A stretch of 64,000 nt of DNA from Chiloscyllium plagiosum (taxonomy: Eukaryota). The translations under genes and the position numbers were made by a program. The notes under the pieces were generated by a model that was not told the DNA's origin, made no database searches, and was given only the letters and a program-made list of their open reading frames with translations. This document shows positions 1-64,000 of this stretch, piece after piece (the first letter of the stretch is position 1; each line of letters starts with the position of its first letter). Location: contig NC_057760.1 in the NCBI RefSeq assembly GCF_004010195.1, positions 2,566,709-2,630,708 on the forward strand, in the 5' to 3' direction.

Positions 1-350
1 GGAGGGGAGCGCGCGCAGGCGCGGCGCCCCACGTGACCGCCGGGCTTTGGGGGGGGGGTTGGAAAACATCTGCGAGGAGGGGAGCGCGCGCATGCGCGGC
101 GCACCACGTGACTGTCGGGCTGGGGGTTGGAAAACATCTGCGAGGAGGGGAGCGCGCGCATGCGCGGCGCACCACGTGACTGTCGGGCTGGGGGTTGGAA
201 AACATCTGCGAGGAGGGGAGCGCGCGCATGCGCGGCGCACCACGTGACTGTCGGGCTGGGGGTTGGAAAACATCTGCGAGGAGGGGAGCGCGCGCCTGCG
301 CGGCGCACCACGTGACCGTCTGGGTGGAGGGGGGGTTTGGAAAACATCTG
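1..350. repeat. 68-bp GC-rich promoter minisatellite, ~5 copies (truncated by window start)
   Basis: GGAAAACATCTG recurs at 61, 129, 197, 265 (period 68) and 339; unit GGAAAACATCTGCGAGGAGGGGAGCGCGCGCATGCGCGGCGCACCACGTGACTGTCGGGCTGGGGGTT. Confidence 0.95.
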
Positions 351-850
351 TTGTTGTTGTTGTTGTGGTGATGTTGGGGGGGGAAGTCTCAACCTCCGAC
401 GTTATGATTTAATGTGTTTTTGTTTTTTCAAAAAAAAATATTTTAATTCAATCCCCCCCGGAAAAAAATGTAAATTTTTTTTTTGTGTGTGGGGAGGGGA
501 GGGGGGGAGACCTCGAGCTCCCCACCAACGGTCACGGGACGGGCGGCGCAAGGGTTTGTGGGAACGGACCGACCGCCCCTCCCCCTCCCCCCCACCTCAA
601 CCACTTCACCCTTTCCGCTCTCGATATAAAAGTGTATTTTTTGTGAGGGGGAAGCGGTTTTGTTTTGTTTGCTCTCGGGTTTGTTTCCTCTATCTTTTCC
701 CTCCCCGATCCCAGGGGGGGGGTTTATTATTTATTACCCCTCCCCCCGGTGACAGCAGCAGCGCCCTCACCGCCGCCATTTTGTGTTTATCTCTCTCTCT
801 CTCTCTCTGTGCTGCCTCTCGCCATGGCGCACTGTTCAGCGTTTGGTGTC
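1..850 (+). promoter_or_regulatory. CpG-rich promoter region of ASH1L with NRF1 sites, CACGTGAC E-boxes, TATAAAAG (625-632) and YY1 motif GCCGCCATTTTG (772-783)
   Basis: Clearly the most CpG-dense segment of the window; motifs read directly; lies upstream of a splice donor at 1301 and of the ASH1L first coding exon. Confidence 0.75.
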
Positions 851-1300
851 ATTTAAAAAAAAACACACACACACGCACATAGACAGAGGAGAAATATATA
901 TATATTATATATACAACACACGCACCAGGAAGGAAGGAAGAAAAAAGAGGAGGGGGTGGGGGCAGAGAAAGAAATCCCCCTTTCTACCATCTGTTGAACA
1001 ACGCGAGAGAGAGAGAGAAAATCCACCTTTTTTTTGTTGTTTGCGTGCAGCCATGAATGTGTGAAGGAGAGGAAGGCAAAGCCGAGTGGACAGAACATAT
1101 ACACGCATTATAAAACATACGTGTACACACACACACACACACTAAACGAGGATGTCTTTCTAAAAAGCGGTGGATCTCTCTCTGATTTCGCCTCCCCTCT
1201 CTTCCCACCCCTCCTTATGTTCCCTGTCTTCCCTCCTCATGTGCCATGGCGGACTGTGGAATGGATCATGTGAGAGAAAGAGAAAATATTATCCGTTCTG
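655..1300 (+). other. ASH1L: Probable non-coding exon 1 (5' UTR) of ASH1L; 5' end uncertain
   Basis: Donor CTG|GTAAGA at 1300/1301 followed by a G-rich intron start; mammalian ASH1L also has a non-coding exon 1; start guessed from the TATA-like element. Confidence 0.6.
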
Positions 1301-3958
1301 GTAAGAGAGAATGGTTGTGGGGGAGGGTTGTTGTGGGGTAATTCTTATATTTGATAGTGGAGGAGGGGATGTGTCAATATTATGGGAGAAGTGTTGGGAT
1401 CTTGAGGAAAGGGTTGTGGGGTAAATCTGCTAATGTTGGAGAGTGGGGGTAAAGGGACAGTGTTATAACGTGGGTGACGCTTTGTAGCATATGTTGTCAG
1501 TGTTCTGGAGAGCAGTTATAGGGTAACTTATAGGGTATTGTGGAGATGGGGCATGTCTGTTAATATTGGAGGTGTGGTTTTTAAATTTGGGAGAGTTGAG
1601 GTCGATTGGGTTTTGGAGTTGGCAGGCAGGGCAGGAATGAATTGCACTTTTCTTAAAACAAGTGGGAAGTGAGAAGGGGTCAATTTAAAGGTGTAATCAT
1701 TGATGTGTTAAAATGCATTTTGGTGGGTGTCTGTCGCTGGTTACACGTGGTAACAGTGAATTTTGTTCTGCCATTGACTGTACTCTCTGATACTTGTCTG
1801 TGTGGGACGAAGGACCGAAAATAAAACAGTGGAAATGTTTCCCTATCGGGCCTTTGATTTTGTTTCATCTTTCTTCCTCCTTTTTAGGTTTTAGATTTTT
1901 GATACTTCATGGCTTCCCTCTTCCCCATGTACAGGTTATGCTGCCCTGTATGGTTGGAGTTTCCCCTCTTTGGGTTTGTTTTCTTCATGTGCTTGAGGTG
2001 AAAGTCTTTCCCTCCTTGGGAGATGAGTCAGTTTTTTTTAACCCACTGTCTTTTCCCAGTCTGACCTTGTTAGAACCAATTTGGCTTTTGTTTGAACTCT
2101 GGTTCGTTGTCTGCTTGGTTTTTTTTACATATTTCATGGGGTGATCCATTAGTGTGATACAAATCAGTACAGATGACTGTCACTTTTTTCAAAAAAACAT
2201 TTTCCCCTAAAATACTTGTATATCGAATCTTTGTAAGCTGGTGGAAGTTTATCATGCTTTTTTCTCCTGCGTTGTAGTTCGACATTTTAGTTGAAATATT
2301 TCTTGATCATTTGTGCATTCTGGTGTCGATCACTTTAAGAATCATCAATAGTTTTTTTTGACTTTTTTTATGTTTGGTCTTAAATGTGTAGGTAAATTCT
2401 GAGTAACTTAGGTTAGTGCATTACTGTTTCAGGAAGGAGTAAACTATATGCTGTGATGATGCGCAACTTGTAGGTAAGTTCAGTGGATTGTTTGATTTTG
2501 ACTAAAGGCTTGACTTTTACAATACAAATATTGTTGAGATTATGATCTAATGTCAAAAATAATTGGCTAACTTAATGTACCCATCATTGTGTGCCATAAC
2601 TTTAAAAACACAGCCAATTGTTGGTGGAAGCACTTTTATTTTGGGTAAATGCAGCTTTCTAATCCCCAAACCTTAATGTGGTACGATTACTAGAATTCAA
2701 ATGAAGTAATCTTTTCAAACTGAAGTCTTCAGACATGCTTTTAGGAAGAGAATAAAGCTTTCACTTTTCCAAAAGTGAAAGGAAATGAGACTTTTGTTCA
2801 CATTTGCCCTTTTCTGAGTTTTCTGACAGTTCAAAGAATACAATAGTATAAGCAGTTGACCCAAATACTCAATTTCCTTTCAAAAATAGTCAGGAATCTC
2901 ATAGAAACTATCAGCTGTTGACAGTGCACAGACCCTTGTGAAGTGAATCAGTGTAGACCTTGCAAAGTTTGCTGATGCAGCCTTGCTGATGTAGGAGTCC
3001 ATTTAAAATTGTGTCCTGGGACCATGAGACCCAGTTCTACAGAAGCAACGTTTGAATCATTATGACATGCCTAATTTAAAATGTGGTGAGCCCTGACTCT
3101 AAGTGGTATGCATGTACATTATTATTTCTGATTGTCACTGAGAAAAAAAACAAACATTAATATTTGAAAGGTGCTAAAGCAGGCTGTGAGAGAGGGCAGG
3201 AAGGCGAATAAAAGCTGGCATGCCACCTATGTCCCAAGTAAAAAAAAATACTCACCTTTGTCAACATTGGGACTTATTCAAGATTTTATATGAAGCCAAG
3301 TTGTGAAATGGATTTCCAACCTGGTAAATATTTTCAAATTTCACATAACATTAACCACCCGATACATATAAACTGAAATTCATGTAATGCCAAAAAGAAT
3401 GGACTTGGATTGTTGATGTAGTAAGCGCATGTGCCTGAGAGATTTTGTAAATGAGGATTAAAAGTTCAGGTTATAGACAAATAAGTCTGTTTTAATTTTT
3501 ATTTTAGAATTTTTCTGCTGTATGGGAGCCACATTATGAAGAGTAGTTTTATTGTAATGTTCTACTCACCAATAGCATGTTTGATCTTCAAAATATTTGT
3601 GAGAGCTGTGTTATTGTAATACAGTTTGGTTATTATCCTGACTATTCTGCTAGCTTGTGTGAAGAGAAAAATAAACTTCCATTGATACAGTACTCCAGGA
3701 TATCCTGAAACAGTTTGCTTTCAACAACCTATAACAGTGACTACACTTCGAGTAATATAGAAAAAGCAACTATGTTCCACTGTGGTTTTGAGGGCAATCT
3801 TGGGGTCACAAGCGTGTGACTTAAACTGGGCGATCGTTTTGGGAGTGGGAGAGTTGGATGTATTATTGAGGTGCTCCATTACACAGGCATACAGTCTACT
3901 TCTATTGTGGTTCATGTATGACATTAGACTATGCAGTCTGACTGTAATATGTTTTGAG

Positions 3959-4186
3959 ACAAAAGAAACTACTTATGCTGGAATCCAAATTAGACCGGCA
4001 GGAGGCTGGAAGAACACAGGCTAGGCAGCATCAGGAGGTGGAGAAGCCAACATTTCGGATGTAACCCCTTCTTCAGCACCCTTTGGGTCCTGAAGCGTCG
4101 ACTGAAGCGACGCCGAAAACATTGACTTCTCCACCTCCTGATTCTCCTGGTCTGCTCTGTTCTTCCAGCCTCCTGCCTATCTATTA
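3959..4186. mobile_element. Short fold-back (inverted-repeat) Penelope-related insertion with degenerate hammerhead core
   Basis: Arms 3991-4058 / 4113-4183; perfect 16-bp direct repeat TGTAATATGTTTTGAG at 3943-3958 and 4187-4202. Confidence 0.8.
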
Positions 4187-4384
4187 TGTAATATGTTTTG
4201 AGTCTGACATTGAACTGAAGTGCAGCTGGTTGTATTGTGGTTCAGTTGTTTATGAAACTGAAATACAATTTTCCTGCATTTTGGTTCAGGTGTGACCTGA
4301 GGTTCATTTGCCTGAATTGTGGTCTAGGTGTGCCATGAAACTCTGTAGTTTGTCTGTATTTTGCTTCAGGTATGATGCAATGTA

Positions 4385-4850
4385 TTGGGAAGCATGGGTG
4401 TACAAAGGGTTATGGGTGTCAGTGTACACCAGTCGTTGAAATTAGACAGGCTGACGCAGCAGACAGTTACAAAGGCAAATGGTATGTTGGCCCTGATTGC
4501 AAGAGGATTTGAGAGCAGGGATAGGGATGCCTTACTGCAGTTGTACACGCTCTTGGTGAGACCATATCTCTAGTATTGTGCGGAGTTTTGGTCTGCTTTG
4601 TTAAGAGAGGATGTTTTTGTTAGAGAGGAAGTGCAGCAGAGGATTGGTTCAACCGCATCTTTATTCAGTAGGATTTAGAAGGATGAGAAGTGATCTGATT
4701 GAAATATCTAAAATTCTCACAGGGCTGGACAGACTCAATGCAGAGAAAATGTTTCCCCAGTTGGGGAGTATAGAATGAGGGAGCGATAACCTTAGGACAC
4801 AGGGTAGATTGTTTAGGACCCAGATGAGGAAATATTTCTTCACTCACAGA
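4385..4850 (+). mobile_element. Decayed CR1-type LINE ORF2 C-terminal fragment
   Basis: KANGMLALIARGFESRDRDALLQLYTLLVRPYL is the typical CR1 post-RT segment. Confidence 0.85.
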
Positions 4851-5059
4851 ATGTAGTAGTACTTGGACAACAAGTAGTACTTAGGCAACAATGGTTTGCC
4901 CATTAATGCTCAGTATGAATATCTGCAAGGGCCACACATCTTCTGACTTTATTGTCCTGGGGCAAATGTGGACAACAGTGCTGAGCTGGAGAAGAGTTGA
5001 AGTGACTGCTTTGAACATCAAGAAGCCTTAGCAAAACTGGAGTTATTGAGAAATGGGAA

Positions 5060-6290
5060 AACACTATTGAGTATGATATTATAGAAATGGAGATGGTGGT
5101 TGTTAGGGGTCAGTGATCTCAGTTCCAGGACACCTCTGCAGAAGTTCCTAGGTCCAACCATCTTCAACTGTTTTATCAATGACCCCTCCTCCACTGCAAT
5201 GTCAGAAGTGTTTGCTGCTATTTTGTGCAATGTACCCATGATATGCAACCCCTCAGAAACTGAAGCAGTCCATGTTGATAGGCAGCAAGACCTGATAATT
5301 TTCAGTCTCTGAATGATAAGTAACTTGTAACATTCATGCTGCATAATGTCCATCACCAATAAGAGACAAACTAAGGATCTCCATATTCACTGACATTGCC
5401 ATCACTGAATCCCCACTATTAACATCCTGAAGGTTGCTCATTGAACTAGAAACTGAACTGGATTGGGCATATAGATACTGTGGCTTGAGAGCAGTTCAAA
5501 AGCTGGGCATTCTTTGGGAAGGAACTCAGCAGGTGAGTTCCAAAAGCTGATGTCAACAAGGCATGAATCTAGAGTGTTGATCAAGTGTGCAACTGGAAAA
5601 AGCCCAGCAGTTCAAGCAGCATGAAACCCAACCTGAAACGTTACCTCTCTTGGTCCTCCAATGCTCGACCTACTGTGCTTTTTTCAGCTCCACACTTTAT
5701 TGACCCTGACTTTCCAGCATTTGCAACCTTCACTATCTACAAATCTGGACTGTGACAAAACTCTCTCCATTTGACTGGATGGGTTCAGTTTCAACAACTG
5801 TAGAAGCTCAACATCAAGAATAAACAGCTACTTGACAGGTGCAGTATCACCCACCTTCAGCATTCATTCAGATGCTAGAATCGAAACTGATGAAGAGTCA
5901 TCTAGACTTGAAACGTTCGCTCACTTTCTCTCCATGGATACTGCCTGACCCGCTGTGATATCCAGCATTTTTTATTTTCAGTTTAGCATTCGCTTGCTTT
6001 GCCACGAAAGCACACTACGGTGCACCATCTATAAGGTGTGCTGCAGTAAGATTCATTTGTCAGCACCTTCCAAAACTGACTTCCGCCACCTTTCATTCTA
6101 AATTGGAACTTATTGCCATTTTCTCCATATCTCAATCAAAATCCTGAAACTCTCTTTGTAACGGCACAGTTACACTCCATGGGGTTCAACGATTCTCGAA
6201 GGCAGTTTGCCATCACTTTCTCAAGTTCAACTGGGGATGAGCAATAAATGCTGGCCCAGCCAATGACGCTCACGTACTGAGAGAATGAAA
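5060..6290 (+). mobile_element. Old LINE (CR1/L2-group) RT-to-3' end fragment with nested short elements
   Basis: LGPTIFNCFIND RT motif; 3' tail GCAATAAATGCTGGCCCAGCCA...GAATGA at 6241-6288. Confidence 0.7.
5866..5981 (+). mobile_element. Short hammerhead-core-bearing insertion
   Basis: CTGATGA-A-GAGTC-ATCTA-GACTT-GAAA-CGTT at 5887-5917; flanking AGCATTC at 5859-5865 and 5985-5991. Confidence 0.65.
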
Positions 6291-6299
6291 AAACTACAT

Positions 6300-6470
6300 G
6301 AATTGTGGTTCAGGTGTCATGTAAGTCTGTGGTATGGTTTGCCTGTATTGTGGTTCAGGTGTAATGTTAAACTGTGGTGTGGTTTGCCTGTATTGTGGTT
6401 CAGACGTGACATTTAACTGTGGTGTGGTCTGCCTGTACTGTTGTGATCGGAAACTCTGGTGTAGTCTTGT
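6300..6470. repeat. ~44-bp degenerate minisatellite (TATTGTGGTTCAGGTGT...GTGGTTTGCCTG)
   Basis: 3-4 adjacent copies; related degenerate copies at ~3900-3960 and ~4200-4380. Confidence 0.75.
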
Positions 6471-6723
6471 TTATGGTTGGGGGTGTTGAATATGCTAATG
6501 ACAGTAACAGTCATGAATTTGATGCAAATTCTATGGTTTTTGGATATGGTGATTAAACCTGTCTTCCAGAAACTTTCCAAGCTGTTTCTGCGGTGTGAGC
6601 TTCATTGATTCTCCGTTATGTCAATATTCCACAAACGGGTAGGAAAACCAATGGAGGGCCAGAGAAGCCTGAAAGAGTGTCTTTGTCATGGCCTACAGCT
6701 GAGAAGAGAGAGACCAAAGTGAC

Positions 6724-8118
6724 ATAAAACATAGAACATTACAGCACAGTACAGGCCCTTCGGCCCTCGATTTGTGCTGTCCTGTCATACTAATCTGAAG
6801 CCCATCCCACCTACACTATTCAATGTACGTCCATTTGCCTGTCCAATGGCGACTTAAATGCCCTTAAACTTGGTGAATCTGCTACCGATGCAGGCAAAGC
6901 ATTCCATACCCTTACTACTCTCTGAGTAAAGAAACTACCTCTGACATCTGTCTTCTATCTCCCCTCACTTTAAAGTTGTGTCCCCTCGTGTTTGCCGTCC
7001 CCATACTTGGAAAAAGGCTCTCCTTGTACACCCTATCTAACCCTTTGATTATCTTGTATGTCTCTATTAAGTCACCTCTCCACCTTCTTCTCTCTAACGA
7101 GAACAACCTCAAGGCCCTCAGCCTTTCCTCGTAAGACATTCCTTCCATACCAACAATACTCCAAGTGTGGCCGTACCAGAGCTTTGTACAGCTGCAGCAT
7201 ACCCTCCTGGTTCCGGAACTCAATCCCTCTATTAATAAAGTCCAAAACACTGTATGCCTTCTTAACAACCCTGTCAATCTGGGTGGCAGCTTTCAGGGAT
7301 CTGTGTACATGGACACCGAGATCTCTCTGCTCATATGCAATCCCAAGAATCTTGCCATTAGCCCAGTACTTTGCATTCCGTTTACTCTGTCCAAAGTGTA
7401 TCACCTCACACTTGTCCACGTTAAACTCCATTTGCCACCTCTCAGCCCAGCTCTGCATCCTATCTATGTCTCTCTGCAACCTACTACATCCTTCGTCACT
7501 ATCCACAACTCCACCGACCTTAGTGTCGTCCGCAAATTTAGAAACCCACCCTTCTAAGCCCTCATCCAGGTCATTTATAAAATGACGAACAGCAGTGGAC
7601 CCAACATCGACCCTTGCGGTATGCCGCTAGTAACTGGACACCAAGATGAACATGTTCCATCAACTACAACCCTCTTTTCTTTCAGCAAGCCAATTACTGA
7701 TCCAAACTGCTATGTCTCCCACAATCCCATTCCTCAGCATTTTGTATAATAGCCTAATGTGGGGAACTTGATTGAACGCCTTGGTGAAATCCATATACAC
7801 CACATCAACCAGTTTACTCTCATCTACCTGTTTGGTTAGTTTATCAAAAAATCAATAAGATTCGTTAGGCATGACCTACCCTTCACAAAACCATGCTGAC
7901 TGTCCCTGATCAGATGATTCTTTTCTAGATTCTTTTATAAATCCTATCTCTTATAATCTTTTCCAACACTTGACCAACAACTGAAGTGAGACTCACTGGT
8001 CTGTAATTACTAGGGTTGTCTCTGCTACCCTTTTTGAACAAAGGAACCACATTTGCTATCCTCCAGTCCTCAGGCAATATTCCTGTCGACAATGATGATT
8101 TGAAGATCAATGCCAAAG
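6724..8118 (-). mobile_element. 5'-truncated CR1/HER1-like LINE
   Basis: Minus-strand ORFs PEDWRIANVVPLFKKG..NYRPVSLTSVVG and WQMEFNVDKCEVIHFG..LQLYKALVRPHLEYC; 3' tail at 6724. Confidence 0.92.
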
Positions 8119-8820
8119 GTGACCAATGTAGTTCAGTAAGAATTCAAGGAGTGTGACAGCACATTGAGATACGTATCTCCCAGACTCTGAAGAGTGCCTC
8201 ACCTCCCAGATATAGCATTTATACATAGCATGACTGATTCTGAATGTGCATACAAAGTGCCACTTTGTGATTGACATCCCTGATATTGGGAAGGAGATGT
8301 ATGACCATGTTCCTGCAGAATGTTGCAGTCAGTATTTCACCATTCCATTGTGGGGAAGTTAGATGCAGAAAAATACCTTGGACCACGAATTCATCAGCCA
8401 ATGATCTGCATGTAACACTCCTATAGTCCGGGTGGGATAAGGAGCTGGTGGATCCTGTTAGCTGGTTCCCTGAGTAAACTGTCAGTTGGCAAAATGCTTC
8501 CTTGCCAGGCCTTTTAAATATTTGAGACATAGTCTAAGGTTGAAGAGGGCCATCAGATCTTGCCTGCATATCTGGAGAGTAACCTCCTCTGCGCTACTAT
8601 TGATGCAACCATGTGGGGAAGAGATCATTGCCCACAACCTGCTTTTCAAAGGCAAATTACAGGTCTGAAAGGAGGTGCAGTGAATTTTGTTGAGGTTCAT
8701 GCTGCGGAGATCCTGCTAAGCAGGGCTATGTACTCTATGAGCTTTTCCTGGAGGGAAACATTCGGCGATGGACGCATTGAGCGATAGAAACATTAACTGT
8801 TGTTGGAGGAGCAACTACAT

Positions 8821-9101
8821 GGGTGGCACAGTGGTTAGCACTGCCTCACAGCGACAGAGACCCGGGTTTAATTCCTGCCTCAGACGACTGACTGTGTGGA
8901 GTTTGCACATTCTCCCCGTGTCTGCGTGGGTTTCCTCCCACAGTCCAAAAATGTGCAAGTTACGTGAATTGGCCATGCTAAAATTACCGTAATGTTAGGT
9001 GAAGGGGTAAATGTAGGGGAATGGGTCTGGGTGGGTTGCACTTCAGTGGGTTGGTGTGGACTTGTTGGGCTGAAGGGTCTGTTTCCACACTGTAAGTAAT
9101 C
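8821..9101 (+). mobile_element. HE1-type tRNA-derived V-SINE
   Basis: tRNA-like head GGTGGCACAGTGGTTAGCACTG, V-domain GTGTGGAGTTTGCACATTCTCCCCGTG, CR1-like tail GAAGGGTCTGTTTCCACACTGTA. Confidence 0.85.
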
Positions 9102-9199
9102 GAACCTACATGGTGACATGCTCTTTCGTCTGCCTTGTACTTGTTGGTCTTCCAGTGCAAAGACTATTTAGGACTGAATGTTGGAGACTAGCACATTCC

Positions 9200-9668
9200 A
9201 AGATGCTTACCAGGATGTTGCCTGGTATGAGGGAAGGCCTTATGAGGAAAGGCTGAGGGACTTTAGGCGGCTGTTTTTGTTGGAGATGAATGGGTGACTT
9301 AATTGGTGAATGAGAGGTGACTTAATTGAGACACAGAAGATAATCAGAGGGTTAGATGGAGTGGGCAGTGAGAGCCTTTCTCCTCAAATAGTGATGACTA
9401 GCACGAGGGGGCATAGCTTTAAATTGAAGGGTGATAGATGTAGGACAGACTTCAGAGGTAGTTTCTTTACTCAGTAGTAGGGGCATGGAACACACTGCCT
9501 ACAATAGTAGTAGACTTGCCAACTTTAAGGGCATTTAAATGGTCATTGGATAGACACATGGATGAAAATGAAATGGTGTTGGTTGGATGGACTTCAGAAT
9601 TGGTTTCACAGATCGGTGCAACATCGAGGACCGAAGGGCTAGTGCTGTGTTGTAATGTTCTATGTTCT
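9200..9668 (+). mobile_element. CR1 LINE 3' end
   Basis: TRMLPG...YEERL-like coding remnant; tail TGTTCTATGTTCT. Confidence 0.85.
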
Positions 9669-10059
9669 GTTCCAGGATGTTGAGAGGAATGCTAAATCTT
9701 GAAGTGGCTGCTGCAGAGTCTTGAAGGGGAAAAGCTGCTGTTTACGACTTCCCACTGTACTTATGGATTAAAAACTACCCAAAACCCATTGTGTTTTATG
9801 TGACAAGTCTGGCAGCAAGTGTAAAGGTATATTGTAACTATAACCTGTAATGGCAAGTGTGCACTTTATGTACTGTATTCAAAACAACTGATCTATATTA
9901 TACTGTATGCAGCATACATTTGGTGGGCAAATTTCATGAATCAAATAAATTTTTGCGGGGAAACAGTTTGTGATACAATCATGTAATTTAAGTGCCTTTG
10001 GATATTTGAGCCCCTCCATAGCATTGCCTTGATTTGTATATTGCTGCATCCTTTTGATT

Positions 10060-11450
10060 GTAATATCTCTTGTACCTAGGTCCAGTGAAAGGTTTTGTTT
10101 TGTGTGCAGTATAGGCAGATCATAGCATATAAAGGTCACGCGGTGATTGAACAGAGCCAGGATTACAAAGTTATGCCTGCAAAGCATGTGCAGAAAAAGC
10201 AAGATCAGCATTAGAGAGGTTCATTGAGAAGTCTAATAACAGGGAAGAAGCTGTTCCTGAACCTGTTGGTACATGTGTTTAGGTTTTTATATCTTCTGCC
10301 TGATGGAAGAGATTATAACCAGAATGGGAAGAGTATTTGTTGGCTGCCTTTCCGAAGCAGTGGGAAGTGTAGTTGGAGTCGGTGCCTGGAAGGTTGGCTT
10401 GTGAGATGGACTTGGCTATGTTCACAATCTCTGTAGTTTCTAATGGTCCAGGGCAGAGCAGTTGCCGTAACAAGCTGTGCACCTGATTGAATGCTTTTTA
10501 TGGTGCATCTGGAGAAGTTGATGAGTCCTTATGGACATGCTGAATTTCCTTAGTCTCCTGCAAAGAAGAGGTGTTGTACCTTGGTGTTGCATCAACATGG
10601 GTGGGCCAGAACAGATCATTGATTGTCATTCCTAGGAACTTGACACACTCAGCCAGCACCATCAGTTGTAAGTAGGGGTATACCACCTCCTTGCATCCTG
10701 AAGTCAATGATCAGCTCTTCAGGTTTGCTGACATTGAGGGAGAGATTATCATTACACTGTGTGGCCAAACACTCAATCTATTTGCTGTACTCTTTCTCAT
10801 TAATTGTTTGATATCTGGCCTACAATAGTGGTGTTGTCAATGAACCTGTAAATGGAGTTTGGATGAAATTAGGCCGCAAAGTCATGAGTGTTCATTGAGT
10901 ATAGTAAGGTTGAGTGTGCAGCATTGCAGGACATCGGTGATGAGCATTGTCACTGAGATGTTGCTGTTGTGTCCTGTGGGTCAGGACGTCGAGGATCCAG
11001 TTGTAAAGGGCGTAACAGAGACCTAAAGGTTAGTTTGGTTGGGATTATAGTGTTGAAGGCTAAGCTATAGTCAATAAGTAGAAGACTGCCTTAGGTAATT
11101 TTGTTATCCCAATGTTCTAGGAATGTGAATAGGGCTAGAAAGATGGTCTCTGCTGTGGGGCTGTTGTGCCAGTAGGCAAATTGCAATGATCAAGGCAGCT
11201 GGGAGGCTAGAGTTTATGTGAGCCATGACTAATGTCTCAAAGGACTCCATAATTATCGAGGTCAGAGCCACTGGGTGGTAGTCATTGAGGCAAGTTGCTG
11301 TGTTGTCTTTGGTATGGGGATGATGGTTTTTTGAATTAGGTGGGGATTTAAGATTATAGTAAAGAGAGATTAAAGATGTTTGTGAATACTCCTACCAGCT
11401 GGTCTGCACAGGATCTGAGTGCATGGCTGGGGACTCCATCTGAAATGTGA
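10060..11450 (-). mobile_element. Decayed Rex1/Babar-like LINE
   Basis: Minus-strand ECVKFLGMTINDLFWPTHVDA motif; same 3' region again at 26277-26695. Confidence 0.6.
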
Positions 11451-11842
11451 ATGAATGTTCTGGGACCAGTTTTCCTGGATTTGGTAGGTTTGCCTGAACC
11501 TCGTGAATGGGTTGTTCTCACCAAATCTGACTGCTGTTGGGCAGTAGAGAAAATAAATGCTAGTTGTGAACATCAAATAAAGAGTATTAAGGCTACTCGG
11601 ATCAGACAAATCTGGAGAGGAAGAAATAAGAGTTCAGGCTGAATCTGATATAAATGTTCAGAATTTCTCTTCAGGTGTGAGTCAAATTCAGACACTGATA
11701 TTTGAATTTGGTGTATTACTATGTGACAGCATGTCTTGTCTGGACCATAAAACTGCATGTTTCTGTTTGTGAGAGACTGCACTTTATTGCATATAATTAA
11801 GAAAAAGAGGAAGATTTGTGCTGAAGTGAGTATGCACTCTGT

Positions 11843-12890
11843 TAGACAATAGACAATAGGTGCAGGAGTAGGCCATTCTGTCTTTCGAGCCTGTACCACC
11901 ATTCAATATGATCATGTCTGATCATCCTTAATCAGTATCCTGTTCCTGCCTTCTCTCCAGAATCCTTGATTCCACTATCTTTGAGAGTTCTATCCAACTC
12001 TTTCTTAAATGAATCCAGAGACTGGGTCTCCACTGCCCTTGGGGGCAGAGCATTCCACACAGCCACCACTCTCTGGGTGAAGAAGTTTCTCCTCAACTCT
12101 GTTCTATCGTGAACCTACGCTGCACTCTCTCAATAGCCAGAATGTCTTTCCTCAAATTTGGAGACCAGAACTGCACACAATATTCCAGGTGTGGTCTCAC
12201 CAGGGCCCTGTACAGCTGCAGAAGAACCTCTTTGCTTCTATACTCAATCCCTCTTGTTATGAAGGCCAGCGTACTATTAGCTTTTTTCACTACCTGCTGT
12301 ACCTGCATGCTTACCTTCATTGACTGGTGTACAAGAACACCCAGATCTCTTCGTACTGCCCCTTGACCTAAATTGATTCCATTTAGATCGTAATCTGCCT
12401 TCCTGTTCTTGCCCCCAAAGTGGATAACCATACATTTATCCACATTAAACTGCATCTGCCATGCATCTGACCACTCATCTAACCTGTCCAGGTCACCCTG
12501 TAATCTCCTAACATCCTCCTCACATTTCACCCTGCCACCCAGCTTAGTATCATCAGCAAATTTGCTAATGTTATTAATAATACCATCTTCTATTTCATTA
12601 ACATAAATTGTAAAAAGCTGCGGTCCAAGCACTGATCCCTGCGGTACCCCACGAGTCACTGCCTGCCATTCCGAAATGGAGCCGTTTATCACTATTCTTT
12701 GTTTCCTATCAGCCAACCAACTTTCGATCCAAGTTAGTACTTTGCCCCCAATGCCATGCGCCCTAATTTTGCTCACTAACCTCCTATGTGGGACTTTATC
12801 TAAAGCTTTATGAAAGTCTAGGTACACTACATCTACTGGATTTCCCTCGTCCATCTTCAGAGTTACATCCTCAAAAAATTCCAGAAGAAT
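11843..12890 (-). mobile_element. Relatively young CR1 RT fragment (253-aa open frame) with internal deletion near the 3' end
   Basis: ORF 12093-12854: VVYLDFHKALDKVPH..GVPQGSVLGPQLF..SKFADDTKL. Confidence 0.95.
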
Positions 12891-13019
12891 TTGTTCCTGT
12901 TGTCAGGAATCATCTTTGTTCTTACCCAGTCCTCTGTTTGATGCAGAAGTAATTCTATAGAAAATGAGAAGGGGGGGGGGTTGAAGGGAAGAGGAGGAAT
13001 AAGGGTAGAAGTGCTACAC

Positions 13020-13320
13020 ATTTCACTCCCTTGTCAGCCTTCGACATGGACTGCTACCTCTGGGACACTGGCCCATTTCTCCTCCACTCCCAACATCTCC
13101 CCAATGCCCACAGCACCTTCCCATGTAATTGCAGAAGGTGTAAGACCTGCCTGCTTGCCTACTTCCTCCCTCATTATCCAAGGCCCCAGATACACCTTCC
13201 AGGTAAAGAAGCAATTTACCTGCACTTCATTCAGTCTAATCTAATCTAATCTGCATTTGCTACTCACAATATCTCCTCTACGTTGTGAGACAAAATGCAG
13301 AGTGGGTGACTGCTTTTTGG
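13020..13320 (+). mobile_element. Penelope-like element fragment (region leading into GIY-YIG)
   Basis: STFPCNCRRCKTC and IQGPRYTFQVKKQFTCTS segments, similar to 35390-35530. Confidence 0.7.
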
Positions 13321-13636
13321 AAATGGATGAATATTCTTCCCCTGTATTTTGATAACTGAAACAGGTTGAACGAGAGATTCTTGGCGTAACTCCAGCCTCC
13401 ACTTTATCAGGCAATGGGTTCCTTCAGATGGCCTTCCTCTAAATCATATGATTGGTTCAGAACATTTATCAAGACTTGTTTTGATTTTATAACTTGATCA
13501 ACAAGCCATAAAAACTAATGAAGCAGAAAGGGGTTTGTGATGTGACTTTTCTTATTATCTTGAAGAAATTCTTCTTAATCTTGGTGAATGATTTTATGCA
13601 TCAGGAGGGTCTTGAATTGGAGTAAGTTGGATAGGC

Positions 13637-14995
13637 AAAAGTGAGGACTGCAGATGCTGGCAGTCAGAGTCTAGAATAGAGTAGCACTGGAAAAGCACAG
13701 CCGGTCTGGCAGCATCCGAGGAGCAGGAACCCTTCTTCAGGACTGAAGGCAGGGAGCCTCCAGGGTGTAGAGATAAATGGAAGGGGTATGGGGCTGGGGA
13801 GAAGGTAACTAAGAGTACAATAGGTGGAAGGGGGTGGGGATGAAGGCAATNNNNNNNNNNNNNNNNNNNNNNNNNNNNNNNNNNNNNNNNNNNNNNNNNN
13901 NNNNNNNNNNNNNNNNNNNNNNNNNNNNNNNNNNNNNNNNNNNNNNNNNNNNNNNNNNNNNNNNNNNNNNNNNNNNNNNNNNNNNNNNNNNNNNNNNNNN
14001 NNNNNNNNNNNNNNNNNNNNNNNNNNNNNNNNNNNNNNNNNNNNNNNNNNNNNNNNNNNNNNNNNNNNNNNNNNNNNNNNNNNNNNNNNNNNNNNNNNNN
14101 NNNNNNNNNNNNNNNNNNNNNNNNNNNNNNNNNNNNNNNNNNNNNNNNNNNNNNNNNNNNNNNNNNNNNNNNNNNNNNNNNNNNNNNNNNNNNNNNNNNN
14201 NNNNNNNNNNNNNNNNNNNNNNNNNNNNNNNNNNNNNNNNNNNNNNNNNNNNNNNNNNNNNNNNNNNNNNNNNNNNNNNNNNNNNNNNNNNNNNNNNNNN
14301 NNNNNNNNNNNNNNNNNNNNNNNNNNNNNNNNNNNNNNNNNNNNNNNNNNNNNNNNNNNNNNNNNNNNNNNNNNNNNNNNNNNNNNNNNNNNNNNNNNNN
14401 NNNNNNNNNNNNNNNNNNNNNNNNGGGTCCGGGGGGGAGGGGTGGGGTTTGAGAGCGGAGGTGTGGGATATGGATGAGATGCGTTGGAGGGCATCTTCAA
14501 CCACGTGAGAAGGGAAATTGCGGTCTTAAAAGGAGGAGGCCATCTGGTGTGTTCTATGGTGGAACTCGTCCTCCTGGGAGGTGATGCGGCAGAGACTGAC
14601 GAATTGGGAATGTGGGATAGCATTTTTGCAGGAGGCAGGGTGGGAAGAGGTGTAATCCAGGTAGCTGTGGGAGTCAGTGGGTTTGTAAAAAGAAATGTCA
14701 GCGTCAAGTCAGTCGTCATTGACGGAGGTGTCAGAGATGGTCCAGGTGAATTTAAGGTTGGGGTGGAATGTGTTGGTGAAGTTGATGAACTGCCGAACCT
14801 CCTCGTGGGAGCACGAGGTGGCGCTGAAGCAGTCATCAATGTAGCAGAGGAAGAGGTGGGGAGTGGTGCTGGCGTAACTACGGAAGATGGACTGTTCTTC
14901 ATAGCCGACAAAGAGACTGGCATAGCTGGTGCCCACGGTTACCCCTTTGGTCTGGAGGAAGTGGGTGGATTCGAAGGAGAAATTGTTAAGGGTGA
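13637..14995 (-). mobile_element. Penelope-like element (RT fragment to 3' terminal repeat) spanning the assembly gap
   Basis: LTLNNFSFESTHFLQTKGV...FLCYIDDCF...FTNTFHPNLKFTWTIS Penelope-type RT; 3' end at 13637-13850 homologous to 35700-35908. Confidence 0.85.
13851..14424. other. Assembly gap (574 N)
   Basis: Run of N. Confidence 1.
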
Positions 14996-16184
14996 GTGGA
15001 TAGTGTGTTGGCTCCAGCAATAAGTTGCTGCATTCCAAATGAGAGATCCTATGTAACATCACTGACTTCTGTGGCACTTGGAATTAAATGGTTTGATGGT
15101 TATTGGCACATCAGATGTGCCATATGGTGTAATGCTGTTCCACCTGTGGGTGCCTGGGGATGGAGATTGGTAATCACTTAATATGCAGCTTCTTTTAGTG
15201 GCAGACCATTCTATCGTCATGAACAAAACAATGTGGTGAGGAAGGTAATGAATTGAGTACAGTGTATTCTGTGAAATGTATATTAAATTCCTTTGTATTA
15301 ACTCTTGGAACCTGTCCTTCATAGCGCTGCCAGGTTTTAGGGAGTTATTTTAATTTGGTCTGAGGATTTTAGATATTCAGAAAAGCCAGACTTCCAAAAA
15401 TTTATGCATAGGCACTTTCAATGATCAATGTTGCATTTTTGTGGCTCCAGCAATTTCTACAGGGGCCTCTTGGCCATCATTCGTTTTGTATGAGGTTTGT
15501 TTTTGAGCTGCATTACTCAGTTTTATGTTGGTGTGGCAAAGGGTGATAGGAAACTATAAATTGGGTGCTATTGATCGGGGCTGTCTTAACTAGGTTGGAT
15601 TTTCTCACTGGCTGAGGATTGCTTGATTTTCTTTCATTTATGTTTTAAGGTTTTTTTTAAAAATGTTGTTAATGTGTTTTTGATACTCTACATGTCAGTC
15701 TGATTAGATTCATTCAGGGGTTCTCAATGTAGCAGTGTTGATCTTGTGCTATTTTAAATTACTCTGGGGTGTCTGCTTTTAATTAAGAGAATAATGGAAA
15801 AGGCTTGGATTGTTGTGAAACATGTAATTGAGTTTCTCAACTGGAGTGCTCTATGTGCAGAATCAGTGGTTGAAAAGGAGATGAGATGTTCAACTGATGT
15901 GGAAGCTGTTGCAGATATGGTAGTGATCCTTAAGCTATTGGGCATAAGTGGCATCATAACTGACTGACCTCCTTAAACAGGGATCCATTACCCACTTGGA
16001 AATTTTTTCAATAAATGTTATATTTTGTCATAAAGTCTGTTGTGCTGTATGATAAAAGTCTGAATTAACTGCAGTGGATTCTGCTGTTTTAATAAATTTG
16101 ATATTTATTTGTAATGCTCACACAGTCATTTGGGTCACAAATGCAGTAGTCCATTATAAAAGCACTTGGAAGACTATGACAGGA

Positions 16185-17822
16185 TCAGACAGCATGATTT
16201 ACAAAATGGAAATTATGCTTGGGAAATTATGCTTGACAAATATATACGAGTTTTTTGAGGATGTAACTATTAGATTTGATATGGGGGAGCCAGTGAATAT
16301 GGATAACTTGTACTTTCAGAAAGCTTTTGATAAATTCCCACATTAGAAATTATCATGTAACACTAAAGGACAGTGTGTACTAACATGGTTAAGGAACTAG
16401 TTGGCAGACAGGTAACAGAAGGATTAAACAGATCTCTTTCTCAGTGGCAGACTGTGCCTAGTGAAGATCATTGCATAGACCCCAGCTATTCACTATATAC
16501 CTGTGCATATTAATGATTTAGGTGAGGAAGCAATATGTAACTGGTCCAAGTTTGCAGATGACATAAAGCTGGGTGGGAGACTGAGCTGGGAGGAGGATGT
16601 AGAGATGCTTCTGTGTGATTTGGAATAAGATAAGTAAATTGGCAAATGTGTAGCAGGTTAAAGTATGATGTCAGGAAATGTGAAGGTATCCACTTTCGGT
16701 ATCAAAAACAGGAGGATAGATTGGGAGGTGCAATGAAACTTGGGTATCCGCATACATTAATTGCTGAAAGTAAGTATACAGGTGTTGTAGGTGGTGAAGA
16801 AAACAAATGGTATTTTGACCTTTGTAGCAAGGGGTTTCAAGTACAGAAGCAAGAATGCCTTGGTGCAAATGTACGAAGTTAAAAATCAGACAACAGGTTA
16901 TCGTCCAATAGGAGTGCTGCTCCTTTAGGTAGCTAGTGGGGCAGGATCATAGGACACAGAATTTTTAGCAAAAGATCAAAGTGCCATGCAGCTGATGCGA
17001 CGTATTGAACAAACATAGATTAAATTGCCCGTAGTGTTAGCTGCAGGGGTAAACAGGGGAATGGGTCTGGGAGGGTGCGCTTCGGCGGGTCGGTGTGACT
17101 TATTGGGCCGAAGGGCATGTTTCCACACTGTAAGTAATCTAAATTGTAATCTAAAGACTTAACAGCGGTCTAGGTTTGTTCAATCCATTGCATCAGTTGT
17201 ATGACACTTTGATATTTTGCTAAAGATTCTGTGTCCTATGATCCTGCCCCACTTGCTATCTGTTGAAAGAACAGCAGTCCGAAAGCTTGTACTTCAAATA
17301 AACCTGTTTGACTTTAACCTGGTGTTTGATTTTTAACTTTGTCCTCCCCAGTCCAACACCAGCACCTCTATATCAGGGCAATTGTACAAGGCCTGGGTGA
17401 GATCATGTCTGGAGTATTGTGTGTAGTTTCGGTCTTGTGCTATTGTCACTGGAGTTAAAGAATGAGGGTTTTCATAGAAACCTCTAAAATTCCAACAGGA
17501 TTAGACACAGTAAAGCTAGGAAGAATGTTCCCAATGACCAGGAGTCTCAAACAATGGGTCACAGTCTAAGGAAATGGGGTAAGCCATTTAGGACTGAGAT
17601 GAGGAGAAATTTCTTCATGTAGAAAGTGGTGAGCATGTGGAATTCTCAGCTACAGAAAGTTGTTGAGGTCAAAACATTGAATGTTTTCAAGAAGGAGTTG
17701 GTATAGTCCTTGGGATTAAAGATATTTGAGGATTTGGGAGAAAGTCAGAACAAACTGTATGGTCATGTTGAATGGTGGAGTAGACTCAAAAGGACTGAAT
17801 GGCACACTCTTTTCTATGTTTC
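16185..17822 (+). mobile_element. Old CR1 RT-to-3' fragment interrupted by a fold-back element
   Basis: CLTNIYEFFEDVT..FQKAFDKFPH; SKFADDIKLGG; coding remnant resumes after 17387. Confidence 0.85.
16875..17377. mobile_element. Fold-back Penelope-related element with an HE1 3' fragment (17021-17154) in its loop
   Basis: 27/27 inverted match 16936-16962 vs 17226-17252; TSD GCAA(A/T)TGTAC at 16865-16874 and 17378-17387. Confidence 0.8.
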
Positions 17823-18809
17823 TAGTACAGGCTATTGAATCAGTTAGGATATGTTCTTGTGCTGTTGGGCCGGGCACTTCCTTGCTGGCAGCTGTTACTG
17901 GTTTCTATGGAGTTGGTCTTTTTCTTTTACACATTAGCTGAAAGCTATCATTTCTCTCTAACACTTAGTGATGTTTTACTGTGTTCATAGAAAATGTGTT
18001 AAGGACTCTGAGAATAATACCTCCTGGTTGACCCCTCTCAAACGCTACTGGGCAATTATATTGTGGAGTTGTGGAGGACTAGTGTATATAGCCCATTGAG
18101 TTGGATGCAGCTATTTCATTTCAAACAAACCTTCATTTTTCAAGGCCTTTACAGTAAAAGATGCAGGGTCTTTTGCAAGGTCATAGCACAATGTCTCATC
18201 ATTCTTGTTTCCCAAGCTTATCTAAGTATTGGTTTATTATGCCATCTTAAGAAATGTGATGAACAGTAGTACTTCAATTTTTTGGGTTGGTCTGTATTCA
18301 TTTTATTACATTGCCCTCATTGCCAGTTGAATTCTTTTAATTTTTCAGGTTATGCTGTTTAGAATGCTTATTTCAAATATGTTCTGTTCAGAACCAAGAC
18401 TCTGAATTCAGCTTTTGAATGCTAGGGCTATTCATGTTCTTCTGACATTTTCCCCCTTTGCTATTTTGCTAGGTGTTAATGTATTTTGTTAGAATAGGAA
18501 GAATTAAAGATGTGAATTAAGCAATTGACATGTATCAGAGAGGGGACATTCTTCCCTGAACTGTGGAATGGGTTTGTCCATTGTTCAGGTATGTGGATTT
18601 TTTTCAAAGAAGTCAAGGTCGAAGTAAAGGCTATGGACACTATCCTTGAATCAATCTAAAGGCTTTTGGAAGTACATACTTGGAGTGTTAGCCTATAATT
18701 CTTGAGCAGAAACATTTCGTTGTGCTGATTCTGTTTCTTGCAACTCTCATTGTGAGGACCATTTCCCAGTAGCTCCCAGAGACATTAGTTCCCCGGTTGA
18801 ATATGCTGA

Positions 18810-19100
18810 TCCGACAGAGATTTTCTTGCACCTCCACACATGTCATCTACTTTGTCTATTGATTTCGCTGTGGCTTCCTCTACATTGAGGAGACAGGGTG
18901 CCAACTTGCAGAATGTTTCAGAGAGCATCTCGGGGGGACAAACACTAAACAACCCTACCGTCCTATGGCCGAACACTTCAACTTCCCCTCCCACTCCGCC
19001 AAGGACATGCAAGCCCTGGGCTGCCTCCACTGTCAAATTCCAGCCGCCTGATGCCTGGAGGAAGAATGTGTCATCTTCTGCCTTGGGACCCTCCATCAAT
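18810..19100 (+). mobile_element. Penelope-like GIY-YIG remnant
   Basis: Degenerate TCTSTHVIY...CGFLYIEETG segment homologous to 35480-35660. Confidence 0.7.
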
Positions 19101-22100
19101 TACTGTTTCATACGCTGTTGCATTGTTTTGGAACTTTGGAAAAAAAAAGTCAAAACAACAGCAATTTTAAAAGGGAGAAGAACAGATTAAGGTAGCACAT
19201 GGTGAGGTCATTGCAACAGAGAGAGAGAACCTGCACAGTTACTGCCTTTGATATTTGAATTCTTGTATCGCTGGACATCTGAGTGCATCTGGGAAAATTA
19301 TCAAACAGTGAAATTCACAACTGATCTTGGAGGAACTGTTGGGCGAAGTTCACAGCACAGAATCAGATAAGTTAATTGTTGTCTTAAGTGTATCCAACAG
19401 AGAATCTGCAGTAGTGAGTAGAGTAGGTTCTTTCTTGATTGTGTTTTTGGAGATATGTTCCTTGATTAAACTTGAAATATAAGCCATAACTATTTATTTA
19501 ACCTGGGGCAGTGTTTGTAGGGGAATAAGACAGTGTTATTTTCTGAGTCTGTAGATTGTGAAGGAGCAAAAATGGCCTTTAATAGAGTGATGTGTACTTC
19601 TTGTCAGATGTGGGAGTTCAAAGAGAGTTTAAGGATTACTGCGAATTATATCTGCCATAAATGCTGCTGGCTGCGAATCTTATCAGATCGATTGGTTAGA
19701 GAGAATATTAGAAACAATGAGGAATTTGCAACAGCAACAGTATGTGATGAATGGCAGTTATAGGAACGGGGGCAAGTCTCAGAGTCACATAAATGGAGGA
19801 AAGGTAAGAGAGGTAGGCACCTAATGCAGAAATCTTTTGTGGATATACCCATTTCAAACAGGTATGCTTTTTTGGAAAATGTAGGGGGTGATGGATCCTC
19901 AGGGGAACGTAGCACGAACAGCCAAGTTTCTGGTATTGAGACTGGCTCTAATGCAACGAGGGGTACATCGGGTTCCAAGAGATCAATTGTGTTAGGGGAT
20001 TCTCTAGTCCGAGGTACAGACAGACGTTTCTGTGGCCAGCAGAGAAAAAGCAGAACGGTGTGTTGTTTCCCTGGTGCTAGGATCAAGGATGTCTCAGAGA
20101 ACGTGCAGAATGTTCTCACGGGGGAGAGGAGCCAGCAAGAGGTAATTGTCCACATTGGAACCAACGACATAGGAAGGGAAAAGGTTGAGATTCTGAAGGG
20201 AGATTAGAGAGTTATGGTATGTACTTCTTGTCAGATGTGGGAGTTCAAAGAGAGTTTAAGGGTTACTGCGAATTATATCTGCCATAAATGCTGCTGGCTG
20301 CGAATCTTATCAGATCGATTGGTTAGAGAGAATATTAGAAGCAATGAGGAATTTGCAACAGCAACAGTATGTGATGAATGGCAGTTATAGGAACGGGGGC
20401 AAGTCTCAGATAGAGTCACATAAATGGAGGAAAGGTAAGAGAGGTAGGCACCTAGTGCAGGAATCGTTTGTGGATATACCCATTTCAAACAGGTATGCTG
20501 TTTTGGAAAATGTAGGGGGTGATGGATCCTCAGAGGAACGTAGCACGAACAGCCAAGTTTCTGGTATTGAGACTGGCTCTAATGCAACGAGGGGTACATC
20601 GGGTTCCAAGAGATCAATTGTGTTAGGGGATTCTCTAGTCCGAGGTACAGACAGACGTTTCTGTGGCCAGCAGAGAAAAAGCAGAACGGTGTGTTGTTTC
20701 CCTGGTGCCAGGATCAAGGATGTCTCGGAGAAGGTGCAGAATGTTCTCACGGGGGAGAGGAGCCAGCAAGAGATAATTGTCCACATTGGAACCAACGACA
20801 TAGGAAGGGAAAAGGTTGAGATTCTGAAGGGAGATTAGAGAGTTAGGCCGGAATTTAAAATCGAAGTCCTCGAGAATAGTAATATCTGGATTACTCCCAG
20901 TGCTATGAGCTAGTGAGGGCAGGAATAGGAGAATAGAGCAGATGAATGCATGGCTGAGGAGCTGGTGTATGGGAGAAGGATTCACATTTTTGGATCATTG
21001 GAATCTTTTTTGGGGTCGAAGTGACTTGCACAAGAAGGACGATTGCACCTAAATTGGAAGGGAACTAATATACTGGCAGGGAAATTTGCTAGAGCTGCTT
21101 GGGGGGATTTAAACTGTAAGGTTTTGGTGGAGGGGAGAGATAGTGAGGAAAGAGATCAAACTGGGACTGGGATATCATAGCAATTACAGAAACATGGCTC
21201 AAGGATGGGCAGGACTGGCAGCTTAATGTTCCAGGATACAAATCCTACAGGAAGGATAGAAAGGGAGGCAAGGGGGGAGGTGTGGCATTTTTGATAAGGG
21301 ATAGCATTACAGCTGTGCTGAGGGAGGATATTCCCAGAAATACATCCAGGGAGGTTATTTGGGTGGAACTGAGAAATAAGAAATGGATGATAACCTTATT
21401 GGGATTGTACTGTAGACCCCCTAATAGTCATAGAGATGTACAGCATGGAAACCGACCCTTCGGTCCAACCCGTCCATGCTGACCAGATATCCCAACACCA
21501 ACTAGTCCCACCTGCCAGCAACCGGCCCATATCCCTTCCTATTCATATACCCATCCAAATGGCTCTTAAATGTTGCAATTGTTAAAGAAATTGAGGGTTT
21601 GGTTAAGAAAAAGAAGGAAGCATATGGAAGATATAGACAGGATAGATCGAGTGAATCCTTCGACTATAAAGGAAGTAGCAGTATACTTAAGAGGGAAAAC
21701 AGGAGGGCAAAAAGGGGACATGAGATAGCTTTGGCAAATAGAATTAAGGAGAATCTAAAGAGTTTTTACAATACATTATGGACAAAAGGGTAACTAGGGA
21801 GAGAATAGGGCCCCTCAAAGATCAGCAAGGCAGCCTTTGTGTGGAGCCACAGAAAATGGGGGATATACTAAATGAGTATTTTTCATCAGCATTTACTGTG
21901 GAAAAGGATATGGAAGATATAGACTGTAGGGAAATAGATGGTGGCATCTTGCAAAATGTCCAGATTACAGAGGAGGAAGTGCTGGATGTCTTGAAATGCA
22001 TAAAAGCGGATAAATCCCCAGGACTTGATCAGGTGTACCCGAGAACTCTGTGGGAAGCTCGAGAAGTGATTGCTGGGCCTCTTGCTGAGATATTTGTATC

Positions 22101-23345
22101 ATCGATAGTCACAGGTGAGGTGCCGGAAGACTGGAAGTGGGATAACATGGTGCCACCCTTTTTAAAAAGGGTGGTAAGGACAAGCCAGGGAACTATAGAC
22201 CAGTGAGCCTGACGTCGATGGTGGGAAAGTTGTTGGAGGGAATCCTGTGGGACAGGGTGTACGTGTATTTGGAAAGGCAAGGACTGGGATAGTCAACATG
22301 GCTTTGTGTGTGGGAAATCATGTCTCACAAACTTGATTGAGTTTTTTGAAGAAGTAACAAAGAAGATTGACAAGGGCTGGACAGTCGATGTGATCAATAT
22401 GGACTTCAGTAACGCATTCGACAAGGTTCCCCATGGGAGACTGGTTAGCAAGGTTAGATCTCATGGAATACAGGGAGAACTAGCCATTTGGATACAGAAC
22501 TGGCTCAAAGGTAGAAGACAGAGGGTGGTGGTGGAGGATTGTTTTTCAGACTAAAGGCCTGTGACCAGTGGAGCGCCACAAGGATCGATGCTGGGTCCTC
22601 TACTTTTTGTCATTTACATAAATGATTTGGATGCGAGCATAAGAGGTGTTCATAGCTCCTTGAAAGTGGAGTTGCAGGTAGATAGGATAGTGAAGGCGGC
22701 GTTTGGTATGTCTTCCTTTATTGGTCAGAGTATTGAGTACAGGAGTTTGGAGGTCATTTTACGGCTGTACAGGACATTGGTTAAGCCACTGGTTGTACAG
22801 GACATTGGTTGCGTGCAATTCTGGTCTCCTCCTTATCGAAAGGATGTTGTGAAACTTGAAAGGGTTCAGAAAAGATTTACAAGGATGTTGCCAGGGTTGG
22901 AGGATTTGAGCTATAGGGAGAGGCTGACCAGGATGAGACTGTTTTCCCGGGAGCGTCGGAGGCTGAGAGGTGACCTTACAGAGGTTTACAAAATTATGAA
23001 GGGCATGGATAGGGTAAATAGGCTAAGTCTTTTCCCTGGGGTTGGAGAGTCCAGAACTAGAGGGCGTAGGTTTAGGGTGAGAGGGGAAAGAAATAAAAGA
23101 TACCTAAGGGGCATCCTTTTCACTGAGAGGGTGGTACATGTATGGAATGAGCTGCCAGAGGATGTGGTGGAGGCTGGTACAATTGCAACATTTCAGAGCC
23201 ATCTGGATGGGTATATGAATAGGAAGGGTTTGGAGGGATATGGGCTGGGTGCTGGCAGGTGGGACTAAATTGGGTTGGGATATCTGGCCGGCATGGACGG
23301 GTTGGACTGAAGGGTCTGTTTCTATGCTGTACATCTCTGACTCTA
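19101..23345 (+). mobile_element. Near full-length but dead CR1 LINE: 5' UTR, ORF1 (Cys motif plus SGNH esterase, duplicated), partial APE endonuclease, RT, 3' tail
   Basis: [85 protein letters not shown]; the catalytic FADD segment is deleted (INDLDASIR|GVHSSLKV). Confidence 0.92.
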
Positions 23346-23717
23346 AACAGAATTAAAATGTTGTACTAGTATCTTCTGAATTAAAATACAGTAATTTCAA
23401 TGTCAAAAGCCCTATATTGGTAAGTGATATAACTGTTAGATTGTATTTTTATATGTTAAAATATAATCTTCAACTTTCAGTAGTGTCTATTAGGGGCCTG
23501 CCAGTTGCTGTGTCCGGTCACTGTTGGGGCAGTGGCAGCCTCTTGGGGAATGCTGTTGGATTGTGGCTAGGGTAAGTGGTGGCTCTTGAAAGCTTCCTGG
23601 GGCCTGTAGGTGGGATCGCCCTGGTGCAGACCTTGGGTAGTGTTGTGTGGAACAGGGAGAAGCTGCAAGTCTGAGAAAGGGAAAAGGTCACAGAAATGAA
23701 GTAATTCAGATCAGGTA

Positions 23718-23918
23718 AAAGTCAAGACGTCACACAACAGCAGGTTATAGTCTAGCAGGTTTATTTGAAATCACAAGCTTTTGCAGCATAGCTCCTTTGT
23801 TCGGTGAAGTCTTACAGCCCCTTCGTCAGGTGAAGGGGCTATGCTCCATAGACATGCGATTTCTATGTGTGTTGTGTGTGACTTCTGACTTTGCCCATCC
23901 CAGTCCAACACAGGCACC
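23718..23918. mobile_element. Degenerate fold-back element of the same family as 29087-29206
   Basis: AAAGTCAAGACGTCACACAAC / GTTGTGTGTGACTTCTGACTTT inverted arms; ends CCAGTCCAACACAGGCACC. Confidence 0.65.
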
Positions 23919-26276
23919 ATCGGGAGGTGTAGTGCAGTTAACAAAATTAAAACAAATATTGCAATGCTAAGTATGGTTTCTGATCTTAATAACATTAAAA
24001 CAATGCTAAATGAGCAGCATGCACTAAGTGGAGTGTGAGATGAAGTTTTGGCTCTGAGGCAGCAGTGGCCACTGTGGAGTTGTGCTTGAGTTACAACAGC
24101 TATGTTCCTGCTCTATCAGTACCCTCCTACCTTGTGATAAAAGCTTTAAGTTGTGAAAAAGTTTGGAAAGCCCATCAATGTTTGAGGAAATATTACTCCC
24201 TCTGTATCTTCAAATAGATTCGTAGATGGTCACTTATCACTACTGACATCCAACTCTGATCACTGAGACCACCTATACCAGGTTAACTTGAGGACTTCCT
24301 GACAGGCTCAGTTAACATTGTACTTAAGGAATGAGCATTACCTACCTCTTCATTTACATAGATTGTTCTGTACAGCCACTCGTACAAGCCAGTACCTGAT
24401 TCATGCAGATGTTCTGTACACAGTTGGTGAAGGAAAAAGGCCCAGGTCTGTGATATTTGTTGATTGGATATAACTGGATGTGTTTTTTTTAAAACAAGTC
24501 AGGTGATTGTTGTCAGCAGGCATGCAAGCTTTTCCTTGGAGTTTCTGTAGGAGACTCAAATCTCCTGTTTTGGAGGAAGAAAACATGGAAACTTTTTGCA
24601 CTTGTTTTGCTTCTGATCCAGCTAACAGTAAGCTATTTCTCTTTTATCTACTCAAAGATCTGAAGATAAAGCTGTTGATATGTCTAATTTTGAATAATGT
24701 ACTACATGATTCATGCAACTGCAGAATGTGACAGTGCAATTATTTGGTGGTGACCTTTTTAACTGAGCCACGTAATCGAATCCCAGTCCTTTTGGCCTCC
24801 CCAGATATTGTAATATTCCTTCTTTCAAATCTAAATGGTATTCATGGGCTCTGTTTGAGCAGTAACAAGGAATTCAAATCAACCACAGTTTATTCTGATT
24901 AAGCTTCAAGTTAATTTGTAATGATTTAAAACTACCGAATTAAAAACAATATTAATAGTTTTAATGAAATTTTCGTTCCAGAGAATAGTTGTCAGTGACA
25001 TAACCAGCACCTAGTAACATCCTGAATTTACCCTCCAGCACGCATGGTGACTCGACTTCTTGAATTGATGCAGCCTGCAGGGTGAAGGTGCTGCCACAGT
25101 TATCTTGGGAGTTTCAGACGCCCTGTTACAAACTTGAAGTTCTGAATTCAGTCACCTGACAACCTGGATAACAAGTAGTTTATATTTTTTAAAAATTACA
25201 AGCCTCCAAGTCTATCCCAGAAGACCACTCATTAGCACTGAATCACCCAGTGAATATGTCCTCACGTTTACCATTCCAGTCAACAAAAGAAAAATTTCTA
25301 ACTCATGTCAGTTAAAAGAACCCAAGGGTTGTCCAGACATCACACTGATATCTATAACATCTTATCACACCCTCAGTATCCCAAAGAATCTAGCAAATTG
25401 CAAAATGATATATTCAGCATGATGCTACCAGTTTTAAAGTTTCAGAATAACTTGTTAAAAATCGCTTAAGAGTCCCGGTGTGCTTCTGATGAATTCTTTG
25501 TTTTAGTTTTATGTAAGATAGAAATTCACACTGGGATAGTAACCTTTTGTTTTGAATGTAACTATTGAAATTCACCGCAAAATAGTGTGAATGTTTGCAA
25601 GGCAGATAGTGATTCTGTGTTGGGGTTTTCCATCTGTGGTTTCACCATGAATCAACTGAATAACTGAGAATTTGTTTTGCTTTTGCTGATGTGAATGTAG
25701 AACAATGAGTCTTCAAGTAAAAGCATGCTGATTACTTCTCAGATAACACAGATAAGTTCAGCATATTTCTTACAAATAAAATTGAATAACGTTTGAAAAT
25801 TTGACACCCACCCTCCTCCTGTATGTTCTCGACTACTTTCATGTATTCCCTCTCTCTCGTTTTGTCTTTTTCCTGTTTGCTCCAGACTATTTTGTGCACA
25901 TTTGCCCATCCTTTCTCATTTCAACAACTCACTGTGACAAATCTTGATGTTTTAACTTGCTGACTTATCCTTGAGCATCCTGGGCAAGGTTTGGTGACAA
26001 GGCAAACATGAGTTGCATGGAGATCTGAATTAAGCCTTTGCTGATCTCCGTCTCATGACTGCTAGTAAATAATTGTGCTTGAAGTTCAGCAGTCTATCAC
26101 ATTGGTTGGCGCCTTTCAAAGGAATGCTGCGATGAGGTGCTTTGTCTTTCGATGGACCAGTTATGTTGATGTGAGAGGAGATGGCTACTCATGAGTACTT
26201 GGATTGTCCTGTGTAGGTGTTGGCTGAGGACAGGATTGGACTTGTGATAGCTCCCACCACCACCACCTGAATTTGA

Positions 26277-26695
26277 TTCGATTTTATTGTAGTCACATCT
26301 ACCTAAGTAGAGTTAAGGTTTTTGCAAGCAGTACAGGCAGGTCATAGCATACAAGGACAGAAGATGATAGGGAGCTTAGAGTGAGGCATACAAGGTTACT
26401 GCTGCATCATAGGTGCACAAAGCAAGGTCAGCATTATTTGAAGATAGAGGTCCATTCAGCAGTCTAACAATAGCAGGGAAAAAACTGCTCTTGAACCTGT
26501 TGGTGCATGTGTTCAAGTTTATGTATTTTCTGTCTGATGGGAGAGGTTGGAAGAGAGCATGACTGGAGTTGGGGGGCTCTGATGTTGGCAGCCTTTCCGC
26601 AGCAACAAGAAGTCAATGGGTGGGAGGTTGGCTTCAGTGATGGTCTGGGCTGTGCACACAACTTTCTGTAGTTTCCTACAGTCCTAGGTCTCTGA
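26277..26695 (-). mobile_element. Rex1/Babar-like LINE 3' end
   Basis: Homologous to 10060-10460 (AAGCAAGGTCAGCATTA...CTGTTGGTGCATGTGTT). Confidence 0.6.
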
Positions 26696-27469
26696 CCCAT
26701 GCCTAACTTGTTGAATAGATGCAAGCAATGCTAATAATGGAACAATCATTGGGGAGGTGGTGAGGAGGGGGTGGATAAACTGGTGAAAGTAGAATTATGT
26801 TTTGTTTAATCAACTTTATATATGTGCTCAAGTATTTGTGTACAATCACCTATGGGAATCTTGTGATAGAATTGTATTTGGCCCAGAGTTTTACTTAAAA
26901 CCTGTGACTGTTACAGCTGTCAACTGTACAGCATTACAAATGTTGGTGATGGATTAGGAGTAGATTATAGTATGTTCAGTGGTACTGGCTTTAGCTGCAT
27001 TTTACAAAGTCCATGATGGAGCTTGCCCAGCTGTTAATCTTTATCTTTCTAACTTGGAAAAAAAAATAATTATTTCTAGGTGGAACTGTACTGATGGCTC
27101 TTGGAAGAAATTAATCAATTTCTTTAACTTAATTAAGCAGATTTTGCAGGTCTGGGACCTCCCAGCAAAAGTAAATTTAGTTGGATTTTTATTTTCCAGT
27201 TCTACTGCACGTTTATAGCTTTAAAATGCCTGTCATTCCAATTGTTCCTTCAATCACCAATTGAAGAGCTTGACACTAAATGATAAGCCAAGTTCAAAAT
27301 TGTTCTTTGTGTTAGGTATCTTTTGGCTAGCTTTGGATCTTAGCTTCACGTGTTCTTCAATGCAGGTAATTCATAAAATGCAATCCCCTCAGCAATTGTA
27401 AATGCTTTACAGCATCTTAAACATAGTTCCTGAAGTCCTGGCACTTTGGATTCTTAAGTGTTAGCTTAC

Positions 27470-27917
27470 AAGGGGTGTTGTCAGGGTTGGGGGATTTGAG
27501 CTATTGGGAAAGGCTTAATAGGCTGGGGCTGTTTTCCATGGAGCATCAGAGGCTGAGGGGGTGACCTTATCGAGGTTTATAAAATCATTGGGGACATGAA
27601 TAGGATAAATAGACAAGGTCTTTTCCCTGGGGTGGGGGAGTCCAGAACTAGAGAACATAGGTTTAGGGTGAGAGGGGAAAGATTTAAAAGAGACATAAGG
27701 GGCACCTTTTTCACACAGAGGGTGGTGCGTGTATGGAATGAGCTGCCAGAGCAATTGGTGGAGGCTGGTACAATTACAGCATTTCAAGGGCATGTGGATG
27801 GGTATATGAATAAAAGGGGTTTGGAGGCACATGGGCCAAGTGCTGGCAAATGGGGCTAAATTAGGTTAGGTTATCTAGTTGAAGGGTCTGTTTCCATGCT
27901 GTACATCTCTATGACTA
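27470..27917 (+). mobile_element. CR1 LINE 3' end
   Basis: LFPGVGESRTREHRFRVRGERF..FFTQRVVRVWNELP; tail CTGTACATCTCTATGACT. Confidence 0.9.
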
Positions 27918-29086
27918 AGTCCTTTTTGCCTGTCTGTAACAAGTAGTGTTTTCTTGAATAAATTTGTATGGACTTTCTGAATTTTTTTTTGTCTCACCAA
28001 ATTTTCTAATACAATGGATGCTCTTTATCAAGTTCTAATGTTGTCCTTCATAGAGAGTAGGGGATTACAGATATGTGCCCATTGTACTTCAAGGGGCATA
28101 TGCCTCTACTGTTGTAGTAATTGCTTGAGGCAAATCCTCCTCTTACTGTCACTCAATGACTTTACCATAATTGCATTGCATACGAGCCTTTAGTGTCGGT
28201 CTTGGGTTAGATTTTGAATCTGTGCCTATCTTCTATAAATTGTTTTATTATGGTTACATAATTGCAAACCTGCAGTTTTGCTATTTGAATGCAAAGAGCT
28301 GGATTTGGTAATGTTGACTTTGACTGCCAACTTGAGAACACCATGACTCCCAGAATCTGTTGTTTGGTCTAAGCTACCCTTGTGCCAATGTGGTTTATTA
28401 GTGCATGGCAGTCTTGATTGAATTAACTCCAGTTTCTCCCACTGTCATAATTTCATGCTAGTGTGTTATAGTTTGGAATATTTTGGCAAGCGCAACTTCA
28501 GTAGTTAAATAACATTTCCGTATTCTTTATTTCCATTCGATCTTTAATGTAAATTTTCTAAGTCAACATTAGACTTCACTGAAATAGCTTCCCAAAACCT
28601 TGTTGCAGAAGAGCAGAATTGTATGGTTAATTGATTTATTGGTTCTGAAATATTTAGCTTATCAGTGTTGGCCTTGTTAAAGCTATGGTTAGAGGGTGAA
28701 CTTTCTTTGTACTTCAGATAATCTGAGGAAACACCCAACAGGACAGATTGGGTGCTTTAAACTGTAAAGCACAGAGTACATGGGACATTTTGAGTTTATG
28801 GCATGAAGGATGAGCGATCAGTTTTTGTCTTTGAGTGCTGAGAGTAACTTGAAATGAAGAATTGTGATTAAGAACCTGATTAGCAAGAATTTTTCATGAA
28901 ATGACAACACTAAAACTGTCATAGTCATAATAGCACAGAAACGCACCCTTTTACCCCAACTCGTCCACGCCAACCAAACTTCCCAAACAAAACTAGCCCC
29001 ACTTTGTAATTTAATATAACCACTTTTACTGTCAATTAGTTTAACATCTGTAAACTTACTATCTATGCTTCCTAAATTCTTGATTC

Positions 29087-29206
29087 GGAGATGCCGGTGT
29101 TGGATTGGGGTGTACAAAGTTAAAAATCTCACAACACCAGGTTATAGTCCAACAGGTTTAATTGGAAGCACACTAGCTTTCGGAGCGACGCTCCTTCATC
29201 AGGTGA
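29087..29206 (-). mobile_element. ~120-bp TSD-flanked insertion containing an intact minimal hammerhead core
   Basis: TSD TTCCTAAATTCTT(G)ATTC at 29069-29086 and 29207-29223. Confidence 0.85.
29171..29205 (-). ncRNA. Minimal type I hammerhead ribozyme motif
   Basis: Minus strand CAC-CUGAUGA-A-GGAGC-GUC-GCUCC-GAAA-GCUA-GUG: full core, 5-bp stem II, palindromic AGCU helix III, 3-bp stem I. Confidence 0.75.
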
Positions 29207-30592
29207 TTCCTAAATTCTTATTCAAATTGTTTATATAAATGACAGACAACAGTGGACGCAGCACTGATCCCACAGAATGTTGCTTGTTGGAAGTCTTGCA
29301 GAATTGCCCCATGTCTTAATTATACTGCTCTTATTGTCTAAGTATCTTGTGATACCATTCAGGATATTTGGAGGGTGGAGAAATTTGACTGGGAATGTGA
29401 TTTGTGTTGTAGATTCCAGGATTTCAGTAAGGGATTCTTGAGCTGTGTGCAGCTAATGAAGTAAGTGAAATGTAATAAATACGTTAGCAACTTGGAGTTT
29501 TAAAAAAGTACTTAACCTACCCAACTACTTTCTTTTGCTTTGGAGATTGAGTCCTATAACACATGTAATTTGTAATGATGAATGAAGGCAAAGACTTCTA
29601 GTTTGTTGTCTGCACTAGCAAAGTCCATTTGGAATCTACTTTATTTGAATGAACTAATTCTATAACATGAAGGGGATGGAGTACTCGACAGCCTTGATTC
29701 CTGGAGTTGCTTTATTATTGGGAAGGTGAAGAAAGTCTGCAGACCTTTTTTTTTTAATAAAAAGGTTGTCAGTTCTCCAGAGTAACTGAAATACAATAGT
29801 ACCAGCTGTAAATAGCAAATTAGTGAGGACATTTGATGTCCAGACTGCTGATTGGAGGTTCAGGACTGCAGCATTTTAACCTCTGGTCAGGCTCTCTGTT
29901 GAATGTTCCAATTTTAGATTGCTTTGTTAAAGGCTTTAACAAAGTCTGAATAAGTGGCTCGTCCATTACCCCGCCTCAATTTTGCGTCCGCACTTCCCTA
30001 CATGTTCAACTTGTATAACTGCATTACTGACCGCCAAGAAGTATTCTGTACACTAAATCGAAGGTTGAAGATAAATACACCTTCTGCTTGCTTGCCACAT
30101 TTATTATTAGTCAGCTGAAAGTTGGTCGTGTTTTGACAACCAGTTATGTTTCCAGAACGTAGTATATCCATAATTTTATTTATTTATTCCACTTATTTAT
30201 ACAGGGTGAAAGCAGGTTGCATCATAACATTGCACAATTCTTCAAATCCTGACAGTGTGACTTTTCTCATGTATAAGGTAGACCTGCAGCAAGGTCTTGC
30301 ATTTTGTCTTCCATTCAAGAATATTGCTGACCAACAAAAGTTTTCAAGCTGATTCTTTCTTTTGCTGGCTTCTCATCAGGTCTTGCTCAAGCATCATTTT
30401 GTTTCAAACAATGCACCCCCCCCCCCCCCCCCCCCGCCCAGCTTCCCACGATGCAGAGGAAATCTTTCCCCTCATCCTGTTTCAAATTTTAGTTCTTTTT
30501 CTGAAGACCCTAATTTGCGATATAGTCTCTATCGATTGGCGGTTCGTCATTTATACGTGGATAATTTAGGTGAATATTGGCAGGATATTTAA

Positions 30593-32200
30593 ATAGGGTA
30601 GGGAACTTCAAAGCTAGAGGGCATAAGTTTAAGGTGAGAGAAAGATTTCAAATGGACCTGAGGGGCAACCTTCTCACACACAGGGTGATTAATATGTGAA
30701 ATGAACTGCCAGAGGAAATGGTAGAATCATAGTTGTACAGCATCGGAGCAAACTCCTCGGTCCATACAACTATGTTCCCAAACTAAACTAGTCCCATCTG
30801 CTGCATTTGGTCCATATCCCTCTAAACTTTACTATTCGTCAGCTCATCCAAATGTCTTTTAAATGTTCTGTGTGTACCTGCATCCACCACTTTCTCTGGC
30901 AGTTCATTCCACACATGAAACTCTCTGCTCCTCATTTTCCTTGTTAAATCTTTTTCCACTCACCTTAAATATGTGCCCCCTTGTTTTAAAACTACCAACC
31001 CTAGGGGAAAGATGCTCATCTATGCCCCTCATGATTTTATAAATCACTATAAGGTCCACCCCTCCACCACCTTTGCTCCAGTGAAAGAAAAATAACAATC
31101 TTGCGAGTCTGTTTTTATATCTCAAACCCTCCAGTCCTGGCAACATCCTGGTTAGTTGTTTCTGAGCCCTCTCCAGTTTAATAATATATTTGCTATAACA
31201 GGGCGACCAGAACTGCACACAATACCTCAGAAGAGACCTCACAATATCCCTCAACACGACATGCCAATTCTTATACTCAGTGGTCTAAGCTATGAAGGCA
31301 ACTGTGCCAAATGCCTTCTAAACCACCCTATCTACCTGTGAGGCAAATTTCAAACCTCTAGGTCTCTGTTGGACTGTACTACTCGGGGCCTTCCCCCAAA
31401 TTGTAGAATTAATCTGAGAGCCCATTGTTTGCATTACCAAAATGCAATATCTTGCATTTATCCAAATTGAACTCCGTGTGCTGCTACTCAGCCCATTTAC
31501 CCAATTCATCATGATCTCTTTGTAATCTTAGATAACCTTCTTCACTGTCTATTAAACCATCAATTTTGATATCAACTGCAAACTTATTGACCATGCCTCT
31601 TATATTCTCATCCAAATCATTTATATAAATGACAAACAAAGGCAGGCCCAATACTGATCCCCAAGGAGCACCACTAGTAACAGGCCTCCAGTCCGATAAA
31701 ACACTCTCCACCCTCGTCCTTTCTTTCCTACCATAAAGCCATTTTGTAACCAGTTGGTAAGCTTGACCTGAATCCCATGCAATTGAACTTTACTAATTAG
31801 TCTACCATGAGGAACCTTGCCAAAGGCTTTTACTAATATACAAATAAGCAATGTCTACCACTCTGCCCTCGTGAGTCGTTTGGTTACTTCATCAGAAAAA
31901 CTCAATCAAGTTTGTGAGACACTATTTTCCTTCCACAGAGCTAAGCTGATATTCCGAATTGATCCTTGCCTCTCCAAATGCATGTAAATCCTATCTTTGA
32001 GTCACCTCCAACAACTTATCCACCATCGATGTAGATGCAGGTACAGTTAAACATTTAAAAAGCATTAAGAAAGTTCTATGAATAGGCAAGTTTTAGCGGG
32101 ATATGGGCCAAATGCAGACAACCGGGGCTAGTTTAGTTTGGTAAATCTGGTTGGCTTAGATGAGTTGGGCTGAAGGGCTTGTTTCCATGCTATATGATGC
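30593..32200. mobile_element. Plus-strand CR1 3' end (30593-30725, 32031-32200) interrupted by a minus-strand CR1 (30726-32030)
   Basis: Minus ORFs KAFGKVPHGRL.., GSVLGLPLFVIYINDL..KFAVDIKI; GTAGA at both junctions. Confidence 0.85.
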
Positions 32201-32673
32201 CAATCCTTTCACCAGTGCCCACATATGCACCATCAAGCACAAATTCTCCAGCTATTGAAAAGCTATTGTAATTCCCAATGCCATGTTAGTTAAGATCAGA
32301 CAAGTTGTTCTAACGATTGACGACTATCGTGGTCTGTAGGGCCCAGTACCATACTGGGCAGACAGTGAGGCAGGAAATGTTTTTATAAAGCCAATTTGCA
32401 GATTTCTTTTTTAAACTTACAGCTAGACATCACTTTTTTTTTAAAAGAAAAAGTAATGAGAAAACAAACAGAAGAGCTTTCACTTATGCTGTGTCCCGAG
32501 TGCTTCGTAATGAGCTGATTACCTTTGAAAATCCTAGCCAGTAGCGTTTAGGTCATTGTGACAGTCAGTTGGACACTTCATCGCCATTTGGGTCATTTTA
32601 TTGTGATTTATAAGAGTCCTTCAGTTGATGTTTAACCCCTATTAGTATATATTGGTCATATCTAGCTTCTTAA

Positions 32674-32968
32674 GATTAGGTTCCCTACAGTGTGGAAACA
32701 GGCCCTTCAGCCCAACAAGTCCACACCAACCCTCCGAAGAGTCACCCATCCAGACCCATTTCCCTCAGACTAAAGCACCTAACACTATGGGCAATTTAGC
32801 ATGGCCAATTCGCCTGACCTGCACATCTTTGGACTGTGGGAGGAAACCGGAGCACCCGGAGGACACCCACGCAGACACTGCAAACTCCACACAGAGAGTC
32901 ACCCGAGGCCAGAATCGAACCTGGGACCCTGGTGCTGTGAGGCAACAGTGCTAGCCACCGTGTCGCCC
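32674..32968 (-). mobile_element. HE1-type SINE
   Basis: Reverse complement of head GGCGACACGGTGGCTAGCACTG and of the V-domain. Confidence 0.85.
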
Positions 32969-33539
32969 AAGATCTTGAGTAGGTGACTACACTGCTATAC
33001 TCAGTTGTGGTAGGCTTTTAAGGAAAGAAAGCAACTTGCAATCTTTGTTTTTATTACATTTATTTTGTATCTGCTGGAAATCTGAAACAAAAAACAAAGT
33101 GCTGGAGAAACTCTGGTCATTGGACTTAATGTTACCTCCGTTCTTGACACTACAGGTGCTACCAGATCTGCTGAGTTTCTCCCACCTTTGTGTTTGCATT
33201 TATAATGTACCTTCTGCAACTTCGAGAGAATCCAAAGCCACTGAATAAAATGTTGCAATCTAGGGGAACTTAATAGATTTCTCCCAAACATATGAGAGAA
33301 TGACAAAGATAATCAAATTTAGCGAGCTTCAGGAATATTAGTTTTGACACCAGAAGAACTCCTTGCTACCAGTAGAACTCCCATGACATTATTTAAAAGC
33401 TGAATTAAGAGGGTAGGTAAGGATGGTGAATGATCTGATGTAGAATACATTGTGGTTTCTGCCCAATGTATTGAAAAAGAGGATTTTCATTTTTGATGGG
33501 TAATGGATGACGTGTGTTGCTGGTCTGCTATTGTGAAGT

Positions 33540-33960
33540 TTTTCACTTTGGTAGGGAAAAAGCCAATGACAGACTATTATTTAAATGGTTATAGATGGGC
33601 AAATGCTAAATGTGCAAAGGGGCCTGGGTGTTCTTGTACGTCAGATGCTGCATGCAACTTTCCAGGTGCAGCAAGCAGTTAGCTTGTTGGCCTTCAATGC
33701 AACTATGTTTGAGTACAACTCAAATGATGTCTTGCTGCAGCTGTGGAGGGCTTTGGTGAAACCATTGTTGGAGTACTGTGCAGGCTTATTCTGCTTACCT
33801 AATAAAAGACACAATTATCATGGAGTGCAGTGATGGTTCAGCAGACTGATTCCTGGGATGGCAAGTTTGTCTGAAGAGAGGTTAGGTTAACTGGGCCTCT
33901 ATTCACTGTTAAACGATGGGGAGAGAGGATAGTGTTCAAAATTACAAAATTCTGACAGGA
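33540..33960 (+). mobile_element. Old CR1 fragment
   Basis: VQRGLGVLV..DVLLQLWRALVKPLLEYC. Confidence 0.75.
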
Positions 33961-35129
33961 AAATTATTCAAGAGGCTGAAGTGTAATTCCTTTTCACTTT
34001 GCATCCCTCCAAGGCATTGATATATTTAATTCAGAGCTGCTTAAACATTTTCCCACTGGGACACCATGTAGAGCCTTGAAAATTGTTCTTTCTGTCAGAA
34101 TTTGGTGGGGCTGGGTGATCTTTGAGTCAGAAGAGTGGTAGAGCTATGTGGTGACCATTGTGACCTGTGAACTCTCAACCCCTCAAACCTTGCATTTATT
34201 GATATTTGCGACAGCTTTTTAGGCATTTCTTTATAACCTTTTATATGATCCTAAATACTATTGTCAGCCATGGCTGACTGACTTTTTCTTTGAGTTTTGC
34301 ATGTTGAACGAATAGGACATTGTCTGTGGACAGTTGTGCCTTTTAATGTATTTCCCCAATCTATGTCAACCAATTTGAGCCTCATGCCTTCATAATTTCC
34401 TTATTCAAATTTCACACCCATGCTCTAGATTGAACTGTCTCACTTTCAGACGTTAATGTAAACTTCTATCATATTGTGGTCACTCATTCCTAAAGGTTCT
34501 TTTAAAAACAAGATTACTGTCAAGTTGTTTTTCATTAGGTATGTAAAAAAGACAACTATTTGGCTAAAATGTGTCTGAGTCTGTTATAGACAGAGTCAGC
34601 AAAATTATAAAGGAAATGGGGAAATGGCAGAGACGTTAAATGATTTAATTTTCTGTTTCCACTGAGGAAGATACAAGTAATCTCCCCAAACTAGAGGTGT
34701 AAGTGACTTGGGAAAATGAGGTGGTTGAGGGAAATTTGTTTGAGTGAGAAGATTGTACTAGAGAAATTAATGGAGTTGAAAGGTGATTAAATCCTCAAAC
34801 CTGATATTCTGCACCCCAAATGTTGAAAGAGTTGTATACTGAGATAGTTGATGCATTGATGATTATCTTCCAAAATTCTATTGATTCTGGAATGATTTTG
34901 AAAGGTAGCAGTGTTACCCTAAAAAAAAAGCTCAAAGGTGTTATATAATATAACTATGATCTGTTAGTCAGCAAATAGGGAATCATGTTTGAAGATGTTA
35001 GTTACATCTTCAAAAGCCTCCCAACAAAGTTGATAAAGGGGAGCCAACGGACGTTGTATATTTAGATTTTCAAAAGGCTTTCGATAAATCATTTCATGAG
35101 ATAAGTTAGAAAGATTAAAGCACCTAGGA

Positions 35130-35908
35130 GGCAGAGACCGCAATTTCCCTTCCCACGTGGTTAAAAATGCCCTCCAACGCATCTCGTCCACATCCCGCAC
35201 CTCCGCCCTGAGACCCCACCCCTCCAACCATAACAAGGACTGAAACCCCCTGGTGCTCACCTCCAAACAGACCCCACCACCAGGGATATATTTCCCTCCC
35301 CACCCCTTTCCGCCTTCCGCAAAGACTGTTCCCTCCATGACTACCTGGTCAGGTCCACGGCCCCCCAACAACCCACCCTCCCATCCTGGCACCTTCCTCT
35401 ATCACCGCAGGAATTGCAAAACCTGTGCCCACACCACCTCCCTCACCTTCATCCAAGGCCCTAAAGGAGCCTTCTACATCCACCAATATCATTTATTGTA
35501 TCCGTCGCTCCCGATGCGGTCTCCTCTACATTGGGGAGACCGGACGCCTCCTTGCAGATGGCTTTAGGGAACATCTCTGGGACACCCACGCCAATCAATC
35601 ACACCGCCCTGTGGCCCAACATTTCAACTTCCCCTCCCACTCTGCCGAGGCCATGGAGGTCCTGGGCCTCCTTCTTCATCCTCAACCCCACTCACCTACT
35701 GTAATCTATGCTACTTTCTCCCCAGCCCCAACCTCCTCTCATTTATCTCTCCACCCTTCAGGCATTCTGCCTGTATTCCTGATGAAGGGCTTTTGCCCGA
35801 AACGTCGATTTTCCTGCTCCTCGGATGCTGCCTGAACTGCTATGCTTTTGCAGCACCACTCTAATCCAGAATCTGGTTTCCAGCATCTGCAGTCATTGTT
35901 TTTACTTA
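35130..35908 (+). mobile_element. Penelope-like element 3' part: GIY-YIG endonuclease remnant plus terminal repeat with hammerhead
   Basis: NIIYCIRRSRCGLLYIGETGRLLADGFREHL..PVAQHFN (GIY-YIG); hammerhead core at 35779-35806. Confidence 0.88.
35775..35810 (+). ncRNA. Minimal hammerhead ribozyme motif (Penelope terminal repeat)
   Basis: CUGAUGA-A-GGGC-UUUU-GCCC-GAAA-CGUC; ACGU palindrome; weak stem I (AUUC/GAUU). Confidence 0.7.
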
Positions 35909-35909
35909 G

Positions 35910-37272
35910 TGTGGAAGATCAGCAGGATCTTGGGGTACATGTATAGAAAATCCTCAAGGTTGCCACACAAGTTGGTAGGGTTGTTAAGGTGGTGTATGGT
36001 GTTTTGGCTTTCATTAACAGAGGGATTGAGTTTAAGAGATGTGAAGTTTTGCTGCAACTCTATGAAACCCTAGTTAGACCACACTTGGAATATTATGTTC
36101 AGTTCTGGTCATCTAATATTAGGAAAGAGGCAGATGCTATAAAGAGGGTACAGAAGGGTACCAGGATGCTACCTGAATTGGAGGGTTGTCTTTTGAAGGG
36201 TTGAGTGAGCACGGGCTTTTCATACTGAAGAGAAGGAAGGAAGAGAGGTGATTTGCTAGAGTTGTACAAGGTAATGAGAGGCATAGCTAGAGTAGATAGC
36301 CAGAGACTTTGCCCCAAGGCAGAAGTGGCTGTCACAAGGGGGCATAATTGTAAGGTGATTGGAGGAAGGTTTGCTGGAGGTATCAGAGGTAGGTTCCTTA
36401 TGCAGAGTGTGGTGGGTGCGAGGAATGCACTGCCAGCGATGGTAGTAGAGTCAGAGACATGTAAGCAACTGCGCGACAAGCACATGGATGGGAGTAAATG
36501 GAGGTGTGTGTAGGTTGGGTTGATCTTGGATTAAGAGAAAAGTTCAGCACAACATCATGGGCCAAAGGGCCTGGCCTGTGCTGTACTGTTCTATGTTCGA
36601 AATGGTAAGAGGTTGGAAAGTGAAAGCATACAAAGGGACCAATGTATCCTCCTCAATAAGTCACTGAAGGCTAACATGCAGGTTCTGCAAACTATTCGGA
36701 AGCCTGATGGAATGTTAGCCTTTATTGCAAGAAGATTTGAGTGCAGGAGTAATCAAGTCTTGCTTCAGTTGTATAAGAGCTTGGTTTGACCACATCAGGA
36801 ATATTGTGTAGTTTTGGACCACTTCACTCAGGAATGATGTTATGGCATAGTTGGAGCATATCAAATGTTCACCAGACTTAACACTGAGATAGCAGGACAG
36901 TCCTGTGAAGGGAAGTTCGGTACATTGAGACTATATCTCTAAAGTTTTGAAGCATGAGAGGTGATCTTGTTGAAACACTTTTATACAAGGTAGATACAGG
37001 TAGGATGTTTACCATAATTGGAGAGTATAGAACACAATGTACAATGTAAACATTTAAGGGAAATAACTCAGACTCTAGATTAATTTTTGTTTTTACTCAG
37101 GGTTGTGAACCAAAGGGCTGTGGAAGCTCAGTCTTAAGGGAGCAAATGATAGATTTCTGGTTACCAGTGATCTAGGGTTATGGGGGTGGGCTGGTTAAAT
37201 GGCACTGAAATGTTTGATCAGCCATGATTTTATTGAGTCTAGATGGGCTGAATGGCTAATCCCATTCCTATG
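35910..37272 (+). mobile_element. Two consecutive CR1 3' fragments (35910-36598 younger, 36600-37272 older)
   Basis: LAFINRGIEFK..LLQLYETLVRPHLEYYVQFWS; CR1 tails. Confidence 0.85.
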
Positions 37273-37483
37273 TGAATTTGCATAGAAATCATCTTGAATC
37301 ATGAAATGAGATATTGTTTCCAGGAAAAAAATTCATTAGGTGAGAAATGGGAGCCTGAAGAAAAAGCTGGCATGTCCTGGTATTTGTCACCTGACCTAGA
37401 ATTGCTTGATATTAATGATGGGGGGAAACCCAGAGGGAAGCTGATTCCTAATTAGTGCTGACTTTGTTTCTCTTCTTTTACAG

Positions 37484-37630
37484 TGACTGTGATGCTGCAT
37501 TTCAACTGGGAGCAATAACCAAGCAGCTTGTGTAGCATCAGTGTTCTGCTACAGAAAGCAGCAATCTGAAGGCACGGGTGGCTCTTTGTAACAATCCTTG
37601 CCAAACTGGTAAGGAGTGGGAAGTTGCATA
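37484..37630 (+). other. ASH1L: 5' UTR part of ASH1L exon 2
   Basis: Acceptor: branch-like GCTGAC (37457-37462), pyrimidine tract TTTGTTTCTCTTCTTTTA, CAG ending 37483; in-frame TAA at 37610-37612 upstream of ATG 37631. Confidence 0.8.
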
Positions 37631-38074
37631 ATGGAGCAAAGAAATACCTTATTAGGATCTTTAAACCAGCCTTTGAGCATTGATGCAGAGGGCAACCCTG
37701 GAAAAAATACTCCAACTAATTGCAACAACAAAGTTGTTGGCAGGAGAGAGGGAGAGATAGATGGAGGTGCTTTGGAGGAAGAAGATGGTACGAATTGGAA
37801 GCAAGAGGGGGGAAAAGCTGCTGACTCGGGGCAAGAACTGGATCCACCAAACTCTGACCAGCAGCAATTCTCTGTCAAGGAGACAAATTTTGCAGAAGGC
37901 AGCCTGAAACTCAAAATTGGGTTGCAGCCCAAGAGAACTAAGAAACCCCCCAAAAACCTGGAGAATTACGTTTGTCGGCCTGCTATTAAAACAACCATCA
38001 AGCACTCACGGAACAAAATTTCCAGAAGTGGGAAAAGCACCGAGGAGAGAGAGGAAGAAAATGAGCTGAAACGG
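37631..38074 (+). CDS. ASH1L: Histone-lysine N-methyltransferase ASH1L, first coding exon (codons 1-148); the rest of the gene lies beyond the window
   Basis: MEQRNTLLG...[49 protein letters not shown] matches the ASH1L N-terminal block as I recall it (human [49 protein letters not shown]); Kozak ATAATGG; phase-0 donor CGG|GTAAGG at 38074/38075. Confidence 0.95.
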
Positions 38075-38722
38075 GTAAGGTCCCCACCATAACTAATAAG
38101 ACGCAATATCCGGTTGACTGTTTGTAATAAGTTTTTGATTTATTTCATCTTTTCTCTTGGAGCTTGCTTATCTGCCTGCAGGTTTGATTGGTTGAGTGAA
38201 ACCCTTCTTTCAACTCTTAATTTTGAGCAATCTGGTTAATGTAATATCTTGAACTCTGAACCAGGAAATAATAACCCTTGGGCTTGAAACAGAATGTCTT
38301 TACTCCAAAGTCAAATGACACCTTACGACTGTACTAGTGTTATCCAGTCTTCAGGTGTTCAGTGTCTTCATCCCTCAAAAACACAGCTACTGCCACAGAA
38401 ATTTTCCTCTAGCTATTTTGCCACCCAAACCCAGTGTCTTTGGTTGTTTGAGTGATATCTGAACATTGTACATACATCACAACCAACCTATTGCTTCCTT
38501 TTTTTTCAAAACTTTGGACTAAAATAAAATCGCTCCAGAGTATCAAAATGGCATTGCCCAAATCTTGACATTTCCCAGGATTTGAATAAGGTCTTTTAGA
38601 TAGCTAGAACTAATATACCCTCTATTACAAAATTGTGGCCATTTTTGTTTCTAACTTAAGATGTGCTTTTCTGATGGATTAATTTAAATTTGGAGGTTAC
38701 ATTAAAGTAGCAAAGGTATTTT

Positions 38723-38919
38723 AACAACAAATGCTGGAGATCACAGTGGGTCAGGCAGCATTCAGGAAGACAGAGCAAGCTAACATTTCAATTCCAGATC
38801 TCTGAAGAGTCATCTAGACTCAAACATGAGCTTGCGCTCTCTCCCTGAATGCTGTCTGACCTGCTGTGATCTCCAGCATTGTTGTTTTCAGTACAGATTT
38901 CAGCTTCTACAGCTACTAT
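38723..38919. mobile_element. Fold-back element of the 5866-5981 subfamily
   Basis: 17/17 inverted match 38730-38746 vs 38864-38880; GAAGAGTCATCTAGACTC stem; TSD CAAAGGTAT(T/C)TT at 38711-38722 and 38920-38931. Confidence 0.75.
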
Positions 38920-41900
38920 CAAAGGTATCTTCGCTCTTATGATAGAAAACACTCCTGGAAATGCCAAGTATCCTAAGCGCTTGAAGGAGAGGAGACTGAT
39001 TAACGATTTTTATGAAGAGTTCAAAACATAAACCTGAAAAGTCAGCAATGTATTTTCAGCTGAAAATAATTACTTCAGAATTGCAAGGTTACTTTGGCTG
39101 CTTGTCTCTATTTTGGTAATTTTGACAGCCAGTAATACTTTTAACCATCAATGCTCCAATTAGTTTGACATGTCGAGTCATGCTAGATGGAGTCAGCAGT
39201 TAAAACAGTATATTTCTTATATTTTGGAGAAATGGCTAATAATTCACTGGAATTCTGGGACTTGGGTCACAGACACTGGGACTTGGAGTTTGGGTCACAT
39301 GGATGCCCAGGCCTCATGGAAGCAGGTATCTTGCCTTGATGGGTCAAGTTTGTTACAATTGATAGATGCTGCACTTTGTGAATGGGATTGGAGCTGAGGT
39401 ACGGCAGAGTCAGGCACAGGTCCAGAGTGTGTGTTCTTGCTGACTAATGCTTATTCAGCAGTCTTGCATTGTCTGTGGATAATTTGTAGAATCAGACTTT
39501 TACTTGGTTGCAATTTGTATCTGTTAACTATTTATTTTACTAGGCGATGTACTGAAGTTTCTTTTTTCCAAAGTGTTTTGATTCTGTATTTGAGGGTGAA
39601 TATTTCGTAATGCATCACCTTGCCTTCCCAATGCAGGTATAACATTACCAGATGACAGAGTAACACTCTCTTCACCCATACCTCTTTTTAGCATATGCAT
39701 TAAAATTTTACAACAGCTCTGCTAGGCTTGTGTTCTTTCAGAATGTAATTGTTAATTTATTTACCAATTATTATGGGCTGCTTTGTATTGTCTTTGCTTT
39801 GAATCCGGAATTGACTCGAAATAGCTGCAGACTGACTTTGTATAGAATCATTAGCCTCTTCACTGCTGACTGACCTCTGACCTGTCTGGGCTGGATTGCA
39901 AGCTGATCCCAGATTTGAAGTAAAAGCGTTCAAAAATGAAACAACCGGTTTGTCTTGTCTTTTTTGTTTTTCTGGTAGTATATTAATCCAAAGCTGGACT
40001 TGATACTGCTTAATAGCCGCAAATCTGCAATGTGTGTTGGTTATCTGCTCTACCGTGTGTAGATTGTGGTGTGTAAGTCAACTCTGGTTATAAGCTGCAA
40101 CAACAAATCGTATCTGTTAACCCCCTCCGTTTCAACTTCACAATGAAGTGCTTGCTCAGTGTGTGGCCTCAAGTTTTCACAGAAGAAGTAAATGTTCTAC
40201 TTAGCTTGTACTGTAAATCAGCACATGGATCGAGCAGGCTGTAGGCTTTAAGTGACAAAAAGGATGCATGTGAGTTTGAGAGACTCTTGTGGAGCAGACC
40301 AAGCATGGCATGGCAAGTGATGAACAGAAGTAGGGCCCTCCAGTGAAATGAAAGGAGTGTTAAGCATATTCTGGGTGAAAATCATCATGTTTACTAATTT
40401 GTGTCTCGCTGCACCAAGGTAATTTGGCATTAGTGAAAATTGGTGTGAGATTGGCTGAAGGGCTCTGCCCTGAAGACCTGAAGAAGACACTCCACGTCAT
40501 GGAAAATATCAGAACGGAGACCAGCCACCATCCTGATCGTGAGACTTGTGTATTGCGGCAGATCCTCGAAAATCGTCATGCTGCATTTCTGGAACCAAGG
40601 TATACATACACAATCGGTCCAAGTCAGAACCCAAGTCCAGCAAAGCTTGTAGAACAAGCAGTTAGTTGTTTAGCCATTTTAATGGGATGAAACAATCAAA
40701 TGTTGTGGCAAAAGGCCAAAATTGTACAGATGCTTAAAAAAAGACCTTGACAAAATTACTAGTTTCTATGATTCTTCATCAGACCGTGGTGAAAATGAGA
40801 ATCCTAACTGAATTTGCCATCGGTGTGGCTATTAGAAGCAAGCCTGGAGATTTGCAAAAGAGAATTCTCTGATTTCAGTCAGCCCTTGGCTGGTTGTGGT
40901 CCGTTTGAACTCAGCAGTGATAGTTGCAATCGCAGTAAGCACTCCATCCAGATGCAGTAACATAATGACATTCAGCATGAATCAACACGGCTGTGCCATG
41001 TACTGCGCTGATGAGTGTTACTGCTGCCTGTTTCTTGTCCTGCCAGGAACTACGACTGAGCCTCATTGACCTTGAGTGAGACCGCGAGGTTAAAAGAACC
41101 AGGAGGGTAAAGGAGCATGAGCAATTTAAAAGTAACTGTCCAAACTTTAGTGCCCAAGTATGCTTGGAAAATTCATTCTATCACCAATATTGTGTGCCAG
41201 CTGCAAAAACTTTGTGTTGATTCCCAGCTGAGAGAATGACAAGAGTTGGAGTAAGTATTTCCCATGAGGACACTGCATTTTGGAGAAATGCAGCAGGAAT
41301 ATGGTAAAGGGTGTTGGAGTAGTGGCAGGGGAGCTAATGGAGTGGCTCTTTGAAAGAACCATCGCAGACAAAGTGGGCCAAAAGTGGGTGAAAGATGTAT
41401 GTACTTGTAACAGGGAAGGAAAATAGCCCATCTGAAGGCTTGGATTAATATCGGACTGTCCATACAGATTTAAAAATTAACTGGTGGGATTTAATTATAT
41501 TGAAGAGTGGAGAAAATCATTGTGTAGGGGGAAAGGAAATGTTTCATACATTAATATTTGAGACTGCACTTGATATTATACTGCAGAAGAGGGTGATAGT
41601 AGTATCTGGTATTAAAAAACAATGTAGCCACCTGGAGAAGGCTAGAGAACAAAAATGTTGTAGTCGCAAGGGATCTTTGCAGGAGGAGTTGTATGAAGTT
41701 TATAAAAGTGATTTGAATGTAGATATAAGCAAAATACTAGTGCAGTTTCCTGATGGAATAAATTAAGGAGCATGCTGATTTATAACACTGGAGGTTGTGG
41801 ATGAATGTAGATTGGTTTTGTATATGTAGAGAAAAAGTAGAGTATGCATTTTGGGAGGGAAAGAACAATGAGGCAGTATAATTTAAATGGTTAGGATTCT

Positions 41901-42049
41901 TAATGAGATATTGAAATCTCAGTAATACAGATGTGTTGTTTTGAAAGAAGGAAGACTGGTAGAAAAGGTCATGAAAAGGCAAATATTTTTCTAGCCACCT
42001 TAAGATGCTGTTTACGATCTGGAACTTCGTACGTTTTCGTTTGGAATAG

Positions 42050-42870
42050 TCCAAGCAGGTTGGAAGTTAGCAAATACAACACTGCTATGCCCGAAAGGAA
42101 GGAGGGAGAAAACTGGGAACTAGCAGTTAGATTGACATAATTGGTTAAGAAAATGCTGAAATCTATTATCAAGTCTCAACAATGTGCTTGCAGAGTCAGG
42201 CAAAGCTAACAACATGGTTTCATGAAAAGAAAGTTGTATTTAATTGCGTAATTAGGGTAGTTGAGGGATAGAAAATGCAGTGTACTTAGATTTCCAAAAG
42301 GTGTTCAGCAACACACAGTACTAAAGGTTACTATGCAAGTCAAGAACCTGAAAACTGGGATAATATGTGGAAGTACACAGGTTAATGAATAGGAAGAGTT
42401 AAGTAGCGATGAAAGGTCATTTTCAGTTGGTAGGTTGTAACTAATGGAGTGCCACAAGTAACAATGCTGTGGCTATGGCTATTTCCAGTCTATATCAATG
42501 ATTTAGTGAGGTCACAGAGAATGAGGTATCCAAGTTCACAGGCAACGCAAAGTTATGTGTAGACCAAGAGAAAGACAGACTGCAAAGTGGTATAGCCTGG
42601 TTAAATGGGTGACAAAGTGAGGTGGCAAATGGACTCTAATTCAGGAAATTGCAAAATTATTTACTTTTTTTGGCGGTAAGAAATCAAGAATGTTTTTTAA
42701 AAAGGTATGAAACTTTTAAAAGTTGTTCCGAGATCTATGGATATGCTTGTACAAGCAATACCTGCAAACACAAACAACAAGCAATGAGAAAGTCAAATGA
42801 TGTGGTGTTCTGTGCTGCAGGAGAGTAAAACTTCAGGAAGCAAGCTCTGTTAAAATTATATAGGGTTTTG
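42050..42870 (+). mobile_element. Heavily decayed CR1 RT fragment
   Basis: TACTTAGATTTCCAAAAGG (YLDFQK), GGAGTGCCACAAG (GVPQ) and YINDL remnants. Confidence 0.65.
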
Positions 42871-43834
42871 AGGGAAGGATGTAGGGGGATGGGGGTGGAA
42901 GAATGAGGCATATTATGGGAGGACACATTTGGTTGTGATGGAATGTCAGGAGGGAATGTGAGGAGGATTGTCTGAGTTGCAGAGAATTGGGACAGAAAGG
43001 AAGCCCAGAGGTCATGGTTGGAGTGTGAGAGATGTGTGGGGTTGGAGTGTCGGGAAGGGTGTGATTAGAGCAGTGGAAAGTAAGGAATTCAAAGCGGAGT
43101 TGTGTGATGAGGGGCCAGGAGAGGGGGACTGAGTTTTTAGAAGATTTATTGAATTAGCTGTGTGTCGGGGGCAGCAGTGGTGGAGGAAGCACCAAGGGAA
43201 TTTCAGGGGTTGGGAGTGGTGTGAAATACTTAAATGGGATAGTAGAGAGCGAGTTTCCGAAGGAGAGTGAACAGTTTTAAACAACGGAATACTGAGAAAA
43301 CATTAATCACGCGAGGTGATGAATTACTCGCAAATGAATGCAGAATCTCTAGATTCAGGCTACATGTTCTTCAGGAGCTAATATGGAAGATAATGTAGGG
43401 GGTCCTATTGTAATGAACATTCTCAATTCTTAGCTTTGCGCATATATGATGAAGTGGATTAAAACTTTGACCGTGCCAGTTTATGGAAGGTGTGTTTTGG
43501 GTGATAACATTTGATTATGTAGATGTCAGTTATTTAAAAAAGATTTCTGCTCTCTTCTAGATATTTTATGCAATGTTAATTATTGCAGTGTCCAAAAACT
43601 TGATGGTTTTTTTGTGTGCTGTGACTTTTTTAAAATGAATTGTTGTAGAAGATATTGATCAATTTTTCTAATTCTGTGATTGTTAGTGTCCTTATATACC
43701 AAATGTCAACAAACAAACAGAAGGTACTGTTGCTACATGACTGCATCACACAATGGAGAAGTTAGTAAGGATGAAAGAGTAGCTTTTGAGAAAACCAAGA
43801 AGTAGTCCTTGAGATAATGTCAAGGAGAACTTGA

Positions 43835-44550
43835 GAATGTAAGAAACAGGAGTTGGAGTGGCCTGTTCAGCCCCTCAACCCTGCCCTATCATTCAGTAGG
43901 ATCATAGCTGATCTGCCCCAGGTTTCAAATAATCTTTCATGCCATTTCCTCTTAACTCTCAACTCAATATTTGGAAAGTTTATCCAACTCCTCTTCATAC
44001 TTTCAATGATCTAGCCTCTGGAACTCTCTGGGATCATCATCTCCCACGTGGGAGAAGAAGATCCTTTTGCATCTCAGTTTTAAATGAATGTCCCTTTGTT
44101 CCACATTTGAGATTCGCTCACTAGTGGAAATATCTTCTAAACATATATCCTTTGTACCCCTTCAAAATCTTGAATGCTTTAATAAGATTACTTTGTTTTT
44201 CCTAAACTAGTGAATGAAGACTGAATCTATTTAGTCATTAAGTCCCCCATCTCCAGAATTACCTCTGTGAATTGCCAATGAATTTCCTGTAACAACTGGG
44301 TATCTTTTTATTAAATGAGGGCCAGAACTGCATGCAGTACTCCAGGTGTAGCCTCATAAATACAATGTTCAGCGCAACAAAATTTCCCTATTTTTAAACC
44401 CCAACCCAAAGGTCAAAACTGCAATTGCTACCTTAATGACTTGCTGCACTGACATGTTAATGTTTTATGTCGTGCACAAGAATGCACAAATCCCTCTGTG
44501 CTGCATTTTTTGGAGTCTGTCTCCATTAAATAATAGCTTGCCTATTCTGT
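43835..44550 (-). mobile_element. Decayed CR1 3' fragment
   Basis: Tail AAGAAACAGGAGTTGGAGTGGCC; CAGAACTGCATGCAGTACTCCAGGTGT (HLEYCMQF on minus strand). Confidence 0.7.
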
Positions 44551-44839
44551 AAAGAAACTTTGGAGCCCTCAAAAGAAAATATTTTATACCTTGCTGAATA
44601 TGTTTGAGCTTGGGAACATAGAAGGCTCTGAGGGAGCTTTTCAGGCTCAACACAGGATGTTTCCTACATTTGGGAACACTTAAGACAGTCTCAGGATAAG
44701 TTGCCAAGATGAGGGGCAATTTCATCAGAGTTGTGGGTTGATTTGTAGACTTAAAGCTGAGGCAAAGAATTTTAATATCAAGGCCTATGGGAAACAGGAT
44801 GGGAAAGTAGACTTGAGGCAGAAGGGAAAGTAGACTTGA

Positions 44840-46435
44840 GCACAGGAGTTGGAATGTCATGTTACAGCTGTATAAAACCTTGGTAAAGCCACATTTGGAG
44901 CACTGCATTACAAATCTGGTCAAGCTGCCACAGGAAGGATAATATTAAACTGGAAAGGTGTAGAAAAGACTTACAAGGATGTTACCATGACTCAGTTTGC
45001 AGATGACCCCAAAATTGGAGGTGTAGTGGACAGCAAAGAAGGTTACCTCAGAGTACAACAGGACTTTGGTCAGCTGGACCAATGGGCCGAAGAGTGATAG
45101 ATGGAGTTTAATTTAAATGTGAGGTGCTGTGTTTTGGAAAGACAAGTCAAGGCAGGACTTATACACTTAATGTTAAGGTCCTGGGGAATGTTGCTGAACA
45201 AGCACACCTCTGAGTTCAGGTTCATCCTTCCTTGAAAGTGGAGTCGCAGGTAATCAAGTTAGTGAAGGTGTTTGGTATGCTTGCTTTTATTGTTCAGTGC
45301 ATTGAATATAGCAGTTGGAAGGTCGTGTTGCAGCTGTATAGGACATTGGTTAGGCTACTGTTGGAGTACTGTGTTCAATTCTGGTCTCTCTGCTACAGGA
45401 AGGATGTTGTGAAAGTTGAAAGGGTTCAGGAAAGATTTACAAGGATGTTGCCAGGGTTGGAGAGATGAACTATAGGAAGAGGCTGAATAAGTCGTGGGGC
45501 TGTTTTCCCTGGACCGTCAGAGGCTGAGAGGTGACCTTATAGAGGTTTATAAAATGAGGGGCATGGACAGGGTGAATAGGCAAGTCTTTTCCTTGGGGTA
45601 GGGGAGTCCAAAACTAGAGGGCATAGGTTTAAAGTGAGAGGGGAAAGATTTATAAGGGACCTGAGGGGCAATGTCTTCTCGCAGAGACTGGTGTATGTAT
45701 GGAATGAGCTGCCAGAGGAAGTGGTGGAGGCTGGTACAATTACAACACTTATAAGGCATCTGGATGGGTATATGGATAGGAAGGGTTTTGAGGGATAGGG
45801 GTCAAATGCTGGCAGATGGGACTAGATTCGGTTGGGATATCTGGTTGGCATGGGCAAGTTGGACTGACAGGCCTGTTCCTGTGCTGTATAACAGAAAGGT
45901 TTGAATGGTAAGGAGAGGTTGAAGAGACATATGACTTTGTTTCCTGTGGTGTAGGAGACTGAGGGGTGACCTCAAAATCATGAGGGGCATGGAAAGGATG
46001 AATAGACAAGGTGGGGAAATCTAAAATTAGAGGGCATAGTTTTAAGGTGAGAGGCGAAGATTGAAAACGGACCTGGGGGCAACTTTTTCCACGCATAGGT
46101 TGATGCATAAATGGAGTGAGGTGTTGGAGGAAGTTGGGGAAATCTAAAATTAGAGGGCATAGTTTTAAGGTGAGAGGCGAAGATTGAAAAGGGACCTGGG
46201 GGCAACTTTTTCGAACGCATAGGTTGATGCATAAATGGAGTGAGGTGTTGGAGGAAGTCAGAGGTGGGTACAAATACAACCTTCAAAAGACATTTGGGTA
46301 GTTACATGGATAGTAAAAGAGTATAGGGACATGGGCCAAAAACAGGCAAATAGGACCTGTTCAGTTTAAGAAACCTAGTCAACATGGACAAGTTCGGCCA
46401 AAGGGCCTCTTATTGTGCTGTATACCTCTGACTGT
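44840..46435 (+). mobile_element. Cluster of CR1 3' fragments, including a ~123-bp internal tandem duplication (46012-46258)
   Basis: LQLYRTLVRLLLEYCVQFWS..TRMLPGLE; duplicated unit read directly. Confidence 0.85.
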
Positions 46436-46782
46436 AAGAGGGGCCATGATTTGAATTGAATGGCAGCAATTTTCTGGGGTGGTTAAATGGTCCACTTGTC
46501 CTATTTCATAAATTTGTGATTTTTCTTTGAACACAGGGCTGTCTGGATTTAAGTAGATGCAATGTATATTGGTCTTAAAATCAAAAGTTTACTTTATTTG
46601 GTGAATTGGTAACAAGGTATAGCAGATTTTAAATCGAAATTGTGTTAAAGATATATTTCCTTTTCACATGTAATTGAGCATGGATTATTTACAGCAATTA
46701 CAAATGAATATGGACACCAAGATTTAAATGGAAAGAGGATAAAAACTTTAAAAGGAAGCATACAAAAATTATCGGGGAATGG

Positions 46783-47012
46783 CCGACTGTCTGTGTGGAG
46801 TTTGCACATTTTCCCCGTGTCTCTCTCGGTCTCCTCCCACAGTCCAAAGATGTGTCTGCGAAATTGCCTGTAGTGTCCAGGGATGTTCAGGCGAGGTGGA
46901 TTAGCCATGGGAACTGTAAGGTTACAGGGATTGAGTGGGTTTGGATGGGATGCTCGTCAGAGGGTTGCTGTGGAGTCCATGGGCTGAATCGCCTGCTTCT
47001 GCACTAGGAATT
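46783..47012 (+). mobile_element. HE1-type SINE lacking its head
   Basis: CGACTGTCTGTGTGGAGTTTGCACATTTTCCCCGTG V-domain. Confidence 0.75.
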
Positions 47013-49814
47013 CTGTAAGATGGTTTCACTTGAACAGCTAGAACTAATGCAGGTATGGTTTGTGAAAGAGTCTTGTGAGATGTACTTTGAAATTATCAGA
47101 GAGCTGACCAGTTGACTTTTTTTTCTCAAGGCATTGTCTGAGAAGAATTTTGTGACTAAAATTTCTGTTTTCCTTATTCTGGGATAGCAATGTATTAATG
47201 TTACCTTTGCAACTTTGACACAATAACCACACTGCATTATTTCAAATTCGTGAGGTGCACAAGAAAACCCATCAAGTTGCAAATGTTGTTAGTCATTGTT
47301 CTGTTCTGTCTTCTCCTAGTGATGTACAATTTTGTCTTTACAAATGCTAAATTTATCTTAGTGACGATTGGTTATCTCACTTGTTGGACACCAGATTTAG
47401 TTTTGAATGATTTCCTAGAGTATACGAGTTATTTCAAAGTATTTGTTAGTAATCAGTGAGTTGTCTATAACTGAGTGTATGTTTGTTTTTGTTGTCCTAC
47501 GCATATCTCACTTTATTTTGTAATCCTTCACTGATAAATTCAGCAAGGAGAATCTGGTTGAAACAATGCCAAAATCGTTATAATAGAAGATCCATTGTGT
47601 AGGGGAGATGCTGGAGGCAGCATTAGAATAAAAATACTACAGCGAATTTTTACTATTTTTAGGAAGTTATCCATCCTTTTAAGTTGTGCTTCATACATAA
47701 CTATTCTTTACGTAAGGAAGGGATTCAAGCTGATAAGCTAGAAGCGTTGTTGGTTGAGATTTGTGATTTGAAGAGGGAATGAAATTTTCTTCCCCCTCTG
47801 GATTGCCTCTGTTTGTTTCTGTTATCCACATCACGATTCACTTCCATAATCAGTGTTCACTTGTGGCTGGAAAGTAGAAATATTTATTTCCAATTGTGTG
47901 ATATTTGAACAAAAGCAAGATGAGAAAATCTTGTGTAGCTGTTTTCCCTCACAAAGCTCTCTGGAACATTGTCTCTTTTTTTTCCATTGTACCCAAAATG
48001 TAAATTGTGCAATGGTTTGAATGTAGTGTTTAAACATAACTTATTCTGAAATTAACATAGATTGATTATCAAACCAAAAGGCACCTGGATAAGTACTATT
48101 TTGTCACTGGTGTTTCAATGACTGCAATGGTGAAACTGTGTATATTTGTTCTGCAACTTGTACGGTAGGACAAATTTTGGAAGTAAACAACAAAATGGAA
48201 ATATGTATTATCCGCATTTCAATGGTGATGAGCATTCTGCAATAGTTATTGGTCCTGTCATTTCAAACATTCATTGTTACAGACCATTTTGACCACTAGG
48301 TTAGTGTGCTGAGGTTATGGTCTGTTACTATAATCTTGCTAGTGCACACTCATAATTCCTCCCATGGCCCTCCAGCATAAATGCTCATCTACAAATGAGA
48401 CATGAAACAAGAGCATGACAGACAAAAGGTGTAGTTTCACTCTTCCTCAGCTATTGGTTAAACATTCTCATCCCAACTGAATGGAATCTTGTTGCTTTCA
48501 AGTCCAATATAAATATTGAATGAAGTGGTTTTCAGTGTATCTTTACAAGAAAGTAAATTGCTTTTGAAATATAATAAATGCAAGAGTATGTGGGTCAGCT
48601 GTTATCATTGGTCTTTCTTGGACAGTTTCCTATGGGATTGCCCCCACTTGTCAGATTGAATCTAGTTAATGTGGTATTTAGTGTAGGTAGACAGATGACT
48701 CATTAGTGGTTTGTTGATTCTCTTGATAGTGTTGTGTGCTGAAATAATAGACACCGGAAATGATTGACCTGCTAGTTGACTGGTTGTTCAACAGAGACCC
48801 AGGAAATTCTTTTAGGACTGGATCAATGTTAGATGATGAGTTACTATAAACAGGGTGACCTGTCTGTTTGTATAAGTAAGCAGAAGTGGTTTAGAGTAGC
48901 ACATACTCATTGAATTGCTCAGAGTCCTGTATTGAATCCCTGTATAAACAACTTTCTTTAAGAAAAGGAAATAGTTTGGTAAAGTTTCCAGTAGTTTTTA
49001 GTGTTTTTCTTTTCCTCTGCTTTGCTTTGAAGTTGCTGAAGTTCTGCTCTGATTTGGCAATTCTGGGGTAGTTTGCATGTCATTTTCCAACTTCAGACAA
49101 TTTTGCTGGTGGACACTGCTTTAATGAATCCGTCCTTCCTATTGCCATACATTTATTCTTGCTCATGTGGGCCCTTAGATTGAGATATTTAAATTGAGAC
49201 ATGCTAGTTAGCAACTGTCTCTGGGATTTTTGGAACACTCTAGGCTTTTGTAACATTGAATCTCTTACCTCTTCCATGGTCAACTCCAATTTTCTTTGGA
49301 AAAGTTAAACATTTGCATGTGTTGGTGAGCATCAGTGCAGTTCTTGAGTATACATGCATGCCCAGCCAACTTCAAAATGCTGTATAGTTGAATAAATTTA
49401 TGGTTAAGAATTCTGGAAAGTAGGCCAATATTCAGCCTTTATTTTAAAGTCACCTATTCTTTTGTCTGTAATTGTGATATGAGTAGACTATAAATCAAGT
49501 GTTTACTGAATTTTTAGCAGCTTGTGTAGGTGTTTCACTAGTCAAGTTTCATGTCATGCTTGAAAAATAAGCATAGCTATTTGATAAGTTGCATGTGAAA
49601 AAGCTAAATTGGTCTGACTCCTGGTTATTGATAGAAATTGAAATAATCAGCAAAGTGATATCCTAGGCTGCATCACGTGAGGTCGAGGGTTAAAGGCTGA
49701 GTCCCCTGGACCTAATGGCATTGATACACTGGTATTAGATGCTGTACAGACTTTGGAGACAGTCCAGAGAAAGTTCACTAGGCTGACAAAGGGTTTGGAA
49801 GAACTGCCTTATTT

Positions 49815-50138
49815 TTTATTCACTCATGGGATGAGGACATTGCTGGCTAGGCCAGAATTGCTCAGAGGGTAGTTAAGAGTCAATTACATGGCTGTGGATC
49901 TGGAGTCACATGTAGGCCTGATCAGGTAAGGATGACCGTTTGCTTCCCTGAAGGACTTTAATGAACCAGATGGGTTTTTCCAACAATGAATTCCTGCTCA
50001 TCATTAGATCCTTAATTCCAGATTTTTTGTTGAATTCAAATTCCACCATCTGCTGTGGCAAGGTTTGAACCTGGGTCTTCAGAACATGACCTGGGTGTCT
50101 GGATTAACAGCCAAGTGATAGCACTAGGCCATTGCCAC
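49815..50138 (-). mobile_element. tRNA-derived SINE (non-HE1 family) inserted in a CR1 fragment (49720-50560)
   Basis: Minus-strand head GGCAATGGCCTAGTG..CCAGGTTCAAACCTTGCC; tail shared with the LINE ends at 6241 and 53570. Confidence 0.7.
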
Positions 50139-51119
50139 CCCATGAGGAGAGATTGATTAGATTGAGCCTGCATACAGGGAGCTCTTAAGAATAAGGTGAA
50201 ATACACAAGATTAACAGGGTGCTTAACAGGGTAAATGCAGAAAGGTGTTTCCCCTCGTGGGAGAATCTAGTACCCAGAGAGTATAATCTCCGAATAAAGG
50301 TTCACCCATTTAAGAACAAGATGAAGAGGAGTTTCTTTACTTGGAGGGTAGTGACTCTGTAGAATTCTTGATTACAGAGGGTTGTCAGCACTGGGTCATT
50401 GAGCATACTCAATGTGATGGGAGTTTTTTTTAATCAGTAAAGGAATCTAAGGTTATGGGGAAAAGACAGGAAAGTGGAGTTGAGGGTTATCAGGTTAGAC
50501 GTGATCTATTTAAAATCAGAGTGGGCCCAATGGGCTGGGCGGCCTACTTCTGTTCTTGCGCCTTATGGATCAAGCAGCATTTGCAAAGGAGTAACCTGCT
50601 CAGTTTGGATTCTGCAAGGATGTCTCAACACCTGACCTCATTACACCATGTTCTGAATTTGGATAAACGTGGTTGAACTCCAAGGGTTAGGTGAGAATGA
50701 ATGCATGTCATCAAGACAGCACTGTACAGCATTAAGGAACACTTAGCAAAGCTGGAGGAGTTAGGAATTAGGTAAACTCTCCAGTGATTTGAGTCATACC
50801 TTTGCATAAAGGAAGATTTTTTTTACTCATTGAGATTTAGGCATTACTGGCTGGCCAGTGTTTATTGCCTATCTCTAGTTGCTCTCGAGAAGGTGGTGTT
50901 GAGCTGTCTGCTTGAACTGCTGATCATTTGATAGCTCTACCCACAATGCTGTTTGGGAAAGAATTCTTTCCCAAAGTGAACTGCAGTAGTTAAAGGTGGC
51001 TGCTAACCTTACCACCTCCGAGGGCAGATATGTACAATATCCCATGAATGAGTTTTATTAAAATAAGCATGCTTTGTTTTTTCCCTACAGTTGTAGTTTG
51101 CTAGTTCTCCTTTATATCA

Positions 51120-52470
51120 AAACTGCTCAAATCTGCCTTGATGTTATGGGCAGTCAATCTTGCCTCATCCTTTGGAGTTCATCTCTTGTCCATGTTTATG
51201 GTTTTTGGAGTTGAATTATCTCAGTTTCAGGGCATCTCTGTTGGATTTCCTTAGGGTGATGCCCTGGGTACACCTATTCTTCTTCATTAATGACTCTATC
51301 ACAGTGTCAGATGTGAGGATGTTTGCTGATTGCACAATATTCGTGATCTCTCGGATGCTGAAGCAGTCTGTCCATATACAGAGGAACCTCAGTTATCCGA
51401 ACGAGTTGGGCGGACAGTATTTTGTTTGGATAATTGATTATTTGGTTAACTGATTCAATGTCTCTCCTCTCCAACTCAGTTTTTGGAAGTTTCCATTTCC
51501 TCACTCTGCCTACCTTGCTCACCCTCTCTGTCTCAGGGTTTGCTTCTGAGCAGAGACGCACTTCTGTGCGTAAGGGACCTGCAGCATTGCAGAAGCTCCC
51601 TGAAGCGCTCTTCCCCTCCACCACCCCCGCCCCCACCGCTGCTTCACTTCAATGGGATTGGCAGAATGATCACTTGCTATGACTGCTCCCCATTCAGGAG
51701 ACTTGGCGGCAGCAACACACTTCGCAATGCCCGCCCGCCCCACCCCCACAATGGAGGTACAGGACAATGTTGGAGCATTTATGTGGGGGGGGGTTAGGCT
51801 GCACCCCTGTGTAAAACTCCAGGGAAAGTGTGGGAAGAGAGCCAGGGTGAGCAGTCAGTCATTTGGGGACGGTGCTTGGGCTCTCATTAATTTCCAGGAC
51901 TGTTCTCTGCAGCATTTCAGTAAGCCGAATTAGTGTTGGCAACATGACTCAATCATTATTGGTAACAACTCGGATTATCGATGTTGGGGTGATCGAGATT
52001 CCTCTGTATAGCAAGACTTGACAATATCTAGGCTTGGGTTAATTTACATCAAAGCACTGGGAAATTGCCATCCTTGAGAAGAGAAAATCTAATTGTAACA
52101 CCATCGAACATCAAGGGACAATCACTGAATCCCTCACTCTGAAAATCTGGGTTTATCATTGTCCAGAAACTGAACTGGACCAGGTATTTAAACACCATGG
52201 TAACAAAACCAAATCATAGGCTTGGAATTCTGCAGTGAGTAACTTGTCCTCTGTCTCCCCAGTGCCTGTCACCATCTACAAGTCAAGGGTAAAACAGAAT
52301 ATTTTCCACTTGTATGGATGACTACAGCTCCAACGACACTTTAGCTCAATCCTATCTAGGGCAAAAGCACATCTCTTGATGGGCTTGCAATTCAGCACCT
52401 TCAACATTCACTCTCTCAACCATTGCACAGTGACAACAGTGTCTATCATCTATAAGAACTCTCAAAATCA
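51120..52470 (+). mobile_element. Old LINE RT fragment (same family as 5060-6290), host of the MITE
   Basis: FFINDS..DVRMFADCTIF; downstream text similar to 5260-5860. Confidence 0.65.
51379..52006. mobile_element. Non-autonomous Tc1/mariner (Tigger/pogo-like) MITE, 628 bp
   Basis: TIRs CAGAGGAACCTC / GAGATTCCTCTG, TA dinucleotides at 51377-51378 and 52007-52008; splits a LINE whose sequence rejoins across it. Confidence 0.78.
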
Positions 52471-53144
52471 CCACCTTCCTGGCCAAGATCTTATTCCTTC
52501 CTAATCTGGTATGTTTTTGAGCTATTGTTCATTTTGTTAAGTTACCTTGTTTTAATATTTCAGTCCTAATACACCCATCTGATTGTCTACTGTGTGAATT
52601 TTCTTGGTGTCCCTACAGATGGTTTTTGTTTTCCCCATCAATTTTTTAAATTGAATCATCACTGTTTCTGTAATTTTTGGTTGTGTGTATAAATTGGTTC
52701 TGTAAATGAGAATTATCGCCTACGTGGAATAATTCTGCGCCATTATCCATGGTTCAGCGCTGCTTTACAGCTGCATGTGCATTGGGACTTGCATTGTTGG
52801 ATAAGGCCAAAAGTTGTTGAGAATAAAATTGTAAGATTCTATCCTGCAGTCTGTTCTGCTACCCTGATGTACTTGTGTAGTATGATCTGCCTGTAAAATG
52901 CAAATATCAGCTGGGATCTAGGGATTATTGACCGGGACATAACGTATGAGACCTTGTTCTCATCACCCCAACTCTGGTATTCTAAAACCCCGTAGACAAA
53001 GTTTCTCTTTCGTGTGGTTAAGTAACTTTTGTAGTCAATCACAAATGAGACTTGTTTTATTTGGAGTAGTAAATTGCAAGTTTACAGCATCGATAAAACA
53101 AAAATGATTTTTAAAAAAGTTTTCTAGCCAGAACTGGGTTTGTG

Positions 53145-53612
53145 CCATCTGGAAGACACATGTCAAGAATGTATTGAAATGCTCCCCACTAGTCTGGATG
53201 AGCAAAGCTGTGACAATACTGAAGAAACTAACCCCGTGATTGGTACTGCTCACACCGTCTTCAACATTGCCTACGTCTATCACTGATGCACAGTGGCCCC
53301 CATTTGTACCGTCTGCAAAATGCACTACTCACCAAACTCCTTTTGATAGCACCATCCAAACCTGTGACTACCTCGACCTAGAAGAACAAGGGCAGCAGAT
53401 AACTTGCAAGCTCCTCTGCAAGACAATCACCTTTCTGACTTGGAAATCTATCACCATCCCAACAATGTTACTGGGTCAGAATCCTTAAACAACATTGTGT
53501 GTACCTGGACTGCAGCAGATTAAGAGGCAGTGTGTTGCCATCTTCCCCAGGATAATTGGGGATGGGGATGAAATGCTGGCTTTGCCAGCAAGGCCCACAT
53601 CCTGTGAATGAT
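53145..53612 (+). mobile_element. LINE 3' end of the 5060-6290 family
   Basis: Tail AAATGCTGGCTTTGCCAGCAAGGCCCACATCCTGTGAATGA. Confidence 0.65.
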
Positions 53613-56600
53613 TTTTTAAAAATAAAGAGAAGGGCTCATTACCCTATCAGTTGAAGCAGCTGCTACCATATGCTTGATATTGTAAGCAAGTGTCTGTATA
53701 GGAGGGAAGCACTCTACCACACAAAGATTGTGGTTTCCTCCCACAAATAAGTGGTTTCCTTTTTATTGCTGTTTGTCATGGCACTTGATTTAAAGATGTC
53801 TTGTTTGAAAGATCAGCTGAGAACGAGAGGAGAGTAGGTAGACCCTATGCTGAAAGAATGTTGTACTGATGGCAAATCATCCTATAAAGCTCTCTGCTCT
53901 ACTCTGTACACTGGTCCTGTTGTAAAGGAACAGAAATGAAATACTTCACATAGATGTAGTCAGAACTGACAAGTTAAAGGACCCTAGAATTAAATGTTTC
54001 AGTTTGAAGTATATAACATGAGACCTTTGTCCTGAAAAATTAATTTTGTTTCTTACTCTCTGGATGCAACCTGACCTGATGAGTATTTTCGGCATTTTCT
54101 ATTTTCAGTTTAGCCGTCTGTTTTTTCCAAACAGTGGCTAGTTCTTTGCACATTCAGCAGTGAGTCAAACCCAAGCTTGCCTATATATTTTGGGTTAAGT
54201 TGCAATGATTGTCAAGTGGCAGTCGTGGTGATGGAAAATCTGAATTAAGTTAACCTTCTGAGTGTTAATCCAATACTTGAACTAGCCATGACCATAGTAT
54301 TCCAAGTTGGTGCTGGGTATTGACATATCTGGCTCATGAAATGTAACTTAGAGGGTAATCATGTCGGTCAGTGCTGGGATTCTGCTCCACTTGGCCATGT
54401 CTTCATAAGTAAAGTAGTCCCAGTCACACTTGGAACAGGAAACACAGTGGTGCTTTGTACCATATTGTTCCAATGCCAGCAGTGCCCTTGCCATTACTGA
54501 TGGTGGATATTCCCAGATTTGACTGCCAAACTGTTCAGTCAAGCTGAACTTGTCTGGACTCAAGTGAGATGTGGCTTGAGACCTGATTTGTGTGTGTTGG
54601 CGGGGTGGAATTGAGTGAGCTCCCTGGGTACAGAAATCCTGTAAGTCTAAACTATTTAATAGTTTAGTTAAGGACTATTTAATGTGATGGTTTTTCTGTG
54701 CATCTCAGATACCTGGTGGATCAGAATTTTCTCACGCTTCAGGAGAAGCGTTTTGTGACAGAGGTACAATATGGTGGAAAAGGTGGAACAACTTTGGGTT
54801 CTAATCTTGGTGCTCAACAGAATGAAGAAATTTCTACTGTTAAACATCCCACCATGAAAATAATTAAATTTGTTCAGTGGTTCCTAAGACTCTAGCTATA
54901 TTCAGCCCATTGTTAACACAGCTTGAATGTACATGCACTAAAGTTGTCTTGAATGGAGTCTTGTTCCCGTACTAGAAGGCTGATGTTTCTGCTGTGGCAA
55001 AACAAATGAAACTTAAGGGTGTTTTAAATTAAAATAATGTATTAAAATGTGTTAAAATACATGTATGCATGTCTCCTGACTTGGTTCCATTTCATAATAT
55101 AACTACTCTGATTGGGGTGCATGAAAATTTGAATGCATAAATTTGCTGAGAGATTTAGAAGTCAGTTTGAACAAAATAACTGAAAGCAATGGGTCCTAAT
55201 ATATCCTTTCAAGCAGTATTTGATAGCACTGAGTGCTCATTATTTACGAGTTTTCTCATTCACATTGAGTAAAGTATGTATTTTTGGTACTCTATCTCTT
55301 GTGACTTTGTTTATTTCGCTTAAAATGCTGTATAAAGTCATAAAAATATTCTTCTTTAACAGATGGAAAGGGTAAATTTTCTATTTAAGCATATCACTTT
55401 ATTTCTTATTTTGTAACTGGACCATGGCCCTTTTTGAAGTTTCCTATTCTGTGAAATATTTTGAGGTCCAGGAAAACATTTGTGTGAGATCGTTGAGAAT
55501 GGAGACTTGCTGAAATCTTTAAGGTAATGGTGAGGAAACAGATCAGCCAAGTACATCCGTAAATACAGTATCAACAATTTTTATGAAGACTGGGGATTTT
55601 TCTGATCTTCCATCATAACACTCTCTTTCAAGTGACTGACAGAATACTGGAGAAATAATTTCTCATTTTCGTAGCAGCACAACCCTGGGTCTAATATCTG
55701 TGGACCTGAGAGGAATTATGATGTCAAGCACGCTCAGTGAATGGAAGAGTTGTTGACATAGTCTTGAACAATTGAAATGCTTAACAGTTGGTAGATGCTT
55801 ATCTTGTTGGCAGAATATCATAAGGCACACAATATGAGATTTCTCTTTCCTTTAGAGTGTAGGGACTGTTGTGTCAGCAATTAGCCATGTTTAGTAAATG
55901 AACTGGAATTCTTTCAAATAGAAACAGAATGTAGTTGATTGTGGACCATATCAGGGGATTTCTGAAAATTACTGGTAAAGTTCTTGACCAAAAAGATAAT
56001 TTGTGAAGATTACCTTAAAGGTTGGACAATGGATGTACTTCCTAGCTTTTTTATGCTTACTTAGCAATTTCCCATGTCAAAGGTTGATCTGGTAGCTCAA
56101 ATCAGTTCTTGGAAGCTTAGCTTTTGATCGGCTGGATGTTGAAAGTTGAGGGGAATACAGAAGAGTTAATGTTAAAGGTTATTTTAAATGTGAAGGTGAG
56201 GATTTGATGGCCAAATACAATGTGATGTTTTGCTTCAATATGGTGCCTTTTACAGTAGAACGTATTCAGGGCAGGACGAAAGAAGGGTGATTCAGACACC
56301 AACTGAGCAGTTGGTCAGCAATTTTGTGGAAATGACCAAAGAAGCAGTTGTTCTTTTTATAAAGGCCATATGGAAGTGCAAAGAAATACAGTTAACGTTG
56401 ACGGTTTAACATAGAAAACAACAGACTACATGGCCGTGATGCTTAAAGGCTCCACCACGCTAGGTAGAGTGAAGGGTGGATTAGATGTTTGTTGTCTTTT
56501 AAGGCAGGTGGACTTCTCTGGCAAACACAGCATTTGTTGTTCATCCTTATTACTCGTGAAAAAGTGGTGAAAATTTGCCTTTGTGAATGAATGAGTGCAG

Positions 56601-59600
56601 ACTTTGGGTGGAGACACCCACAGTTCCAGAATTTTGAAGAAAAGGCAGCATATTTCCAAGCTAGGGTAGTGTGTGACATTGGGAGAGGTGTGGATATCAG
56701 TGAGGCAAAAATGAAATTTGGGACTAGGATCCACCATCTGAGCAACTTGATGCAGTGGTATCCCATTGATTTTTTTTTTTCCCCTGGTTCCCATTAATGT
56801 CAGATTTTAAAAACAACTAATTTCCTTTGTGCTCGGTATGACTCCAAACATCAAATGTGTTTTCCTTGATAACTTTTGACTAATTGTGCTAAGGTTCCTT
56901 GATAGATGCTGTACTTCATCAAATGTACCTTGATGTTGAGGGCAGTTACTCCTCCCTTGAACTTAGCTTTTTTTTAAGTTTCTGTTTGACCCAGAACTGT
57001 AATGAGGTCAGAAGCAGAACCCAAAAGGAGCATCTGTGAGCAGGATATTACTATGAAACTTAATAGGATTGTCAACAACACCTTCCAATTTTAATCAGAG
57101 ATCTTAAGGAGACTGATAGGGCAGTAATTGGCGTGGTTGGATTTGTTCTGCTTTTTGTATAGAGGATGTACTGGGCAATTTCCCACATTATTGGATAGGT
57201 GCCAGTTTGTAGCTTTGCTGGAACAGCTTTCCAAGGGGTTTGGATATTTCCAAAGCACAAATCTTTCGTACTGCTATTGGGATACTGCCCAGGCCTGTAG
57301 CCTTTGCTGTGTACAGTGTCTTCAACTCTAGCTGGACACCTCAAAGTCCAGATATTAAGAGTGGCCACTTTTAGAACTGGGGTGTTGGGCTGGAGGAGTT
57401 TATGGAAGTGAAGCATGGAGGATGAATAATTTTAAACGGCTGAACTGGTGAAGGGGATGCCCCCAGTTCACATCCCAGGACAACATGATCTATCTGTTTT
57501 CTATAGGATAAGTTCTGAGTTACACATCAGTTGCATTTGGAAATGTAATTGGGGAAATGCAATTTGCAGAACAGAAATAGGAAGGTAGAGATGAGACTAA
57601 GTGAGCTTAGTGCTTAGTTGTTCCACTTTTAAGTAAAATCGATGTTTGTTATTTAGTGTTAATCAGAGTGTAACGAGTGAAGGTATTCCTAATGTTGAAG
57701 TACTGTGCTGTGCATCTTTTATCATCAGTTTGTGAGCTGAATGAGACTGGGCTACCCAGAAAGGTGAGCATTTCTTTGAAGATGAAGGGGATTATGAACT
57801 GTCTGAATGATCAAATGTCAAATGTTGTTTTTACAGTGTTGCTTTTCCTGAAGGGTTTGTTTCTATTTTTACATTGTTCACTTCGGACTCAAAAAATGTT
57901 TCTGTTGGAATCTGTGTGTGCCTGTAGTTTTTCCTCCATTTCGTGCTGATGCTGTTATAGAGCAAGTCCAAGCTGTTGCCACCATTTCAGTGCCTTCTTC
58001 CTCTTTCAATGAGAGATAAAGAATATTCTTTAATTAGATGATGGTTCCTTGGGCAGAGTACCTGTGATGGAGTGTGTCGGCTATCAAATGGCCTTTTTGT
58101 ACCCTGAGCTCTGTTTAACAGTCGTAAGCAGGAGGACAAATAAGACATGGCTGCTACAGGACAGATGGTTAGTGCAGGCGGCAGCAATATTACAGCTATT
58201 TTTAGCATCCCTGCTTCCACGTCTAAATTATTATTGATGCTGGAAGACAATAGTAACACAGCACAGGAGAATTTCAGATGCTTGTTATTATTCTGACCTT
58301 TTTTAAATGTGTTTGTGAAAAGACTTTTGAAACTGATTCTGTCTGTCAAATTTTCACAATACCAGTATGAGCATTTTTTTCCATTGTGTTTTTTATTGTA
58401 AAGCAGTGCACCACACTCTCCAGTATTGACCATTTGGAATGCCCTTGCTCAAACAAACCTTTACTTTGATATTTTAATAGGAAAATATTTTGGGGAAGGA
58501 CTTTTGGAAAATGCATTACAAATCAGGAATACAACATAGAAGGGATTATTTGGCCCGCTTGAATCTGCCAGCTCTTTGTCAGGGCCATCCAATTAACCCC
58601 CTCCCCCCACCCCACTCCATAATTCTTCCCCATCACAAAAATGTTCCCCGTCAAAATTTATCCACTTCCTTTTTGAAAGTTGTTATTCAATTTGCCCTTA
58701 CAAGTAATACGTTGGATTTTATCACAAATTGCTGCATTAGTTTATAACTTTGCTAATGTAACTTCTGATCTTTTTGTTAATCACCCTGCTTCTTTACCTC
58801 AAATTACTGACCCTTATACCTGTATAAATAGTTCCTCCTTCGATCAACTTTTAAAACCTTTCATAATGTTGAACTCCTTTACCAGATCTTCTCTAACCTT
58901 TTTTGCTGTTTGAAGGCAAAGCCAAGTTACTCCAGTCTCTCCATATCCCTGAATTCCTGTATTCCTGACAGCGTGCTAATCACTTTTATGTTGAACATTC
59001 ACAAATGTAACTTACCTTGGAAAAACTCTAACAAAGGTTGTTGGACAATGCAAAATATTTGTTTCTCGCTGAATACCATTACAATTCTGACATGTACTAT
59101 CATAAACTTGCCAAACTTTTAAGTTGTCAACTTGTATTTGAAACCTTTCCCCTAGAAATAGCTATGACTGTAATTCTGCCTCTTCCCTCTATTTCCATGT
59201 CAGTCTTGAAATTTGGTTTTCATGGACAGTATTGGTATTCATTTTGTAGCTGCAGAAATTTTGAACACTTCAGTTGCATTGTCAGCTTTTGAACCATTCA
59301 TAGAATGCACCAGATTCTTTACCCTTTCAGAAGACAGTAGAATCAATGCAATCTGAAATCTTCTCTTTCCACATGACCTGTCCTTTTCAGTTCAATTTTC
59401 CTGCTTCCTCAATATTTTCCATGTGAAGTTTGTGTGACTGCTCCATCAGTGGCTTGTGTTACGTTACTTCTTGACTGTGCTCTGAGCAAAGAAACATTTT
59501 TGACTCCAAATTTGGGTTAGAAATAGATGAAAATAGCAAACCCTTTCTTAGTTGCTATCTAAAGATTTTGTTGGAGGTACACATGGTCATTATTGTGTCA

Positions 59601-60796
59601 GAGCAGAATCAGGCTCCACCACTGTGGGACAGGCTGCTGATGGCACCTGTCAAAATGCACGTGTACATCATAGTCCATTCAGATCCTGGAGGGTTACCAG
59701 CACAGGGAACTATGTCCTGCATGCACTGAGGTGGGAAAATTGGCAAGTGGTCATCAAAAGACTCAGTATTATTTCTTAGCCTGTGGAAGTTTCCATTGAG
59801 AGGACTGTATGAAGTCATATAACTTTAACCCTGTTTTTATTATTAATTTGAGGTGTTTGATGTTTTTCTTGTCCAAGCAATGCTCCAGAATTGCTCAAGC
59901 TGCATCAATGCTTTGCAGCCCAATTTGCTTCGTATATCCCACTGTTTTATTTATTGCAGTTCGCAGTCGTCATTAAATACTGGAGCTTTAGCAAAATTTT
60001 TTGTTTAAACTCAATTAGTTTTTGAAATGCTAAGATGAAAAATTAACATCTTGGAAATGTTACTCAGTTCAGACTGCAGCCTGTCAACATGATGTCATTG
60101 CCTTCCTCAGGGAAGAGATTTTCAAACAAAATCAGTACAGGTTCTGCATTTCAGCATCATCTCTCTAGTCTTAGCGGGTAGGACTAAGCAACAATGGGAG
60201 GAGCCTCAAATGCTGAGAAATCAATCTACCACAGTATATGGAAAAAGATTTTGAAGCATCTTTCATCTGTGACTTTTCTGACTTTCATCAGTATTTCAAC
60301 AGTAATCTTTATCTGACAACCATAAGAAAATGTGGCTATAATTCCTTTGTTGAATTGCGGTGCGTTAGCTGAAGTGTTTACTATGCTATTCGAGAGAAGA
60401 GCTCATTTTAGGACGAGCTGCCATCTCTGATGCTGTGATTGTGCTAAAACAGAACATTAAGACTCCTTGGCTCCACAACATAGCAATTGACATAAATTAT
60501 TCATGAATAAAGCCAGTGTAGAACAAACCTATTGCACTCAATGCTCTAAACATTGCGAATAGCTTTTTTTTATAAAACAGCTGTTCAGTTTAAAGTGGTA
60601 CTTTCTTTGCGCTTGAAACTTTCAGCAAAATATAGTTTAAAAGGACATTATACTGATAGGATCATAAATGTTACATGGTTGATGTCTGTTTCAGTAGCTA
60701 GGTTTATAAAATAAGTTATTGATCTAGAACCAAGGTCTCATCAATACTGAGTGTTTGATGCCCATTGTTTTTTGTTTGAGAGAGATATTGGTCAGG

Positions 60797-61088
60797 GCCG
60801 CATAGTGGCTCAGGGACTAGGGTTTGATTCCAGCCTCAGGCGACTGTCTGTGTGGAGTTTGCACATTATCCCGTATCTGCATGGGTTTCCTCTGGCCGCT
60901 TCAGTCAGTTCCCGCAGTCTAAAAATGTGCAAGTTAGGTGAATTAGCCATGCAAAGTTGCCCACAGTGTTCAGGGATGTGTAGGTTAGGTGCATAAGTCA
61001 GGGGAAATGTAAAGTAATAGTGTGAGGGGAATGGGTCTGGGTGGATCTCTTCGGAGGGTCGGTGTGGACTTGTTGGGTTGAATGACCT
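60797..61088 (+). mobile_element. HE1-type SINE
   Basis: CGACTGTCTGTGTGGAGTTTGCACATT; GGGAATGGGTCTGGGTGG tail as in the 8821 copy. Confidence 0.85.
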
Positions 61089-61959
61089 ATAATTCAATGG
61101 ATGCCTGTGATAGCAGGGTCATATTTAGCATGTTGACTGTAGCTTTCCTCATTTGTTGAAAATGTTTGCTATTATTGAGAGGTCAGCTGGGTTCCTTTGG
61201 TAAGTTGGGAGGGATTCATTCTCATTTAGTGTAGGTGAGCGATCTGAGTGCAACTTTGACTTGTGCAACAATTGGAATGTCTTCACGTTGTGGCTACAGA
61301 AGCTGTAGGAAAGTGTCTGTGGGATGCACCGCACCAAGGTTACTTCAACAGTATCCTCCCTCCCTCTCTCGGTCCTGTGTCCTGAAGCATTATCACTTCC
61401 CTTCCAAAACTGGTACAGTTCTAATTTTTAGGCAATTATCAATATTCATTTGTCCCATTGTCAGCATCCTGAAACTCCCTACTGAATGCCATTGTGCTGT
61501 ATCCCACCAACTCCAGTGGAAACAGGGATAAAGTACAGTCAGGAATGGACAAAAAAAAGTTTTCACAGCATCTCCCATATTTGAAGATTAATTTAAAAAA
61601 TTTATAATTTAGACATTTTGCTTAAGTATTTAAACACTTAAATAATTGGTAATCTAGCAAAGAAACTCTAATTATACATTAAGTGCATATTCAGGTCTAA
61701 GAATGGAGCTTTGTAGTGAATTGAAGGAATGAGCAAGTTGTGTCCCTTTCATAACATGACTTGAGGTCAAAGGTCTGGCCTTCAGCCTTGCAATTATAGA
61801 AGTAAAAACACTAGGTTTCAACCAGCCATCGTAGAATTAGTTTTGCTACGCGCTCCTACCCACTTTTTCCCATTTTCATTTGGAGGATGCAACTGACTTT
61901 CAGAACATAGTGAAGCAGAAGTTGAAAAGGCAGGTGTTGTTAACATATGAGGAACTCTG

Positions 61960-62385
61960 GGTCTAAACTGAGTTTAGAAGGATTGCGGTGGGGGGGAGGA
62001 GGTTTAATTGAAACTTGCAGAATACAGAATGACCTGGACAGAGTGGATGTTGGAAAGGTGTTTGCATTAGCAGGAGAGACTAGGACACGAGACTGGGACT
62101 AGAGCCATAGATTAAAGGGAAGACCTTTTAGAACGGAGATAAGGCGAAACCTCTTCAGCCAGAGAGTGTTGAATCTGTGGAATTCACAGCCATGGAAAGC
62201 CAGGTCTCTCTGTCTCTCTCTCACTCACTCACTCTCGTGGGAGGAAACTGGAGTACCCAGAGGTAACCCACGCAGACATGAGGAGAATGTGCAAACTGCA
62301 CACACCAGTCATCTGAGGTGGGAATCAAACCTGGGTCCCTGATGCTGTGAGGCTGCAGTGCTAACCACTGAGCCACCGTGCTACC
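61960..62385. mobile_element. CR1 fragment (+, 61960-62200) abutting the 5' half of an HE1 SINE (-, 62237-62385)
   Basis: CAGAGAGTGTTGAATCTGTGGAATTC; reverse-complement SINE head GGTAGCACGGTGGCTCAGTGGTTAGCACTG. Confidence 0.75.
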
Positions 62386-63499
62386 ATATTCCTCAGCAGT
62401 ACTTGCTCAGATAGGATGGAAAGCACGCAGTTTTAAGGCCATCTGGAGAGGTTTCTTTGGGTCATTTTGGTGAAATTTCCCCAATCCAGCAGGTTGTCAA
62501 AATCTTTATGTATTGTGGTGAAAGCAAAATGGTCATCCTCCAGTGCTGTAGCAGCTTCAAATGCAGCCTTTCTGCTACTTTCTGTCAATGTTTTAAGAGA
62601 ATTTTTTCATTTCTCTGTTTTGCTGTTTATATAGACTTGAATGTATATTCAGAGGGTGAGCTAAATATGATCCTGCTTGATATTTTTACAATAATTGTTT
62701 ACAATGTTACCTTTTTGATTTTTATTTTACTTGCTATCTGAACCACCAGAATTCATCGTTCCATCTTCGTCTAACCCATGAATGTATTGTTTGCTTTTTT
62801 CTCATCCGATTGCTTGACTTTCTGCTAAATACATCTATTCTGTTCATCTCAACCAATCCTTACTGTGGTGATGCAGCAGGATCAACAGGATTCAATCAAA
62901 ATTAATTTACCTACTAGTTGCATAGTTTACAACAGACGTCTTGAGGATTGTCCATTGTAAAGGCAAAGGACTGTGGAACCTAGAGATCTGAAATAAAAGC
63001 AGAAAGTACGAGAGTAATCAGGTTGGCAGAATCTGCAGAGAGAGAAAGAGTTAAGGATTCAAGTCCATTATAACTCTTCGCTCAATACTCTAACTCGATT
63101 CTAGCTATTGTTAACATGGAAAATTTCAAGACTGGAAGTAAAGTTTAGTGCTATATAATATATTTTCTTGAGGGTTTACAGACTCATGCCAATAATTTCC
63201 ACAAATCTTCTAAAATTCAGAAAATGAAACTTGTATTTGGTTGAATTTTCATGGTTACAGTTGTGCCGAGTTCTGTGCTGTAGTATCACTATTACAGAGA
63301 GATTGGAGAAGCTCCTGAGAAAAGAAGACATTTGAGGAGTTTTGATAGAAGTGTTCAAGATAATGTGGGATCAGGACAGTCGACACCGATACTAAGGTGA
63401 TTGCCAAAAGAAGAAACGACATCAAGGGAAACTTTGCAACCAGCGAATTGTAACCTCTCGTTGCTCATCCACCACCTAAAAACTCTCTCCACTTCTGAC

Positions 63500-63820
63500 G
63501 CACAGTGGTAGCAGTGTATACCATCTGCAAGTTGCTTGATAGTAACTCGCCCAAGATCCTTCAACAGCATCATCCAAACCCACAAACTCGACCTCCTAAA
63601 TGGAAAAGGGTAGCAAATGTATGGGCGCACCACCCCGTTCAAGTAGCACACCACCCGGACTTGGAACTGTCTTGCAGTCATACAGTGTATTTAAGATGCT
63701 GGAATGCCCCCTCCAGCAGCCTCTGAACATCCTTAGATGATATGGACTGTAGCAGTTCAAGAACGCAGCTCACCACCACCTCAGCAGCAATTAGGGATGG
63801 GCAGTAAAAGCTGACATAAC
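63500..63820 (+). mobile_element. LINE 3' end of the 5060-6290 family
   Basis: GTAGCAGTTCAAGAACGCAGCTCACCACCACC..TAGGGATGGGCAGTAAA tail. Confidence 0.6.
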
Positions 63821-63837
63821 TATTGACCATGATATCT

Positions 63838-64000
63838 ATAGAGTCATAGAGATGTACAGCAAGGAAACAGACCCTTTGGTCCAACCCGTCCATGCTAACC
63901 AGAGATCCCAAACCAATCTCGTCCCACCTGCCAGCACCCAGCCCATATCCCTCCAAATCCTTCCTATTCATATACCCATCCAAATGCCTCTTAAATGTTG
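63838..64000 (-). mobile_element. CR1 3' end, continues beyond the window
   Basis: MDGYMNRKDLEGYGLGAGRWD and tail AGTCATAGAGATGTACAG. Confidence 0.9.

Follow-up and report, generated by a model that had tools for sequence, protein, structure and literature searches.

The question raised by this locus is whether a 125-bp insertion built around a hammerhead ribozyme is a mobile unit in its own right or the end of a larger retroelement. It lies in a 64,000-nt stretch of the Chiloscyllium plagiosum genome (GCF_004010195.1, NC_057760.1:2,566,709-2,630,708, forward strand), here called the window. A sequence-only reading had described the insertion as a distinct, non-coding, retrozyme-like unit of recent origin. 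We conclude that it very probably represents the terminal 125 bases of a Penelope-like retrotransposon with an endonuclease, likely of the Neptune type, mobilised by that element's own reverse transcriptase (RT)/GIY-YIG protein.

Solo minimal hammerheads from truncated metazoan Penelope-like elements have been described previously (Cervera and De la Pena, 2014; PMC4209133). They occur mostly as single copies genome-wide, attributed to truncated elements, and the genomes of fish, coelacanth and Xenopus each contain thousands of them. Sharks are not named among the hosts in the accessible part of that paper. No paper on shark Penelope hammerheads was found in the literature searched; the supplements of a 2026 preprint, which include retrozyme families of one chondrichthyan genome, may list the family (Li et al., 2026; bioRxiv 10.64898/2026.07.22.740005).

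A minimal hammerhead within a 125-bp insertion

All parts of the hammerhead core listed in the sequence-only reading are present on the minus strand (Table 1), and the minimal hammerhead motif is genuine. A strict descriptor of minimal hammerheads, built on features in the accessible text of Cervera and De la Pena (2014), matched twice in the window (29202 minus and 35779 plus) and in none of 200 dinucleotide shuffles of it. The motif has the CUGANGA...GAAA core, the extra base, the G10.1-C11.1 pair, a palindromic 15.2-16.2 and an H17 other than G. A short stem I, an extra base between positions 9 and 10.1, the G10.1-C11.1 pair and the palindrome are common to the hammerheads of 2014, and these features fit the proposed Penelope-type, dimer-acting class. 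The two kinds of hammerhead search that had been proposed diverged: the descriptor was positive, whereas Rfam returned no hammerhead model for 28000-30500 at E up to 10, only four chance matches. Silence on the hammerhead is expected of Rfam, because this form lacks helix III.

The 51-nt motif region folds no better than its shuffles (z -1.26), and none of the folding z-scores is significant. Predicted energies, which leave out tertiary contacts and protein, are -18.3 kcal/mol for the one-core dimer, -20.6 for two monomers and -32.7 for the best dimer. On these predictions the free RNA would not adopt the hammerhead fold alone, and the active one-core dimer would not be the minimum, being less stable than both two monomers and the best dimer. 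These predictions agree with the reported inactivity of the minimal monomer and weak activity of the dimer (Cervera and De la Pena, 2014), and with the finding that cleavage by a Penelope-like hammerhead is helped by protein (Frangieh et al., 2024; PMC11167929). Stem covariation amounted to one pair changed on both sides, in four sequences only, and 116 of 500 shuffles scored as high.

A chance match or assembly artefact would accord with the folding score of the 51-nt region and the blank Rfam result, but its probability is negligible. It is refuted by the shuffles, by a depth of tens of thousands of reads and by four sequencing runs that contain 89-96% of the stretch's words, and the same motif occurs in unrelated contigs. 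A sigma-70 match was discarded as irrelevant in a eukaryote.

The insert is flanked by an exact direct repeat, which bears out the claim of a retrotransposed insertion with a target duplication. The repeat had been given as 13-17 bp; its exact length is 13 bp. A duplication of 17 bp was rejected: alignments of family reads begin at 29081/29082, which assigns the extra four to five matching letters (29082-29086) to the 3' end of the element itself. The insert itself had been placed at about 120 nt from the 5' strand of stem I, which is near; it measures 125 bp, and its 5' edge lies 1 nt upstream of stem I, or possibly up to 3 nt. The letters 29207-29208 also match upstream sequence of the family (seen in the gene model P0001, below, and in a loose-end row at 29208), and we infer microhomology at this right junction. 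Stem II begins 113 nt before the insert's 3' end, and the predicted cut site falls inside the insert, not at either end. The copy contains no ORF, and no tandem array was found at its locus.

The likely host gene is represented by an ORF at 37613-38092 (+), with 'SET-binding protein' as its first Atlas match (0.94, a weak recognition); we take it to resemble the first coding exon of an ASH1L-like gene. As this gene is on the plus strand, its transcript would carry the non-catalytic strand of 29082-29206. The window begins with GC-rich sequence, possibly the promoter region of the host gene. Elsewhere, 19584-20845 is a tandem duplication of a ~630-bp unit. Its two copies are 97% identical, and both contain an open frame that resembles the first ORF of a CR1-type LINE.

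Table 1. The insertion, its hammerhead and related insertions, in window positions.
Feature	Position	Strand	Remarks
Insertion of hammerhead, body and tail, probably the 125 nt at the 3' terminus of a Penelope-like pseudo-LTR	29082..29206	-	Motif, reads, relatives
Target-site duplication, left copy	29069..29081	.	13 bp, 77% A+T; exact direct repeat
Target-site duplication, right copy	29207..29219	.	13 bp; exact direct repeat
Optional 32-34-nt tail between the family's two preferred 3' ends	29082..29115	-	Loose ends, depth steps, one-armed window tails
Minimal type I hammerhead	29171..29205	-	Motif reading and strict descriptor; cleavage activity a prediction only
Stem I, 5' strand CAC	29205-29203	-	3-bp stem
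CUGAUGA box	29202-29196	-	Conserved core
Extra A before stem II	29195	-	One base
Stem II GGAGC/GCUCC	29194-29182	-	5 bp, 3-nt loop; opens with a G-C pair
GAA, merging into the palindrome	29181-29179	-	Core
Self-complementary AGCU replacing helix III (A15.1-G-C-U16.1)	29179-29175 region	-	
H17 = A	29174	-	Predicted cut 29174/29173, after CUA
Stem I, 3' strand GUG	29173-29171	-	
Older head-to-head pair, family of 29082-29206	16865..17372	.	~80% alike; tail on one arm
Older head-to-head pair, family of 29082-29206	23712..23925	.	~80% alike; tail on one arm
Head-to-head pair, 35779 family	3959-4186 (3943-4202 with duplications)		16-bp duplication (3943, 4187); tail on one arm
Head-to-head pair, third hammerhead-bearing family	38720-38919 (38711-38928 with flanks)		9-bp duplication
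Short single arm, third family	5860-5990		Near-intact core at 5887
Penelope-like fragment, other family	35341-35900	+	GIY-YIG relic, 3' region, intact minimal hammerhead 35779
Longer Penelope-like relic	13646-15083	-	RT fragment, assembly N gap, degenerate hammerhead-tail

Copies and ends of the family

Four public runs were aligned to 28850-29450 at 80% likeness. From run X20, raw reads under the same species label of which 1,934 Mb (~4% of the run) were used, 62,668 reads aligned, nearly all on the insert (888 at 99% identity or more, 12,754 at 95-99%, 26,234 at 90-95% and 22,792 lower). Depth was 47,900 over the body (29123-29143) and 19,500 over the ribozyme (29186-29206); the final tail bin had 16,500, and most bins of the unique flank had none. 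For an assumed genome of 3-5 Gb, this corresponds to 30,000-50,000 ribozyme-bearing copies, and to 74,000-124,000 that contain the body; the former figure exceeds the 4,000-9,000 minimal hammerheads per genome tabulated in the accessible part of the 2014 paper (Cervera and De la Pena, 2014). Lower-copy repeats adjoin the insertion at 29207-29270 and 28955-29000 (depth ~2,500 at 29228-29248 and ~250 at 28976-28996).

Among the best 24 of 1,222 loose-end rows, 3' loose ends fall at 29081 (6,758 reads, agreement 0.37) and 29087 (3,167 reads, 0.44) and run into A+T-rich letters. Agreement this low indicates a fixed 3' end amid many different flanks. A second 3' end lies 32-34 nt inside, at 29114/29116 in contigs of runs X19 (at least 464, the loose-end counts of this run being lower bounds) and X6 (465). 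The family thus has a fixed 3' end with an optional tail of 32-34 nt, and the 3' loose-end consensus contains a few further letters that read as ATG on the element strand.

The 5' loose ends, in the same best 24 of 1,222 rows, are at 29205 (6,017 reads, agreement 0.63) and 29208 (2,801 reads, 0.71). Reads that continue within the family at 29171/29172 agree at 0.68-0.73; the 5' values are near these, which indicates that stem I is not a fixed start of the family, and reads break at 29205/29208 because the window copy ends there. Raw-read loose ends retain the family consensus over all 30 letters displayed. Contig loose ends at 29205 agree at only 0.42-0.44, which points to many distinct 5' junctions within ~30 nt upstream, and none of these agreement values translates into a proportion of copies ending at 29205. 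The idea of a separate retrozyme-like unit with fixed ends is not supported: the family runs upstream of the hammerhead in reads, in a window copy and in P0001, no array was found at the locus, and the predicted cut site is internal to the insert. Random 5' ends, as of truncated Penelope termini, had been named as the observation that would count against such a unit, and the outcome is largely of that kind, with clustering of 5' ends a short way upstream of the ribozyme a possibility.

It is very improbable that the insert is a non-LTR retrozyme monomer, released by its hammerhead from tandem transcripts, circularised and reinserted. Non-LTR retrozymes form tandem arrays of 150-450-bp units, in most cases with hammerheads of the canonical form, and produce circular RNA (Cervera and De la Pena, 2020; PMC7229834); their units are released by cleavage and circularised, and the 2026 preprint also admits minimal hammerheads (Li et al., 2026). 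The insert resembles them in its type I hammerhead, its non-coding nature and a duplication of more than 4 bp, as well as in kinship to pseudo-LTRs, from which retrozymes derive; solo monomers of retrozymes also occur (Li et al., 2026). Unlike retrozymes, it is a solo piece. Its boundaries correspond to the two tail ends of Penelope and neither to the cut site nor to a permutation of the unit. Its hammerhead is minimal, with a 3-bp stem I and no helix III, rather than the canonical type I form defined in 2020 by loop 1-loop 2 contacts (Cervera and De la Pena, 2020), and the lack of an array and the predicted energies of the active dimer also argue against this origin. Among the best 15 of 455 read joints there is no unit-length tandem joint, and those that go back span 30-48 nt and exclude the ribozyme.

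Opposite-strand joints in the same best 15 of 455 peak at 29171 within 29168-29173 (e.g. 29171 to 29205, 285 reads), which is the predicted cut site once the copy's 2-nt insertion is allowed for. This peak was not taken to indicate cleavage, as the alignments break at the same 2-nt indel.

Further insertions in the window belong to three hammerhead-bearing families. Two of the three in the 29082-29206 family have inverted partners, which opposite-strand read joints display too, and in all four head-to-head pairs, across the three families, the longer 3' end is on one arm only. The arms of the pair at 16865-17372, which is interrupted by a different repeat at 17021-17142, extend upstream beyond the hammerhead core by 91 nt or more; both arms at 23712-23925 begin no more than ~20 nt from a degenerate core. 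The hammerhead at 35779 has the palindrome ACGU and H17 = C, and is read in the direction of the likely host gene. Five of the eight hammerhead-tail insertions (two of three in the 29082-29206 family) start near the front edge of the ribozyme, about -25 to +13 nt from core C3, and the other three run at least 91 nt further. The boundaries in this census were set by eye, and the tail fragments at 54052-54114 and 5598-5622, with unplaceable 5' ends, were omitted. This clustering exceeds the obvious expectation of plain random truncation, and may show where the template RNA begins.

The insertion is probably recent, as had been claimed. In species B (two runs), a contig matches the left flank except at 4 of 219 letters. 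The match breaks off at 29068, immediately ahead of the duplication, with 34 letters remaining; in species C, a contig matches to 29081 with 33 letters remaining. A filled site would match on into the tail, and therefore the site appears to be empty in both related species, though the corresponding joint lies outside the best 15 of 455. The insertion thus probably postdates divergence from a species whose flank is ~98% identical.

The probable parent element and its clade

The insert's 40-residue antisense frame matches one protein among six candidates, the Chiloscyllium punctatum gene model P0001 (92% over 93% of the query). P0001 retains the insert's frame-keeping 2-nt insertion and goes on into upstream sequence of the family and then into RT. 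This RT matches an 881-residue RT/GIY-YIG protein, with GIY-YIG at the C-terminus, at 65% over 232 residues, and scores 29.1 bits with Pfam RVT_1 (cut-off 29.6). The layout of P0001 would be that of an inverted partner; it is an automatic gene model, in which predicted splicing could have joined the parts. A further antisense-protein search gave one genuine match of four (P0127), which stops at the front edge of the ribozyme and may belong to another subfamily. Another such search, for additional 5' ends, found none.

P0001 also bears on whether the insert belongs to a non-autonomous, SINE-like subfamily, with a transcribed master of ~125 nt mobilised in trans by a Penelope-like protein. We consider this unlikely. 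The very high copy number and the young subgroup (the 888 reads at 99% or more) would suit it, non-autonomous Penelope-like derivatives such as MRC1 are known (Craig et al., 2021; PMC8557442) and pseudo-LTRs suffice in trans (Arkhipova et al., 2013; PMC3846280). However, P0001, the one other readable copy of the exact subfamily, continues upstream and abuts RT, and the reads that fit to 29208 likewise continue. Rfam matched no tRNA, 5S or 7SL head in 28000-30500 at E up to 10.

Hammerhead pattern scans found none in viral contigs, bacterial/archaeal genomes or a first metagenome set, and two contigs in a second metagenome set. These marine metagenome contigs, L001 (960-1050) and L002 (1325-1470), have the same core and both stems with a different loop, and only weak similarity beyond the ribozyme. 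In both, which are presumably of animal origin, the shared core and stems stand beside RT/GIY-YIG fragments, with the RT piece inverted relative to the hammerhead. The RT piece of L001 matches P0001 at 63% over 86 residues, and the linker and GIY-YIG of L002 are 45-47% identical to the top homologues. Pfam recognised none of three proteins from the Penelope fragments of the window, nor the L002 nuclease; BLAST against homologues did recognise them.

A CX2-5CxxC linker marks the Neptune/Nematis elements (Craig et al., 2021). The GIY-YIG motif was found in 84 of the 120 long homologues listed and this linker in 77 of those 84; L002 also has it before GIY-YIG. The parent element is probably of the Neptune type, an assignment made through the linker motif of relatives and not through the 125-bp copy. 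No intact parent element was present as one DNA stretch among the sequences examined, and the tie to RT/GIY-YIG runs through P0001, L001 and L002.

Described EN+ Penelope-like insertions carry an inverted, 5'-truncated partner, and just one of their ends has the tail of 30-40 bp (Craig et al., 2021; Arkhipova et al., 2013), and target duplications in rotifers are 8-10 bp (Arkhipova et al., 2013). The insert and its family are like these units in 5' truncation, the one-ended tail, head-to-head pairs, the shortness of the target duplication and junction microhomology. Unlike the units in the accessible descriptions, the insert is a single arm with no inverted partner and no ORF, and has a 13-bp duplication.

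A proposed route of insertion

A mechanistic parallel comes from PAc, an element of the Poseidon clade in Anolis carolinensis, whose protein nicks A+T-rich DNA and uses an uncut RNA template (Frangieh et al., 2024). Two internal reverse-transcription starts bracket the PAc tail, 111-118 nt after stem II begins. The 113 nt of the insert falls in this range, and its family likewise has two bracketing ends and an A+T-rich target; since PAc belongs to Poseidon, the match in geometry is one of analogy. The ORF start differs, lying at stem II in PAc and apparently just after the tail in the insert family, judged from a few consensus letters only.

By this analogy with in vitro data, the RT/GIY-YIG protein would nick A+T-rich DNA and begin reverse transcription inside uncut RNA at the tail end. 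Copying would then pass through the ribozyme and halt 1-3 nt beyond it, at an early stop or at the 5' end of the RNA, and repair would generate the 13-bp duplication. Because the core is intact upstream of the cut site, the template must have been uncut, and the hammerhead would be carried along as a passenger. By itself this copy would be a dead end, as it has no ORF and no second hammerhead partner, and is antisense to the likely host gene.

A variant of this route, which we hold only tentatively, has the copy primed at the tail, in the junction of the upstream pseudo-LTR with the ORF, with run-off at the RNA 5' end before the uncut hammerhead, much like a strong-stop product. The five of eight window insertions that start near core C3 and the low agreement of contig loose ends at 29205 suit this variant, as does the apparent ATG beyond the 3' loose ends; PAc, too, primes internally near its ORF start on uncut RNA (Frangieh et al., 2024). 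It would also fit Drosophila virilis Penelope, where transcription starts within the pseudo-LTR and a 75-nt intron follows 46 nt later. The end of this intron falls in helix I (Cervera and De la Pena, 2014), which places the start site shortly before the ribozyme. Against it, raw-read loose ends hold the family consensus over their displayed letters, and three of the eight insertions run further upstream. Ordinary truncation also yields short copies, and the count is small (n = 8) and post hoc. It is possible, albeit doubtful, that a large class of shark insertions of 110-150 nt consists of strong-stop by-products in tens of thousands, which would map the transcript start.

In kind, the insert was already described in 2014 and its mechanism outlined in vitro in 2024; it is likely a commonplace example of a truncated retroelement terminus. 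Its family is sufficiently young and abundant for the positions of its 5' ends to test whether cut or uncut RNA is copied in vivo. If the strong-stop reading is true, the ribozyme stays silent during transposition in vivo.
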